This document shows positions 1 to 64,000 of a stretch of DNA of 64,000 bases, one piece after another; the first letter of the stretch is position 1; each line of letters opens with the position of its first letter. Below the pieces are notes generated by a model that had not been told where the DNA came from, ran no database searches, and saw nothing but the letters and a program-made list of their open reading frames with translations. The DNA is from Methanotrichaceae archaeon (GTDB lineage: Archaea; Halobacteriota; Methanosarcinia; Methanotrichales; Methanotrichaceae), in contig CAWEXU010000030.1 of assembly GCA_963813075.1 (NCBI GenBank), positions 1 to 64,000 on the forward strand, in the 5' to 3' direction. The position numbers and the translations under genes were made by a program.

Positions 1-7
1 GACTGAT

Positions 8-3000
8 TTGCCGGCACCCAAAGAGATCGTAGAGCTTGTGGAGAGGTTCGAAGAGCAATCGGGAGGCCTACAAATCAGGGCACTACAATGAGACCCAGGT
101 ACGACGGGAGTTTGTCGATCCCCTCTTCAAGGCCCTGGGCTGGGATATCGATAACGAGCAGGGATTTGCCGAGGCCTACAAGGATGTGATTCACGAGGAC
201 GCCATCAAAGTGGGCGGCACCACCAGGGCTCCGGACTACTCTTTTCGCATCGGCGGTCAGCGCAAGTTCTTTTTGGAGACCAAGAAGCCCTCGGTGGACA
301 TCAAGGAGGACATCCACCCCGCCTTCCAGCTGCGCCGGTATGCCTGGGACGGCAAAGCTGCCCCTGTCCATCCTCACCGACTTCGAGGAGTTCTCGGTCT
401 ACGACGGCACCATCAAGCCGGACAAGAAGGAATATGCCCTCCAAAGGGCGGATACTCTATCTGACCTACAAGGATTATCTGGAGCAGTGGGAGGAGATCG
501 AGGCGATATTCTCCAAGAACGCCATCCTCAAGGGCTCTTTTGATAAATATGCTCAAGATAAGAGGGGCAAGAGAGGCACGGCCCAGGTGGATTCCGCCTT
601 CCTGGAGGAGATCGCCGGCTGGAGGGAGATCCTGGCCAGGAATATCGCCCTGCGAAATCCGGAGCTTGACACCAGGGACCTCAACTATGCCGTTCAGGCG
701 ACGGTCAACCGCATAGTCTTCCTCAGGATCTGCGAGGACCGGGGAATTGAGAGGCTGATGAAGATGGAGGACCTACTCCAGGGGGAACGGGTCTACCCCA
801 GGCTCGGCTGTTCCGTCGGGCGGACGAGCGCTACAACTCCGGCATATTCCATTTCGAAAGGGAACCGGGCAGGGAAAATCCGGACACTCTCAGCCTGGGG
901 CTTACGATCCATGACAAGCCTCTGAAGGACATCATCCGGCGGCTCGACCATCCGGACAGCCCATATGAGTTCTCAGTCCTGCCGGCGGAAATCCTGGGCC
1001 AGGTCTATGAGCAATTTTTAGGAAAGGTCATTCGCCTCACCGACGGCCACCGGGCAGTGGTGGAGGACAAACCGGAGGTGAAGAAGGCGGGTGGGGTCAA
1101 GTACACCCCGGCCTACATCGTGGACTATATTGTGAAGAACACCCTGGGGCCCACATTGGAAGAGAAGACGCCGTCGGATGCAACGAAGATAAGCGTTCTT
1201 GATCCGGCCTGCGGCTCGGGCTCATTTCTCATTGTGGTCTATCAGCATCTGTTGGACTGGCATAGAGAGTGGTATGTGCAATCTGTTCCTATGCTAGAGA
1301 GCGGCCTGAGGCCATCGTCCCTCCAGATAAGGCATATGCTGCCGAAAAGTTGAAGCGGAGAGTAAAGGCAGGAAGAAGGATCGGGAGCCGGAGCTGCCCA
1401 TCTTTCAGGGCCGGGGCGGGGAGTGGAGGCTGACCACTGCCGAGAGAAAGAGGATTCTTGAACAACATCTATGGAGTGGACATCGACCGCCAGGCGGTGG
1501 AGGTGACCAAGCTCTCGCTTCTCTTGAAGGTGCTGGAGGGGGAGAACGAGGAGACGATCTCCAAGCAGCTCACGCTCTTTTCTGAAAGGGCGCTGCCGGA
1601 ATCCGCAAGAATATCAAGTGCGGGAATTCGTTGATCGGCTGGGACATCCTGGAAGACAATAAGGATCTGGGCAGGAGGATATCGAGAGGATCAATCCATT
1701 TGACTGGAGAGCTGAATATCCGGAGGTCTTCTCCAGAGGCGGCTTTGATGTGGTGATAGGCAATCCGCCTTATGTCAGGCAAGAGGGGCTTGGAGAGTTC
1801 AAAAGCTATTTCCAGAAGCATTTCAAGGTCTATCAGGGGACGGCTGACCTTTATGCATACTTCATAGAGCGTGGCGTCTCTCTCCTTCAAGAAGAGGGCA
1901 TCTTCTCTAACATCGTGGCCAACAAGTGGATGAGAGCGAACTACGGCCTGGCTTTGCGGAGATGGCTAAAAGAGCAGTGCATTGAGGGGATAATCGATTT
2001 TGGTGATCTGCCCGTATTCCTTGGAGCCACCACCTATCCATGCATAATACGCATTGTCAGGAGGCCACCTCAGTCAAGCTTCCAGGCAACGCAGGTTAAG
2101 ACACTGGGATTCAATGATCTATGTGAATACGTCATTGAGAACAGCTACAAAGTGAATCAATTGACCCTTGATGATTCCGGCTGGTCGCTGGCCGATGAAG
2201 CAACACAGGCGCTGCTGGACAAGCTGAAGGGGAAAGGCGTGCCCCTGGGCGAGTATGTGGGAGGGAAGATCTACTATGGCATCAAGACGGGGCTAAACGA
2301 AGCCTTTGTAATCGATGCTCAAACACGAGAGCGGCTAATCGCTGAAGATCCGAAGAGCGCGGAGCTGATCAAGCCCTTCCTGGCAGGCAGGGATATCAAG
2401 AGATACCAGCAACCAATGAGTGACAAATATTTGATCTTCACCAGGCACGGAATAACTATTGATGATTATCCAGCAATCAAGAAATACCTGAGTCAATTCA
2501 AACAGAGGCTTGAGCCAAGGCCAAAAGACTGGAAGGGTACAGCATGGAATGGAAGAAAACCAGGAGCATACCAGTGGTACGAGATTCAGGATACGATCGA
2601 CTATTATCAATAGTTTGAAAATCCAAAAAAAGTCCGCGGGATTGCTGGTGGTGCGAGCTTCACTTTGGACGATGATTCTGCTATTATGATCCAACACATA
2701 TATTATAAGCTGTAATGCTTGTTTTATTATCTCTTGGGCCTCTTAAACTCTTTATCACTGCTACGATTATTCATTCACAGCGTGAGTACTGATCTCCAAG
2801 GATAATAGCTTCAATTTTTCAGCAATATTTGTTCACGAACTTCCAATTCGCACCATCGATTTCTCCGACCCCGCCGATGTCGCCCGCCACGATCGCATGG
2901 TCTCCCTGGTGGATCGGATGCTCGCCCTCCATAAGCAGCTCCAGGAGGCTCGCACGCCCCACGACGAGACCGCCCTCCAGCGGCAGATCGAGGCCACCGA

Positions 3001-3076
3001 CCGGCAGATAGATGCCCTGGTCTACGAGCTTTATGGGCTGACGGAGGAGGAGATCGGGATTGTGGAAGGGAAATGA
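8..3076 (+). pseudogene. Type IIG (Eco57I/TaqI-like) fused restriction endonuclease-N6-adenine methyltransferase, broken by several frameshifts and stops
   Basis: Consecutive ORF fragments give N-terminal MPAPKEIVELVERF.., the nuclease motif PDY..F..ETK, methyltransferase motifs DPACGSG (~1201) and GNPPY (~1759), a TaqI-C-like specificity region, and C-terminal IDALVYELYGLTEEEI ending at TGA 3074-3076. Some breaks may be assembly errors. Confidence 0.9.
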
Positions 3077-3103
3077 ATCAACGCGAGCAAATAGGAGGTC
3101 AAG

Positions 3104-4032
3104 ATGACCGTTCCTGATTTTCAGAGCTTCATGTTACCACTACTAGAATTCGCTGCTGACGGAGAAGAGCATATCAAAGTGAGGGACTCGATGCACTCGC
3201 ACGCCACTTCAATATTACCGAATGCAGATAGAAAGGAGATGCTCCCGAGCGGAAGGCAGACCAGATTCGATAACCGCGTTGCTTGGGCAATCGTATATCT
3301 GAGGAAAGCGAAGTTCCTTGAAAGCACTAGGCGTGGTCGATTCAAGATAACCGATCGAGGCTTTGAGATCCTTAAGACGAATCCGACAAAGATCGATGTG
3401 AAGTACCTGATGCAACATGGAGATGCGGAATTCAAAGAATTCCATCAACCATCTCGTCGTAATGGAGATCAAACCAAGGACAATGACGAAACTGACGCCG
3501 AAGTGATCCGTACACCCAGAGAGATCATGGAAGCTGGCTACCTTGAGCTAGGCGAGATCTGGCTCAGGAGCTTTTGAATCAAATTAAAAGTTGTTCGCCC
3601 CGATTCTTTGAGTACCTTGTTTTAGATCTCCTGTTGGAAATGGGCTACGGAGGCGGGTTTCCCAAAGAAGCAGGAGAGGTCGTGGGCCAACCCGGTGACG
3701 GTGGCGTTGATGGCATCATAAGACAGGATAAGCTTGGCCTAGACGTGATCTACCTACAAGCAAAAAGATGGGAATGTACTGTAGGCCGGCCAGTAGTGCA
3801 GGCTTTTTCGGGAAGCTTGGATGGCTATAAAGCGCGAAAAGGCGTGTTGATCACTACATCTCAGTTCTCCTCGGACGCACGAGATTTTGTTGCTCGAAGT
3901 GAGAAGAAGATTGTCCTGATCGATGGTGAAATGCTTGCTAACCTCATGATTGATAATGGGATCGGTGTGGCTGTGGATACAAAATATGAGATAAAGAGAC
4001 TTGATATCGATTACTTTGATGAAGAGCTATGA
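3104..4032 (+). CDS. mrr: Mrr type IV restriction endonuclease, copy 1 (full length, frameshift near 3550)
   Basis: Mrr N-terminus (MTVPDFQSFMLPLL..RVAWA..YL) plus catalytic domain (GDGGVDG..IYLQAKRW..KGVLITTS) across ORFs 3104-3577 and 3574-4032. An apparently compensating frameshift pair lies near 3175-3222. Confidence 0.92.
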
Positions 4033-4281
4033 AGTGTGGGGGTGGGCCATGATCATTAATGATATTACTTCACCTCGCAGCCATTTGGCGCAGCCCATCA
4101 AAAGCATCCACCAGCTATCATTGAAGCCATGGAAAAAGGAGATCAAATAAAAGAAGATGACGGAAGTTCTGGCAATGAAAGGAAAGCAGATCGATATGAC
4201 TAATTATCTTGCAAATTCAAGAGCTATTCTTTTAATTATTCTTATAATATTTATAGAAGATGCACAAGGAGGAAAACTGAA

Positions 4282-5286
4282 TTGGCGCCAGGTCTAACAC
4301 CCATCATCATGAATGCAACAGTCCGAAATGCATCTCTGCTAAATGCTACTTTTATCCAGTCACCAACAGAAGGAACTGATTGGACTGCAATTTCAAACAC
4401 AGCTCTGGCAATTGCCACAATATTTTTAGCAGGATTTACGCTCCTGCTTTGGCTAACTACAAGAAAATATGCAAAAGCCGCTGAAAGTCAAGTAATTTCA
4501 ATGAAAACCCAAGTTTCTGTCATGAATATCCAAACGCAAATAATGGAGAAACAGAAAGAAATTGTGCAAAAACAAGCAGATTCGGCAGAAAAACAAGCAA
4601 TCGCAATGGATGGCCAAGTAAAAGTCATGGAAAACCAAAGAGACCTAATGGATGAGCAAAAGAAAATAGCAATGGATCAAATAAAATACGAAAGCAGTGT
4701 TTTAGGGTACCACCGGCTTCGAGACGAGATGGATAGACTTGTTGCGCCATTGAATTCGATGGCAAGGACAGGTTTTGAATATTATGAACCAGCACATCTC
4801 CATGAAAAATATGAGGTTGAAGGCGAGACTTATTGGAGAGATATAAGAAAAAATGCCTATCTAGCTTCGGATGATCTTTATGATGCAATAGAGAAATATC
4901 TTAAAGTCTGTGAAAAACAGAAAGAAGAGCTTCGAAAAGTTCGTTATGAAATATTTGCTACAGATCAAACACCACCGAAAATTTTATTAGATCCTATTCC
5001 AATTAACGTAGGAGTTGGCAATCATTTTAAAAAAATAGAAGAACTTCGAGATGAAAAAGGAATAGATACGGATTACGGAAAGAAAATTAGCTGGCTACTC
5101 GAGATAATCCAAGATGGAAATATGTACGATATATGGCATAATAATAATGTTTGTAAAAATTCTGTTGAAGAAGCACGCTCTGATCTTAAGGATGAAACCG
5201 AAAAAAGATACGAGACTCTATCGAAGCAACTAAAAGACATAGAGAAAGATCTTTGTATCCCAATCTCCCCTTGTCAGCAAAAATAA
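4282..5286 (+). CDS. Hypothetical membrane-anchored coiled-coil protein
   Basis: 334-aa AT-rich ORF after a GGAGG motif; one TM segment (ALAIATIFLAGFTLLLWL) followed by heptad-spaced Gln. Confidence 0.75.
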   Translation: MAPGLTPIIMNATVRNASLLNATFIQSPTEGTDWTAISNTALAIATIFLAGFTLLLWLTTRKYAKAAESQVISMKTQVSVMNIQTQIMEKQKEIVQKQADSAEKQAIAMDGQVKVMENQRDLMDEQKKIAMDQIKYESSVLGYHRLRDEMDRLVAPLNSMARTGFEYYEPAHLHEKYEVEGETYWRDIRKNAYLASDDLYDAIEKYLKVCEKQKEELRKVRYEIFATDQTPPKILLDPIPINVGVGNHFKKIEELRDEKGIDTDYGKKISWLLEIIQDGNMYDIWHNNNVCKNSVEEARSDLKDETEKRYETLSKQLKDIEKDLCIPISPCQQK

Positions 5287-5524
5287 AATCTAATCCGAAA
5301 ATTGGAGCTAATGACGCGAGTTAGAATGATTGCATAGCCCTAGTTCCGATGCCCGCGTGGCATAACTGCACAGTTGCGACTGATTGCATCAATAACAAGT
5401 CTGATCCCTGGAGCTAACGGCTATAGCAAATTATTTATTTTTATTATAATTTATACAATTAATTTCAAGGAATAGCCTATTCCCCCATTCTGTAATAAGA
5501 TGAAAATAAGTTCAAAGTTCAATT

Positions 5525-5935
5525 TTATCTCATATTGGCTAACACTGAGACATAGCCTAATTCATTGGCAAGTTCTTTAATGTCTTTCTCGGCTACTTCT
5601 ACAGATGCAGAGCCGTTATAGATTAGTGCGCCATAATCCGAGCGGATAACCTTCAAGCCGTTTGGATTGCTCCCCATTTGGACAATGCCCACATAGCTTC
5701 TCTCGATAAGATCTTCAAGCGCGCCTGAAAGAAATTCAGCCCTATTTGACGCTCCTTCCCCTTCAAAGGACACTACTTTTCCTTCAATAATTTCCTCATC
5801 CCTATCAAGATGAGCAATTTTAAACCCTAATAGTTTAAGAGAAAGCCATATCATGCGGCCTTCTGTTTTATCCATTCGTTCTACAGAAGCAATTACATGC
5901 AGCGAACTATTCCCAATTTGCTTTTTCTCTTCCAC
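5525..5935 (-). CDS. Hypothetical protein
   Basis: 136-aa ORF in AT-rich DNA with normal composition; no recognised family. Confidence 0.6.
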   Translation of the reverse strand: MEEKKQIGNSSLHVIASVERMDKTEGRMIWLSLKLLGFKIAHLDRDEEIIEGKVVSFEGEGASNRAEFLSGALEDLIERSYVGIVQMGSNPNGLKVIRSDYGALIYNGSASVEVAEKDIKELANELGYVSVLANMR

Positions 5936-6309
5936 TTAAAACCAACTCAATGTATTAATGCTATAACTACTACATAAGATTGTGCCTTAGACTTATGAAT
6001 TAATTCGCATAGCTCTAAACAATTGCATCTTCACTTCCAAAACTACCACCATCCCTTTTTCTTAATCACTTCTTCGCCGGGCTTGAGTGCAAATTGGCTG
6101 AAGCTTTGGTAGAGATGAACTATATGATCGCAAAGGAATGATTCAGCAAGCAGATTCTCACGAAAGCATGGTTGTTCATGGGATGCTGTGCACTTATTTT
6201 TTAATTATAATTCCATGAGCTGATATTAATGAATTATGCAGGATAGTTTTTAAAGCATTGATGGCTGCAAATGACGTAGATAATCCTTTGGTTATCGATA
6301 TTTTTATAT

Positions 6310-7032
6310 TTATCCAATTTCATAAAATAAAATAGTTGTGATTAGTGTAGCTATGATGAATATTCTCACAAGTTCAACTGATATTGTATCACTCGAAAAG
6401 AAGGTGTTATTGGGATCAATATAATCCAATATGGAAAATAAGATTGGAATAATAGGTAGTATTATTAAATATTTTATCTTTTCATTTTCATACCAATGAT
6501 TTATATGTATGGTAATCGATTGCTTATCAACTTGCCATATTCCTCCTTTGCTTTTATAACTTAAATTTAAAAATATTTTATGATCCCCTTCAGGTGCGTC
6601 ATCCGCAATCTTGAATGAGAACGACAATAATGGCCGTTTTAATCCATTATCCTCATTATATCTTTCTCCTACATTGCATAACGATGCTTGACCATTCGCA
6701 GGGTTTATCGTATATAACGCATTTGTAAAGAGTATTATCGGCAAGTCGATAAAAAGGGGTGGAGATAGTGCAGTTATAGTTTGAGGATTTCTGCTGTCAA
6801 TTCTTTGTGTAAATATAATATTTCCATCTATAATATATTCTGGAAGTGATATGGTAATTTTAGCATGAGAAACATCTCCTGCACCAGATATTTCAATGAC
6901 ACTATCAAAATTATCGCCCTTGCGCAAATGGGGATCATTTGCATGAATTAGTAGGGCATACGCTGGTTCTCCTTTAAATTCAGGAGATTTTACAGTATCC
7001 GCTATAATTTGCGGATCTAAATTTAGCTCCAT
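6310..7032 (-). CDS. Hypothetical protein with a beta-rich N-domain and two C-terminal TM helices
   Basis: 240-aa ORF in very AT-rich DNA; hydrophobic segments YLIILPIIPILFSIL and IFIIATLITTILFY. Confidence 0.7.
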   Translation of the reverse strand: MELNLDPQIIADTVKSPEFKGEPAYALLIHANDPHLRKGDNFDSVIEISGAGDVSHAKITISLPEYIIDGNIIFTQRIDSRNPQTITALSPPLFIDLPIILFTNALYTINPANGQASLCNVGERYNEDNGLKRPLLSFSFKIADDAPEGDHKIFLNLSYKSKGGIWQVDKQSITIHINHWYENEKIKYLIILPIIPILFSILDYIDPNNTFFSSDTISVELVRIFIIATLITTILFYEIG

Positions 7033-7084
7033 TTAATGATTTCATTAACGCTCTACCTTAATAAGTTTGTGATGATTATAAACA

Positions 7085-7136
7085 TGTCAACGTCGGGATA
7101 ACTGTCCAATTATGGCGGAATAAAACTGTCCAGTTC
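7085..7136. mobile_element. Orphan IS21-family-like terminal sequence
   Basis: TGTCAAC start followed by two copies of AACTGTCCA, the typical IS21 end layout; no istA/istB in the window. Confidence 0.55.
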
Positions 7137-7693
7137 TACTTAAGGCTTCTGCCCAGGGTAGTGTCCTGTTGATAAGATACAGAATATGCGAACATTTAAT
7201 TAGGTCGAATGTTCAAGGTACCTCACATAGGGATCGTATGAGAATTCTCTAAGAGGTAGGTACGCATGTCGTTCATTTGCAAAAAATTTTGTGGTTTGTT
7301 TCGCACGATATGGAAAAAATTTAGGCCACATCATAGTAATAATTGCCGCCGTTCGTCCCAGTCTAAATCGTATTCTACTCATTCCATATGTTCATCCACA
7401 GCGACTAAGGGCTTAAGCTATGCAGATCAATGCTATATGTTTAGTGATCGATGTAACGAAGAGTGACTAGATAGTTATTACAAGGTGACATCTAATGCAA
7501 AAATATAAGATTAATTTTATAATTTTTAAACCCAACAAGTTCAAAAACTTCAGAGAATCCCAACGTCTCTGACCATTTTGAGCAGCTTGCTTGAGGAGGT
7601 CAACTTTTTCTTCAAAACAAGTTGCATCTTCGATAAGTGATTTCAAGGACAGTCTCCACTACGATAAAACGGCTCTTGTATCTTCATAGCCTC

Positions 7694-8733
7694 TTTGCAG
7701 TCCTGAAATTATTTTGCGTCTGTCCTGATTTTATAGTGTTTAAATTATTCATATAATTTCACAACCCAAACAGTCTATGGCGAATTGCGAAATAAGCTTC
7801 CAAAGGCATTTTTCGCCTGAAAGCCCTTTTGGTAGTCTCCAGGCTTTGGAAATTCAAGCTTCCACGAGGTCTATCATTATACCAAGTGATAAACTCGTCG
7901 AATGAATGAAAAGTTGCCCTGTGCTTGACGTATTCTCCGAAAAAACGTTTTAGCTTTCCGTTCGTCTGAGGATGCTTCACTCTGGCTAATATGGGCTTGA
8001 TGCAAATTTTTTGAGGTGATCTTTGAATTCGCTGTTCCAGCTTCCGTTCCCGTGGATTCTGTGGGCTCCAAACTCGCTGCCATGATCGAGTATCAGATCC
8101 CTCATGGAACAGAGCCACCAGAATTTGTCCACCAATTGGTCGATTATCAGTATTCTGTTCTCTGTATTGATCTCGGTGAACTCCCCGCCAGCCAGCACCA
8201 TCCTGGATGCATCATCCAGAATTTTGCAAACCTTGACACAAGTCCCATCCCATTCATGCCAGTCGATATGCCCTGCTGACAGGCTGCGCTTTCGTTCATA
8301 GCGAATCCACTTCCGGCGCTTTTGTTTCTTCAGATCTTCATGGGCCAGACCTTCCGCTTTCAGGTACATTTGGATGCGATTATGTGATATGCAGATCTTA
8401 AATTGCTTCTGGATCACAGTCTCCAGCATTCGCGCTCCAATGCGGTAGCGAGCGTAGGCTGCTCGGATGAGACATCTGCTTCATTCTGAAAGTAGGGGTT
8501 TCGGGGGCGATCAACTTTTCGCCCTAAACAGGTTCTTGCCCGGTCTCTTTGTAATCTTTAATGATCTAGTGGACTCTCCCTTGTGGCACTTTGACATCCC
8601 GCGCAATCTCTTCTGTGGCTACACCTTTGCGGTTTTGACGAAGAATATAGCGAACCTTCGTCTTGTTCAATTTCATATCTTGGATTATGCGTCCAAGCTT
8701 AGATGATAGGCGAAATAATTTCGGGACTCTACA
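7694..8733 (-). mobile_element. Degenerate IS481-family insertion sequence
   Basis: Imperfect terminal inverted repeats 7694-7717 (tttgcagtcctgaaattattttgc) and 8710-8733 (reverse complement tgtagagtcccgaaattatttcgc) enclose a broken transposase. No target-site duplication is visible. Confidence 0.85.
7759..8676 (-). pseudogene. IS481-family DDE transposase, fragmented
   Basis: MKLNKTKVRYILRQ.. start at 8676; motifs GHIDWH, LDDASR, LDHGSEF, HPQTNGKLKRF and WYNDRP across three frames. Confidence 0.88.
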
Positions 8734-9408
8734 GGATAACTGAGAGAGGCCAGGAGATCCTGAAGATGAAACCTGGCCGGATCGATGTGAAATTCCTGGT
8801 GAAAAACGGCGATCCGGAATTCTGCCAGTTTCACCGGCCATCGAGGCAAAACGAGAACCATGATGATCCAGGCATCGATGCCGCTCGAACCCCACGAGAG
8901 ATCATGGATGCCGGTTATCAGGAGATGAGGTGGGATCTCTCTGGAGAGCTACTAAAGCGCATTAAGAGCGGCTCGCCACTATTCTTTGATCATCTGGTGG
9001 TGGAGCTGTTGGTGGCCATGGGTTATGGCGGCTCTCGCCAAGACACCGGAGAAGCCGTGGGCGGAAGCGGCGATGGCGGGATTGACGGCATCATCAAAGA
9101 GGACCGGCTGGGTTTGGATGCCATCTATCTGCAGGCCAAGAGATGGGAGGGAACTATTGGCAGGCAGGTGGTGCAGGCCTTTGCCGGGAGCCTGGAGGGG
9201 CATAGAGCCCGAAAAGGTGTGCTGATCACCACATCCCAATTCAGCCCGGATGCATTGGATTACGTCACCAGGATCGAGAAGAAGATCGTGCTGATTGACG
9301 GGGAGAAGCTTGCCGAGCTCATGATCGATTTTGGAGTCGGCGTGACAATTGACGTGACCTATGAGATCAAAAGGCTGGGTGCAGACTATTTTGAGGAGGA
9401 ATTTATAG
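8734..9408 (+). pseudogene. mrr: Mrr copy 2, 5'-truncated at the IS481 end
   Basis: Starts at RITERGQEILK directly after the IS end and keeps the full catalytic domain. An extra A in gaggaggaatttatag (copy 3 has gaggaggatttatag) removes the stop, giving an artefactual read-through to 9725. Confidence 0.88.
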
Positions 9409-9644
9409 GTCCTCTCACCTTGAAGTACGATCCCCGCCTGGGGCAGTGGTGGTGGCCACACAAGCCAATAGTGGCAGGTGGGCCAGGTGGTGGGCACGAC
9501 CCTGCTGGTGGAAGGATAAGGGCGATGGACTGGATTTTGGGCAAGCCTTCATTTTCACCTGGGCCCGGCTGGAGAATATCATATCAGATATATCTCAATC
9601 CAATCAACGGCTCACCTCGTTGTATCCAAGCCACCCCGGCGTTG

Positions 9645-9854
9645 AGGGGGCCCAGGGCACTCCCGCGGGAGGGCCGGAGGCCCGACTCGCGTCGCTCACA
9701 AAAAAAATGGTCCGCATGGTTCTGAATTAGTCTTGATAGACAGCTTGGATTCAACTACTCAAATATGATGACATTCGAGATCCTTAGATCCTCATCAAAG
9801 CAAAGTTCAAACTTTTAGCCGGGCCCGCCTGGCGAATTTTCGCTTTAATATATC
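9645..9854. repeat. Non-coding fold-back repeat X, copy A (longer, divergent)
   Basis: Shares agggggccc..ccggaggcccgactcgcgtcgctcac..agttcaaacttt..cccgcctg..atatc with 9900-10059 and 11136-11295. Confidence 0.8.
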
Positions 9855-9899
9855 GCAATGCAAAAACCATCAACGCCTAATTCCAATCTATTTGGCTTT

Positions 9900-10059
9900 A
9901 GGGGGCCCCCCGTTGTCCGCGTCCCGGAGGCCCGTCTCGTGTCGCCCACTAAAATAGTTTGCGTTGATTTAAATTAGCCATAACAACGGCCTGAATTTCT
10001 TTAAGCGCAGTTCAAACTTTGGCCTGAGCCCGCCTGAAGAATTTTTGCATTAAAATATC
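9900..10059. repeat. Non-coding fold-back repeat X, copy B
   Basis: 3' half is nearly identical to copy C; joined directly to mrr copy 3. Confidence 0.85.
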
Positions 10060-10489
10060 ACTCCTCTTTGAGCATCTGGTGGTGGAGCTGTTGGTGGCCA
10101 TGGGCTACGGCGGCTCTCGCCAGGACGCAGGAGAGGCGGTGGGCGGAAGCGGCGATGGCGGGGTGGACGGCATCATCAAAGAGGACCGGCTGGGTTTGGA
10201 CGCCATCTATCTGCAGGCCAAGAGATGGGAGGGAACTATTGGCAGGCAGGTGGTGCAGGCCTTTGCCGGGAGCCTGGAGGGGCATAGAGCCCGAAAAGGT
10301 GTGCTGATCACGACATCCCAATTCAGCCCGGATGCACTGGATTACGTCACCAGGATCGAGAAGAAGATCGTGCTGATTGACGGGGAGAAGCTTGCCGAGC
10401 TCATGATAGACTATGGAATCGGTGTGACAATTGACGTGAGCTATGAGATCAAAAGGTTGGATGCAGACTATTTTGAGGAGGATTTATAG
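10060..10489 (+). pseudogene. mrr: Mrr copy 3, catalytic domain only
   Basis: Nearly identical to 8985-9408; FEHLVVELL..EEDL* with an intact stop; no N-terminal domain. Confidence 0.88.
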
Positions 10490-10548
10490 AACTGCTCAGA
10501 GCATCAGCACCGAAAAATGCTTAACGAATTGGATTGAAGATTAGATAG

Positions 10549-10713
10549 ATGAATGCGAAAGTTACCGAGATGCCTGGAAAGAAAATGTTACCGCCAGAGG
10601 AGAATCCAAGAATAGTGGCAGGCACCCTGGAAGGAGAGTCTGAGATCAGAGCAGGTTTGGGAAAGCGATTTCGCAATGCAGATGAGTTTATAGATCATCT
10701 AGAGAAACTTTAG
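10549..10713 (+). CDS. Putative antitoxin (54 aa) of a RelE/ParE pair
   Basis: Hand-translated MNAKVTEMPGKKMLPPEENPRIVAGTLEGESEIRAGLGKRFRNADEFIDHLEKL*. The C-terminus resembles RelB-type antitoxins and ends 5 nt before the toxin. Not in the ORF track. Confidence 0.7.
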   Translation: MNAKVTEMPGKKMLPPEENPRIVAGTLEGESEIRAGLGKRFRNADEFIDHLEKL

Positions 10714-10718
10714 ATTCA

Positions 10719-10979
10719 ATGGCGTACATTCCGCGTTCATCGCCCCGCTTCGACAAGAACTTCAAGCGCCTGACCAAGAAGAACAGAGACCTGAAGGATA
10801 GGGTGCAAAAGAAGATCAGAGATATCCTGGAAAATCCCGAAATCGGAGAGACTTTAAGCAAGAGTTTAGCTGGTTATCGGAGTTGCCATGTAGGAAATTG
10901 GATCGTTATTTATAAAATAGTAGGCAAAGAAATTTGGTTTGTCAACTTTGATCACCATGATTATGCTTATGAAATATGA
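10719..10979 (+). CDS. RelE/ParE-superfamily toxin (mRNA interferase)
   Basis: 86 aa, basic; FDKNFKRL..ILENPEIGE.L...LAGYRSCHVGNWIVIYKI..F.HHD.AY pattern. Confidence 0.85.
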   Translation: MAYIPRSSPRFDKNFKRLTKKNRDLKDRVQKKIRDILENPEIGETLSKSLAGYRSCHVGNWIVIYKIVGKEIWFVNFDHHDYAYEI

Positions 10980-11037
10980 GACGTAAATGAGAGCATGCAG
11001 CAATATTAAGCAGATTCTGTAATCTTTAAATTTATCA

Positions 11038-11088
11038 ATTGATTGCACCGATCCCACTGATGTTACCCGCCACGATTCGCTAGTCTCG
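11038..11088 (+). pseudogene. Relic of the type IIG RM C-terminal segment
   Basis: Reads IDCTDPTDVTRHDSLVS versus IDFSDPADVARHDRMVS at 2855-2905. Confidence 0.65.
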
Positions 11089-11135
11089 ATCCAATCAACG
11101 ACTCACCTCGTTGTATCCAAGCCACCCCGGCGTTG

Positions 11136-11295
11136 AGGGGGCCCCTTTGCCCGCGGGCCGGAGGCCCGACTCGCGTCGCTCACAAAAAAATAGTTTGCGT
11201 TGATTTAAATTTGTCATAACCACGGCCAGAATTTCTTTAAGCGCAGTTCAAACTTTGGCCTGAGCCCGCCTGACGAATTTTTGCATTAAAATATC
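11136..11295. repeat. Non-coding fold-back repeat X, copy C
   Basis: 5' part and upstream leader (11091-11136) match copy A; 3' part matches copy B. Confidence 0.85.
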
Positions 11296-11505
11296 ACTCC
11301 TCTTTGAGCATCTGGTGGAGGAGCTATTGGTAGCCATGGGCTATGGCGGCTCTCGCCAGGATGCCGGAGAGTCAGTGGGCGGAAGCGGCGATGGCGGGGT
11401 TGACAGCATCATTAAAGAGGACCGGCTGGGATTGGACGCCATCTATCTGCAGGCCAAGAGATGGGAGAGAGAACTATTGGCAGGCAGGTGGTGCAGGCTT
11501 TTGCC
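11296..11505 (+). pseudogene. mrr: Mrr copy 4, internal fragment
   Basis: Same junction with repeat X as copy 3; GDGGVDSII..LQAKRW, ending at QAFA. Confidence 0.85.
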
Positions 11506-11599
11506 CACGCCTTATATTAGATAAAAAGAATTTGTTTTGTGATCTGCTGAACTTGACCAATACATTAAATATATTCAGCTATTAAGCATATCTGCCGGA

Positions 11600-12829
11600 A
11601 TGTCTATGGTAGTTGCATTACGTACAATGGATGGCAAGGTCAGGGTATACGAAACCGCTCGTGGAGAAGGCGGTGGGGAGAATGGGCCTAGCAAATATAT
11701 CACAAAATGCGGGATGGAATGGGAAACATCACCCGAGCCCTATGAATCATGTGATCACATCGACTGTGCTATTGATATACAAAGGAGAAGGGCCGATGGT
11801 GGGTCTAAGTTTTTTCTATTTTCTTTGGTGGCGAGCATCATTCTGTTTTTTATAATCAAAGATGGATGGGACTGGGTCATAGCAGGTGTTTTAATTTTAG
11901 TAGGTATCTTATCTTTTTTCAATAGTTTCGGTGCTGAAGACAAATCCAAAGAATTAACTGAGTACAATCACCAGAGGACAATTAATGGAATAAGAGCTTA
12001 TCCCGCGGATGTACTCACCGGATTGATGACAGAAAAAGATTGCATGAGTTACGGCCTTGTTCTTTGTGGTAAAGGCAGATATGAAGATGCCATAGAAGCT
12101 TTTGATAAGGCTATCAAGCTGAATCCCAGCTCTGCCGTGGCCTGGAATAATAAAGGCAACGCTCTAAAATTGCAGAATAAGCACGATGAAGCCATCATGG
12201 CTTTTGATAAGTCTGTTGAGTTGAATCCAAAATATACAGATGCCTGGAACAACAAAGGAATGGCCCTTTATGATCAGCATAAATATGATAAATCTATCCT
12301 AGCCTATGACACCGCCCTGGAAATAAAACCAAAGCTTGCGAAGGCCTGGTACAATAAAGGCTTGGCTCTCTGTAATCAGGGCAAATACCAAGAGGCTATT
12401 TGGGCCTATGATAAAGCCATTAAAAATGATTCGAAAAATATAGATGCCTTGTATAACAAAAGCATAACTCACAGGTCGCTCGGTCAAATCAAAGAAGCAG
12501 ACGAAACCTTAGACCTGGCTAAAAGAGAGCTGAACTGCAAAGGAGCGGAACTATCCAATAGCGAAAAGCATTTTGAGGCTATCCAAGCTTTTGATAAAGC
12601 CATAGGAATCGATCCAAAATTTTTATGTGCCTGGGTCAATAAGGGCATAACACTATCTAAAATGGGCCGGTTTGGGGAGGCGATCGAAGCGATAAATCAT
12701 GCCATTGAAATTAATCCGGAAAGCCCACGTGCCTGGAAATACAAAGGAATTATTCTCAAAAGAGCAGGTAGTAAGGTCGATTCAAAGCATGCTTTGGCCA
12801 GGGCCAGGGAGCTGGGGTATAAAGGCTAA
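11600..12829 (+). CDS. Membrane-anchored tetratricopeptide-repeat protein
   Basis: Two TM helices followed by multiple AWxNKG..L..A..AxDKA TPR units. Confidence 0.88.
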   Translation: MSMVVALRTMDGKVRVYETARGEGGGENGPSKYITKCGMEWETSPEPYESCDHIDCAIDIQRRRADGGSKFFLFSLVASIILFFIIKDGWDWVIAGVLILVGILSFFNSFGAEDKSKELTEYNHQRTINGIRAYPADVLTGLMTEKDCMSYGLVLCGKGRYEDAIEAFDKAIKLNPSSAVAWNNKGNALKLQNKHDEAIMAFDKSVELNPKYTDAWNNKGMALYDQHKYDKSILAYDTALEIKPKLAKAWYNKGLALCNQGKYQEAIWAYDKAIKNDSKNIDALYNKSITHRSLGQIKEADETLDLAKRELNCKGAELSNSEKHFEAIQAFDKAIGIDPKFLCAWVNKGITLSKMGRFGEAIEAINHAIEINPESPRAWKYKGIILKRAGSKVDSKHALARARELGYKG

Positions 12830-13382
12830 TATCAAGTCCCAGGCAGGCCAGCGCCGAAATCCACCGCGCCCTTGTAAGGAGGAGCCGATCACCGAAGTGA
12901 TGGCCTGACCCTGCCCGAAGCTCGACTTTGGTTAAGCCCGGCTCGAGGCTCGCTTAGCACTGGAATTTTGCCACAGCGTCCCAATTGCAGGAACCCAAAC
13001 TCACTGGGCCTAATGCTCGCCTCTCGCCTTTGGCTTTTTGCCGCAACATGTCCCGGTCGTGTATTAGCATGAGATCCTTTCGGCAGATTACTGCACCAGT
13101 TACAGTGCGCAACTTTTTTGCAGCCGAACTTTCAGTCTCACAGGCTCGTAGCCGAATGCAGTGCCACGACGACACGCATCTCCTGGAACAAGGAAAGCGA
13201 TCCGATCTGTATGCGACCGCAAACTGCACCCCCAGAGGGGACAGCGCTTGAATCATCCTTGCCAAACAGAGCATTATCGGAATACGTTAAGCCCACGACA
13301 CACCCGCCACCCTTTGCATGAAGCGGCAAACTATCTATATAATCGTTATAGATATTTGTAGTTTGCGGTTGGATTCTGAGCT
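12829..13382. repeat. Long direct repeat Y, copy 1 (~554 bp)
   Basis: Nearly identical to 15674-16226, from atatcaagtccc to ttctgagct. Confidence 0.95.
12835..13312 (-). ncRNA. Candidate large structured ncRNA, copy 1
   Basis: TATA box at 13335-13342 (minus strand); closing 5'/3' stem, several long-range stems and a c(UUCG)g hairpin; no convincing ORF. Confidence 0.6.
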
Positions 13383-13436
13383 TCGTATAAGATCCGAACG
13401 ATATCCATTTTAACCAAAGTTCACCTTAGTAAACAT

Positions 13437-13781
13437 ATGAGCGCTTCGAAGAAAGGAATGCCTCCACCGGTATCAGTATCAATAGGTGCAAAGATTGCGC
13501 CTGAACAGGCAGCGCAGATCCGGGAGCTGACCGAGGCGGGATTGTACCTTGACGAGTCCGATTTTGTCAGAGACGCCATCAGGCACAGACTGTATGAAAT
13601 CAAGGTCATCAAATGCAGAGAAGTCGATTTCCAGACGGCCAAGAAAGAGATCTTGGGGTACTACAAGGCCAGAGGGGAAGAGTATCCGGACGAGGCGGCA
13701 AGGGATCTTGAGCTTGATTTTGATCTGGTGATGAAAGCGACTGGCGAGCTGCGCCGAGAAGGCAGGCTGGTGGAAGCATAG
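13437..13781 (+). CDS. Ribbon-helix-helix (CopG-like) protein with a C-terminal HTH-like region
   Basis: IRELTEAGLYLDESDFVRDAIR is a typical archaeal CopG/RHH motif. Confidence 0.8.
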   Translation: MSASKKGMPPPVSVSIGAKIAPEQAAQIRELTEAGLYLDESDFVRDAIRHRLYEIKVIKCREVDFQTAKKEILGYYKARGEEYPDEAARDLELDFDLVMKATGELRREGRLVEA

Positions 13782-13926
13782 CGGCTGGCTTTGGTGATGC
13801 TCTGCATGCCTCGAAGATCTATGCTGAGGCCAGAAAGATATTTGGCCCGCGGGTGATGGTGAAGACTGGCAGGCACAAGGCTCTTTAGAGTAGATTTATA
13901 TCTGAAAAAGCAGAAATTGAAGACCA

Positions 13927-14154
13927 ATGAAACGCCTTTATGACTACACTGTAATCCTTCGCCCCGAAGACAATGGTACATTCGTGGCCTATGTACCTGC
14001 AATTCCTGGCTGCCATGCCTGGGGCCAGACCCCCCAGGAGGCTCAGATGGAGCTGACGAACGTCTTCGAGATGATACGGGATGAGTACAAAGAAGAAGGG
14101 CGCATGCTTCCCGCAGATATTGATGCGTTGGCTACTCATGCCTGCCAAAGCTAA
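13927..14154 (+). CDS. hicB: HicB-family antitoxin
   Basis: YTVILRPEDNGTFVAYVPAIPGCHAWGQTPQEA motif. Confidence 0.9.
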   Translation: MKRLYDYTVILRPEDNGTFVAYVPAIPGCHAWGQTPQEAQMELTNVFEMIRDEYKEEGRMLPADIDALATHACQS

Positions 14155-14353
14155 AGACCTGCAAAAAGCAGCCAGAAAACTTGGATTTCGAGTGGTAAGG
14201 CAAAAGGGCAGCCATGCCAGATGGAAACATCCCGATGGCCGAGCCACAACCATTCCCATACATGGCAATAGCGAGATTGGAGGCTGGCTTCTGTACGAAA
14301 TTTTAAAACAGCTTGAAATAACAGAAGAGGAATTCAGAAGGCTCTTGGAATAA
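14138..14353 (+). CDS. hicA: HicA-family toxin
   Basis: LGFRVVRQKGSHARWKHPDGR..TIPIH motif; overlaps the end of hicB. Confidence 0.92.
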   Translation: MPAKAKDLQKAARKLGFRVVRQKGSHARWKHPDGRATTIPIHGNSEIGGWLLYEILKQLEITEEEFRRLLE

Positions 14354-14529
14354 GGCGCGGTGCGCTAGAGACAGATGTCCCAACAGCAATCTACGCCCTC
14401 TGAGGAGTCTAATGGCAATCTCCGGCGCACACGAGTCTGCGAGCCGTCCGCGGACACGGGAGAGCCGTATGCAAACCCAAAAGTTTTTTAATAGATCATC
14501 CTGATAGAGACTGAGCATAGAGGGATCGA

Positions 14530-15159
14530 ATGAGATCGATTACAATCTTAGCGTTATTTTTGTTCCTGATAGGGCCATGCATCGCATATGCGGAAACAAT
14601 GGCCGAACCTGAGAATATCAGCATTTCAGGAGATGGCCAGGAAGCATCACAGGAGTTTTTCCTGGATGAAGGCCTGTCGATATTCTCCATGAAGCATTCT
14701 GGTTCGAGCAACTTCGCCGTCTGGCTGCTGGATAGCAGTGGTAATAAAGTCGATCTGCTGGCCAATGAGGTAGGGGATTTTGATGGCGCCAAGGCCGTAG
14801 GGATATCCCAATCGGATGACTATGTTTTGGATATAGATGCTGATGGTCCATGGATGGTGGATATAAGCCAACCAAGACCCGAGACTGCCCAAAGCGCTCC
14901 AGTCTCATTTAGCGGAACAGGACAACAAGTCCCCCCATTATTCGAGTTAGGCCCGGGACTGGCACGGTTCGAAATGGAGCATGATGGGGAGAGAAATTTT
15001 GCTATATGGCTGCTGGATAGCAATGGGGAGATGGTTGATCTCCTGGTAAATGAAATTGGCTCATTCGATGGATCAAAAGCAACAGGCATAGAAGATAGGG
15101 GAATATACTGCCTGGATATCAGCGCAGACGGCAATTGGAGGATAAATATCAGCCAATGA
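14530..15159 (+). CDS. Secreted acidic protein with two internal repeats
   Basis: Signal peptide; duplicated SGxGQ..H.G..NFA.WLLDS.G..VDLL.NE.G.FDG.KA unit. Confidence 0.85.
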   Translation: MRSITILALFLFLIGPCIAYAETMAEPENISISGDGQEASQEFFLDEGLSIFSMKHSGSSNFAVWLLDSSGNKVDLLANEVGDFDGAKAVGISQSDDYVLDIDADGPWMVDISQPRPETAQSAPVSFSGTGQQVPPLFELGPGLARFEMEHDGERNFAIWLLDSNGEMVDLLVNEIGSFDGSKATGIEDRGIYCLDISADGNWRINISQ

Positions 15160-15247
15160 ATAGACCGCCAAGCAGAAAGCCAGGGCTATTGAAAGCCGCG
15201 GCCCTGGCTATCAAGATCTAAATAGCAAGAATTACCAGGTAATATCT

Positions 15248-15400
15248 ATGGGCGAGGTTCCAGAGCGCCGGATCATAACCCAGGACATCCCTTACGACCG
15301 GGAGGAACCAAGCGGTGAGAGAGAGATCACCAGAGGACTTATGAGGCTCTCGCAGCACGCGCTATCTAAATATGTAGATAATGAGCCTGATATTTATTGA
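15248..15400 (+). CDS. Putative small antitoxin (50 aa)
   Basis: Hand-translated ..GLMRLSQHALSKYVDNEPDIY*; TGATG overlap with the downstream MazF-like start. Confidence 0.5.
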   Translation: MGEVPERRIITQDIPYDREEPSGEREITRGLMRLSQHALSKYVDNEPDIY

Positions 15401-15504
15401 TGAGAGGAAAGATCGTTGTAATCCCATTCCCTTTTACAAAATCGATTTTGAACCCAGATACCATAAATGGAGCTTTAGACCTGGCCAGCCATTATGCCCC
15501 ATAA
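15400..15504 (+). pseudogene. Truncated MazF/PemK-like toxin N-terminus
   Basis: MRGKIVVIPFPFT matches the PemK/MazF start (xGDIVLVPFPFT), then unrelated sequence and a stop. Confidence 0.55.
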
Positions 15505-15679
15505 CTCCTGAAATATGGATAAGAAGGAGGGAGGCAAAAGTCAATTGGATGTAGGAGGGAAAAATGGCCATCGACTTTCGCCAATATACTATACGTCAAT
15601 TGCCGATATAAAAGCATTTCGCTTCAGGCTGAAAAGATCATTTCCACCCCAAAGAAATCATCAAGAGAATGAGATATCA

Positions 15680-16156
15680 AGTCCCAGGCGGGCCAGCGCC
15701 GAAATCCACCGCGCCCTTGTAGGAGGAGCCGATCACCGAAGTGATGGCCTGACCCTGCCCGAAGCTCGACTTTGGTTAAGCCCGGCTCAAGGCGACGTTA
15801 GCACTGGAATTTTGCCACAGCGTCCCAATTGCAGGAACCCAAACTCACTGGGCCTAATGCTCGCCTCTCGCCTTTGGCTTTGTGCCGCAACATGTCCCGG
15901 TCGTGTATTAGCATGAGATCCTTTCGGCAGATTACTGCACCAGTTACAGTGCGCAACTTTTTTTGCAGCCGAACTTTCAGTCTCACAGGCCCGTAGCCGA
16001 ATGCAGTGCCACGACGACACGCATCTCCTGGAACAAGGAAAGCGATCCGATCTGTATGCGACCGCAAACTGCCCCCCGGAGGGGACAGCGCTTGAATCAT
16101 CCTTGCCAAACAGAGCATTATCGGAATACGTTAAGCCCACGACACACCCGCCACCC
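15680..16156 (-). ncRNA. Candidate large structured ncRNA, copy 2
   Basis: Stems 16140-16152/15687-15701 and 16113-16120/15855-15862; UUCG hairpin at 15732-15745; UCCG hairpin near 16069-16088. Confidence 0.6.
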
Positions 16157-16178
16157 TTTGTATGAAGCGGCAAACTAT

Positions 16179-16186
16179 CTATATAA
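16179..16186 (-). promoter_or_regulatory. Archaeal TATA box (TTATATAG) upstream of the candidate ncRNA; same element at 13335-13342
   Basis: About 30 nt upstream of the predicted 5' G run; embedded in a palindrome. Confidence 0.55.
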
Positions 16187-16316
16187 TCGTTATAGATATT
16201 TGTAGTTTGCGGTTGAATTCTGAGCTCTGGCGAAAGCTATTACTTCACCAGGTGCGACAGAGAGAGGGCCTGGCCTTCAAGATATCCTGAGCAGGCCGAG
16301 AGGGAGATAGGGAAAA

Positions 16317-16490
16317 TTGGCTAAGAAAAGGAAGAAGAATGACGCCATCATGACCGGCATCCTGGTTACCCGGTTCCAGATGGGCCAGATCAGTGTGGTG
16401 GACCTGGAGCAGATGGCAGCAGATACCTCCCGGGCGGAGAGGTGCTCGGCGGCGAAGAAGGTGCTGGAAGCGATTGAGGATTCTGCCTGA
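16317..16490 (+). CDS. Small hypothetical protein (57 aa)
   Basis: Hand-translated from TTG: MAKKRKKNDAIMTGILVTRFQMGQISVVDLEQMAAD..EDSA*; GC-rich codons like the core genes. Confidence 0.5.
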   Translation: MAKKRKKNDAIMTGILVTRFQMGQISVVDLEQMAADTSRAERCSAAKKVLEAIEDSA

Positions 16491-16499
16491 TCGTGCCGC

Positions 16500-16850
16500 A
16501 GACGGATGTGATGAGAGCACAAGGGCCAAATTTTGGACCTATCGATCACGGGCACCATTTTTCCTGCAGCAATTCCTGAGCATCCGCATGCATCAGCTTA
16601 TAATCGTAGGAAATCCGGCCGGCAAAGATGTCGAGGGTGTGACTTCCCTTGATTGCAACCCTGTCCAAGCCCAGACTACATACCTCTTCTCCAGTTGCAA
16701 ACGCCTCGAAACCAGAGCTCTTGGCAGCTTCAAGGAGCCTGGCCTTGCTTCAGCATCCCTGCAGACCAGATCGATGTCCTTGGTCACGTCCTTAAGGCCG
16801 TACTCCAGCATGGCTGCTCCACCAGGCCAATATCTTGCAGCCTGGTTATG
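16500..16850 (-). pseudogene. Nucleotidyltransferase (DUF6036-like) remnant
   Basis: GGAAMLEYGLKDVTKDIDLVC motif (GG..D.D); frames are broken and limits approximate. Confidence 0.55.
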
Positions 16851-16905
16851 ATCCGGGAGACAGAGCCCTTTAAGATGTATAATTTCAATTACATACTAAA
16901 AACGA

Positions 16906-16978
<73 letters not shown>

Positions 16979-16984
16979 TGGAAG

Positions 16985-17058
16985 TGGGCCCGACGCGATT
17001 CGAACGCATGACCTCCGCCATGTCAAGGCGACGTCATAACCAGCTAGACCACGGGCCC
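16985..17058 (-). tRNA. tRNA-Val(GAC)
   Basis: Cloverleaf GGGCCCG..TTGACAT..GTTCGAATC..CGGGCCCA. Confidence 0.96.
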
Positions 17059-17195
17059 GCAAGCAGGTTTCCTATCCTCTCCTCGCAGATAAAGGCTTCG
17101 GTCAGGCAGAAAGGGGGCGCGCAGGGGAATAATCCCGCCGGGGCGAGAATGCATACTGCCCGCCATCCCTCCCAACTCCGCCCTACCCGCATGTT

Positions 17196-20100
17196 TCAGG
17201 TGTAATAGACCTCCCGGTGATACTCGTCCAGGGCCTTGATGGTGACCTGATCCTTCCCGGCGAGGAGAATGGCATCAGCCGCCGCCTGCGCCGCCTGGAT
17301 GGTGGTGATATAGGGCACATGATAGTCCACTGCGCTCCGCCGGATCTGATAGCCGTCTTTGACCGACTGCTTGGTGGTGGGGGTGTTTATGATCAGCTTC
17401 ACCTCCCCCCGTTTCATGTAGTCCAGCACATTGGGGCTGCCGTTATAGATCTTCTGCACTCTCTCCACCTTTATTCCCGATTTTGAGAGATACTCGGCGG
17501 TATTGTCCGTGGCGATTATCTCCAGGCCGGCGTCAGTGAGCTTTCTCGCCGCCACCGCCGCCGCCGCCTTGTCCTCGTCTTTGACCGATATGAAGACCAC
17601 TCCCCCCAGGGGCAGGGGATTGTAGGCGGACAGCTCCGCCTTGAAGAAGGCCAGCCCCAGCTGGTAGTCTATGCCCATCACCTCTCCCGTGGACCTCATC
17701 TCCGGGCCCAGGAGGGCATCCGCCCCGGGCAGCTTATCGAATGGCAGCAGAACCTCTTTGACTGCCACATAGGGCACCTTGGGCTCCCTGGTGTACCCCT
17801 GCTCGGCCAATGATTTGCCGATCATCACATTGGCGGCGATCTTGGCCAGGGGCAGGCCGGTGGCCTTGGAGACGAAAGGTATGGTCCGGCTGGAGCGGGG
17901 GTTGGCCTCCAGCACATAAACCGTGCCGTCCTTGTAGGCCATCTGCAGGTTCACGATTCCGATCACACCAAGACCCAGAGCGATCTTGCGCACGTAGTCC
18001 CGCACCACCTCTAAGACGACGCCGGGCAATGTCTGGGGCGGTATCATGCAGGCGCTGTCGCCCGAATGAATGCCCGCCTCCTCGATATGCTCCATGATCG
18101 CCCCGATCAGAACATCCGTCCCGTCGCAGACGGCATCCACATCTATCTCCACCGCATCCTGCAGGAAGTCGTCGATCAGAACCGGATGCTCCCGCGAGAC
18201 CCGCACCGCCTCCTGCATGTACACGTCCAGGCCCTTCTCGTCATATACGATCTCCATCGCCCTGCCCCCAAGAACGTAGCTGGGCCGGACCAGGACTGGA
18301 TAGCCAATCCTGGACGCCACCTCCCGCGCCTCCGCCGGTGAGAAGGCAATGCCTGCATCAGGCTGGGGGATGTTCAGCCTGGTCATGAGATCATTGAACC
18401 TCTCCCGGTCCTCAGCCAGGTCGATGCTGTCGGGCGAGGTGCCCAGAATCCTGCGTCTTCAGCCCCAGGCGGGCGATCTCCTTTTCCAGAGGGAGGGCCA
18501 GGTTTATGGCCGTCTGGCCGCCGAACTGGACCATCAGGCCGTAAGGCTCCTCCTTCTCGATGATGTTCATCACATCCTCCAGGGTGACCGGCTCGAAGAA
18601 GAGCTTGTCCGAGGTATCATAATCGGTGGAGACGGTCTCCGGATTGTTATTGACGATATGGGCTTCGATTCCCTGCTCCCGCAGGGCCATCACCGCATGA
18701 ACGGTGCAGTAGTCGAACTCTATCCCCTGGCCGATCCGGATGGGACCCGAGCCCAGGATCAGAACCTTCTTTCGGCCGGATGGCACCAGCTCGCACTCCG
18801 TATCATAGGATGAGTAGTAATAGGGGGTGGTGGCCTGGAACTCCGCAGCGCAGGTATCCACCATCTTGAAGGTGGGAATTATCCCCAGGGATCGGCGCAG
18901 ATCGGCTATCTCCTCCCGGCTCCGCCCCACCAATGCCCCGATCTGCTCATCGGTAAAGCCCGTCCTCTTCGCCCGGCGCAGGATATCCGGATCCATAATA
19001 GAACCCAGATCCTGAGCCTGATTCGGACCCAGATCCTTACCCAGACCTGGACCCTTAGCCCGCCTTATCTCCTCCTCCATCCGAACGATATTCTCAATCC
19101 GGTAGAGGAAATAGGGCCCAATGCCGGTGATATCCGCGATCTCCTCGGGACTGGTTCCCCTCTTCAGAGCCTCATAGATGGCAAACAGTCGGTCGTCTGT
19201 GGGATTTACCAGCAGATCCCGCAGCTCCTCGTCCGTCCAGGGGGAATACTTTCCCTTGTATCCGAAATCCTTGTCGATATCCAAAGACCGGACGGCCTTC
19301 AAGAGCGACTCCTCGTAGCTCCTGCCGATGGCCATCACCTCGCCGGTGGACTTCATGGCGGTGGTCAGAGTCTTGTCCGCCCGGACGAACTTGTCAAAAG
19401 GCCAGCGGGGGATCTTGGTCACCACATAATCCACCATCGGCTCGAATGATGCCGGCGTCTCCCGGGTGACATCGTTTCTGATCTCATCCAGGGTCATGCC
19501 GATGGCGATCTTGGCAGTGACCCTGGCTATCGGATAGCCGGTGGCTTTGGAGGCCAGGGCGCTGGAGCGGGAGACACGGGGGTTGACCTCAATCACCCGG
19601 TACTCGCCGTCCTTTGCCGCGAACTGGATGTTGCAGCCCCCCTCGATCTTCAGAGCGCGAATGATATTGATGGCCGCGCTCCTGAGCATCTGGATCTCAT
19701 GGTCGGTGAGGGTCTGGATGGGGGTCACCACTATCGACTCGCCAGTATGAATCCCCATGGGGTCCATGTTCTCCATATTGCAGATGGTGATGCAGGTGTC
19801 ATTGCTGTCCCTCATCACCTCATACTCCAGCTCCGTCCAGCCCCCCACGCTTTCTTCGAGGAGTACCTGGCTGATCCTGGACCTCTTCAGCCCCAGGTCG
19901 CAGATCTGAATGAGCTCCTCCCGGGTCTTGGCTATCCCCCCACCCGAGCCGCCCAAGGTATAAGCGGGCCTGACCACCAGGGGCAGACCAAGCTCCTCCA
20001 TAACCTCCAAAGCCTCATCCAGAGTGTTGACCGCCCGGCTCTCAGGCACCGGCTCGCCCACCCTCTGCATGGCCTGCTTGAACAGGTCCCGGTCCTCCGC

Positions 20101-20475
20101 CTCCTGAATGGATTTGACTGAGGTGCCCAGCACCTCCACATTGAACTTCTCTAGAATTCCCTTCTCCGCCAGCTCGGAGGTGATGTTCAGCCCGGTCTGG
20201 CCGCCGATGCCGGCGATGATTCCATCCGGCCTCTCCCGCTCGATGATCTTGGCGACGATATCCGGCTCCAGGGGCTCGATATAGACCTTGTCCGCAGTAT
20301 CCGGATCGGTCATGATGGTGGCCGGATTGGAGTTGACCAGGACCACCTCAATTCCCTCCTCGCGCAGGGACTTGCAGGCCTGAGACCCGGAAAAATCAAA
20401 CTCCGCCGCCTGGCCGATCTGAATGGGTCCCGAGCCTATGAGAAGAACCTTATGTATATCCGCTCTTTTGGGCAT
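17196..20475 (-). CDS. carB: Carbamoyl-phosphate synthase large subunit (single frameshift near 18450)
   Basis: [23 protein letters not shown]; two ATP-grasp halves and an MGS domain across two ORFs. Confidence 0.97.
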
Positions 20476-20478
20476 ACT

Positions 20479-21636
20479 CTATCCCCTCCCCGGCACAGCC
20501 CGGTCATTTTTGCCATGCTTGTCATGCTTGCTATTCTTGCCATGCTTGCCATTCCGGTCATCCATGACCCGCACTACAGAGCTGAAGAAGTGATCGGTGG
20601 TGCAATGTGGCCCAGGATAGGCCTCAGGGTGATACTGCACCGCGATGACATCCAGGCTCTTACTCTGGATCCCCTCCACCGTGCCGTCGCTGGCGTTGAG
20701 CTGAGTGACCTCCAGGCCCGTCCCCTCCAGGGATGACGGAACCACAGCGAAGTTGTGGTTCTGAGAGGTGATGTAGACTATTCCCTTCTCCAGGTCCTTG
20801 ACCGGCTGATTGCCTCCATGATGGCCGAACTTGAGCTTGAAGGTCTCCGCCCCCAGGGCCAGGGTAATGGCCTGATGGCCCAGGCATATGCCGAATATGG
20901 GCATCTCTCCGGAGAAATGGCGCACGGCCTGGATGGCCTTCTGTGCCTTCTGCGGGTCCCCGGGGCCATTGGACAGAAACAGGGCATCGGGGTTAGCCGC
21001 TTCTATATCCTGGATCGTGCTGTGAGCCGGAAGCACCATCAACTCAAATCCCCTATCGGACAGGCTCCTCAGTATCCTTTTCTTGATCCCAAGATCGATC
21101 ACCGCGATCCTCTTGCCCCGGCCTTCAATCCGGTAGGGCTTTTTGCAGGTGACTTCCTTCAGGAGGTCCTGGCTGGATATGTCTGGCTGGGATCGGGCCA
21201 GACCCACCACATCCAGATCCGATATCTCCTCTTTTTCGCCCACGGCCACCGCCGCCCTCAGCACCCCCTGCTCTCTTACCTTTATAGTGAGCATCCTGGT
21301 GTCCACTTCGCACAGTCCGGGCCGGCCCTCATCCAATAAGAACTGATCAAGAGTCCTATTCAGGCGATGATGAGTCGGACGGTCCCAGTGCTCCCTGCAG
21401 ATCATGGCTCTTGGCCACATCCTGTCCGACTGAAAATCGTCCCCGCTCACCCCGTAATTTCCCTGGAGAGGATAAGTGAACATCAGCATCTCTCCATTAT
21501 ACGAGGGATCGGTCAGTGCCTCCTCATAACCGGACATGATGGTTGTGAAGACCAGTTCGCCCGCGACGACGCCGGGCGAACCAAAACCGGTACCTATCAC
21601 CCTTGTACCGTCTTCTAACCCTAAGAGCCCAATCAT
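20479..21636 (-). CDS. carA: Carbamoyl-phosphate synthase small subunit
   Basis: LEDGT..GELVFTT..GY.E.LTDPSY, SNGPGDP, GICLGHQ and QYHPEA; likely start MIGLL at 21636. Confidence 0.96.
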   Translation of the reverse strand: MIGLLGLEDGTRVIGTGFGSPGVVAGELVFTTIMSGYEEALTDPSYNGEMLMFTYPLQGNYGVSGDDFQSDRMWPRAMICREHWDRPTHHRLNRTLDQFLLDEGRPGLCEVDTRMLTIKVREQGVLRAAVAVGEKEEISDLDVVGLARSQPDISSQDLLKEVTCKKPYRIEGRGKRIAVIDLGIKKRILRSLSDRGFELMVLPAHSTIQDIEAANPDALFLSNGPGDPQKAQKAIQAVRHFSGEMPIFGICLGHQAITLALGAETFKLKFGHHGGNQPVKDLEKGIVYITSQNHNFAVVPSSLEGTGLEVTQLNASDGTVEGIQSKSLDVIAVQYHPEAYPGPHCTTDHFFSSVVRVMDDRNGKHGKNSKHDKHGKNDRAVPGRG

Positions 21637-21723
21637 ATTATCGGCAAAACAAGAAGCCAGGTCGTCTAAATACATTTCGATGATATCATCATCTTTTTTA
21701 ATCTTGAGCCCGTCATCTGAATT

Positions 21724-22068
21724 ATGGAAGTATCTATTGAGACCACGCGCAGCTCCGAGTTCAAGCAGGTCTATGCTATCGGGGCAATAGGCGGCCACAG
21801 CCCCTATGACTTCAGAATTGCCTTTTACAATGATTCTCCCAAGCCCCAGAAAGAGGGGGGAAAGAATATCACCGTCATGGAGAGAAAGATCGATATGGAG
21901 GTCATCTTATCCCCGCTGGCGGCCAAGGAACTGGCCAGATGGCTGGGAGAGCATATCAAGGACTATGAGAAGAAATTTGGAGAAATCAAGAGGCCAGGAG
22001 CAGTGGCTGGCGAGAAGGTTAACCCGGAAAAATCCGGAGAATCCGCCCCCATTCAGGGCTATATGTGA
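21724..22068 (+). CDS. DUF3467-like protein
   Basis: VYA.GA.GG.SPYDFRI.F..EVILSP.AAKEL..WL...IK.YE.KFGEI pattern. Confidence 0.75.
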   Translation: MEVSIETTRSSEFKQVYAIGAIGGHSPYDFRIAFYNDSPKPQKEGGKNITVMERKIDMEVILSPLAAKELARWLGEHIKDYEKKFGEIKRPGAVAGEKVNPEKSGESAPIQGYM

Positions 22069-22074
22069 TGGGCC

Positions 22075-22617
22075 ATGAACAGCAAAGAAAAGATTCAGCT
22101 TCACAAAGGAATGGACTGTGTCCGGAAAAGGGACTTTGAGAAGGCTCTAGAGTACTTCCAGATTGTCATCTCATCCAATCCGGATATACCAGAGGCCTGG
22201 AACAACCTGGGCGTAGCCCTTTACGGCCTGGGCCGGATCGATGAGGCTCTGGAGAGCTACGACCGATCTATTGCCCTTGATCCGAATAACCTTGATGCCC
22301 TGCGAAACCGTGCATTTCTGCTCCGGAACCAAAAGAGGCTACCTGAGGCCCTGGAGGTCTACGATACCATCCTGGAGAGGGGAGGAGATGCCATAGACCA
22401 GGAGTCCACAGCCGTTGTCCTCACCGCTATGGGGCGGCTGGAGGAGGCCCTCAACTGCCTTTACCTTGCCCGGGAGAAGCTCTCTTTGCCCCGCCTGGAG
22501 GAGGAGATAGAACTGGTGCAGAACAGGATCCAGGAAAGAGACGGCCAGAGCGGTGATAAGGCCGGAGAAGAGCCGGATAGCAATGCAGATATCCAGGCAG
22601 AGGGAATTAAGCCATAA
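22075..22617 (+). CDS. TPR protein
   Basis: AWNNLGVALYGLGR..EALESYD TPR units. Confidence 0.88.
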   Translation: MNSKEKIQLHKGMDCVRKRDFEKALEYFQIVISSNPDIPEAWNNLGVALYGLGRIDEALESYDRSIALDPNNLDALRNRAFLLRNQKRLPEALEVYDTILERGGDAIDQESTAVVLTAMGRLEEALNCLYLAREKLSLPRLEEEIELVQNRIQERDGQSGDKAGEEPDSNADIQAEGIKP

Positions 22618-22664
22618 GGAAAAAAGCTCTCCAAATCATCCACAGGACAGGGAGGTGAGAGGCT

Positions 22665-22898
22665 ATGAAGGGTTTCATAATGATCAATGTCGAGCCAGGG
22701 ACAGAGAAAGCAGTCCACGATCGCCTGGAGAAGATCAAAGGGATCTGTGAGGTCGTTCCCGTCTACGGCGAGAGGGATTTCATCGCTATAGCGGACGTGG
22801 AGGGCATCTCGGACCTCAACCGGGCAGTGATGAATGTAAGGGAGATAAATGGAGTGACAAATACTCAGACCATCCTGGGCATGGAGCTGAAGTTCTAG
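22665..22898 (+). CDS. Lrp/AsnC ligand-binding domain protein
   Basis: GFIMINVEPGTE..VYGE.DFIA..IN GV..TQT pattern; GGAGGTGA ribosome-binding motif upstream. Confidence 0.88.
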   Translation: MKGFIMINVEPGTEKAVHDRLEKIKGICEVVPVYGERDFIAIADVEGISDLNRAVMNVREINGVTNTQTILGMELKF

Positions 22899-22904
22899 GA
22901 CAGG

Positions 22905-24086
22905 ATGCAAATAACCAAGGTTTCCAGCGCGCTCTGGCCCCTATATCTGGCGGTATTCGTCGCCGTTTTGGGGTTCACTTTAGTCGCACCATTCTTTCCC
23001 AGCTACGTTATGGACCTGGGGGCGTCTTACACCCTGCTTGGGTTCATCATATCCATCTACGGAGCGTCGCAGCTGGTAGTCCAGGTGCCCATAGGCCGCC
23101 TCTCCGATAGGGTGGGCAGAAAGAAGCTAATGCTCCTCGGTCTGGTGACATTCGCCTTTCTGCCGCCGATGTACATCTATGCCCAGGACGCCTATACTCT
23201 GCTATTGATAAGAGCCCTGGGAGGAGTGGGCGCCGCTTTTGTCTGGCCCACCGCCATGGCGCTGATCATCGACCAATCAAAGACGCATAGCAGAGGAGCT
23301 GCTATGGGCTTTTATAATGCCTCCTTCTTCTCCGCCCTGGCTCTTGGACCGTTTATTGGAGGAGCGCTCTATGACCAGATGGGGCTTGAGGCACCCTTCT
23401 ATTTTTGGACCCTGCTGGCGATAGCATCTATCGCTATCGTCACCTTCAAGGTTCCGGAATCAAAGAGATATGTCCTCAATGAGAATGAGCAGAGGCCGAG
23501 AATAGACGAGCCGCTCATCGCCCCAGGATATCTGATCACATTTCTCGCCTGCTGCGCGGTCATCCTCTGGTCAGGGGTGGTGGGCGGCTTCAACATCACC
23601 CTTCTCCCTTCCTACGCCAGCACTCTTGGCTTCTCCACCACCGATATTGGGCTCATCTATCTGGTCTATGGAGGAATAACTGCCCTCTCCAACATCTACT
23701 TCGGCCGACTGGCAGACCGGGGGAGGAGAAGGTGGCTGATCTTCCTGGGCAGCCTGGCCGGCCTGATCTCCTTTGCGGGCCTTTTCATAGTGGCAAACCT
23801 GATCCAGGTCCTGGTTCTTTTTGCCGGCCTGGGGTTGGGCCTGGGCATATGCGGCCCGGCGGCTGCCGCCCTGGTGGCCGACACCACCAGCGCCTCTCGC
23901 CGGGGGGAGATTTACGGCATCTTCAATACCGCTCGCATGTCCGGAGTGGTGGTGGGGCCGATAGTTGCCGGACTGGCGGCGGACATGCAGGGGATAGATG
24001 GCGCTCTATATGCCTTCACTCTGATCGCCCTGGCGGTAACCGTGGGAGCAGTTGCCATCCGGGAGTCCGTTGAGGATGGCTCCTGA
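22905..24086 (+). CDS. MFS transporter
   Basis: About 12 hydrophobic segments; motif A GRLSDRVGRK. Confidence 0.93.
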   Translation: MQITKVSSALWPLYLAVFVAVLGFTLVAPFFPSYVMDLGASYTLLGFIISIYGASQLVVQVPIGRLSDRVGRKKLMLLGLVTFAFLPPMYIYAQDAYTLLLIRALGGVGAAFVWPTAMALIIDQSKTHSRGAAMGFYNASFFSALALGPFIGGALYDQMGLEAPFYFWTLLAIASIAIVTFKVPESKRYVLNENEQRPRIDEPLIAPGYLITFLACCAVILWSGVVGGFNITLLPSYASTLGFSTTDIGLIYLVYGGITALSNIYFGRLADRGRRRWLIFLGSLAGLISFAGLFIVANLIQVLVLFAGLGLGLGICGPAAAALVADTTSASRRGEIYGIFNTARMSGVVVGPIVAGLAADMQGIDGALYAFTLIALAVTVGAVAIRESVEDGS

Positions 24087-24189
24087 CTGAGAGCATCAGG
24101 GATTATTTAGCACAAAAAAAAGATATGGTCCAGGGGTCAACTTCCTGGCCCGCCTGGCCCATTTAGGATTCGATCCGCTCGGGAGGCCC

Positions 24190-24582
24190 TCAAATGCTCA
24201 AATTAGTCCAGGAGCTCTTGCCGCCCACCCGGAAAGAGGATTTATCTATTGCATACAGCAGATTGTTCTCAGCATGGCCGTCGTAGGTCGGAGAGGCCAT
24301 GAAAGAAGAGGTCCCCTGGCCAATGCTGCCGATCTTTACGGTGTTGGAGGCATTGGTGTAATTGACTGGAATGGCACGCAGATGGAAATCCTCGCCCAGA
24401 GTGGAGAAATACTGAAATCCAGCGATCTTGGAGAGGGCAGTGTCAGTGAGATTGAAGCCCGAATTGGCGGAATGATAGGGCGAGATCGGAAAGGACAGAG
24501 GATCATCATAAAGCCACGTCGTTCCGATAGCGGTCCCGGCCAGCATGAGGAGCATGGCAGCTCCTATCAGATATTTTATCAT
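24190..24582 (-). CDS. Secreted hypothetical protein
   Basis: Signal peptide MIKYLIGAAMLLMLAGTAIG. Confidence 0.7.
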   Translation of the reverse strand: MIKYLIGAAMLLMLAGTAIGTTWLYDDPLSFPISPYHSANSGFNLTDTALSKIAGFQYFSTLGEDFHLRAIPVNYTNASNTVKIGSIGQGTSSFMASPTYDGHAENNLLYAIDKSSFRVGGKSSWTNLSI

Positions 24583-24687
24583 GAGTCGTTCTTGCTGACA
24601 TAAGAGAGATTTAAATCTATCTGAATTGTGAAAATCAAAAAAAGGGATGGGCATCTTGCCTTGCCCATCCAGGCAGACGGGACTGAT

Positions 24688-27600
24688 TTATGGTGTCCTT
24701 CCGATGTTGACCGCAGGCCTAGCCACCATCACCAAATCCCGCAGCTCATATCCCTGGCCCAATGCGCTATCGTAGGCATTGGCAGGGGCGTGCTTTCCGT
24801 CTCTGACATATGCATAGACCTTGTAGATGCCAGCATCAGTGGGAGCACTGGCCCAGGTCCACTGATTCTTGACAGACCAGCTCTGCACTACCCTCCAGAC
24901 ATTGCCGGTGGAGGGGCCCTTCAGCCAGAACTGATACTGCAGGGGATCCTTTTCCGCATCAAGTGCAGTGGCGGTCCACCTTACCGCCGTCCCGGCCCCT
25001 TGCGGGCTGGGGCGGTCGGCCTTCAGTGCAGTCAGAACCGGCGGCTGATTGGATATCAGCTGGAAGGATGAGCCCAATGCGCTATCGTACCCGGTGTCAG
25101 GGTAATGCCAGCCGTCTCTGGCATAGACGTAGACCGTGTAAACTCCGCCGTCGTTGGGCATGCTGGTCCAGGTCCACTGGTTGGCCAGGGACCAGTCCTG
25201 GGCTATCTGCCAGACATTGTCGGTGGAGGGGCCTTTCAGCCAGAAGCGGTAGTATACCGGATCTTTATCCGCGTCGATCGCCGTAGCCGTCCACTTGATA
25301 GGAGTGCCAGCGCCCTGGGGGCTGGTTCGGTCGGCCTTCAGTGCGGTCAGCACCGGCTGCTGGTTGGGGGCCAGGATGAAGGGTGCCCCCACTGCGCTAT
25401 CATATCCGGTCTCAGGGTTATGCCGGCCATCTCTGACATAGACATAGACGGTATAAGCTCCGCCATCGGACGGCAGGCTGGCCCAGGTCCACTGATTCCG
25501 GTAAGACCAGTCCTGCACTATCTTCCAGCTGTTTGCTGTAGAGGGACCCTTCAGCCAGAACCGGTAAAGCAGCGGCTCCATATCCGGATCCGATGCAATT
25601 GCCGTCCAGGTCACGGGGATTCCCGCCTTCACAGAGCTGGGCTTGTCTGATCCAAGAGAGATCAGATTGGGGGGCAGATTCTGCCGCAGCACTGTGAACA
25701 GCGCTCCAGCATCATCGTCCCATCCGGCCGGGCTGGCATGGAGGCCATCCCTCACCTGCAGCTTGATCTCACTGGTGCCCGCATCAGCAGGCGTTGTCGG
25801 CCAGGTCCAGGTCGGATCGGTGGACCAGTCACGCACCACTCGCCAGAAGCCGCCAGTTGAGGGGCCTCTCATCCAGTACCTGAAGAAGAGCGGATTGCCC
25901 TCCGGGTCGCTGGCGGTGGCCGCCCATCTGATGGTAGCGCCCACTGGCTGTGCGCTGGGCAGATTTGTGCCCAGGCTGGTGATTACAGGAGGCAGGTTCA
26001 GATTCATGATGAAGAAGCTGCCCACCTGATAGTCATCCGAGTAGGCAGGTCCGGAGTGCTTGCCGTCCCTGACTGCTACCAGAACCTCGCTGTAGCCGAC
26101 GTCAGCAGGCGTGGTCCTCCAGATCCACTGGTTATTCTTTCCCCAGCCGGTCATGTCCACCCAGAATCCGCGGGTGGCGGGACCGCGCAGGAAGAACCTA
26201 TACTGCAGGGGGTCTCCGTCCGGATCTGCGGCAATGGCCGTCCATTTGATCCAGCTTCCTGCATACTGCGGCTCGGGCCGGTCAGTGTACAGGACCTGCA
26301 CTCTAGGCGGCAGATTGGCGCCGGTCAGGCTAAAGGTGACGGTCTTCATAACGTCATAGCCGCCAGGACCGGAATGCTCTCCATCCCTGATCCAGACCTC
26401 AACCTCATACTTGCCGGCAGGATAGCCGAGGGTGTTCCAGGTCCAGACACTTCTGCTGCTGTAGCCGGTGTCCAGGTTGACTCCCGGTCCCCTCACCAGG
26501 AATCTGTACTGGAGAGGATCGAGGTCGTCTGCCCTGGCCGTCCAGATGATCGGGGTACCAGACCTCTGGGGGCTGCTCTTGTCCGGGATCAATGTGGGAT
26601 TGGCAGGCAACGGATTCCAGTTGCCGAAGTCCTTTCCAGCCACGCTGGGAGTGGATGCATCCAGGGTGACGGTAAATGAGCCACTCGCCGGTGCCTTCTG
26701 CTCCCATCCAGGCTGCTGAATCTCCCGGATGGTATAGGTTCCAGTAGCGACATCCGTGAAGCTGTAAGATCCGTCAGCCTCGGTGGTGGCAACCGCTATA
26801 ACTCCTCCAGCGGCCGGCTCCAGGTTGATCTTCCAGCCGCCCATTCCAGGCTCGCCTGGATCCCTGGCCCCGTTGCCGTTGGTGTCGCTGTACTTCACTC
26901 CGGAGATGGATTGGGCACCCAGTCTATTCCCGAAGTCGTTGTTCTTAGCCTCCCTGGGAGGTACTCTTACATCGAAGACTATGCTGTGGCTTCCCGCCGC
27001 CGGAGCGGTCTGGGTCCAGCCAGTCCTCGAGGTCTCGCTAACCTTGTAGCTGCCCGGAAGCAGCCTCTCGAACTTGTAGTTGCCGTTATTGTCCGTGGTG
27101 GCGGTAAGAGCGGGAAGCGGCTTGCCATACCAGGTGCTTCCGGTCAGGACCATCTCCCAGCCGGGCAGCCCCTTCTCACCGGTGTTCTTGATGCCGTCGC
27201 CATTCAGATCCTCGTATTTCACTCCCGAGATGACGTTGGCCCCGCATAACCCGAAGTTCGCATTGGTGACCACAACGGTCTTGACGGTCACGGTAATGGT
27301 GGACGAGGTAGTCAGGACCAGTCCTGCCGGCACGGGATCGTTTATGGTGTAGGTCCCGGGCAGGACGTTCTCGAAGCTGTACAATCCGTTCTCATCGGTG
27401 GTGGTATTGGCTACAACCTTGCCGCTTTCGACCAGGCTCACTGCCCCACCGGGAATGCCGGGCTCATCCTCATCCTGCAGGCCGTTGCCGTTGATGTCAT
27501 AATACTTCTGGCCGGATATGGATAGGCCGCCGCTGTTGGCAAAGTCCTTGCCGAGAACATCGGCATCTTTGAGTTCCACCGCCCAGGGGCCTTCAGGCGC

Positions 27601-30600
27601 TATCTGAGCGATTCCCTCCTGGGCAACCTGGCTTATGCTGTAGGTTCCAGGAGCCAGATTGCGGAAGGCGTAAGAGCCGTCTTCAAGGGTGGTGGTGGCA
27701 TTGATGACGCTACCGTCGCGTGATAGCTGAATGGCCACTCCTGCCTGGCCGGTCTCGCCCTCGTCCCTGACGCCGTTGCCGTTGCTGTCCAGGAAGCTGG
27801 TTCCCGATATGGCAAATGAGCCGTGGTTGCCGAAGTTTATGTCTATTACATCCCCGTCCTCCAGCTCCACGGTGTAGGAGCCTTCAGGAGGTGCGGTCCT
27901 GGTCCAGCCAGCCTGCTCGACCTCGGATACGGTGTAGCTTCCCGGAGATAGCTCCGCGAATTTATAGGAGCCATCCTTTTCCGTGGTGATGGTGCTGGTC
28001 ACACTGCCGCCTATGGAGAGCTCAATTGTCCAGCCCTCCATTCCCGGCTCGCCGTCGAAGGCACCGTTGCCGTTCAGGTCATTGAACTTCTTGCCGGATA
28101 TGCTGTAAGAGACAAGCTCATTTGCGAAGTTCAGGTCCGGAACATCAGCCTCTGAGAGCTCTACGCTAACAGATCCGCCTTCGGGGGTTATAGCTACCCA
28201 GCCGGTGGGCAGGGTCTCGCTAACGGTGTAGCTTCCGGCCTCAAGATCCTGGAAGCTGTAGGACCCATCCTCTCGGGTTAAGACGCTAACCTGGCTTTGG
28301 TCCGGTTTGGTGATCTGAACGGTCCAGCCGGATAGGGCCTCGCCGCTGTCAGCCACACCGTTTCCGTTCTTGTCCTGGTATACCAGGCCCGAGAGGTTCA
28401 ACTTGGGCTCGGCAAGGGTGAAGTAGCCGGAGTACTCTCCGTCAAAGCCATCTTGGCCAGAGTGCTTTCCATCTCTGACCTGAACTTTCACCTGATTCTC
28501 TCCCCGATCTATTGAGGAGGTCACCCAGGCCCAGGTAGTATCTGAAATCCATTCCGTCTTTGGCTCCCAGGCTCCGTTTGTTGCCGGTCCATTGAGGAAG
28601 AACCGGAAGAGCAACGGATCCAGATCCACGTCAGTGGCATTGGCGGTCCAGGTAACTGTGACCCCTGGCCTCTGGGGGCTGATGACATCCGGAATCAGAG
28701 AGTTCAGTACAGGAGTCTGGTTCTCCACCATCGGAGCTACGACCTCTATATCCTCTTCAGATACCTCTTCGGTCAGGTTCTCGGTTATGTTCTCCGGTGC
28801 TACTGGAGTGGTGATGTTCTCAGTCACTGGAGGAACCAGTGTCTCCTCTGGGATCTCCACCACTTCCGTCACATTCTCGGCCTCTGCGGTTACATTGGCA
28901 GAAGCTGTCACATTGCCAATGGCTGTGACATTCTCCTCCGCGGTGACATTGGCGGAAGCTGTCACATTGATCTGTTCAGTGACGTTTTCCTGAGCTATCT
29001 CCTCCGCTGGTGCTTCTGCAAAGGGAGCTTCCTCCTCGAGAGGCACTATGACGAACTCGGAGCTTCTGTTTCCGCTCTCGCCCACTGGCCCCTCATGCTT
29101 ATCGTCCCTGACCTCGACTGTGATCAGGAAGGGGCCTGCCTCGGATGCTGTCCAGGCGAACTTGTTCTCCGTCTGCCAGTCGGTGAGTGCAGTATCGTTG
29201 GCCAGGAAACGGTAAGATACGGGATCATTTTCCGGATCGCTGGCAACTGCAGTCCAGGTGATTATGCTTCCCAGGACCTGGGGGCTTCCCAGATCTGCCG
29301 AAAGCTCAGTGATGCTGGGTGCTTCATTCGGCTCAGCAGCGACCTGTTCGACCGCGGGGGCCTCAACCACCTCTGCAGTCTCTTCTTCAGCCACAACTTC
29401 TGCCTCCGGTGATTCTGGCAGAGGTGCGGTTATGGCAAATTCGTTGCTTATGCTTCCGGTTTCCGCCGCAGGCTCATCGTGCTGGCCGTCTTTGGCCTGC
29501 ACTGTGACCCGAGCCGTTCCGGCTTCGGTGGCCGTCCAGGCGAACCGATTCTCTGCCTGCCAGTCGGTGACAGGGGTATCGTTGACCAGGAAGCGGTAAG
29601 ATATGGTGTCATTCTCCGGATCGCTGGCAGTTGCCGTCCAGTTGATCAGGCTTCCCATAACCTGGGGGCCTGCCAGGTCTGCGAATAGCTCATGATGCTC
29701 GGAGGCTGGTTGATCTCGACAATCGGCACTCGCTACGGCCTCAACCACCTCTACAGCCTCTTCTTCAGCCACAACTTCAACTGCAGGCTCAGGAACGATT
29801 ATGGCAAATTCGCTGCTTATGCTGCCGGTTTCCGCTGCAGGCTCATCGTGCTGGCCGTCTTTGGCCTGCACTGTGACCCGAGCCGTTCCTACCTGGGATG
29901 CTGTCCAGGTGAACTGATTCTCAGGCTGCCAGTCGGTGACAGGGGTATCGTTGACCAGGAAGCGGTAAGATATGGGATCATCTTCCGGATCGCTGGCAAC
30001 TGCGGTCCAGATGACTGGGGCTCCCAAAACCTGCGGGCTTGCCAGATCTGCAGTGAGAGATGCTACCTCAGGCGGTTTGTTTGGTACAGCCTCGACAACG
30101 AACTCCATCGTCCTTGAGCTATCGCCCTCTGGGTTGTGATTGTTATCTTTAGTCCGCACCTCGATCATATGCGAGCCGATGCTCTCGTTGGTGATTGTCC
30201 AGGTCCAGCTCGGGCTCTCAGCGAACTCGGTCTGAGCCACGCCATCAAGGAAGAACTGGTACTGCAGGGAGTCGTTCTCAGGATCGGATGCCGCGGCAGT
30301 GAAGATCACCGCTGCGCCCGCCACCTGGGGACTGGCCAGGTCTGCAGCCAGATCCACGACCTCTGGCGGGTTGTTTGGCACTGCAACAATCGCAAACTCT
30401 GCTGTCTTTGAGCTATCGCCCTCAAGGTTGTGGTTGTTATCTCGGGTCCGCACCTCGATCATGTGCGATCCAATGCTATCAGCAGTGGTAGTCCAGGTCC
30501 AGCTCGGGCTCTCAGCGAACTCGGTCTGAGCCACGCCGTCCAGGAGGAACATGAACTCTAATGGATCGCTCTCAGGATCAGATGTCGCGGCAGTGAAGGT

Positions 30601-33600
30601 CACCGCTGCGCCCGCTACCTGGGGACTGGCCAGGTCTGCAGCCAGATCCACGACCTCTGGCGGGTTGTTTGGTACCGCCTCGACGACGAACTCCATCGTC
30701 CTTGAGCTGTCGCCCTCTGGATTGTGATTGTTATCTCGGGTCCGCACCTCGATCATATGCGAGCCGATGTTCTCGCGGTGGTGGTCCAGGTCCAGCTCGG
30801 GCTCTCAGCGAACTCGGTCTGAGCCACGCCGTCCAGGAGGAACTGGTACTGCAGTGGATCGTTCTCAGGATCGGATGCCGCGGCAGTGAAGGTCACCGCT
30901 GCGCCCGCTATCTGTGGGCTGGCCAGGTCTGCAGCCAGATCCACAACTTCTGGCGGGTTGTTTGGTACCGCCTCGACGACGAACTCCATCGTCCTTGAGC
31001 TGTCGCCATCTGGATTGTGATTGTTATCTCGGGTCCGCACCTCGATTATGTGCGATCCGATGCTCTCGCAGTGGTGGTCCAGGTCCAGCTCGGGCTCTCA
31101 GCGAACTCGGTCTGAGCCACGCCGTCCAGGAGGAACATGAACTCTAGTGGATCGCTCTCAGGATCAGATGTCGCGGCAGTGAAGGTCACCGCTGCCCCAG
31201 CTACCTGTGGACTGGCCAGGTCTGCAGCCAGATCCACGACCTCTGGCGGGTTGTTTGGTACCGCCTCGACGACGAACTCCATCGTCCTTGAGCTGTCGCC
31301 ATCTGGATTGTGATTGTTATCTCGGGTCCGCACCTCGATCATGTGCGAGCCGATGCTCTCAGCAGTGGTGGTCCAGGTCCAGCTCGGGCTCTCAGCGAAC
31401 TCGGTCTGAGCCATGCCATCCAGGAAGAACTGGTACTGCAGTGGATCGCTCTCAGGATCAGATGCCGCGGCAGTGAAGGTCACCGCGGCGCCAGCTACCT
31501 GTGGGACTGGCCAGGTCTGCAGCCAGATCCACTACTTCTGGCGGGTTGTTTGGTACCGCCTCGACGACGAACTCCATCGTCCTTGAGCTGTCGCCATCTG
31601 GATTGTGATTGTTATCTCGGGTCCGCACCTCGATCATGTGCGATCCAATGCTCTCAGCAGTGGTGGTCCAGGTCCAGCTCGGGCTCTCAGCGAACTCGGT
31701 CTGAGCCACGCCATCCAGGAAGAACTGAGTACTGCAGTGGATCGTTCTCAGGATCGGATGCCGCGGCAGTGAAGGTCACCGCTGCGCCCGCTACCTGTGG
31801 ACTGGCCAGGTCTGCAGCCAGATCCACAACTTCTGGCGGGTTGTTTGGAACCGCCTCGACGACGAACTCCATCGTCCTTGAGCTGTCGCCATCTGGATTG
31901 TGATTGTTATCTCGGGTCCGCACCTCGATCATGTGCGAGCCGATGTTCTCGCGGTGGTGGTCCAGGTCCAGCTCGGGCTCTCAGCGAACTCGGTCTGAGC
32001 CACGCCATCCAGGAGGAACATGAACTGCTAATGGATCGCTCTCAGGATCAGATGCCGCGGCAGTGAAGGTCACCGCGGCGCCCAGCTACCTGTGGGCTGG
32101 CCAGGTCTGCAGCCAGATCCACAACTTCTGGCGGGTTGTTTGGAACCGCCTCGACGACGAACTCCATCGTCCTTGAGCTGTCGCCATCTGGATTGTGATT
32201 GTTATCTCGGGTCCGCACCTCGATCATATGCGAGCCGATGCTCTCGGCAGTGGTGGTCCAGGTCCAGCTCGGGCTCTCAGCGAACTCGGTCTGAGCCACG
32301 CCATCCAGGAAGAACTGGTACTGCAGTGGATCGTTCTCAGGATCAGATGCCGCGGCAGTGAAGGTCACCGCGGCGCCCAGCTACCTGTGGGACTGGCCAG
32401 GTCTGCAGCCAGATCCACGACTTCTGGCGGGTTGTTTGGTACCGCCTCGACGACGAACTCCATCGTCCTTGAGCTGTCGCCATCTGGATTGTGATTGTTA
32501 TCTCGGGTCCGCACCTCGATCATATGCGAGCCGATGTTCTCGGTGGTGGTGGTCCAGGTCCAGCTCGGGCTCTCAGCGAACTCGGTCTGAGCCACGCCAT
32601 CCAGGAAGAACTGGTACTGCAGTGGATCGTTCTCGGGATCAGATGCTGCGGCAGTGAAGGTCACCGCTGCGCCCGCTATCTGGGGACTGGGCTGATCGGC
32701 AAAAAGATCGACCACCTGGGGTGGATTGTTGGGTGGAGCCTCAATGGCGAACTGAGTCGTCTGAGAGCTGTCGCCCTGAGGATTATGGTTGTTGTCCCGC
32801 GTCCAGCACCTCGATGGTATGCGAGCCGATGTCCTGGCTAGAAGTAGCCCAGGTCCAGCTGGGATTATCGGTGAAATCCGTGCGCGGCTGGCCGTCAACC
32901 AGGAACATGAATTGCAGTGGATCGTTCTCGGGATCAGATGCCGCGGCGGTGAAGGTCACCGCTGCCCCGGCTATCTGGGGGCTGGGCTGATCTGCGGCAA
33001 GGCCAACCACCTGGGGTGGATTGTTTGGCACCGAGCCTCAATGGCGAACTGAGTCGTCTGAGAGCTGTCGCCCTGAGGATTATGGTTGTTGTCCCGCACC
33101 AGCACCTCGATGGTATGCGAGCCGATGTCCTGGCCAGAGGTGGCCCAGGTCCAGCTGGGATTATTGGCAAAATCCGTGCGCGGCTGGCCGTCAACCAGGA
33201 ACATGAATTGCAGTGGATCGTTCTCGGGATCAGATGCCGCCGCGGTGAAGGTCACCGCTGCCCCTGCAATCAGGGGGCTGGGCTGATCGGCATTCAGGCC
33301 TGCCACTTGAGGAGGCTGATTCACCGGCGCTGCCACGGATTCTGGAACCTCTACTATCGGCTGCTCCAGCACAGGAGCCTGCTCCACTACGGGAACTGCG
33401 GCAGGCGGGCTGACCACTGCCGGAACCTCAGGAGCGGTTATCTGATACTCTATAATCTTCTCATTGGGCTTGAAGTCCTGACTGGTATGCATTGCATCCC
33501 TTACCAGCACTTTGATCTGGTAAGCTCCCGGATTCAATGTTGCCGTGTTCCAGGTCCAGGTGTTCTCCTCGATCCATTGCGTCAATGGGACCCATGGATC

Positions 33601-33990
33601 CTTCGTTGGATCTATGATAGATGGATCCTTTATCCGGAACATGTACGATATGGGATCGTTCTCAGGGTCCTCTGCTTTGACCGTCCATTTTATGGCAGTC
33701 CCTTGAGGCTGGGGACTGAGCCGGTCCAGCTCGACGCTTATGATTACAGGTGCCTGATTTCCGCTATCCGAAAATGCTGAATCCTGCCCTGGGAAGCCTA
33801 TCCCTTCAGGAAATCCCCCGGGCTGGCCCTGCGCATAGGCGAATGCATTCAAGAACACGCCTATGAACAGGATCATAGCAAGGACAAGAAACTGCTTACT
33901 GTATCTATGATTAAGCAAATTTTTTAATTTTACATTAATTCCATACTTACTATCTTTTTCACTTTTATGCATTTTATCCTCACACTCCAC
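24688..33990 (-). CDS. Giant (~3,100 aa) repetitive cell-surface protein with Ig-like repeats and SdrD-B/Cna-B-like domains; frameshifted within the tandem array
   Basis: Signal peptide in ORF 32971-33990; the same repeat continues through all fragments into the 2022-aa ORF; six SG..x.D.NGxG domains; six C-terminal Trp/Tyr-rich repeats. Confidence 0.88.
30075..33320. repeat. Tandem array of ~11 units of ~294 bp (98 aa)
   Basis: The motif gcacctcgat recurs near 30155, 30450, 30743, 31036, 31330, 31625, 31920, 32214, 32510, 32805 and 33102. Confidence 0.92.
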
Positions 33991-34168
33991 CTAACCCACT
34001 TCCTGTAAACGGCCTTGCGGCCGGGAACTATTATCTGATGTTATCCGATCCACCATCCGGGATTATGAACCTATTTTTCACATAGAGGCTCTATCAAAGC
34101 CAGCTTCCGGGCCCAATCTCATGTGAAACCTCTGTGAGCCCTGTATGGATCTGGATCAGCCGCGCACT

Positions 34169-34675
34169 TCAGGCAAAGGGGTGCTTTGCGGTGCTCTTCG
34201 CTGCCAGGATATCCACTGGCTTTGGCTCCCTTTTCGCAGCGCGCTCTATGGCAATTTTCGTGGCCTGATAATTATATTCGTAAATCTTATCTTTATCTTT
34301 CGCATCCCACTCCACAAATACAGACACTATAATAAAAAGATCATCCGCCAGCTCCTCAGGCAAAACGCCCGACTCGACGCAATCCATCACCGCTCGTGCC
34401 ACTGCTGCCTGCACCGGGCCGAAGACCATTGTTGCCTGCCCGGCATTCTTTATGGTAACCTTGTTGACCATCAGAGTTGAGGGCTTGACCGGCAGGTTGG
34501 GCGCGAGGACGGCCAGCAATGGGGTATGTCCCCTGGATGGCGATGCCAGTGCTCTGACGAACGCCTTTTCCACCGGGCTGTCCCTGGGTCCCATAACCAG
34601 ATCAATATGCGCTACCTCGGGCCCCTCTCCGACCAGCGCTTCACCCACCAGCACCCTCTGAAAAGATTGCGTCAT
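34169..34675 (-). CDS. fae: Formaldehyde-activating enzyme (stand-alone)
   Basis: VGEALVGEGPEVAHIDL..GHTPLLAVLAPNL.VKP.T..NKVTIK..FGPVQAAVA..NY.ATK.AI..HPF. Confidence 0.93.
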   Translation of the reverse strand: MTQSFQRVLVGEALVGEGPEVAHIDLVMGPRDSPVEKAFVRALASPSRGHTPLLAVLAPNLPVKPSTLMVNKVTIKNAGQATMVFGPVQAAVARAVMDCVESGVLPEELADDLFIIVSVFVEWDAKDKDKIYEYNYQATKIAIERAAKREPKPVDILAAKSTAKHPFA

Positions 34676-34766
34676 AATCGAACCCTTTTGTCTTTTTCAT
34701 ATAAATGTGTAATCTAAGCAGGCAGCCAAAAAATATATCATCATAATGCAATGCATTGATTCACTA

Positions 34767-35312
34767 ATGCGAGTGCTGGTAATCAACAACTATGGACAGT
34801 TCAATCACCTTATCCGGCGCAGCATCCGGGATAAGGTGGACTGTGACCTCATCTCCAACCAAACGCCGCCAGAGGACATCGATGCCGATGGCCTGATACT
34901 GGGAGGGGGACCATCACTGGATCGCGCCGGAAACTGTCGCGATTATCTTTTGAAGCTGGACATTCCCATCCTGGGAATCTGCCTGGGGATGCAGATCATG
35001 GGCACCACCTTTGGAGGTCAGGTCATGCCTGGCAGCATCGGTGGCTATGCCCAGGTGGATGTGGAACTGGTGGATGAGGACGACATCCTGAAAGGGCTCC
35101 CGGCGAAATTCAAGACCTGGGCCTCCCATGCCGACCAGGTATCCCAGCTTCCTCCTGATTTCCAGAGGCTTGCTACCTCCAGGATCTGCGATGTCGAAGC
35201 CATGAAACACCTGAACAGGCCTCTTTATGGAGTGCAGTGGCATCCAGAGGTGGTGCATACTGAGTACGGCGGAGAGCTTCTAGATAATTTTATAAATGTT
35301 TGCCGGAGATGA
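34767..35312 (+). CDS. guaAA: GMP synthase subunit A (glutamine amidotransferase)
   Basis: NNYGQFNHLI, ILGGGPS, GICLGMQ, SHADQV and GVQWHPEV.HT. Confidence 0.92.
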   Translation: MRVLVINNYGQFNHLIRRSIRDKVDCDLISNQTPPEDIDADGLILGGGPSLDRAGNCRDYLLKLDIPILGICLGMQIMGTTFGGQVMPGSIGGYAQVDVELVDEDDILKGLPAKFKTWASHADQVSQLPPDFQRLATSRICDVEAMKHLNRPLYGVQWHPEVVHTEYGGELLDNFINVCRR

Positions 35313-35959
35313 TCCCTTTCCAGAAGGATTTCCTGATAGGAGAGCTCAAGAGGTCATATGCCGCCGCTTTGCGCCTCTCCGTCCAGTCCCTGGCCCAAGA
35401 GATCAATGATATCGGATTTCAGTGTCTGGGCTGCGGCCAATGCTGCCAGGGCGACGATAACAGCGTGGTCGTCTTTCCCTTTGAGATAAGAAGGATCATG
35501 GCAAAGACGGATCTGGATTGGCTGCAGATTGCCCGGCCTCCAAAAGATGGTGAATGGGACAGCAACGGCGACTTCCATACCCTGGAATGGAGGCTCAAGA
35601 AAATAGGATCTGGCTGCCGGTTCTACCAGAAAGGGAAGTGCGCCATCTATAGCTTCCGCCCACTTCTCTGCCGGACCTATCCCTTCTACCTGGTGGAGGG
35701 CGAGCTATGCTGCTCAGAGTGCTCGGGCCTGGGGCGGAAAATAGAGATGGATAGGGCCAGGGAGATCGCCGGGCAGCTAATTTTGCGCCATATCACTGAG
35801 ATAAAGGAAGCAATAGCCCTCACGGAAAGGTACGAGGACTTCCAGAGGGGCAGCTGCCAGGAGGGCGGCTCATATGTGGTCCACGACAGCGAGGGAGAGC
35901 ACAGATTCCCGCGATTCACTGCACCGCGCTCTTCACCTCATCCACGATCTTGTCAATGA
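35300..35959 (+). CDS. YkgJ/CxxCxxCC-family cysteine-cluster protein
   Basis: FQCLGCGQCC..C.FY...C.IY..RP.LCRTYPF. Confidence 0.85.
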   Translation: MPEMIPFQKDFLIGELKRSYAAALRLSVQSLAQEINDIGFQCLGCGQCCQGDDNSVVVFPFEIRRIMAKTDLDWLQIARPPKDGEWDSNGDFHTLEWRLKKIGSGCRFYQKGKCAIYSFRPLLCRTYPFYLVEGELCCSECSGLGRKIEMDRAREIAGQLILRHITEIKEAIALTERYEDFQRGSCQEGGSYVVHDSEGEHRFPRFTAPRSSPHPRSCQ

Positions 35960-37080
35960 GGCTTTTCTCCTTCTCTTTCTCGGTCGGAGCCTGCTTCGGC
36001 TCGCCAAACTCCTCTGCCAGCTCCTCCAACAGCTGCCTTTGCCGGGCAGAGAGAGCAGCAGGAGTCTTTATCTTAACCTTAACATGCAGGTCGCCAGAGC
36101 CCGATCCATGCAGCCTGGGCATGCCTTTTCCTCTCAAGCGGAAGACCGTTCCGGTCTGGGTTCCAGCAGGCACCTTGATCCTGGCCCGGCCGTTCAGGGT
36201 GGGGACCTCCAGATCCGCACCTAAAGCGGCCTGAGTGAAGCTGATGGGGGTTTCCATGACAAGGTCGCTATCTATCCGCTGGAAGACCCGGTGGGCCAGG
36301 ACATTTATAACCACATAAAGGTCGCCGGAGACGCCCTTGGGGCCGGCAGAATCCCCCTGGCCGCGAAGCTTGAGGTGCTGGCCCTCCTCCACTCCCGCCG
36401 GGATCTTGATATTGATCTTGCGGGATTTTTTCACCCTGCCCGAACCGCTGCAATCCTCACAGGGGCTGGTGATGATCTCCCCTCTGCCGCCGCAGGCATG
36501 GCAGGAGGTGGAGGTGACCATCTGGCCGAATGGGGTATTCTGGGCCCGGGTTACCTGACCCGAGCCTCGACAGGTGCTGCAGGTGACGGGCGTTGTGCCG
36601 GGCTTGGCCCCGCTGCCCTGGCATTTGGGGCAGCTTTCCGTGCGCGGGACCTCGATGGTCGTCTCCAGACCTGCCGCCGCCTGCTCCAGGGTTAGATCGA
36701 TGTCATAGCGAAGGTCCCGTCCTCTGGCCGGACCCCGCCGTCCTCCCCCTCCGCCGAAGAACATATCGAAGATGCTCTCGCCGCCCCATGCCAAAGCCCC
36801 GGAGAAGATCCTCGAAGTTCACATTCCGGAACAGGTCCTCCTGCGAGTACTGGCTGTTGATTCCCGCATGGCCGAACTGGTCGTACTTCTGCCGCTTATC
36901 CGGATCGGATAGGACCGCATAAGCCTCAGAGAGCTCCTTGAACTTCTCCTCCGCACCGGGATCATCTGACCGGTCGGGGTGATGTTTCATGGCGAGCTTG
37001 CGGTAGGCAGCCTTGAGATCCTTCTCGCTGACGTCCTTGGATACCCCAAGCACCTCATAGTAGTCCTTCTTATCCGGCAT
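35916..37080 (-). CDS. dnaJ: Chaperone DnaJ (frameshift near 36790)
   Basis: J domain with HPD, CxxCxGxG repeats and C-terminal domain split across two ORFs. Confidence 0.95.
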
Positions 37081-37108
37081 GATACAATCAGTTCCTTTCT
37101 ACTCCAAT

Positions 37109-38977
37109 TTACTTCTTCTCGTTTACTACCTCGTAGTCTGCATCCACCGTCTGATCCTGCCCTTGGGAGCTGGGACCCTCCTCCGGGCCGGGGCCCTGAC
37201 CAGCCTGTCCCTGCTGAGCCTGCTGCTCTTGCGCTGCTTTCTGGTACATGGCGGCGGAAAGCTCGTAGATTGCATTCTGCAGGCTCTCGGTCTTGGCCTT
37301 GATCTCGGAGATATCGCCGCCGGTCTGGGCGTTCTTCAGGTCGCTGATGCCTTTCTCGATCTTCTCCTTCTGCTCAGGAGTGGCAATGTCGCCTGCATCT
37401 TTGAGCATCTTCTCCGAAGCATAGACCAGAGATTCTGCGGCATTCTTGACCTCAATCTCCTCTTTTCTCTTCAGGTCGTCAGCGGCGAACCTCTCAGCAT
37501 CCCGGATCTTGGAATCGATCTCCTCTTTGCTCAGTTTATGGGGAGCGGTGATGGTTATCCTCTGCTCTTTCTTGGTGGCCAGATCCTTGGCGGAGACATG
37601 AATTATGCCATTGGCATCGATATCGAATGTGACCTCGATCTGAGGTATGCCCCGGGGAGCAGGAGGAATGCCGACCAGAGTGAACCTGCCCAGAGAGACA
37701 TTGTCCTTGGCCATGGGCCTCTCTCCCTGGAGGACATTGACCTCCACGCTGGTCTGGTTATCGGCAGCGGTGGTGAATATCTGGCTCTGTCTGGTGGGAA
37801 TGGTGGTGTTCCTCTCGATCAGCTTGGTGGTTACCGCTCCCAGGGTCTCTATGCCTAAAGAGAGCGGAGTTACATCCAAGAGCAGCAGATCCTTGACCTC
37901 TCCGCCCAGGACGCCCGCCTGAATCGCTGCACCCGTGGCCACGCATTCCATGGGGTCTACGCCCCGTTCGATGTCCTTTCCCATGAAGTTCTTCACGAAC
38001 TCCTGCACCATAGGCATCCTGGTTGGACCGCCCACCAGAATGATCTTGCCGATATCGGACTTCTCCAGCTTGGAGTCGTTCAATGCCTGGATCATCGGGC
38101 CTCGGCAGCGCTCGAGCACATCTCCCACCAGCTCCTCCAGTTTGGAGCGGGGGATGGTCATGCTCAGATGCTTGGGGCCGCTGGCATCGGCGGTGATATA
38201 AGGCAGATTCAGGTTGGTCTGCAGGACGCTGGATAGCTCTATCTTCGCCACCTCAACCGCTTCCCTCAGGCGCTGCATGGCCATGGAATCGCCGCGCAGA
38301 TCAACTCCCGACTCCTGCTTGAACCGGTCTAAGACATAGTTCGTCAGCCGGTCGTCCATATCCCGGCCTCCGAGCTGAGTGTCGCCCGATGTGGACAGGA
38401 CCTCGAATACCCCTTCGCCGATCTCCATTATGGTGACATCCAGGGTCCCTCCGCCCAGGTCGAAGACCATGATCTTATGCTCGCCTACCTTGTCCAGGCC
38501 GAAGGCAAGAGCTGCTGCGGTGGGCTCATTGATGATGCGAACGACCTCCAGGCCAGCGATGGTGCCGGCGTCCTTGGTGGCCTGCCTCTGGTTGTCATTG
38601 AAGTAGGCGGGGACGGTGATTACCGCTTTGTCCACGCTGTCAGCCAGATAGGTCTCAGCATCGGTCTTGATCTTTCTCAGGATCTGGGCGGAGATATCCT
38701 CGGGACTGTACTCCTTGCCGAAAACCCTGACCTTGTAGTCCGTGCCCATCTTTCTCTTTATTCCCTGAACAGTCCCCTCGGGATTGGTTACCGACTGCCT
38801 CTTTGCTGGCTCTCCCACCAGAACCTGACCATCTTTGGTGAAGGCGACATAGGAGGGAAAAGCCTTACCACCGATGCTTGTTCCTTCTGCGCTGGGAATT
38901 ATGGTGGGCCGGCCACCGATTAGAACTGCTGCTGCCGAGTTGCTGGTTCCAAGATCAATGCCTATAATTTTTGACAA
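37109..38977 (-). CDS. dnaK: Chaperone DnaK
   Basis: [24 protein letters not shown] and [14 protein letters not shown]. Confidence 0.98.
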
Positions 38978-39065
38978 GATTCCATCTCCTGAACTTAGTG
39001 TATGCTAATACTCTGTAAATATTTAAACTTTTCATCATATCTTTTCAATTTTATCTCAACACGCC

Positions 39066-39584
39066 CTAACTATAGCCTTCTTCTTTCAGGGGCTTATTTA
39101 CTGACACCTTGGAGAAGCGAATGACCCGAGAATTGAACAGATAGCCTTTCTGTATCTCCTCGGCCACCACGTCCTCTTCCATATCATCCTTCTTCACCTG
39201 AAACAAGGCTTCATGCCGGTAGGGATCGAACTTCTTGCCAACTGCTTGTATGGGAACGAGCCCCTCATTGGAGAGTATGCCTAAAAGCTGCATGTAGAGC
39301 ACCTTTTGGCCCTCGTCGTGCTTTGCCGCCTGCTCGAGGCTGTCGAGCACGGGGAGAAGCTTATGGACGAGCTTTTCTGAGGCATAACGGATGGTATCCT
39401 CCTTCTCCCGAACCGATCGCTTCATCAGATTGTCGAGATCTGCCCGGCAACGAGTCAATTGATCCAGACGCTCCTCAGATAGGATCTGCGTCTTGTGCAG
39501 CTCCTGTTCCAGTTCATCTATTCTGGCTGCTAAGGGGCTCACATCCTCTTCGTCCTGAGAGCTCACATCCATATCATCATCCAT
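39066..39584 (-). CDS. grpE: Nucleotide exchange factor GrpE
   Basis: ADLDNL.KR, LLPVLDSL, FDP..HEA and QKGY..RVIR; directly upstream of dnaK. Confidence 0.95.
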   Translation of the reverse strand: MDDDMDVSSQDEEDVSPLAARIDELEQELHKTQILSEERLDQLTRCRADLDNLMKRSVREKEDTIRYASEKLVHKLLPVLDSLEQAAKHDEGQKVLYMQLLGILSNEGLVPIQAVGKKFDPYRHEALFQVKKDDMEEDVVAEEIQKGYLFNSRVIRFSKVSVNKPLKEEGYS

Positions 39585-39659
39585 TTTGCTTCACCCGAAA
39601 TATCATTGTTCCGATCGAAGGGGAGGATTCAGGCATTACTGCCTGATTCCATGATTCCA

Positions 39660-41300
39660 TCAATAGTGAGGCATTGGCATCTGGGGCATGGTATAGTCAT
39701 GAGGGCTCTGACCGGGCTTGGGCGCCATCTCCTCCCTCTTGGAGGCGATGACATCGTCCACCCGCAGGACCATGGTGGCGGCTTCAGCTGCAGACTTGAT
39801 GGCCTGGGTCTTCACCTTTAATGGCTCGACCACACCCTGGGCCATCATATCCCCTGGCTCGCCGGATTCGATATCCAATCCATAGCCCTTGCCCTGGGAA
39901 AGTTTCGCCCTCAAAGCGACCAGACAGTCCACGGGATCGAATCCCGAGTTCTCGGCCAGGGCAAATGGAATGGCCTCCACCGCATCGGCAAAAGCGCGGA
40001 TGGCCAGCTGCTCTCTTCCCTCCAGGGTGGAGGCAAACTGCCTGAGATTCTCGGCCACCAGGATCTCCGGGGCTCCTCCTCCGGGGACGATCTTTCCGGA
40101 GCGAATGACGTCCATAACCACATTCAAAGAGTCATCCAAGGCCCGTTCCATCTCCTCTAAGAGCTGATCTGAGGCACCATGGAGGATGATCGACACCGCT
40201 TTTGCTTTTTCACAACCTTCAACGAAGATCATATGCTTTTCCTTGCCCACCCGTCTCTCCTCTACCAGGGCAGCTGATCCCAGGTCCTCCGGCCGCAACT
40301 GCATTACGTCACCCACCAGCTTCCCACCGGTTGCCAGGGCCAGCATCTTCAAATCCTCTCTCTTGACCCGGCGCACAGCTAAAATTCCCTGATTGGCCAG
40401 GTAGCCCTGGGCAAATACCCCAATTCCCTTCTCGCAGAATACCACATTTGCCCCGGCAGCAACGATGGCGTCGACCTGCTCCTTGATGATCTTCTCCTCA
40501 CCCTCCTTGAAGCTGGAGAGATTCTTGGCTTCGGTTATGGTTATCTTGGCATCAGTTCCCAGCTTCTTCAGCTCCAGGGTGCCTTCGAGGAGCATAATCC
40601 GGGCATTTTTGATCGACTTTGGCATCTGGGGAGTGGTCCTCTCCTTGTCCAGCACTATGCCGTGGTTTAAGGATGAGTCCTCGACCCTGCCGCCAGGAAT
40701 TCGGATCATCTTGATGTTCTCTTCGATATCCTTGCCCTCAAATCCTACCACCGCCTGTGCCGCTTCAACTGTGATCAGGGAAAGCTTATCCATGGCCAGC
40801 TCAATGCCCTTTCCTCTCATGGCGGTCTGGGCAATCTTGAGGAGCATCTCCCGGTCACCGGATACATCTATGGCCATCTGCTTCAGTACCTCCTGGGCCC
40901 GAGAAGCAGCCTGCTTGTATCCCTGCACAATAACTGTGGGGTGGACATCCTGATCTAGGAGGACCTCCGCCTTTTCCAGCAGCTTTCCGGCGATGATCAC
41001 GGCCGTGGTGGTGCCATCCCCAATCTCATCATCCTGGGCTCTTGCCACCTCCACTATCATCTTGGCCACAGGATTCTCTATGTCCATCTCCCGGAGGATG
41101 GTTGCACCGTCATTGGTGATGGTTGCATCTCCGCTGCTATCGATTAGCATCTTATCCATGCCCTTGGGCCCAAGAGTCGTCCGGACCGCCTCAGCCACCG
41201 CTTTCGCCGCTAGTATGTTCCTGTGCTGAGCATCCTTTCCGCCCTCACGCTTGCTTCCTTCCTTCAGTATGATTACTGGTACACCGCTCAAACCTGCCAA
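39660..41300 (-). CDS. Thermosome (group II chaperonin) subunit
   Basis: [26 protein letters not shown] and VPGGGA.E. Confidence 0.96.
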
Positions 41301-41613
41301 ACCTTAGTCCTCCCCGACGTTTTTCTTAGTACGAGTTTGAAGTTCTATATAAAGAATTCGCATGATTCGCATCGTCATAGTTATCTGTCCAGGCATACAT
41401 ATAGTCTATATAGGAAGGTCTATATAGCCTGGCCCCGATCTCAGATGGATGTCTGCCTATCGATGCATTCTCTCAAAGCAAATGGAGTTGAGATGTCCTC
41501 CACCAAAAGCCACGACCACAGGTATCGGCAACAAATGCTCAAAAATCGCCCGGCAACAAGCCGCGAGATGAGCCTAGGACAGGAATGCCCCGAGAAGATA
41601 AAAGGGATATGCT

Positions 41614-42360
41614 GTGACCTCAAAGATAGTCTCTGAAAATCTGAACCTCTGGTACGGGGAGAAGCAGGCCCTCAAGGACATCAGCCTGCAGATACCGGAA
41701 AAACAGATCACTGCCCTTATCGGCCCATCCGGCTGCGGCAAGTCTACATTCATTCGCTGCCTGAACCGGATGAACGATCTGGTGGCCAATGCTCGAATCG
41801 AGGGCCAGGTCTTCTATGAAGATATCGATATCTACGGGAAGGATACTGATGTGGTGGAGCTGCGCAAGAGAATAGGGATGGTATTCCAAAAGCCCAATCC
41901 GTTTCCCATGTCCATCTATGACAATATCGCTTATGGCCCCCGCATCCACGGGCAGAAAAATATCAATCAGATAGTGGAGCGCAGCCTTAAGGAGTCCGCC
42001 CTCTGGGAAGAGGTCAGCGAGAGATTGGACCAGCCAGCTTTAGGCCTTTCAGGAGGCCAGCAGCAGAGGCTGTGCATCGCCAGGACCCTGGCTATGCGGC
42101 CTGATGTCATCTTATTCGATGAGCCCTGCAGCGCATTGGACCCGATCTCAACCGGCAAGATCGAGAGCCTCATGGAGAGCCTTAAGGAAGAGTACACCCA
42201 GATAATAGTCACACACAACATGCAGCAAGCAGCCAGGATCTCTGACCGCACTGCCTTCTTCCTCCTCGGCGAGCTGATCGAGGTGGGAGAGACCAAGCAT
42301 ATCTTTGAAGTGCCGAAGATGAAGAGCACCGAGGATTATATCACCGGACGGTTCGGATGA
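41614..42360 (+). CDS. pstB: Phosphate ABC transporter ATP-binding protein
   Basis: [38 protein letters not shown] and YITGRFG. Confidence 0.96.
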
Positions 42361-42381
42361 ATCCAGGTGGGGGAAGATTGA

Positions 42382-43041
42382 ATGATCCCTTATAGACAGC
42401 GCTATCGCAAAGATCTTTCAGATCTGAAAAGCCTGACAAAGGATCTGGCCGATCATGTGGGCGACGCCATAGAAAAATCGGTCGTTGCCCTGTCCGAATC
42501 AAATGTGGACCAGGCAAGGGAGATCATCAAGAATGATCAGGACGTGGACGACCTGAGCATCAAGATCGAAAACCTTTGCCTGGAGCTCTTAGTGCTTCAG
42601 CAGCCTATGGCCAGGGATCTGAGGAGGATCATAGGAATCCTGAAGATCGGCATAGACCTGGAGAGAATAGGAGATCTGGCTGTGGATATAGCCAGGGTTA
42701 CCGCTCAGTCCCATAACAAGATTGAGATAACCAAGCTGGAATTCATACCCCGCATGGCGGAGGTCAGCAGAAAAATGCTCCGGGAGTCGATGGACGCCAT
42801 GATGAACGACGATGCCGATATGGCCCGCCAGATAACCAAATGGGATTATGAGATCGATGGGCTCTATGTCAAGGCAAGGGATAAGCTTCTGAAGATCGTA
42901 ATCGAACGGCCCGAAGTGATAAAGGAAGGGACCGCGCTGCTCATGGTGAACAGGCATCTGGAGAGGACGGGCGATCACATCTGCAACATCTGTGAGACAA
43001 TCGTCTACATGGTGGAAGCAAAGAGGGAACACCTGAATTAG
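42382..43041 (+). CDS. phoU: Phosphate signalling protein PhoU
   Basis: QQPMARDLR, DLERIGD and LERTGDH..NI.E. Confidence 0.94.
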   Translation: MIPYRQRYRKDLSDLKSLTKDLADHVGDAIEKSVVALSESNVDQAREIIKNDQDVDDLSIKIENLCLELLVLQQPMARDLRRIIGILKIGIDLERIGDLAVDIARVTAQSHNKIEITKLEFIPRMAEVSRKMLRESMDAMMNDDADMARQITKWDYEIDGLYVKARDKLLKIVIERPEVIKEGTALLMVNRHLERTGDHICNICETIVYMVEAKREHLN

Positions 43042-43048
43042 GAGGTTC

Positions 43049-44054
43049 ATGGACACCAGAAAGGTGCAGAGGACAGGCAAGTCCACATTTCATCGTCTCC
43101 CTCCCAAAAACCTGGGCGACGAAGAACGGGGTTGCCGCCGGCTCAATAGTCTACATCAACCAGGGTGATAATGGAGCCTTAACCCTATCCACCGATCGCT
43201 CGGAGAGAGATCTGCGGGTGAAGCTGGATATAGGGGAGAAGACTGGTGATGATCTGGTCAGAGATATCATTGGATGTTATGTTGGAGGCTACAGGATCAT
43301 CGAGGTCACAAGCCAGCATATGTCCCCTGCCCAGAAGAAGGATCTGCATCAGATAGTGAACAAGCTGATCGGGCCGGAGATTTTAGAGGAGACCATCAAC
43401 AAGGTGGTCATTCAGGACCTTTTGAGTTCAGAGGAGCTTCAGTCCGAAAAAGCCCTGAGAAGGATCAGGACGGTGGTAAAATCCATGATCCATGACTCTT
43501 TTGCCAGCCTATTGAATAACGATGAGGATGAACTGGCATTGGACGTGATCCAGAGGGATGACGATGTGGACAGGCTCAACCTGCTCATCTCCCGCCAGTT
43601 CACCGAGATCCTCCGGACCGGTTCGGTCAAGCAGGAGACGCAAAATCCCATTCATGCATTCAACTACATGCAGGCGGCTTCTAACCTGGAGCGCATAGCT
43701 GATCACGCTCACCGGATAGCCCAGATAGCCAGAGAGTACAACTGCACCCTGGGCGATGACCTGAAAGAGGAGCTCCTGGAAATGGAGGGCCAGTTGTGCG
43801 GGTTTATTGACGACTCCATTACTTATTTGCTGCAGACCAATTCGGACAAGGCCAATGAGATGATAGATATGATCCGGGAGATTCAAAAGAAAGCTGCACG
43901 GATAGCCGTGGCCTCGGATAATCTGGAAAAATCGGAGATGCTCGAGAGGCTGGTCGTGGCTGCGAGCCTGGAGAGGATGTTCGACTACATCATGAATATT
44001 GGCGAGCTGACCATCAACCTGAGCCACGCTACCAGGCAGGCAGAGAAGGTATGA
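43049..44054 (+). CDS. AbrB-PhoU fusion phosphate-uptake regulator (frameshift near 43091)
   Basis: MDTRKVQRTGKSTF/IVSLPK.W N-terminus followed by two PhoU repeats (DDDVDRL, LERIADHA). Confidence 0.9.
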
Positions 44055-44271
44055 TGCCACGCTCATGATCCGCAACCGCTGTTGATATTTAGCATATTTT
44101 TTTAATTAAATTGGATTGAATCCGTGGAATTTTGCAGATCTTAGATTCATTTCGGAATACAGTAGAAAAGATACTTATACAAGTATAGCATTATTATTGA
44201 TAACAATTCAAGATATCATTGATTTGCAGGAAAGAATCACTGCAGCTTATTAAGATTGAAGAGGCGTCTTA

Positions 44272-45204
44272 ATGAAAGAAATCCTGGCACTATTGCTGAT
44301 TCTTCTCATTCCCTTCTATGGATTAGCATCTTCAGAAAGCTGGTATGGATATGTAAATACTACAGAAGATAGCTGGAGCATCTACCGGCATAGCAATAAT
44401 ATGAGCTTCCAGATTGAGCAATACGTTGAAGGAAAAATTCAACCTTTCGAAGGGCCAGGGGGCAGAATTATGAGCCCATATATCTCATGTTTTGAGGATG
44501 TAGAGCTCAATGAGGTAAGGCTTAAAGCCAGGACTGCGGCAGGGGAGGGCAGCTATAGCGCAGAGGATTTAATAGAGGTCAAAGCAGAGATTTTGTCGCC
44601 TGTGGGCCTGAACGTAGAGCAGTCTGCCGAATCTGGGATATATACAATAGACTTCATTGAGAAGTGGCCGGCAGAGGTTACCGCCAACCGGAATCTCGTC
44701 TATTCCGGCAAAGGCATTAATAATATGGATTTTATAGAAAATAATGGAGATTATGCCCGCACGAATCTGCTCTATAACAAAAAACTATCAAAAGATCTCT
44801 CCTCAGGAATGACCCTGGACAGGATGAATGCCACGGTCATCGCCACCGATGAAAATATAATTCTTGCCGAAGAGAAGGCCACCAGGGATCTTAGCTTCGA
44901 TATATCGGCAAGCATAACGGGCATCGCCGACCTGAGCTATCAGCAGTGTGGGCCGGAACGGAAATCTGCCCCTCAAGTAGGCAGAGAGATTGTCAATAAA
45001 GGAGAGGAGAGATATCTGGGATCATTTAACATAAACAAGAGCATCCTCATGCGGTCCAATTTCGATAATTTCAGGTCGGATGAAGGCGGGCTGAGCTGTT
45101 GCTTCCAGGGCTGGAGGGATACAAATCCGTTTGATAAGAAAGCATACAGCGCGGATGGAGTCTTTGATTGCACCTGTGACAGCAATGGAGGGATGAAAAT
45201 ATGA
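44272..45204 (+). CDS. Secreted hypothetical protein with a C-terminal Cys motif
   Basis: Signal peptide; ends with SCCFQGW.D..VFDCTC; paralogue at 50401-51216. Confidence 0.8.
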   Translation: MKEILALLLILLIPFYGLASSESWYGYVNTTEDSWSIYRHSNNMSFQIEQYVEGKIQPFEGPGGRIMSPYISCFEDVELNEVRLKARTAAGEGSYSAEDLIEVKAEILSPVGLNVEQSAESGIYTIDFIEKWPAEVTANRNLVYSGKGINNMDFIENNGDYARTNLLYNKKLSKDLSSGMTLDRMNATVIATDENIILAEEKATRDLSFDISASITGIADLSYQQCGPERKSAPQVGREIVNKGEERYLGSFNINKSILMRSNFDNFRSDEGGLSCCFQGWRDTNPFDKKAYSADGVFDCTCDSNGGMKI

Positions 45205-47021
45205 ATCTGAAAGCATTGATTGCTATGGTTTTTGCATCTTTTTTTATTGCCCAGGTAGCCGGGGAGATAGAGATAGGTCTAATACAGAATTATGCTGGTG
45301 TGCACAGTTCCTATGCATATAACGCATCCAAGACTGTATTATGCTCGCCTACTTCGGAGTGCGACTACACAGGTTATTATTATTGTCCCACTCTCGAGGT
45401 AAATCTGAGCTGCAATGAAATAATTTATGCCCCCGATCAGGGCTGCGAACCAAATTCTGATTGTTATGATAGCAGTGGCATATTTCATGAGGATTGGTGC
45501 TACAGATGTCCGGGAATGGGTTACTATTGTATTCGATGCGATAGAAGCATCCCTCCTGAGCTAAAACCACCTGTGCCAAATCCGCCGGAACCAAATCCGC
45601 CAGAGCCAAATCCACCGGAACCAAATCCACCCGAGCCAAAGCCCCAACCTGAAGCCAAGCCAACCCCACCTAAACCCGGGCCATGGATATGTCCCGATCT
45701 GCCCAAGCCAAAAGTCGTCGTACCGGGATTGGGAAACTGCACATTCGAGTCCCCCGAGCCCAGCAGCCTGATCAATACCTCTGAATGGGGAGAGGTACCA
45801 GCCGATCAGGTCCTGGTGGTGGCAAGGGAGGACTGCGACTATTGCATGGTCTGCGAGATAGCCGACGGCCTTAAGGGCGAGGTTGTGGGGTATATCGATT
45901 TCATCAACCTCTACCAGATTAAGACCAAATCCAAAAATGAGGCCGAGCTGAGGGACAACATCTCCCGGGCACTGGAAATTCCCTGCATAGAGCTGGCTTT
46001 TCCCCATCAGAAGGTGTTCCCGGAGAGTTCCCCCCTGGACGATCCCGTCTACTCAGAGGGCAGAGACAGAAGCTATCGGATAGTGGGCGTCCCGGAAGCA
46101 TGGGAGGCGATTAGAAGCTCGGGGCTTGATCTCTCTGAGACAAAGGTGGGGGTGGTTGATGACGGCCTGTACAAAGGCTATGGAGAGTTCGATGGAGTGG
46201 TTCATATCAATACCAGGAGCAACGGCTCACTGCTAGATAAGCCCTTGCCCAAATATCCAATTGCCGGCAGCCATGGCACGGGAATAATGAACCTCATCGC
46301 TGCCGATCCGGATAACGGCGGACTGGTGGGGATGGCATCAGAGCCTCTGAAAGAGAATCTGACCGTCTCGATGATCAATATGATCTCACCCATGTATTCC
46401 AAAACAGGCGATGCCTGGTACATGGGCTACCATGCAGCCCTCTTACATGCAGGCTTGGGCTCAGACATAATCAGCTTCTCCTACGGTAAAAGCCGGGCGG
46501 ACCCCGGAGCGGTCAACGCGTCTGCAGATTTCTTCCGGGAATTGCAGCAGGCATACCCGAATCATCTCTTCATCTGCTCAGCCGGAAACGATGGCATGGC
46601 CATGGATGGCAGCAGGCGTTTCCCCTACACCTATCATATGCCCAATATAATTACCGTGGGATGCATAAACAATAATGGCACCATCCGGAAGAACAGCAAC
46701 CGGAACAGCGACAACTTCGAGGTAACTATTGCCGCTCCTGGGGATCAGGCGGTCTGGGGCAGGGACAACCAGGGGAATATTGTAAACGAGGGCGGGGAGA
46801 CGAGCATGTCGGTGCCATTTGTGACCGCCACTGCCGCTCTAATACGTTCTCTTAATCCAGACCTGAACGCCTCAGAGATAAAAGCACTGCTGGTAAAGAC
46901 CGCCAGAGAGAAGATCGAGTTGGACGGCAGAGAGGTTGCAGCACCGGAGGAGGTCGGTGGCAGGGTGCTGGCAGCAGATCTGGCCGTTCAAGAGGTGATA
47001 GAAGAGCTGAAAGAAGACTAG
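45201..47021 (+). CDS. Secreted subtilisin-like (S8) serine protease with a Cys-rich N-domain and Pro-rich linker
   Basis: VGVVDDG, SHGTG, SAGNDG and GETSMS.P.V motifs. Confidence 0.9.
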   Translation: MNLKALIAMVFASFFIAQVAGEIEIGLIQNYAGVHSSYAYNASKTVLCSPTSECDYTGYYYCPTLEVNLSCNEIIYAPDQGCEPNSDCYDSSGIFHEDWCYRCPGMGYYCIRCDRSIPPELKPPVPNPPEPNPPEPNPPEPNPPEPKPQPEAKPTPPKPGPWICPDLPKPKVVVPGLGNCTFESPEPSSLINTSEWGEVPADQVLVVAREDCDYCMVCEIADGLKGEVVGYIDFINLYQIKTKSKNEAELRDNISRALEIPCIELAFPHQKVFPESSPLDDPVYSEGRDRSYRIVGVPEAWEAIRSSGLDLSETKVGVVDDGLYKGYGEFDGVVHINTRSNGSLLDKPLPKYPIAGSHGTGIMNLIAADPDNGGLVGMASEPLKENLTVSMINMISPMYSKTGDAWYMGYHAALLHAGLGSDIISFSYGKSRADPGAVNASADFFRELQQAYPNHLFICSAGNDGMAMDGSRRFPYTYHMPNIITVGCINNNGTIRKNSNRNSDNFEVTIAAPGDQAVWGRDNQGNIVNEGGETSMSVPFVTATAALIRSLNPDLNASEIKALLVKTAREKIELDGREVAAPEEVGGRVLAADLAVQEVIEELKED

Positions 47022-47071
47022 GAGAGAAGATGGGGCAGGCAGTGGCCTATCATGGCCTGCCCCAACTTCGG

Positions 47072-49108
47072 TTAACTCTTGCTCTTTTCGTCATCTCTTT
47101 TTCTCAGCTGCCGGTACAAGAGAATCAGAGAGAAGATGCTGATCAAGAAGGCGATTATGCCTTTTGTCGAGGAATAAACAGAGCGAACGGCATCTGTGAC
47201 TATCTCTTCAGAACTCTGTTCCAAGACTTTCACCACCACCGGCCAGTGAGTGAGATTCACACATTTGCAGTTATAAGGTGGTTTATCCAACTGAAGGTCC
47301 ACGGTCAAAATCAAAGTATGATTGCCTTCTTTTAAGGGGGTAACATACCACAGCCATAACGCAGGATCCTCTCCCAGTATCTGGGCATCGGGCCTCTTGG
47401 CCTGGATATCAAAACCGCTGTCGCATTCCAGCTTTACGACATACGTCAAGTTGGTCTTGGCATCGATATATCTGAACTTCACATCACCCTTTCCCAAGAG
47501 GCCTTCCACCAGTTTGGCGGTGTTCTCCCGGCCGATACGAGCATCAATCCACTCCCCCTGACCGGTTACCATGAACTCGGGTGGATTGAAAACCAGTGTG
47601 CCTGCCGCCTCCTGAGCAAAGTCCTGATATACATCGCCATAAATGGGCATTGGAATCCATGTGCCGGATGGCCGTTTTGCCTTGGATGACGAATCTAGCT
47701 CTCCCGGGTTATCCCCAGTCAATCCAACTTCGTCAATGCGCTCCTTTTCAGATATATTTATACCGATATTATCTGCAAATTCATTTCCCTCAATCCCCAC
47801 AACATCACGAGAATTATTCCTAAATGTATTATTTTGAATACGATTGTATTTTGATGAGACGAATTCCAGTGAAGTGTTAGTATTCCTAACCTCACTCTTT
47901 TCAAGTATATTACCGGCGGAATAGTAATATCTTACGCCAAGATCGCTCTTGCTTATATTGCTCTTTGATATAGTATTATTATTAGAGTCAGCTAATTCTA
48001 TCCCGCAATAGGTATTATTGCTTATATTGCTCTCGAATATGGTATTATTACTGGAGTCAGCCAATTCTATGCCACGCCAGTTATTATAAGATATAATCCA
48101 TCCAAGAGAGCTGTTGTTTGAAGAACTGATTCGGACCCCTGCACCTGGAAAATAGTCGTCATTTGATGAGTTGATGGTTATGATGCCCTCCAGGATGACC
48201 TGATCGGCAGAGATCTCAATGGCATTTCCCCTCCGGCTGGCATCTATAATTGGAAGCCCTCCCCCGGCATCCACTCCTTTGAGGGTCATGGGCTTGTCGA
48301 TCTGGAGGCTCTCGATGTAAGTTCCGCTGTTAACCTCTACAATGCCTCCCGGAGCAAGATCATCAATGGCTTTCTGAATGCTATCCCCGGCATTCACCAC
48401 GATCTTCGATTTTTTTTCCTGGGGGATATCGGGGCTTATCAGCTCGAATACATGCGCATCATATATGTGGACCTCCGGACTTCCAGATGATCTCGATATG
48501 GTTATGCGATTTTTCAGTTTAAGGTTGACATCTGTCCTGCCGGCCTCAAGAAATTCAGCATCGGTTATGTTGACGGGAGGATCACCCAGGTAAACTCTGG
48601 GGCTCTCGGAAAAGCGGGCACATACCTCTGCAATTGCCGCATGAGCCATCCTTGAATTGTTTTCTCTATGCATTGATGATGAATTGCCCTCAACTGGCCT
48701 GAGTGGCAGGGAATTCGAGGTCCCTTCTGGCATAGAGCGAGCACCTTCTGCAATTGTGCTCTGCATAATTGATTCGGAGGTCACACTCCTGGCTGCGAAG
48801 GAGGAGTTTTTTGGATTTTGGGTATTTTCAGCCTCACTCAAGAGGAAGTCAGGATAATTTATTTTGACGGCAGGATTGTCAGAATTAATCATGGGAGCCT
48901 GGGTAAACCTGGAGGTGATGCCAGCCATCAGCTCTTCGGACCTGGCCAGGCGGTGAGATTCAACTAGAGAGGATGGATTTGAGCCATCGATCGAATCCAA
49001 AGTGGATGCCTCATCCTCAAATCCATAATCAAGGCTAACGTTATCGGCTTGTGTATGAGCCGATGCCAAAAGGATAACAAAAATAATTATCCCAATGATT
49101 AGCCTCAT
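47072..49108 (-). CDS. NosD-like parallel beta-helix surface protein with a C-terminal TM anchor
   Basis: SIQKAID..G..VEV.SGTY.E; GIELADS.NNTI repeats; signal peptide and C-terminal TM helix. Confidence 0.85.
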   Translation of the reverse strand: MRLIIGIIIFVILLASAHTQADNVSLDYGFEDEASTLDSIDGSNPSSLVESHRLARSEELMAGITSRFTQAPMINSDNPAVKINYPDFLLSEAENTQNPKNSSFAARSVTSESIMQSTIAEGARSMPEGTSNSLPLRPVEGNSSSMHRENNSRMAHAAIAEVCARFSESPRVYLGDPPVNITDAEFLEAGRTDVNLKLKNRITISRSSGSPEVHIYDAHVFELISPDIPQEKKSKIVVNAGDSIQKAIDDLAPGGIVEVNSGTYIESLQIDKPMTLKGVDAGGGLPIIDASRRGNAIEISADQVILEGIITINSSNDDYFPGAGVRISSSNNSSLGWIISYNNWRGIELADSSNNTIFESNISNNTYCGIELADSNNNTISKSNISKSDLGVRYYYSAGNILEKSEVRNTNTSLEFVSSKYNRIQNNTFRNNSRDVVGIEGNEFADNIGINISEKERIDEVGLTGDNPGELDSSSKAKRPSGTWIPMPIYGDVYQDFAQEAAGTLVFNPPEFMVTGQGEWIDARIGRENTAKLVEGLLGKGDVKFRYIDAKTNLTYVVKLECDSGFDIQAKRPDAQILGEDPALWLWYVTPLKEGNHTLILTVDLQLDKPPYNCKCVNLTHWPVVVKVLEQSSEEIVTDAVRSVYSSTKGIIAFLISIFSLILLYRQLRKRDDEKSKS

Positions 49109-49411
49109 GAAATCAATCCTTCACTATTAATTTTATCCATTAAACTATATAGGAGTTGCGCAGTCGATTCAGATAAGGCCAATATAATTTATAAATTTAG
49201 AATATATTTCTGACTAATAACTGTCGTGAAAACATATTATCGTTAACTTTTTTCGTTTGTAATATGATGTGCCAGAGGACTATGACCGGGAAACAACCAG
49301 TGGCCATTAAATCAGATTGAATTCAAGCTCATTTTTGCGGCCTTCGCGAGAGCATCTGGCATCTGGTGCTCACTGCAAAGGCGAAGATGCCACCCGAGAT
49401 CTCTTTTATAT

Positions 49412-49864
49412 TTATACCAGATCTTTCGACTTCCTTTTCTCCAGGAGCAGCATCTTCTCTTTAGTATCCAGGCCCCAGGCAAAGCCGCCCAGGCCGTTCC
49501 TGGCAACAATGCGGTGACAAGGAATGATGATGGGAAAGGGATTGGTGGCCATGACCTGACCCACCGCTCTTGCCCCCTTCGGGCATCCGACAAGAAGAGC
49601 AATCTTTCCATAGGTCACAGTCCTTCCCCGCTCGATCCCCCGGACCGCTGAATATACCCTCTTCTGAAAATCGGTGCACCCGGATAGATCCAGCTTCAGA
49701 GAGGGACAGGGTGCGCCCCCCTCCAGGTGAGCGGCAATTCTCTCTGCCAGAATGGAGGGCTCGTCCGGTTTATCACGGGAGAAATAGATCCGTTTGACCT
49801 TTTGCCCCGCGCACTCCACAATGAGGTAAAGGTCAAGAGCAGCGACAAAAGTACCGTTTGTCAT
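49412..49864 (-). CDS. ogt: Methylated-DNA--protein-cysteine methyltransferase
   Basis: TYG.IA, ARAVG and NP.PIIIPCHRIV. Confidence 0.92.
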   Translation of the reverse strand: MTNGTFVAALDLYLIVECAGQKVKRIYFSRDKPDEPSILAERIAAHLEGGAPCPSLKLDLSGCTDFQKRVYSAVRGIERGRTVTYGKIALLVGCPKGARAVGQVMATNPFPIIIPCHRIVARNGLGGFAWGLDTKEKMLLLEKRKSKDLV

Positions 49865-50391
49865 CCCTTGATGATCTCCCGGTAGGTCTTGAACCGGCCC
49901 AGCTCAATTCTCTCCACCTCCAGGCTGGATGTGTCCAGGACGGCCACGGTGGAGCAGCCGGTCAGGTGGCCCCAGATCTCGCCCGGGTTGACCAGCAGAG
50001 TCCTGCCATGACGGGATACCTCGAACTGGTGATTGTGCCCCCGGACCAGGACATCATAGATCTGGGATGCCAGCACCGCCCTCACCAGAGGCTCTTGTGT
50101 GCCGTGCATCAAGGCTATTCGCAGTCCATCGGCCTCGACCTCTCCGAAGTCCCCCAGGTACTCCCCGCCCACCCGGGCAAACTCACTGAATAGGCCCACC
50201 CGGTCTCCGTCGTTGTTGCCATACACCAGCTTCAGGGGTATGTTCAGGCCCTCGAAGGTATAGCAGTTGCCTGATCCGATCATATCTCCAGCGAATAGGA
50301 TCATGGACACCCCCCGGGAGGAGAAGGCCCGCAGTGCATCCTTGACACCCTGAAATTGGTCATGGGCATCGGACATAATACCAATCAGCAT
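49861..50391 (-). CDS. YfcE-like metallophosphoesterase
   Basis: SDAH, GD, GNND, HG, GHNH and NPGE motifs. Confidence 0.9.
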   Translation of the reverse strand: MLIGIMSDAHDQFQGVKDALRAFSSRGVSMILFAGDMIGSGNCYTFEGLNIPLKLVYGNNDGDRVGLFSEFARVGGEYLGDFGEVEADGLRIALMHGTQEPLVRAVLASQIYDVLVRGHNHQFEVSRHGRTLLVNPGEIWGHLTGCSTVAVLDTSSLEVERIELGRFKTYREIIKG

Positions 50392-50400
50392 AAGATCTCT

Positions 50401-51216
50401 TTATGCCATACGGGTAGCATTCTTATTGGTTGCGCTCATGTTTATGGCGGCAACCAGGGAATAATCCCCAAAGAAGGTCTCTTCGCCCCGGCTCAGAATG
50501 GTGGTCATATCGGATGCCGTTCTGGCATATGATAATTCGGTCTGGCCGGAACAGAAGGCCTGGATGCTGTAGTTCAGCTGCTTGGTGGGAAGGAACTGGA
50601 CCTGCAGCACATCGTCCTCATCTGCGAGCAGAGATATGTTTGTCCTCTCCAGATCCATACTGTATCTCCTGATGCTGGAAAGCTCCGGAGAGCGGCTAAA
50701 TTTCGTGGCCGCCCAATCCAGGTTATTCCTGGAGAGGTCAAGATCGTTGATCATCGTTCCATGGTATACGAGGGCCCTTTCGGATTGAAAGTGCACCGGC
50801 CAGACCTCAGTGAAGTTGAACTCGAAGTAAGGAGAGCCGGAACGCTTTATGATCTCCCGAACTATCGGCTCATCCGCGGAGGCGGAGATGTTGGTGTACT
50901 CTTCCGATTTTATCTCACCCTCAAGAGCGCTCCGCCTCTGCTTCACTCCCACGCTGTTCAGGTCAATATTCACATATCGAGAGTGGATTCCATCCACCAT
51001 CGTGCCCCTGGGCGTGGCCTGGATCCCGGTAATATTTCCGCTGCAGTAGTCCTCGTAAGTGAAGTTCATGGTCAGGCTGTCCCGGTTGATCTCCCAGCTG
51101 CCCACGCTGGCATACCAGGATACGGCATGGACGGGAGGAGCTCAGGAGTAAGAATAATAAAAATACAGTAATAAAAAAGTGAATAATACCAGAAATAAAA
51201 TATTATAGATATTCAA
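50401..51216 (-). CDS. Secreted hypothetical protein, paralogue of 44272-45204 (5' end frameshifted, start approximate)
   Basis: SWYASVGSWEINR.S..M.F..E.Y..G.I and F.F.EVWP align with the paralogue; the signal peptide is in shifted frames. Confidence 0.7.
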
Positions 51217-51383
51217 TATGTTCAAAATGGCAGATTTCGCCCTAGCATAGTGAATATTAAAAAGATTTTCTGCCATTTCCTCAAATGCGGACGGCATGAA
51301 AGCAGTGCTGCGCTTCCATGCATCATCAATTAGAGGACTATACGGATGGAAACCGGCGCTCAAGCTGATCTCATCTCAACATC

Positions 51384-52112
51384 TTATTCCTTTTTGTCGT
51401 CTTCATCCTTGTCGTCGTCATCCTTGCTCTTGCTCACCACGCTTGAGATCTTCGATTTCTTCTCCATAACTGTGGCCGTCGTCTTTACATCCAGTGCCTT
51501 TGAGGAGTAAATCAAGCCTCTGGATTTCTGGGCAGAGATCTCCCTTTCCGCTTCTGCGAAGACGGCAAACCTGGTCTTCGCGGGAATTGTTGCCTTCTGA
51601 TCGGCAACGACCTTCTCATCGGTGGCATCGCCATAGCTCCGGTAGTTATTTAGGGAGCCGGACTCGATCTTCAGCCCTACCCTTGCCAACTGCCCCATGG
51701 AGTTCCAGGCCTCGGTATAGCACGCGATGAACTTGCCCTGGTCCACATCCAGCGACTGGGATACCCGGATTCTGTCCTTCTCTTGCTTTTCGATGTCATA
51801 GCTATGAATAAATTCTTTGCTATCCTGCATCGTGGCATTCAGATGGACATGCTCACCCTTGTCCAGGGAATCAAAGGTCTGATCAAAATCATAGGCTCCA
51901 CTGCCTTTGAAGGTCATGCTGGTTGCATGGCTTTCAGGGGATGCCTCTGTGCTGCTATACATTGAGCTGTCCAAAGGAGCAGTCAATTTGACGTTTTCGG
52001 AGGCACCATTTATGCCATTTGATGTGCCCATTGAGAAATTCAGGCCGTATGCTCCAGTAAGGAGGAGTAGAAATGCCGATATCAGAGCCATGCTTATTTT
52101 TAATCCATCCAT
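51384..52112 (-). CDS. Secreted hypothetical protein
   Basis: Signal peptide MALISAFLLLLTGAYG; charged C-terminal tail. Confidence 0.75.
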   Translation of the reverse strand: MDGLKISMALISAFLLLLTGAYGLNFSMGTSNGINGASENVKLTAPLDSSMYSSTEASPESHATSMTFKGSGAYDFDQTFDSLDKGEHVHLNATMQDSKEFIHSYDIEKQEKDRIRVSQSLDVDQGKFIACYTEAWNSMGQLARVGLKIESGSLNNYRSYGDATDEKVVADQKATIPAKTRFAVFAEAEREISAQKSRGLIYSSKALDVKTTATVMEKKSKISSVVSKSKDDDDKDEDDKKE

Positions 52113-52411
52113 TAAAATACCTCTCCGTTTTGCTTGAAGCCTCAAGTTGATAAATTTTTCCAACCTTAATATAGGAATTTCGATCAGTAACACCAGACAT
52201 AACCTCTTAACAAGCAATTTGCTTAATTCAATAGATTAAAATCATCATTTACTCTGCTAATTTACAGATTTTACGTCTTTCTGAGGGACAATATACCACA
52301 AATCTTCGCTCATTGTGATAATTTTTTGACTGTAGTTCTATGATTATTACCGGCATCCACAGTCATTTGTCCGAAAGAGCTAAGTACAAGGAGTAACCTG
52401 GTAGCGAGAGG

Positions 52412-52519
52412 CCCGCCTTAACTCAGCCTGGTAGAGTGCGCGGCTGTAGTATGTCTCGCACCGTAGAGGTGCTACGCGCAGTCACCGCGATGTCCCCGGT
52501 TCGAATCTGGGAGGCGGGA
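52412..52519 (+). tRNA. tRNA-Tyr(GTA) with a 34-nt intron (52450-52483) at position 37/38
   Basis: CCCGCCT acceptor stem and CTGTAG anticodon loop; bulge-helix-bulge with a CTGT/GCAG central helix. Confidence 0.93.
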
Positions 52520-52527
52520 TCTGTTGT

Positions 52528-52600
52528 GTCCGGATGGTGTAGTGGCCCATCATGAAGGCCTGTCGAGCCTTCGACCCGGGTTCGAATCCCGGTCCGGGCG
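52528..52600 (+). tRNA. tRNA-Asp(GTC)
   Basis: Cloverleaf GTCCGGA..CTGTCGA..GGTTCGAATCC..TCCGGGCG followed by a T-rich tract. Confidence 0.96.
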
Positions 52601-52821
52601 TTTTATTATCTTTTAGGGTTCCTCTGTTGTATCGAGTGGTAATAGATCATCAAGTTCTCTCGTGATTTCCCAGAGGTACACAGAGTGCGTACGGAGACGG
52701 ACTAAACGGCAGACCATAGTAACCTGATTTTAGCCCACAAGAAACAGCGAAGAGCCTAAAAAAAGTGTGCGTTCAGATGATTTTTCTCCGAGCTATTTCC
52801 CGCTAGTTCACTTATCCACCA

Positions 52822-53750
52822 CTACTTTCCTTTGCCCTCGGGCTTAACGATGACGGTATAAGTCACGTCCTGTAGAAAGACGAAATCGGGTTCATCATCT
52901 TCACCGGGTATTTCCAATCTCGATGCATAGTGAATTATATGCCTGCCAGGAGTCAGCGGTGGCAGCAACAGATAATAGCCATCTGCCGCCGACATGCCCC
53001 TCGCACCCTCGCCAGCACCAAGAATGTTATCTGCAGGAAGTGGCCCGATATCAAAGACTTCGGAAGTCGCACCGTATTCCTCCAAATTCTCTATGTCTAT
53101 ACCGTCAACTGTAGCTGACATTTCTGTGACATATTGGGGAAAGGATTGAGCGTAGCTTTCCAACTCCTCCTCAGCTATCCCCTCAATGGTGGAGCCTTCC
53201 ACATTGAACAGTGGCATGAAGAGCTTTGTCCCAGGAGGAATGGTAATTTCGCGATTGGGCACATTTACGATGTACTCTCCTCCGGCCCCATCTCATTGAC
53301 AACGCCCGACCCAATGAACCACACCTTCCCCGACTGCCCCTCGCTTCCATCCGCGGTATCATAGAGCGGATGCTCTGTAACCGGCATGGACATAGACCAT
53401 TTCCACCATTCAGCGCTCAACTCATCATACGTCTTTGAGTTGGGCGACCTGATGCCTGAGCCCGGGTTGGGATTGCCTCCTCCTTCGTTTGCATCTAACG
53501 CATCCGCTGTCGGCAGGTCATCTTCAGGCGTTGCTATAGTTTCCATATCTTCTCCCAGTCCCGGTGCGTCCTCAGAGTCAAAAGACGCGGATTCTTCCCC
53601 CGGCACTGATTGCGGTTCAGATACCGCTTCTGATTCATCGGAAGTATTATTTTCTTGGCCTGGTGCGTTCTCCTCATCCCCAAAAGATACTGCTGCATGA
53701 GCCGCTAAGGCCACAACCAAGAACAGTATGATATGCCATTTTGGTTGCAT
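52822..53750 (-). CDS. Secreted hypothetical protein (frameshift near 53264)
   Basis: Signal peptide and acidic linker; WWKW..S.P...HP..D..VWF continues into REITIP....LF.P.N and ADGYY.LL.PL.PG.H in the next ORF. Confidence 0.75.
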
Positions 53751-53843
53751 ATTTTCCACCTTGATATCAAGTGGCATTCTTAACTATAAATAATGAACTA
53801 TATTCTTCTGGCTTGTCCCGGAGGAAGGCCTGGGGAGCGACTG

Positions 53844-56800
53844 CTAGGACTGCACCCTGTTCAGCAGCCTGACCAGCTCATCCTTGATCACCGGCTTGGC
53901 GATATAGTCATCCATCCCCGACTCAAGACAGATCTCCCGATCGCCCTCCAGAGCATAGGCGGTGATGGCAACGATCTTCGGCCCATTCTCTGGCCAGCGC
54001 CTGCGTATCTCCTTGGTGGCGGTGATTCCATCCATCTCCGGCATCTTCACATCCATGAATATCAGATCGAAATCCCTCTGCTCAAGGGCCTGGAGGACCT
54101 CTTTTCCATTTGCCACCGCATTGGACCGGTAGCCCATCCTCTTGAGCATATCCACCAGAACCCTCTGATTGGAAGGATTATCTTCCGCCACCAGAATGCT
54201 CAGAGCCTCAGGCCTGATCGGTCCCGCGACCAAATCCACCCTTTCCGCCTCAAAAAGATTCAATTGGTCACTGGAGGCCACATCTGCCTGGATGGTGAAA
54301 TGGAAGGCGGAACCCTGGCCCGGACGGCTCTCCAACCAGATCTCTCCACCCATGAGCTCAACCAGCCTCTTGGCTATGGCCAGGCCCAGGCCGACACCGT
54401 CCCGCTTGCGGCTCATGACATGCTCCGCCTGGGTGAAGGGCTCGAAGATGGCATTCATCTTGTCTTCAGCTATGCCAATGCCTGTATCCCTGACACAGAA
54501 ATGGATCTGCCGCTTGTTTCCTTTTCCTTCTATGGAGTGGGAGCGGATGGATACCGAAATATCCCCCCGATCGGTGAACTTAACTGCATTGTCAAGCAAG
54601 TTCACCAGGATCTGCCTGAGACGGCCATGATCCCCGATGACGGTATCGGGCGTGCCGTAGCGGATGGTGTACTCCAGGTTCAGGCCCTTCTGGTCGGCTT
54701 TGACCATCACCATCTCCAAAGCCTCCTCAACGCAATGCCTGAGGCTGATGGGCTGATGCTCCAGCTCCACATTCTCCTTGTTGGCGCGGGAAAAGTCCAG
54801 GATGTCGTTGACCAGTCCTAAGAGAGCCTCTCCTCCATCTCTGATCCCCTCGATGTACTCTCTATGCTCGGATGCCAGTGGCTCATCCAGAAGAAGGCTG
54901 GTAAAACCAATAACCGCATTCAAAGGGGTGCGCAGCTCATGAGACATATTGGCCATGAAGTCCGCCTTGGCCTCAGCTGCCGCTTCCGCGGCCTCCTTCG
55001 CCTCTATCAGCTCCGTTTCAAGCTTTCTGTGTATCTCCAGCTCTTTTTGAAGCACCTCATTGGATAATTCCAGATTTTCCTTGGCCGTCTGAAGCTGGGC
55101 CGTCCTATCTTGCACCTTCTTTTCCAGATCATCGCGTGCCGCTCGCAGCTGTTCTTCCATCTGCTTTCTCTCGGTGATATCCTGACCCTGGGCAATGGTG
55201 GCCACAATCTTCGTCCTCTGCTCGTCGTATATGTTAGCGGAGTTCCAGAGGACTACATGCACTGAGCCATCAGCATTCAGAATCGGTATCTCTATGACCT
55301 CCCAGTACTCGCCGGAAAGAGTTCGGCGGATGTATTCCAGAGAGGCTTCTTTGCTCTCTTCCGGGAAGAGGATTTCCAGGGGCCTGCCCACCACCTCCTT
55401 CGCATCCAGACCGGTTAGCTTCTCAAAGGCGTGATTGAACCTGGTGACGAGAAATGAAGTATCCCAGACTATGATAGGAGCATTGGCATAATCGATAAGG
55501 CTCTCAAGATAATCCCTGGCCTCACGCAGAGCATCCTCGGCCTGTTTTCGCTCCGTTATGTCCTGGCCCTGGGCGATGGTGGCGATGATAGTAGACCGAT
55601 CCCGGTCATAGACATTTGCTGAGTTCCACAGGACTGTGCGCACTGAGCCATCCGCTCTTTGAATGGGGATCTCCACCACCTCCCAGCGCTCGCCGGATAG
55701 TGTTCTGCGGATATATTCCAGTGAGGCCTCTTTGCTCATTTCCGGGAAGAGGATTTCCAGGGGCCTGCCCACGACCTCCTCCGCAGCCAGGCCGGTCAGG
55801 GTCTCAAAGGCATGGTTGAACCTGGTGACAAGGAATGAGGTGTCCCAGACGATGATGGGAGCATTGGCATAGTCGATGAGGTTCTCCAGGTAGTTTTGCG
55901 CTTCTCGCAAAGCTGCCTCCACCTCTTTACGCCAGGTGATATCTCTGCTGCTTGTTCTGCGCCCCAGCCACCTTCCGTCCTGGGCAAACACGGGCTGACA
56001 TAAGTGACTGATCCACATAACCACGCCATTTGCCTTAACGATGCGATAGTCCAGCCTCGCTGGATCCGCGTCCTTATCGTAGTGGATCTTCAGGTGCTCT
56101 TCAAAGGCACTCCTGTCATCTGGATGGGCAATGTCTAAGGCAAGGCCGGGGTTTTCTATGAAATCTCTGGCCGCAAAACCGGTTATCTTTTCGCACGATG
56201 GTGAAACGTATAGATAGTCACCATCTGGATCCATCCAGGTCTCCCAGTCCGAGGTGAACTCTGCAATCAACCGGAACTTCTCCTCGCTTTTCCTCAAGGC
56301 CTCCTCGGCCCTTTTACGCATGATGCATTCGAGGATGGTGGGAGCCAACGCCTCCATCACCTTTTGATCTTCCCAGCGATATCCGCCTTCACGATTGCCA
56401 AGGCATATTATGCCCACGGTCCTGCCATTGTGGACCAGGGGCACACCGAGAAATTCTCTCAAGCATTGATTGGCACTGGGCCTTCCAGTTCCTTCAGGGT
56501 GAGAGGAATTGTTGGCTGTGAGGATGATCCTGCCTTCCTGAACAACCCTGCCGCACTTATCCAGTATCTCGCAGGCACTCTTTTGCCCGGACCCTTCTCT
56601 CAGTTCAGCCGTCTCGCACCTATCCCTTCCAGGGTGAATGAATGCGATCTCATGAAAGAGGCCATCCTTATCTACCTCACCAATAAAGCCGCAATTGCTA
56701 TCAGTTATTGCGGCGGCGATATCCAGGCAGGCTCGCACCAGATCTCCCAATGTCTCGCAGCGCATGGCATCTTCATAGACCTGATTTATTGCACATAAAA

Positions 56801-57446
56801 TAATATTTTGATAATTAATCTTATCCTTAATTTGTCTGCTCTCAGTAATATCATGTACCACAGATACAGATCCGATAATTTTGCCATCAGCATCCCTAAC
56901 CGGGGCGGCATTGACCTGACGATAGCGCAGCTCTCCTGTGGCAGGAGTTCTTATTATCTCCTCCAGGTCTTTCACCGTCTCTCCCTGCAGGGCTCGCAAT
57001 GGAGGGGCCTCATCGATAGGGCGGGGGCTACCATCTATGCGATAGACCTCCAGAATCGAGGCGAAATCTTCGATATCTACCTCTTCTTTCGAGGTAATTT
57101 TGAACTCACTGGCAGCAGAGGGATTTGCCAGAGTGAACTTTTTATTTATATCCGCAAACCAGATCTCATCACCGATGCTGTTTAAGAGTGCATATAGCTT
57201 ATCTCTCTCCTCCTGGACAATGGATAGCATTCTCTCTCTTTCTTTTGCTGCCGAAAGCATCCGGTCATTCTGCAGGCGGATATTCTCTAGATCTGCAAAC
57301 AGATCGTCCAGGCTGGCCTGGAGCCCGGCCAGGCCGTCGGATAGGATTTCAGCCGCATTTGCTGAGCGATCCATGCTCTTTGCCCTGAAGTCATCCAACT
57401 GCGTCCGAATATCGGATACTCTTTGGGAGAGTTTATCGTCCGCCAT
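53844..57446 (-). CDS. Hybrid sensor histidine kinase (PAS, GAF, PAS x3, HisKA, HATPase, REC)
   Basis: MSHELRTPL, NLLDNAVKFT, DTGIG, GLGLAI, LVAEDN and MDVKMPEMDG. Confidence 0.95.
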   Translation of the reverse strand: MADDKLSQRVSDIRTQLDDFRAKSMDRSANAAEILSDGLAGLQASLDDLFADLENIRLQNDRMLSAAKERERMLSIVQEERDKLYALLNSIGDEIWFADINKKFTLANPSAASEFKITSKEEVDIEDFASILEVYRIDGSPRPIDEAPPLRALQGETVKDLEEIIRTPATGELRYRQVNAAPVRDADGKIIGSVSVVHDITESRQIKDKINYQNIILCAINQVYEDAMRCETLGDLVRACLDIAAAITDSNCGFIGEVDKDGLFHEIAFIHPGRDRCETAELREGSGQKSACEILDKCGRVVQEGRIILTANNSSHPEGTGRPSANQCLREFLGVPLVHNGRTVGIICLGNREGGYRWEDQKVMEALAPTILECIMRKRAEEALRKSEEKFRLIAEFTSDWETWMDPDGDYLYVSPSCEKITGFAARDFIENPGLALDIAHPDDRSAFEEHLKIHYDKDADPARLDYRIVKANGVVMWISHLCQPVFAQDGRWLGRRTSSRDITWRKEVEAALREAQNYLENLIDYANAPIIVWDTSFLVTRFNHAFETLTGLAAEEVVGRPLEILFPEMSKEASLEYIRRTLSGERWEVVEIPIQRADGSVRTVLWNSANVYDRDRSTIIATIAQGQDITERKQAEDALREARDYLESLIDYANAPIIVWDTSFLVTRFNHAFEKLTGLDAKEVVGRPLEILFPEESKEASLEYIRRTLSGEYWEVIEIPILNADGSVHVVLWNSANIYDEQRTKIVATIAQGQDITERKQMEEQLRAARDDLEKKVQDRTAQLQTAKENLELSNEVLQKELEIHRKLETELIEAKEAAEAAAEAKADFMANMSHELRTPLNAVIGFTSLLLDEPLASEHREYIEGIRDGGEALLGLVNDILDFSRANKENVELEHQPISLRHCVEEALEMVMVKADQKGLNLEYTIRYGTPDTVIGDHGRLRQILVNLLDNAVKFTDRGDISVSIRSHSIEGKGNKRQIHFCVRDTGIGIAEDKMNAIFEPFTQAEHVMSRKRDGVGLGLAIAKRLVELMGGEIWLESRPGQGSAFHFTIQADVASSDQLNLFEAERVDLVAGPIRPEALSILVAEDNPSNQRVLVDMLKRMGYRSNAVANGKEVLQALEQRDFDLIFMDVKMPEMDGITATKEIRRRWPENGPKIVAITAYALEGDREICLESGMDDYIAKPVIKDELVRLLNRVQS

Positions 57447-57549
57447 ATCTTTGCCCTCTGGCCGATCTTGCCCAGTCGAGCACTTATCAATGATAATATA
57501 AGTCGCTGCCGATGAGATTGCTCCCGGGGCGAGCGGGTCAGCCCTGGCA

Positions 57550-58641
57550 TCACCGGCTCGATCCTTTCCCCCTTATTCTTTTAAACTCCTCTAAGAAACG
57601 ATCATTCTCCTCCGGTCGGCCTACAGTGACCCGCAGGCAATTGTTGCCGCAGCCCGGAAATGAGCTGCAGTCTCGCACAATGATTCCTTTGCGGAGCAGA
57701 CGGTCTACAACCGTTCGAGCCTTTTCCTCGGTCTGAATATAGAGGAAGTTGCCCTGAGAAGAACGGTCCAGATGCAGAGATTCAGCCATCCTCTCCCTCT
57801 CTAAAACTATATTTCTCACTCTCTCCTTCATCCAGTCCAGATCCTGAAGAGCGGCCACGCCGGCGGCGAGAGATGGGCTGCTTATGCTGAACAGAGGGGC
57901 AACCCTCCGGTACTCCCTGGCGATCCATTCCGGTGCCACCGCATATCCCAGCCTCAGCCCGGCCAGGCCGAAGGCTTTGGAGAGAGTCCGGCCCACCACC
58001 AGGTTCTCGTGCTCCCGGACGAGGTCGATCAGGCTCTTTTCGGCGAACTCCACATAGGCCTCGTCCAGGAAGACGATGGCACGGGTTTCTTCCAGAATCT
58101 CCCTCACCCTCGACTCCGTCAGGGCATTTCCCGTGGGATTGTTCGGGGAGCAGAGAAATACCATCTTAACGCCCTCAGGGATTCTGGGATCAACATCCCA
58201 GCCCATGAGCCTCTCCTGATAGATCGGCCGGGCAGCGCAAAGCTCTGTTGCCAGGCCATACAGGTTGTAGGTCGGCACAGGAACCAAAACCCGGTCACCA
58301 GGCCCAAGGAAGATCCGACAGATGGTGGTTATGATCTCATCCATTCCCGCACCGGCAACCAGGCTCTGATCCGGGTAGCCGGTATATCTTGAGAGGGCTG
58401 AAATAAAAGGCCTCAAGTCCGGATATCTGTTGAGTCTGGCCTGGCTCAGGGCGGCTGTGGCATGAGGACTGGGGCCATAAGGGTTCTCGTTCCGGCTGAG
58501 GATGGCAAGGCTGGCTACGGGAATGCCAAATCTCAGCGCGATCTGTTCAGGATCCGGTCCCGCCTCATCCTCCACCAATCGATGGATATGATCCAGGACG
58601 TTTTTCTTATAATCATTTTTCGTATAATCATCTGGATGCAT
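57550..58641 (-). CDS. hisC: Histidinol-phosphate aminotransferase
   Basis: NENPYGPS, SPNNPTG, DEAY.EF and RTLSKAFGLAGLRLGY. Confidence 0.92.
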   Translation of the reverse strand: MHPDDYTKNDYKKNVLDHIHRLVEDEAGPDPEQIALRFGIPVASLAILSRNENPYGPSPHATAALSQARLNRYPDLRPFISALSRYTGYPDQSLVAGAGMDEIITTICRIFLGPGDRVLVPVPTYNLYGLATELCAARPIYQERLMGWDVDPRIPEGVKMVFLCSPNNPTGNALTESRVREILEETRAIVFLDEAYVEFAEKSLIDLVREHENLVVGRTLSKAFGLAGLRLGYAVAPEWIAREYRRVAPLFSISSPSLAAGVAALQDLDWMKERVRNIVLERERMAESLHLDRSSQGNFLYIQTEEKARTVVDRLLRKGIIVRDCSSFPGCGNNCLRVTVGRPEENDRFLEEFKRIRGKGSSR

Positions 58642-58740
58642 CGCATCCTTTCATCAGAGGAGAGGAGTATTTAGCTCTTGGCAGAATATCCGCATCGGAC
58701 AACAAAATCCTTTTATCTTCCCCCTGCCTTCCGTACCGGC

Positions 58741-59565
58741 ATGTTCAAGATCGGCTTTGTGAAGCTCGGAAACATAGCCACCTCGACGGCTATTGATCTA
58801 TCCCTGGATGAGATAGCAGAGAGAACGGATATAGAGTTCAAGATCGTCAGCTTCGGCCCCAAGATGACAGAGAAGGAGGGAAAGGCGGCAGAAGAGCTAA
58901 AAGACTGGCAGCCTCAACTGGTGGTCATCAGCAGCCCCAATGCCGCTACCGCAGGTCCCACCGCCGCCCGGGGGATGTTCAAGGGGACGCCCACCATCAT
59001 CATCTCCGACGGCCCGAGCAAAAAAGAGGCTCGCGAGGCTCTTTCTGCCGAAGGCTTCGGCTACATCATCCTTCCCATGGACCCCCTCATCGGAGCGAAA
59101 AGGGAGTTCCTGGACCCGGCGGAGATGGCTCTCTTCAACTCCGATGCCCTGCGGGTCCTGGCGGCCTGCGGAGCCATCCGCCTGGTGCAGGAGGAGCTGG
59201 ACAGGACCATGTCCAGCATCATCGCCGGCCAGGCCATGTTGCCGGCAATTCTGGCCACTCCGGAGAAATGCGCCGAAAGGATGCACTTTTCCAACCCCTA
59301 TGCCCGAGCGAAAGCGATGGGTGCCCTCTATATGGCTCAGACGGTGGCCAGCATAGATGCTGCTGCCTGCTTCCGCTTAAAGGAGCTGGAGCCGATCGCC
59401 CTCACTGCTGCCGCAGGGCACGAAGTCATGCGGGCAGCTGCCCGTCTGGCCGATGAGTCCAGGGAGCTGGAGAAGGCGAATGATACCGTATCCCGCCACC
59501 CCCACGCCCGCACGGGAGAGCTGATGCAAAAGGTGGGCCTCCTGGATAAGCCGGAGAGGATCTAG
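58741..59565 (+). CDS. mtd: F420-dependent methylene-H4MPT dehydrogenase
   Basis: K.GNI, LDE.A.R.DI, SPNAA..GP, D..IGAKREFLDP.EMALFN.D, NPYA.AKA and AHE-like motif. Confidence 0.92.
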   Translation: MFKIGFVKLGNIATSTAIDLSLDEIAERTDIEFKIVSFGPKMTEKEGKAAEELKDWQPQLVVISSPNAATAGPTAARGMFKGTPTIIISDGPSKKEAREALSAEGFGYIILPMDPLIGAKREFLDPAEMALFNSDALRVLAACGAIRLVQEELDRTMSSIIAGQAMLPAILATPEKCAERMHFSNPYARAKAMGALYMAQTVASIDAAACFRLKELEPIALTAAAGHEVMRAAARLADESRELEKANDTVSRHPHARTGELMQKVGLLDKPERI

Positions 59566-59810
59566 AACACTTTCGTCCCGCGCGGATTGGGGCTAAATAG
59601 CAGCCCAGAATATCTCAATCTCAATAAAGGAAGAACTGCAGCCCGCCCCCTACATGCTTCTGGGTGATGAAGGGCTGCCTTCCCCTGAATTTCTTCTCAA
59701 GACAAGTGAGCATAGTTCATGAAAAAAGATAAAGCGTCCTACTGCCAGATCAGGGATTACATCCTCTCTGATAGAAAGAAATAAAGCACCCTATCGCCTG
59801 TCCTTAGACA

Positions 59811-60569
59811 ATGGCTCTGCTGGAGATAAAAGGAGTATACAAGCACTTTTTTGCCGATGGCAAGCAGATGGAGGCCTTGCGTGACATCAATCTGACCATC
59901 GGGGAGAATCAGTTCGTCTGCTTCATAGGGCCCTCGGGGTGCGGAAAGACCACGCTGCTGCGCATAGTTGCCGGGCTGGAGGCACCAACCCAGGGCACAG
60001 TCACAATTGATGGCCAGCCCATAAAGGGCCCCTCCCCGGAGAGGGGGATGGTCTTTCAGGAGTACTCCCTCTTCCCCTGGCAAACCATCCTGGACAATAC
60101 GGTATTCGGCCTGGAATTGAAGGGCATAGATAAAGCCAAAAGAGAGGAGATGGGAAGACAGTATCTGAAAATGGTGGGCCTGGAGGGCTTTGAGAAGCGC
60201 TATCCTCATGAGCTCTCCGGGGGAATGAAGCAGAGGGTGGCCATTGCCAGGGCGCTGGTCAACGACCCCAAGGCCATTCTCATGGACGAGCCCTTTGGAG
60301 CCCTGGACGCCCAGACCCGCAACACCATGCAGTCCGAGCTGCTCAGAATCTGGGAGGAGGAGAAGAAGACGGTGATCTTCGTCACCCACAGCGTTGACGA
60401 GGCCATCTACCTGGCCGATACCATAGTGATCATGTCCGCTCGACCGGGGAGGATAAAGGATATAATTGATATTCCCCTGCCCCGACCCAGGAACAGGACC
60501 AGCACTGAGGTCAACCAGATAAGGGATCGCATCCTCTGCGACCTGCGCTCGGAGATTGCCAGCTGCTGA
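59811..60569 (+). CDS. NitT/TauT-type ABC transporter ATP-binding protein
   Basis: [36 protein letters not shown] and SARPGRI. Confidence 0.92.
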
Positions 60570-60624
60570 GGATATGGTTTTATATCGCCGAAGAGCATTA
60601 CTATCTCACTTCATTTTTTAGCAG

Positions 60625-61683
60625 GTGAGGCATTTGACGGGATCGAGATGGATGGAGCTTCCGCGCATAGTGGCCGTGGGAAGCGGGGCGATATTGGAGC
60701 TACCCCAGATCTGCTCTTATCTGCATCTTGTGGGGCCAGGCCTCATTGTCACCGGACCACATACCGATGATGTTGTGGGCAAAGCAATATTCCAGCTGCT
60801 GGATAAGGGTGGCCACCAGCCCCAGACGCTCGTCTGCACCGCTTCAAAGCTCGATGAAGTGGATCGCGCAGAGGCGATGGCCAGAGAGATAAAGGCCGGA
60901 TTTCTGGTCGGCGCCGGTGGAGGCAGATCGATCGATATCGCCAAGATCGCCTCCATGAGGACGGATATTCCCTTCCTCTCCCTGCCCACTGCCGCTTCGC
61001 ACGATGGCATCTGCTCGTCTTTGGCCTCTCTGACCGTCAATGGGGAAACGGTATCCCTTCCTGCCCAGTCCCCCCTGGCCATAGTCGCCGATACCAGGAT
61101 AATAGCCCAGGCACCGGCCAGGCTCCTCGCCGCCGGCTGCGGGGATATCATCTCCAACTACACCGCTATTTTGGACTGGCAGCTAGCCCACCGGATGAGA
61201 GGTGAGGAGCTGAGCGAGTATGCCTCCGCCCTCTCCGATATGACCGCCAGAATGATCGTCGAGCGTGCTTCAGATATCCGGCCGGGGCTGGAGGAATCGG
61301 CAAAGATCGTGGTCAAGGCCCTGATATCCAGCGGAGTGGCGATGAGCATTGCCGGCTCATCCCGTCCGGCGAGCGGCTCAGAGCATAAGTTCGCCCATTC
61401 GGTCAACCGCATAGCTCCGGGAAGAGCCCTGCACGGGGAACTCTGCGGCCTGGGTACCATAATGATGATGTATTTGCATGGCAAAGACTGGAAGATGATA
61501 AAGGAGGCTCTGGCCAAAGTGGGAGCGCCCACCTCAGCCGACCAGATTGGACTGGATGCGGAGACGGTAGTGGAGGCCCTGGTGAACGCCCATAAGGTTC
61601 GACCGGAACGCTATACCATCCTGGATAATGGCCTGAACCGGATGGCTGCTGCCAGGGCCGCTGAAGCTACAGGAGTGATTTAG
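60625..61683 (+). CDS. egsA: Glycerol-1-phosphate dehydrogenase
   Basis: GGG.SID.AK, PTAASHDG, SSRPASGSEH.F.H and ALHGE. Confidence 0.95.
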   Translation: MRHLTGSRWMELPRIVAVGSGAILELPQICSYLHLVGPGLIVTGPHTDDVVGKAIFQLLDKGGHQPQTLVCTASKLDEVDRAEAMAREIKAGFLVGAGGGRSIDIAKIASMRTDIPFLSLPTAASHDGICSSLASLTVNGETVSLPAQSPLAIVADTRIIAQAPARLLAAGCGDIISNYTAILDWQLAHRMRGEELSEYASALSDMTARMIVERASDIRPGLEESAKIVVKALISSGVAMSIAGSSRPASGSEHKFAHSVNRIAPGRALHGELCGLGTIMMMYLHGKDWKMIKEALAKVGAPTSADQIGLDAETVVEALVNAHKVRPERYTILDNGLNRMAAARAAEATGVI

Positions 61684-61904
61684 CAGAGATAAATACGAAA
61701 GAATGTAATGAGAGACAATAAGGATAGATAATATGAAGTTATGAAGTGATGGATAATAGAGAGATCAATAGTAAAAAAACAATAATAATATTAGTATATA
61801 ATAATGTATAATAATGTATGGCAATGTATAAAATAAAGCGTAAAAACCGTATAATAATTTGTGAATAACAATTAGCGAATAATGATTAATAAAGGGTGAG
61901 AAAA

Positions 61905-62354
61905 ATGTCAGAGGCATCTACACAAATCACATTGATTGGAACGAAGCTTGCCAGCATTGGCATGGAGTTCACCTTCATGGGCCCCACTCCGGAATGCGAA
62001 TCCTGCAAGCTGAGGAATACCTGCATCAATCTGGAGCCAAAGAGGCGCTACAGGGTGCTGGGAACGCGCGGAGAGCTGGTGCATGAGTGCCCCATTCATG
62101 AGTCAGGGGTCAGGGCGGTGGAGGTGGCGGAAAGCCCCATAATCGCGGCCTTCGATGCCAGAAAAGCATTTCCCGGCTCAAAAATAGTCTTTGAGGCCAT
62201 GAAATGCGACGACCCGGAATGCAGCATGTACGACATATGCCATCCCACCGGGCTGAAGGATGGTGAGAGGTGCACCATTGTCGAGGTGGTGGGGGAGGCG
62301 CCTGAGGACTGTCCCCGGGGGAATATCCTGAAGCTGGTGGAGTTTCGCCGCTAG
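61905..62354 (+). CDS. UPF0179-family protein
   Basis: ITLIG.KLA..G.EF...G...EC..CKL...C.NL..C.IH..GV..VEV; follows egsA. Confidence 0.88.
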
Positions 62355-63350
62355 ATGAAGACCATAACCTATAGCAAAAATATTTTTCTTTCTGTAACTA
62401 ACCTCTGCCGCAACCGCTGCCAATACTGCTCTTTTCGAAGGGACCGGGACCAGGCCCAGCTGATCAGCCGGTCAGGAGCCATTCGTCTCCTGGAGGAGGG
62501 CCGGGATATTGGATGCTCCGAAGCCCTCTTCACTATGGGAGAGAGGCCAGGAGAGGTGGCGGGCTTCCAGAGAATGCTCGCCGATGCGGGCAGGGAGGAC
62601 CTATTAGATTATCTGATAGAGCTGTGCGAGCTGGCCATCGAGCATGACCTTCTGCCTCATACCAATGCCGGCCTCCTCACCGAAGAGGAATTGTCTCGCC
62701 TGCAGCCTTACAATGCCTCCATGGGACTGATGCTGGAAAGCAGCGCTTCTCTGGACGCCCATTTGGATTCTCCCGGAAAGAGCCCGCAGCTGCGGCGGGA
62801 GCATATCGCAAGGGCGGGCAGGCTGCGTATACCATTTACCACCGGCATTCTGGTGGGCATAGGGGAGAGCTGGCAGGACAGGATCCAATCCATTCAGGCC
62901 ATAGCCCGCCTGCACGATGAGTTTGGCCATATCCAGGAGGTCATAGTGCAGCCCTTTGACCCCAAACCGGGAACAGCCATGGCATCCGTCCCCCGCCCGG
63001 AAGAGGAGGACCTGGTCCGGACGGTAGGACTTGCCCGCGAACTCCTTCCCATAGAGGTGGCGGTCCAGGTCCCACCCAACCTGGCTGACCCTCTGCCCCT
63101 GGTAGAGGCAGGAGCAGACGACCTGGGAGGGATCAGCCCCATAACCCGGGATGGGATAAATCCTGATAGCTGCTGGCCGGGAGAGGAGGAGCTGAAAGAT
63201 CGCCTTTTCGCTTATGATCTGAAAGAGAGGCTGCCTGTCTATCCCCGGTTTATAAAGAAGGGATGGCACGGCCACAAGACCCACAGGCTGACTGCTGAAC
63301 TGGCAGGCGAAGACGGCCTGCGGCGAAAAAGTATATCTTCCTGGGGATGA
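62355..63350 (+). CDS. cofG: FO synthase subunit CofG (radical SAM)
   Basis: ITYSKNIF, CxxxCxx[33 protein letters not shown] and DLGGISP.T. Confidence 0.93.
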
Positions 63351-63541
63351 AGGTGAGTTTCGTGAAGAAGAAATATATTGAGATAGGGCTGAGCACCGGC
63401 CTGGTGCTTTTCATGATCATCCTCATTTTGGGGGCACAGATGACCCTCCCCGCAGGAGAGAGAGGATCAAGCATAGCCATTATAATCCTGCTTTTCATTG
63501 TGGCCATGGGCATTGTGGGATTGAAGCTGGATGATATGTAG
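63347..63541 (+). CDS. Small membrane protein
   Basis: Two TM helices; ATGA overlap with cofG. Confidence 0.7.
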
Positions 63542-63593
63542 CTGCGTTAAATATAAATATAATAATACACATTTCCCATTGAGGGATTCTTAG

Positions 63594-63959
63594 ATGGCAG
63601 GATTTCTGGAGAAGCTCAAGCTCATTGGTAAGTCCAGCGAGCAGGATTACACTGAGGTGGATCTAAGCCAGTTCGAAGAGCCCAGGGGCTCGAATGAGAT
63701 CGTCCTGCGGGTGGCGGAGATGGGACGGATTGAGGTTCTGCCTGAGGTCAAACAGGAGATCTACAATGGCAATATCGTCCTGGTGGATATTGCCGGCCTG
63801 AAAAGGGATAAAGCCGCCCTGGATAGAGCGATCGGCGAATTGAAAAAGGCGGTCGAGGATGTATCAGGAGACATTGCCGGCATCGGAGACGACCTGATAG
63901 TCCTGGTTCCAAACGGCATAAAGATAGACCGCGAAAAAGTAGTCGGAGGAAAAGATTGA
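63594..63959 (+). CDS. sepF: Cell division protein SepF
   Basis: VK.EIY.GNIV.VDI..GDIAG.G...I...P....IDR.K, typical of archaeal SepF. Confidence 0.88.
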   Translation: MAGFLEKLKLIGKSSEQDYTEVDLSQFEEPRGSNEIVLRVAEMGRIEVLPEVKQEIYNGNIVLVDIAGLKRDKAALDRAIGELKKAVEDVSGDIAGIGDDLIVLVPNGIKIDREKVVGGKD

Positions 63960-64000
63960 ATCTTACAACCAATGCTAACTGCCCTGTATGCTCTGCCCAG
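63956..64000 (+). CDS. Probable ZPR1 zinc-finger protein (5' fragment at the window edge)
   Basis: TTG start overlapping the sepF stop, with CPVC. The sepF-ZPR1 order is common in methanogens. Only 15 codons are visible. Confidence 0.45.
   Translation, partial: MNLTTNANCPVCSAQ

What the first reader, a model, noticed from the sequence alone, without database searches (positions are those of the whole stretch)
15674..16226. Duplicated ~470-nt highly structured, promoter-bearing non-coding RNA candidate (repeat Y) in a defence island
Seen: a ~553-bp segment is repeated almost exactly at 12829-13382 and 15674-16226 and has no credible ORF (indels between the copies change the predicted ORFs). 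On the minus strand a TTATATAG box lies ~30 nt before a G-rich start. By-eye pairings in copy 2: closing stem GGCGGGU-GUGUCG (16152-16140) with CGGCGC-ug-GCCCGCC (15701-15687); long-range UAAUGCUC/GAGCAUUA, UUUGGC/GCCAAA and UGGGC/GCCCA; GCAAGGA-UGAUUC/GGAUCG-cuu-UCCUUGU; hairpins CUGUCCCC(UCCG)GGGGGCAG, AUGC-GUGUC..GGCAC-u-GCAU, CC(GAAA)GG and AUCAC(UUCG)GUGAU; UGUGAGA/UCUCAUG. Two differences between the copies are Watson-Crick to wobble changes (GCCCGCC vs GCCUGCC; GGCUacgAGCC vs GGCUacgGGCC). I cannot match it to RNase P, SRP, group I/II intron or omegaRNA consensus. Inference: an unclassified large archaeal ncRNA (ribozyme-sized or scaffold-like) that travels with defence and TA cargo.
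Basis: partly seen in the sequence, partly recalled or inferred. Interest (0 to 1): 0.88.

Follow-up and report, generated by a model that had tools for sequence, protein, structure and literature searches.

The report
Abundant multicopy structured RNA in Methanothrix
The repeat is a gene for a roughly 500-base folded non-coding RNA that acetate-using methane-producing archaea keep in several copies; it is very deeply covered in environmental RNA libraries, matches no catalogued RNA family, and carries two look-alike heads with transfer-RNA-type loops, but its job is not yet known.

Summary
The repeat is real (97.5% identical) and a sister genome shares the duplication. The genome has five members. 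Covariance models find the family in 82 of 104 Methanotrichaceae genomes and 0 of 77 other genomes of the class. No Rfam match. Tree-aware counts support a fold with a variable 5' domain and two homologous stalked four-way-junction heads with T-loop-type loops; single-pair significance was weak. Metatranscriptome contigs pile up on the RNA and stop at the promoter (contigs only, no strand). Defence/TA linkage is local, not general. A second, anti-Shine-Dalgarno-type small RNA follows 60 of 140 copies. Best guess: a dispensable, trans-acting structural RNA that engages tRNA-binding or translation machinery (mechanism about 0.35). Two earlier reports of this scan describe what is probably the same family on other DNA.

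The parts
15676..16175 (-). Large RNA, copy 2 (500 nt, inferred ends)
   Evidence: Promoter geometry; RNA contig depth confined to 15716-16185 and a head-to-tail joint 16175/15677 in one contig; family alignment
16176..16214 (-). Family-specific promoter of copy 2: BRE 16212-16206, TATA-like 16205-16198, conserved ATAA-N3-TTAT palindrome 16193-16183
   Evidence: Most positions 80-98% conserved in 86 copies; the weight matrix hits only 4 sites in the genome, all family members; coordinates
15883..16172 (-). Domain A: variable multibranched 5' domain closed by P1 (16172-16163 with 15892-15883)
   Evidence: P1 has 5 compensatory events; hairpin 15952-15937 is compensated at 5 of 5 pairs; domain-wide 0.32 events per pair versus null 0.07
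15778..15880 (-). Domain B: stalk with four-way-junction head; arms B1 15853-15837, B2 15836-15823, B3 15822-15802; B2 and B3 loops are T-loop-like
   Evidence: 9 of 15 pairs change on both sides versus 3.1 in shuffles; loop consensus; most conserved part across genera
15676..15770 (-). Domain C: terminal stalk with a second four-way head homologous to B; UUCG hairpin 15748-15728
   Evidence: a profile of the B head scores 139 of 161 C domains (median 10.5 bits) and 0 shuffles
12831..13331 (-). Large RNA, copy 1
   Evidence: 97.5% identical to copy 2; ends by homology
13332..13370 (-). Promoter of copy 1
   Evidence: Identical to that of copy 2
15523..15582 (-). Second, small hairpin RNA with CCCUCC (anti-Shine-Dalgarno-like) in its loop and 3' tail
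   Evidence: Alignment of 92 sequences; folding z -5.4; follows 60 of 140 large-RNA loci, precedes 1 of 141; an X2 contig of depth 433 covers it
15606..15622 (-). BRE/TATA promoter of the small RNA
   Evidence: Conserved in the alignment; coordinates
16317..16490 (+). Divergent 57-aa ORF of no known family, occasional neighbour
   Evidence: Within 130 nt of 11 of 141 loci, in several genera; found in 28 of 74 family genomes; atlas hits below 0.9
13437..15159 (+). Cargo between the two copies: 114-aa ORF, HicB, HicA, 209-aa putative secreted protein
   Evidence: Pfam; same arrangement in sister genome G005

Best explanation
Shown or strongly supported (about 0.9): a stand-alone, non-coding RNA gene family of Methanotrichaceae. 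Each copy has its own dedicated promoter and makes a ~400-520-nt RNA folded into a variable 5' domain and two stalked four-way-junction heads that arose by internal duplication. Copies multiply as DNA cassettes, because promoter and often a downstream small RNA are copied too. Routes include tandem duplication and carriage on integrative elements. The family is dispensable in some lineages. Inferred (about 0.35): the RNA acts in trans as an abundant structural RNA, and its most conserved part, the head with two T-loop-type loops, forms a tRNA-elbow-like or elbow-binding surface. It thereby binds or buffers tRNA-handling proteins, tRNAs or ribosomes, perhaps together with the linked anti-Shine-Dalgarno small RNA, to tune translation in these slow-growing archaea.
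For: Family-wide presence with sharp, shared boundaries. 60 same-branch compensatory events over 56 pairs in a sequence-only alignment of 161 members, versus 0.31 +/- 0.07 per pair in 300 re-pairings. Strand asymmetry. Indels not in frame. Unique conserved promoter. Summed contig depth 3e4-1.4e6 over the RNA in X1 and X2, against at most 454 in the bins left of 15622, at most 1903 at the tRNAs and 0-1 in the promoter bin; in X7 a single 482-nt contig covers 15721-16150 and almost nothing beside it. B3 loop 7 nt in 62 of 69, with A at position 5 in 59 and U at 7 in 58; B2 loop 8 nt in 63 of 69, with UNNRA at positions 3-7 in 51. [quoted passage not shown] Same upstream or downstream gene kept at some loci across species and genera (Hsp20, deacetylase, DUF1699). 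Small RNA tail matches the genome's 16S 3' end.
Against: No binding or function was tested. The strict U at T-loop position 1 holds in only 35 of 62 B3 loops (UNNRA 29 of 62). The two loops are on adjacent arms and may not reach each other. The head has no sequence likeness to the genome's 36 called tRNAs (best 2 bits), and ARAGORN calls none. My stricter pair-by-pair test found 1 of 161 and 0 of 139 significant pairs. RNA evidence is contigs only, summed over relatives at 85% identity or more, from runs chosen because they hold the RNA, with no strand and no DNA control. The small RNA has no special complementarity to the large one (-47.8 versus -47.1 kcal/mol), is absent from 80 of 140 loci, and 10 of its 11 full-length copies in G000 are not beside this locus.
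Confidence: 0.45

Rival explanations
1. An OLE/ROOL/GOLLD-like scaffold that oligomerises (RNA-only cage or small RNP) through loop contacts. The T-loops serve internal or intermolecular packing, not tRNA-related binding.
For: Size, several multiway junctions, high abundance, no fixed protein partner. Conserved 3' half and variable 5' half, as described for GOLLD; ROOL and GOLLD form cages (bioRxiv 10.1101/2024.12.08.627333, passages).
Against: No pseudoknot or kissing pair stood out in a scan of the 3' half. No Rfam similarity to those families. Not mainly phage-borne: 1 viral-collection hit, none among annotated phages.
Confidence: 0.27
2. A selfish or formerly selfish catalytic RNA, such as a degenerate group II intron-like or circular retro-element, spread by a reverse transcriptase in trans.
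For: Multicopy. A large closed 5' domain. A bulged base 7 nt from the 3' end, A in 76 of 115 scorable members. One head-to-tail junction. Branch-point and domain resemblance is recalled knowledge.
Against: No domain V match in the genome (RF00029) or any group II model on 21 members. Only a sub-threshold RT match in the genome. An external promoter and downstream cassette are copied with it, which RNA-level mobility would not do. It interrupts no gene in the loci examined. The terminal stem was not scorable in 46 of 161. A tRNA shows the same kind of junction in another run, so it may be a ligation product.
Confidence: 0.13
3. An antitoxin or anti-virus decoy RNA working with neighbouring toxin-antitoxin or restriction genes.
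For: In this window it lies in an island with Mrr, a methylase, ParE and HicAB. PemK neighbours in 3 loci, Mrr in 2. One copy on a viral-collection contig with a ParA-type ATPase and an integrase.
Against: About 5 of 150 neighbour clusters are defence-like. Many copies sit among housekeeping genes at conserved places.
Confidence: 0.1
4. A DNA-level repeat (MITE or mobile promoter) whose transcript is incidental.
For: The promoter is more conserved than most of the RNA. Multicopy with varied neighbours.
Against: Compensatory changes and G-U strand asymmetry point to selection on RNA. No terminal inverted repeats of 25 nt or more. Very deep, bounded RNA cover.
Confidence: 0.05

Closest known systems
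Large ornate orphan RNAs of bacteria and phages: ROOL, GOLLD, OLE (PMC5737381 passages; bioRxiv 10.1101/2024.12.08.627333 passages; PMC3413148 listing only)
   Same: Several hundred nucleotides, multiway junctions, high abundance, unknown function, conserved 3' and variable 5' part (as GOLLD)
   Different: Archaeal, one family only, 1 to about 12 dispersed copies per genome each with a dedicated promoter, internally duplicated head, no Rfam similarity, no pseudoknot shown, not tied to prophage tRNA islands
T-loop-bearing tRNA mimics and elbow binders (RNase P, T-box, L1 stalk, viral tRNA-like structures; PMC4810234)
   Same: 7-nt loop closed by G-C with A5 and U7, next to a short arm with a second UNNRA motif
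   Different: No anticodon or CCA end, no D-loop GG, no ARAGORN or Rfam call, no sequence likeness to the genome's tRNAs; interdigitation untested; the genome has a normal RNase P RNA elsewhere
Group II introns and ORF-less derivatives (features recalled)
   Same: Large closed 5' domain; frequent bulged A seven bases from the 3' end
   Different: No domain V, no GUGYG start, no exons, own promoter
For the small RNA only: multicopy CU-rich anti-Shine-Dalgarno sRNAs such as Listeria LhrC (listing and abstract start) and alphaproteobacterial cuckoo/CcsR (recalled)
   Same: Multicopy hairpins exposing CCUCC
   Different: No Rfam hit; archaeal; often placed directly behind the large RNA

Membership tests
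Any Rfam 15 family (RNase P, SRP, tmRNA, ROOL, GOLLD, OLE, HEARO, DUF3800 motifs, ribozymes) | Covariance-model score at or near the gathering threshold | tested here: not met
   No hit in the window at gathering, none at E<=10 on 15600-16300; only scattered sub-threshold hits on 20 diverse loci
Group II intron | Domain V with catalytic triad, followed by domain VI | tested here: not met
   RF00029 finds nothing in the genome or on members
Group II intron | GUGYG 5' end and flanking exons | tested here: not met
   Starts GUUUGCCG directly behind a promoter; lies between genes in the loci examined
Group II intron | Bulged branch-point A near the 3' end | tested here: inconclusive
   A in 76, other bases in 39, not scorable in 46 of 161
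tRNA / tmRNA | Cloverleaf with anticodon and CCA end, or tag ORF | tested here: not met
   ARAGORN calls nothing inside the element in 17 loci; head profile versus 36 tRNA calls, best 2 bits
T-loop motif | Pentaloop with U1 and A5, purine at 4, closing pair | tested here: inconclusive
   Sequence signature: B2 UNNRA 51 of 63; B3 A5 59 of 62, YNNRA 46, UNNRA 29; three-dimensional geometry not testable
Interdigitated double T-loop (elbow-binding platform) | Two T-loops intercalating head to tail | not testable with these tools
   Needs a structure or mutational binding test
ROOL/GOLLD-like cage RNAs | RNA-only oligomeric nanocage | not testable with these tools
   Needs mass photometry or cryo-EM
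Type III toxin-antitoxin or defence RNA | Fixed linkage to a cognate toxin or defence gene | tested here: not met
   263 neighbours in 200 clusters; about 5 of 150 scanned are defence-like
omegaRNA/HEARO or bridge RNA of IS elements | Fixed linkage to TnpB/IscB/IS110 gene | tested here: not met
   IS605 OrfB-type neighbours in 2 of 150 clusters; no Rfam hit
Protein-coding gene | Conserved reading frame | tested here: not met
   89 of 775 indels in frame; the two internal ORFs scanned have no Pfam match
MITE | Terminal inverted repeats and target-site duplication | tested here: inconclusive
   No inverted repeat of 25 nt or more at the ends; short target duplications were not searched systematically

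The most novel reading that the evidence does not exclude
A first archaeal large RNA that works on the translation apparatus: a very abundant, multicopy RNA whose tandem heads present tRNA-elbow-like or elbow-binding double T-loops, paired in a cassette with an anti-Shine-Dalgarno small RNA. Together they would form an RNA-only system for parking or buffering ribosomes and tRNAs in acetoclastic methanogens, a domain that by common knowledge (recalled) lacks tmRNA and 6S RNA.
Probability: 0.2. Interest if true: 0.95.

Novelty: categorically new. Interest (0 to 1): 0.8.

Why it matters
Large ornate non-coding RNAs have repeatedly turned out to be ribozymes or novel RNA machines, and the described orphan classes are bacterial or phage-borne. 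This family is archaeal, ribozyme-sized, supported by covariation, kept in up to about a dozen copies, and very deeply covered in digester and sludge RNA libraries. Its hosts are a main route of methane from acetate (recalled). The corrected ends, domain model and 161 diverse members make probing, cryo-EM and pull-downs directly possible. In practice it may also absorb many unassigned reads in anaerobic-digester metatranscriptomes.

Tried and rejected
Single-sequence folding gave no signal. Raw mutual information was swamped by the split into two subfamilies. A home-made R-scape-like test had little power or too strict a null: 1 of 161 and 0 of 139 pairs. RNAalifold on the raw 3' alignment gave a poor fold because of gap columns. 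DUF1699 as obligate partner: upstream of 20 of 141 loci, but in both orientations, not beside the G000 copies, and present in RNA-negative genomes G063 (3 copies) and G069 (10). The 57-aa ORF as obligate partner: not found with this query in G005 or 9 other genus members. Derivation from tRNA-Leu: no sequence support. Base-pairing of small with large RNA: at chance. Mis-assembly: rejected, G005 has the same tandem pair and G031 one copy at that site. Members outside the family: bacterial pattern hits L214, L227, L229 score as chance; L216 (a 2.9-kb contig in a bacterial bin, possibly mis-binned) and L202 are true members; the G283 hit is partial and weak; the G063 hit (E 0.005) lies in an open frame read by eye. 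No match in plasmids or annotated phages, and none for the first viral pattern. A Fur-family gene exists, but the likeness of the promoter palindrome to Fur/PerR boxes is recalled and untested. Copy 1 was not in the stretch on which reads were laid. Absence of cover in flanks is only a weak hint. Runs X15-X22 and low shares were not used.

Full report
Observation. The two segments are 97.5% identical over 555 columns. Rfam gives no match in the window, at E<=10 on copy 2, or inside the element on 20 diverse homologous loci. Folding energy alone is unremarkable (z -0.13 and -0.17 for the two strands). The duplication is not an assembly error: sister genome G005 has the same pair around the same HicAB cassette, with one copy truncated, and G031 has one copy at that site.

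Family. G000 holds five members. BLAST found matches, some only partial, in 36 of 36 genomes of the genus and 0 of 24 of other families. From the loci fetched I kept 86 distinct full-length copies out of 96 merged hits; mean identity is 68%, minimum 41%, and the boundaries are shared. A covariance model of the 3' half hit 53 of 74 family genomes and 0 of 76 others in the class. In a phylum draw it gave one weak partial hit among 150. A model of the conserved head hit 82 of 104 family genomes in 12 of 16 genera and 0 of 77 others. Near-complete genomes G063 and G069 lack a credible hit, so the RNA is dispensable in some lineages. A pattern scan of the species collection gave 84 matches. Of the 80 listed, 75 carry Methanothrix, Methanosaeta, Methanotrichaceae or Methanosarcinales titles, which names the host group. 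One member lies on a viral-collection contig beside a ParA-type ATPase and a tyrosine integrase.

Promoter and ends. The 39 bases upstream of 16175 are more conserved than most of the RNA. They hold a BRE at -37, a TATA-like box at -30 and an ATAA-N3-TTAT palindrome. A weight matrix finds only four sites in the genome, all family members; the fifth copy has a variant promoter. This places the start at 16175 and the end near 15676, giving 500 nt. Because promoter and downstream cassette are copied with the RNA, spread is at the DNA level (inference).

Expression. Fourteen RNA runs hold part of the stretch; four from four studies were laid on 14400-17200. In X1 and X2 summed contig depth is 3e4 to 1.4e6 over 15716-16185, against at most 454 left of 15622, at most 1903 at the tRNAs, and 0-1 in the promoter bin. 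X3 shows the same shape at lower depth. X7 has one 482-nt contig over 15721-16150. One X2 contig (depth 61.5) joins 16175 back to 15677 with four extra letters; a tRNA shows a like joint in X1, so this marks ends better than it proves a circle. Limits: contigs only, no strand, depth summed over relatives at 85% or more, runs chosen as holders, no DNA run laid. The tool warns that such depth cannot rank genes.

Structure. Consensus folding of the two subfamilies (47 and 20 sequences) gives the same plan: domain A closed by P1, then two stalks each capped by a four-way junction. In a sequence-only alignment of 161 3' halves, 56 proposed pairs carry 60 same-branch compensatory events, 1.07 per pair, against 0.31 +/- 0.07 (maximum 0.54) in 300 re-pairings. 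G-C pairs change C>U 253 times and G>A 134 times, while unpaired columns show equal rates, which selects the minus strand. Domain A gives 0.32 versus 0.07 and 0.32 versus 0.14. The pair-count tool agrees (36 of 63 pairs versus 22.9; 9 of 15 versus 3.1), though its shuffles ignore kinship. Against: my pair-by-pair test passed only 1 of 161 and 0 of 139 pairs, and the structure was chosen by looking at these same sequences. Only 89 of 775 indels are in frame.

The heads. A profile of head B scores 139 of 161 C domains and no shuffles, so the two heads are an internal duplication. The B3 loop is 7 nt in 62 of 69 diverse members, closed by G-C, with A5 in 59 and U7 in 58. The B2 loop is 8 nt in 63 of 69, with UNNRA in 51. 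These fit the T-loop described in PMC4810234 (abstract and passages), but B3 has the strict U1 in only 35 of 62, and there is no likeness to real tRNA sequences.

Context. There is no fixed protein partner: 263 neighbours form 200 clusters; 150 clusters were scanned and about 5 are defence-like and 6 mobile. DUF1699 and a 57-aa orphan ORF recur (20 and 16 of 141 loci) but are not obligate. The most frequent companion is another RNA: a ~60-nt hairpin with its own promoter and two CCCUCC motifs, whose end lies within 400 nt downstream in 60 of 140 loci (57 of them at 125-178 nt) and upstream in 1 of 141. Its exact tail occurs in 34 of 34 genus genomes, 46 of 74 family genomes and 2 of 76 others, and it matches the 16S 3' end. 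It also stands alone.

Mechanism. Shown: gene, promoter, strand, fold, distribution. Supported with caveats: high expression and ends. Inferred: action in trans through the conserved heads on tRNA-binding or translation machinery (about 0.35). Rivals: a packing or cage role (0.27), a selfish ribozyme (0.13), a defence RNA (0.1), a DNA repeat (0.05). RNase P RNA exists elsewhere in the genome; SRP RNA elsewhere was not checked.

Literature. Nine searches returned no paper describing this RNA; I saw listings and abstract starts, and passages of three papers. The library lacks most subscription journals, and no supplements were read; supplementary motif tables of RNA-discovery papers could hold it. 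Sequence and place look-ups in this scan's notes were empty. A word search, made after my reading was formed, showed two earlier reports of an abundant ~460-500-nt multicopy RNA in Methanothrix. They are probably this family, though I could not compare sequences, and they are not independent support.

Verdict. A real, apparently undescribed large archaeal ncRNA family with a companion small RNA; function open. Interest 0.8.

Noticed in passing
window 15523-15622 (-); G000 C30:89450-89845 and seven further sites: Separate multicopy ~60-nt hairpin sRNA family with two anti-Shine-Dalgarno-like CCCUCC motifs and its own promoter; 11 copies in the genome including a tandem trio; no Rfam hit at gathering level
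   Followed up: partly
window 16317-16490 (+): 57-aa orphan ORF conserved at 62-95% identity in 28 of 74 family genomes, often divergent from the RNA promoter
   Followed up: partly
window 16168-16212: The promoter is near-palindromic, so a mirror BRE/TATA-like arrangement lies on the + strand; it could drive the divergent ORF. Read by eye; not conserved in distant members
   Followed up: no
window 36-16950: Island beside tRNA-Phe/tRNA-Val with a fragmented restriction-modification gene, several Mrr copies or fragments, ParE, HicAB and an antitoxin/PemK-like remnant at 15249-15440 (remnant read by eye)
   Followed up: partly
window 24688-33700: A 2022-aa repeat-rich surface-type protein, with ~294-nt repeats running on to 33300 whose spacings (293-296) are not all multiples of three, suggesting frameshifts or assembly errors
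   Followed up: no
L274 (30.6-kb viral-collection contig): Family member on an element with a ParA-type ATPase and a tyrosine integrase
   Followed up: partly
G000:C31:3078-3563 (L096): Weak reverse-transcriptase-like match inside a 1910-aa open frame
   Followed up: no
window 16985-17058: An RNA contig in X1 joins the CCA end of tRNA-Val to its 5' end
   Followed up: no
G069, G072, G024: DUF1699 is multicopy (7-10 per genome, tandem in G069) and repeatedly sits beside the RNA promoter in G024 and G072
   Followed up: partly
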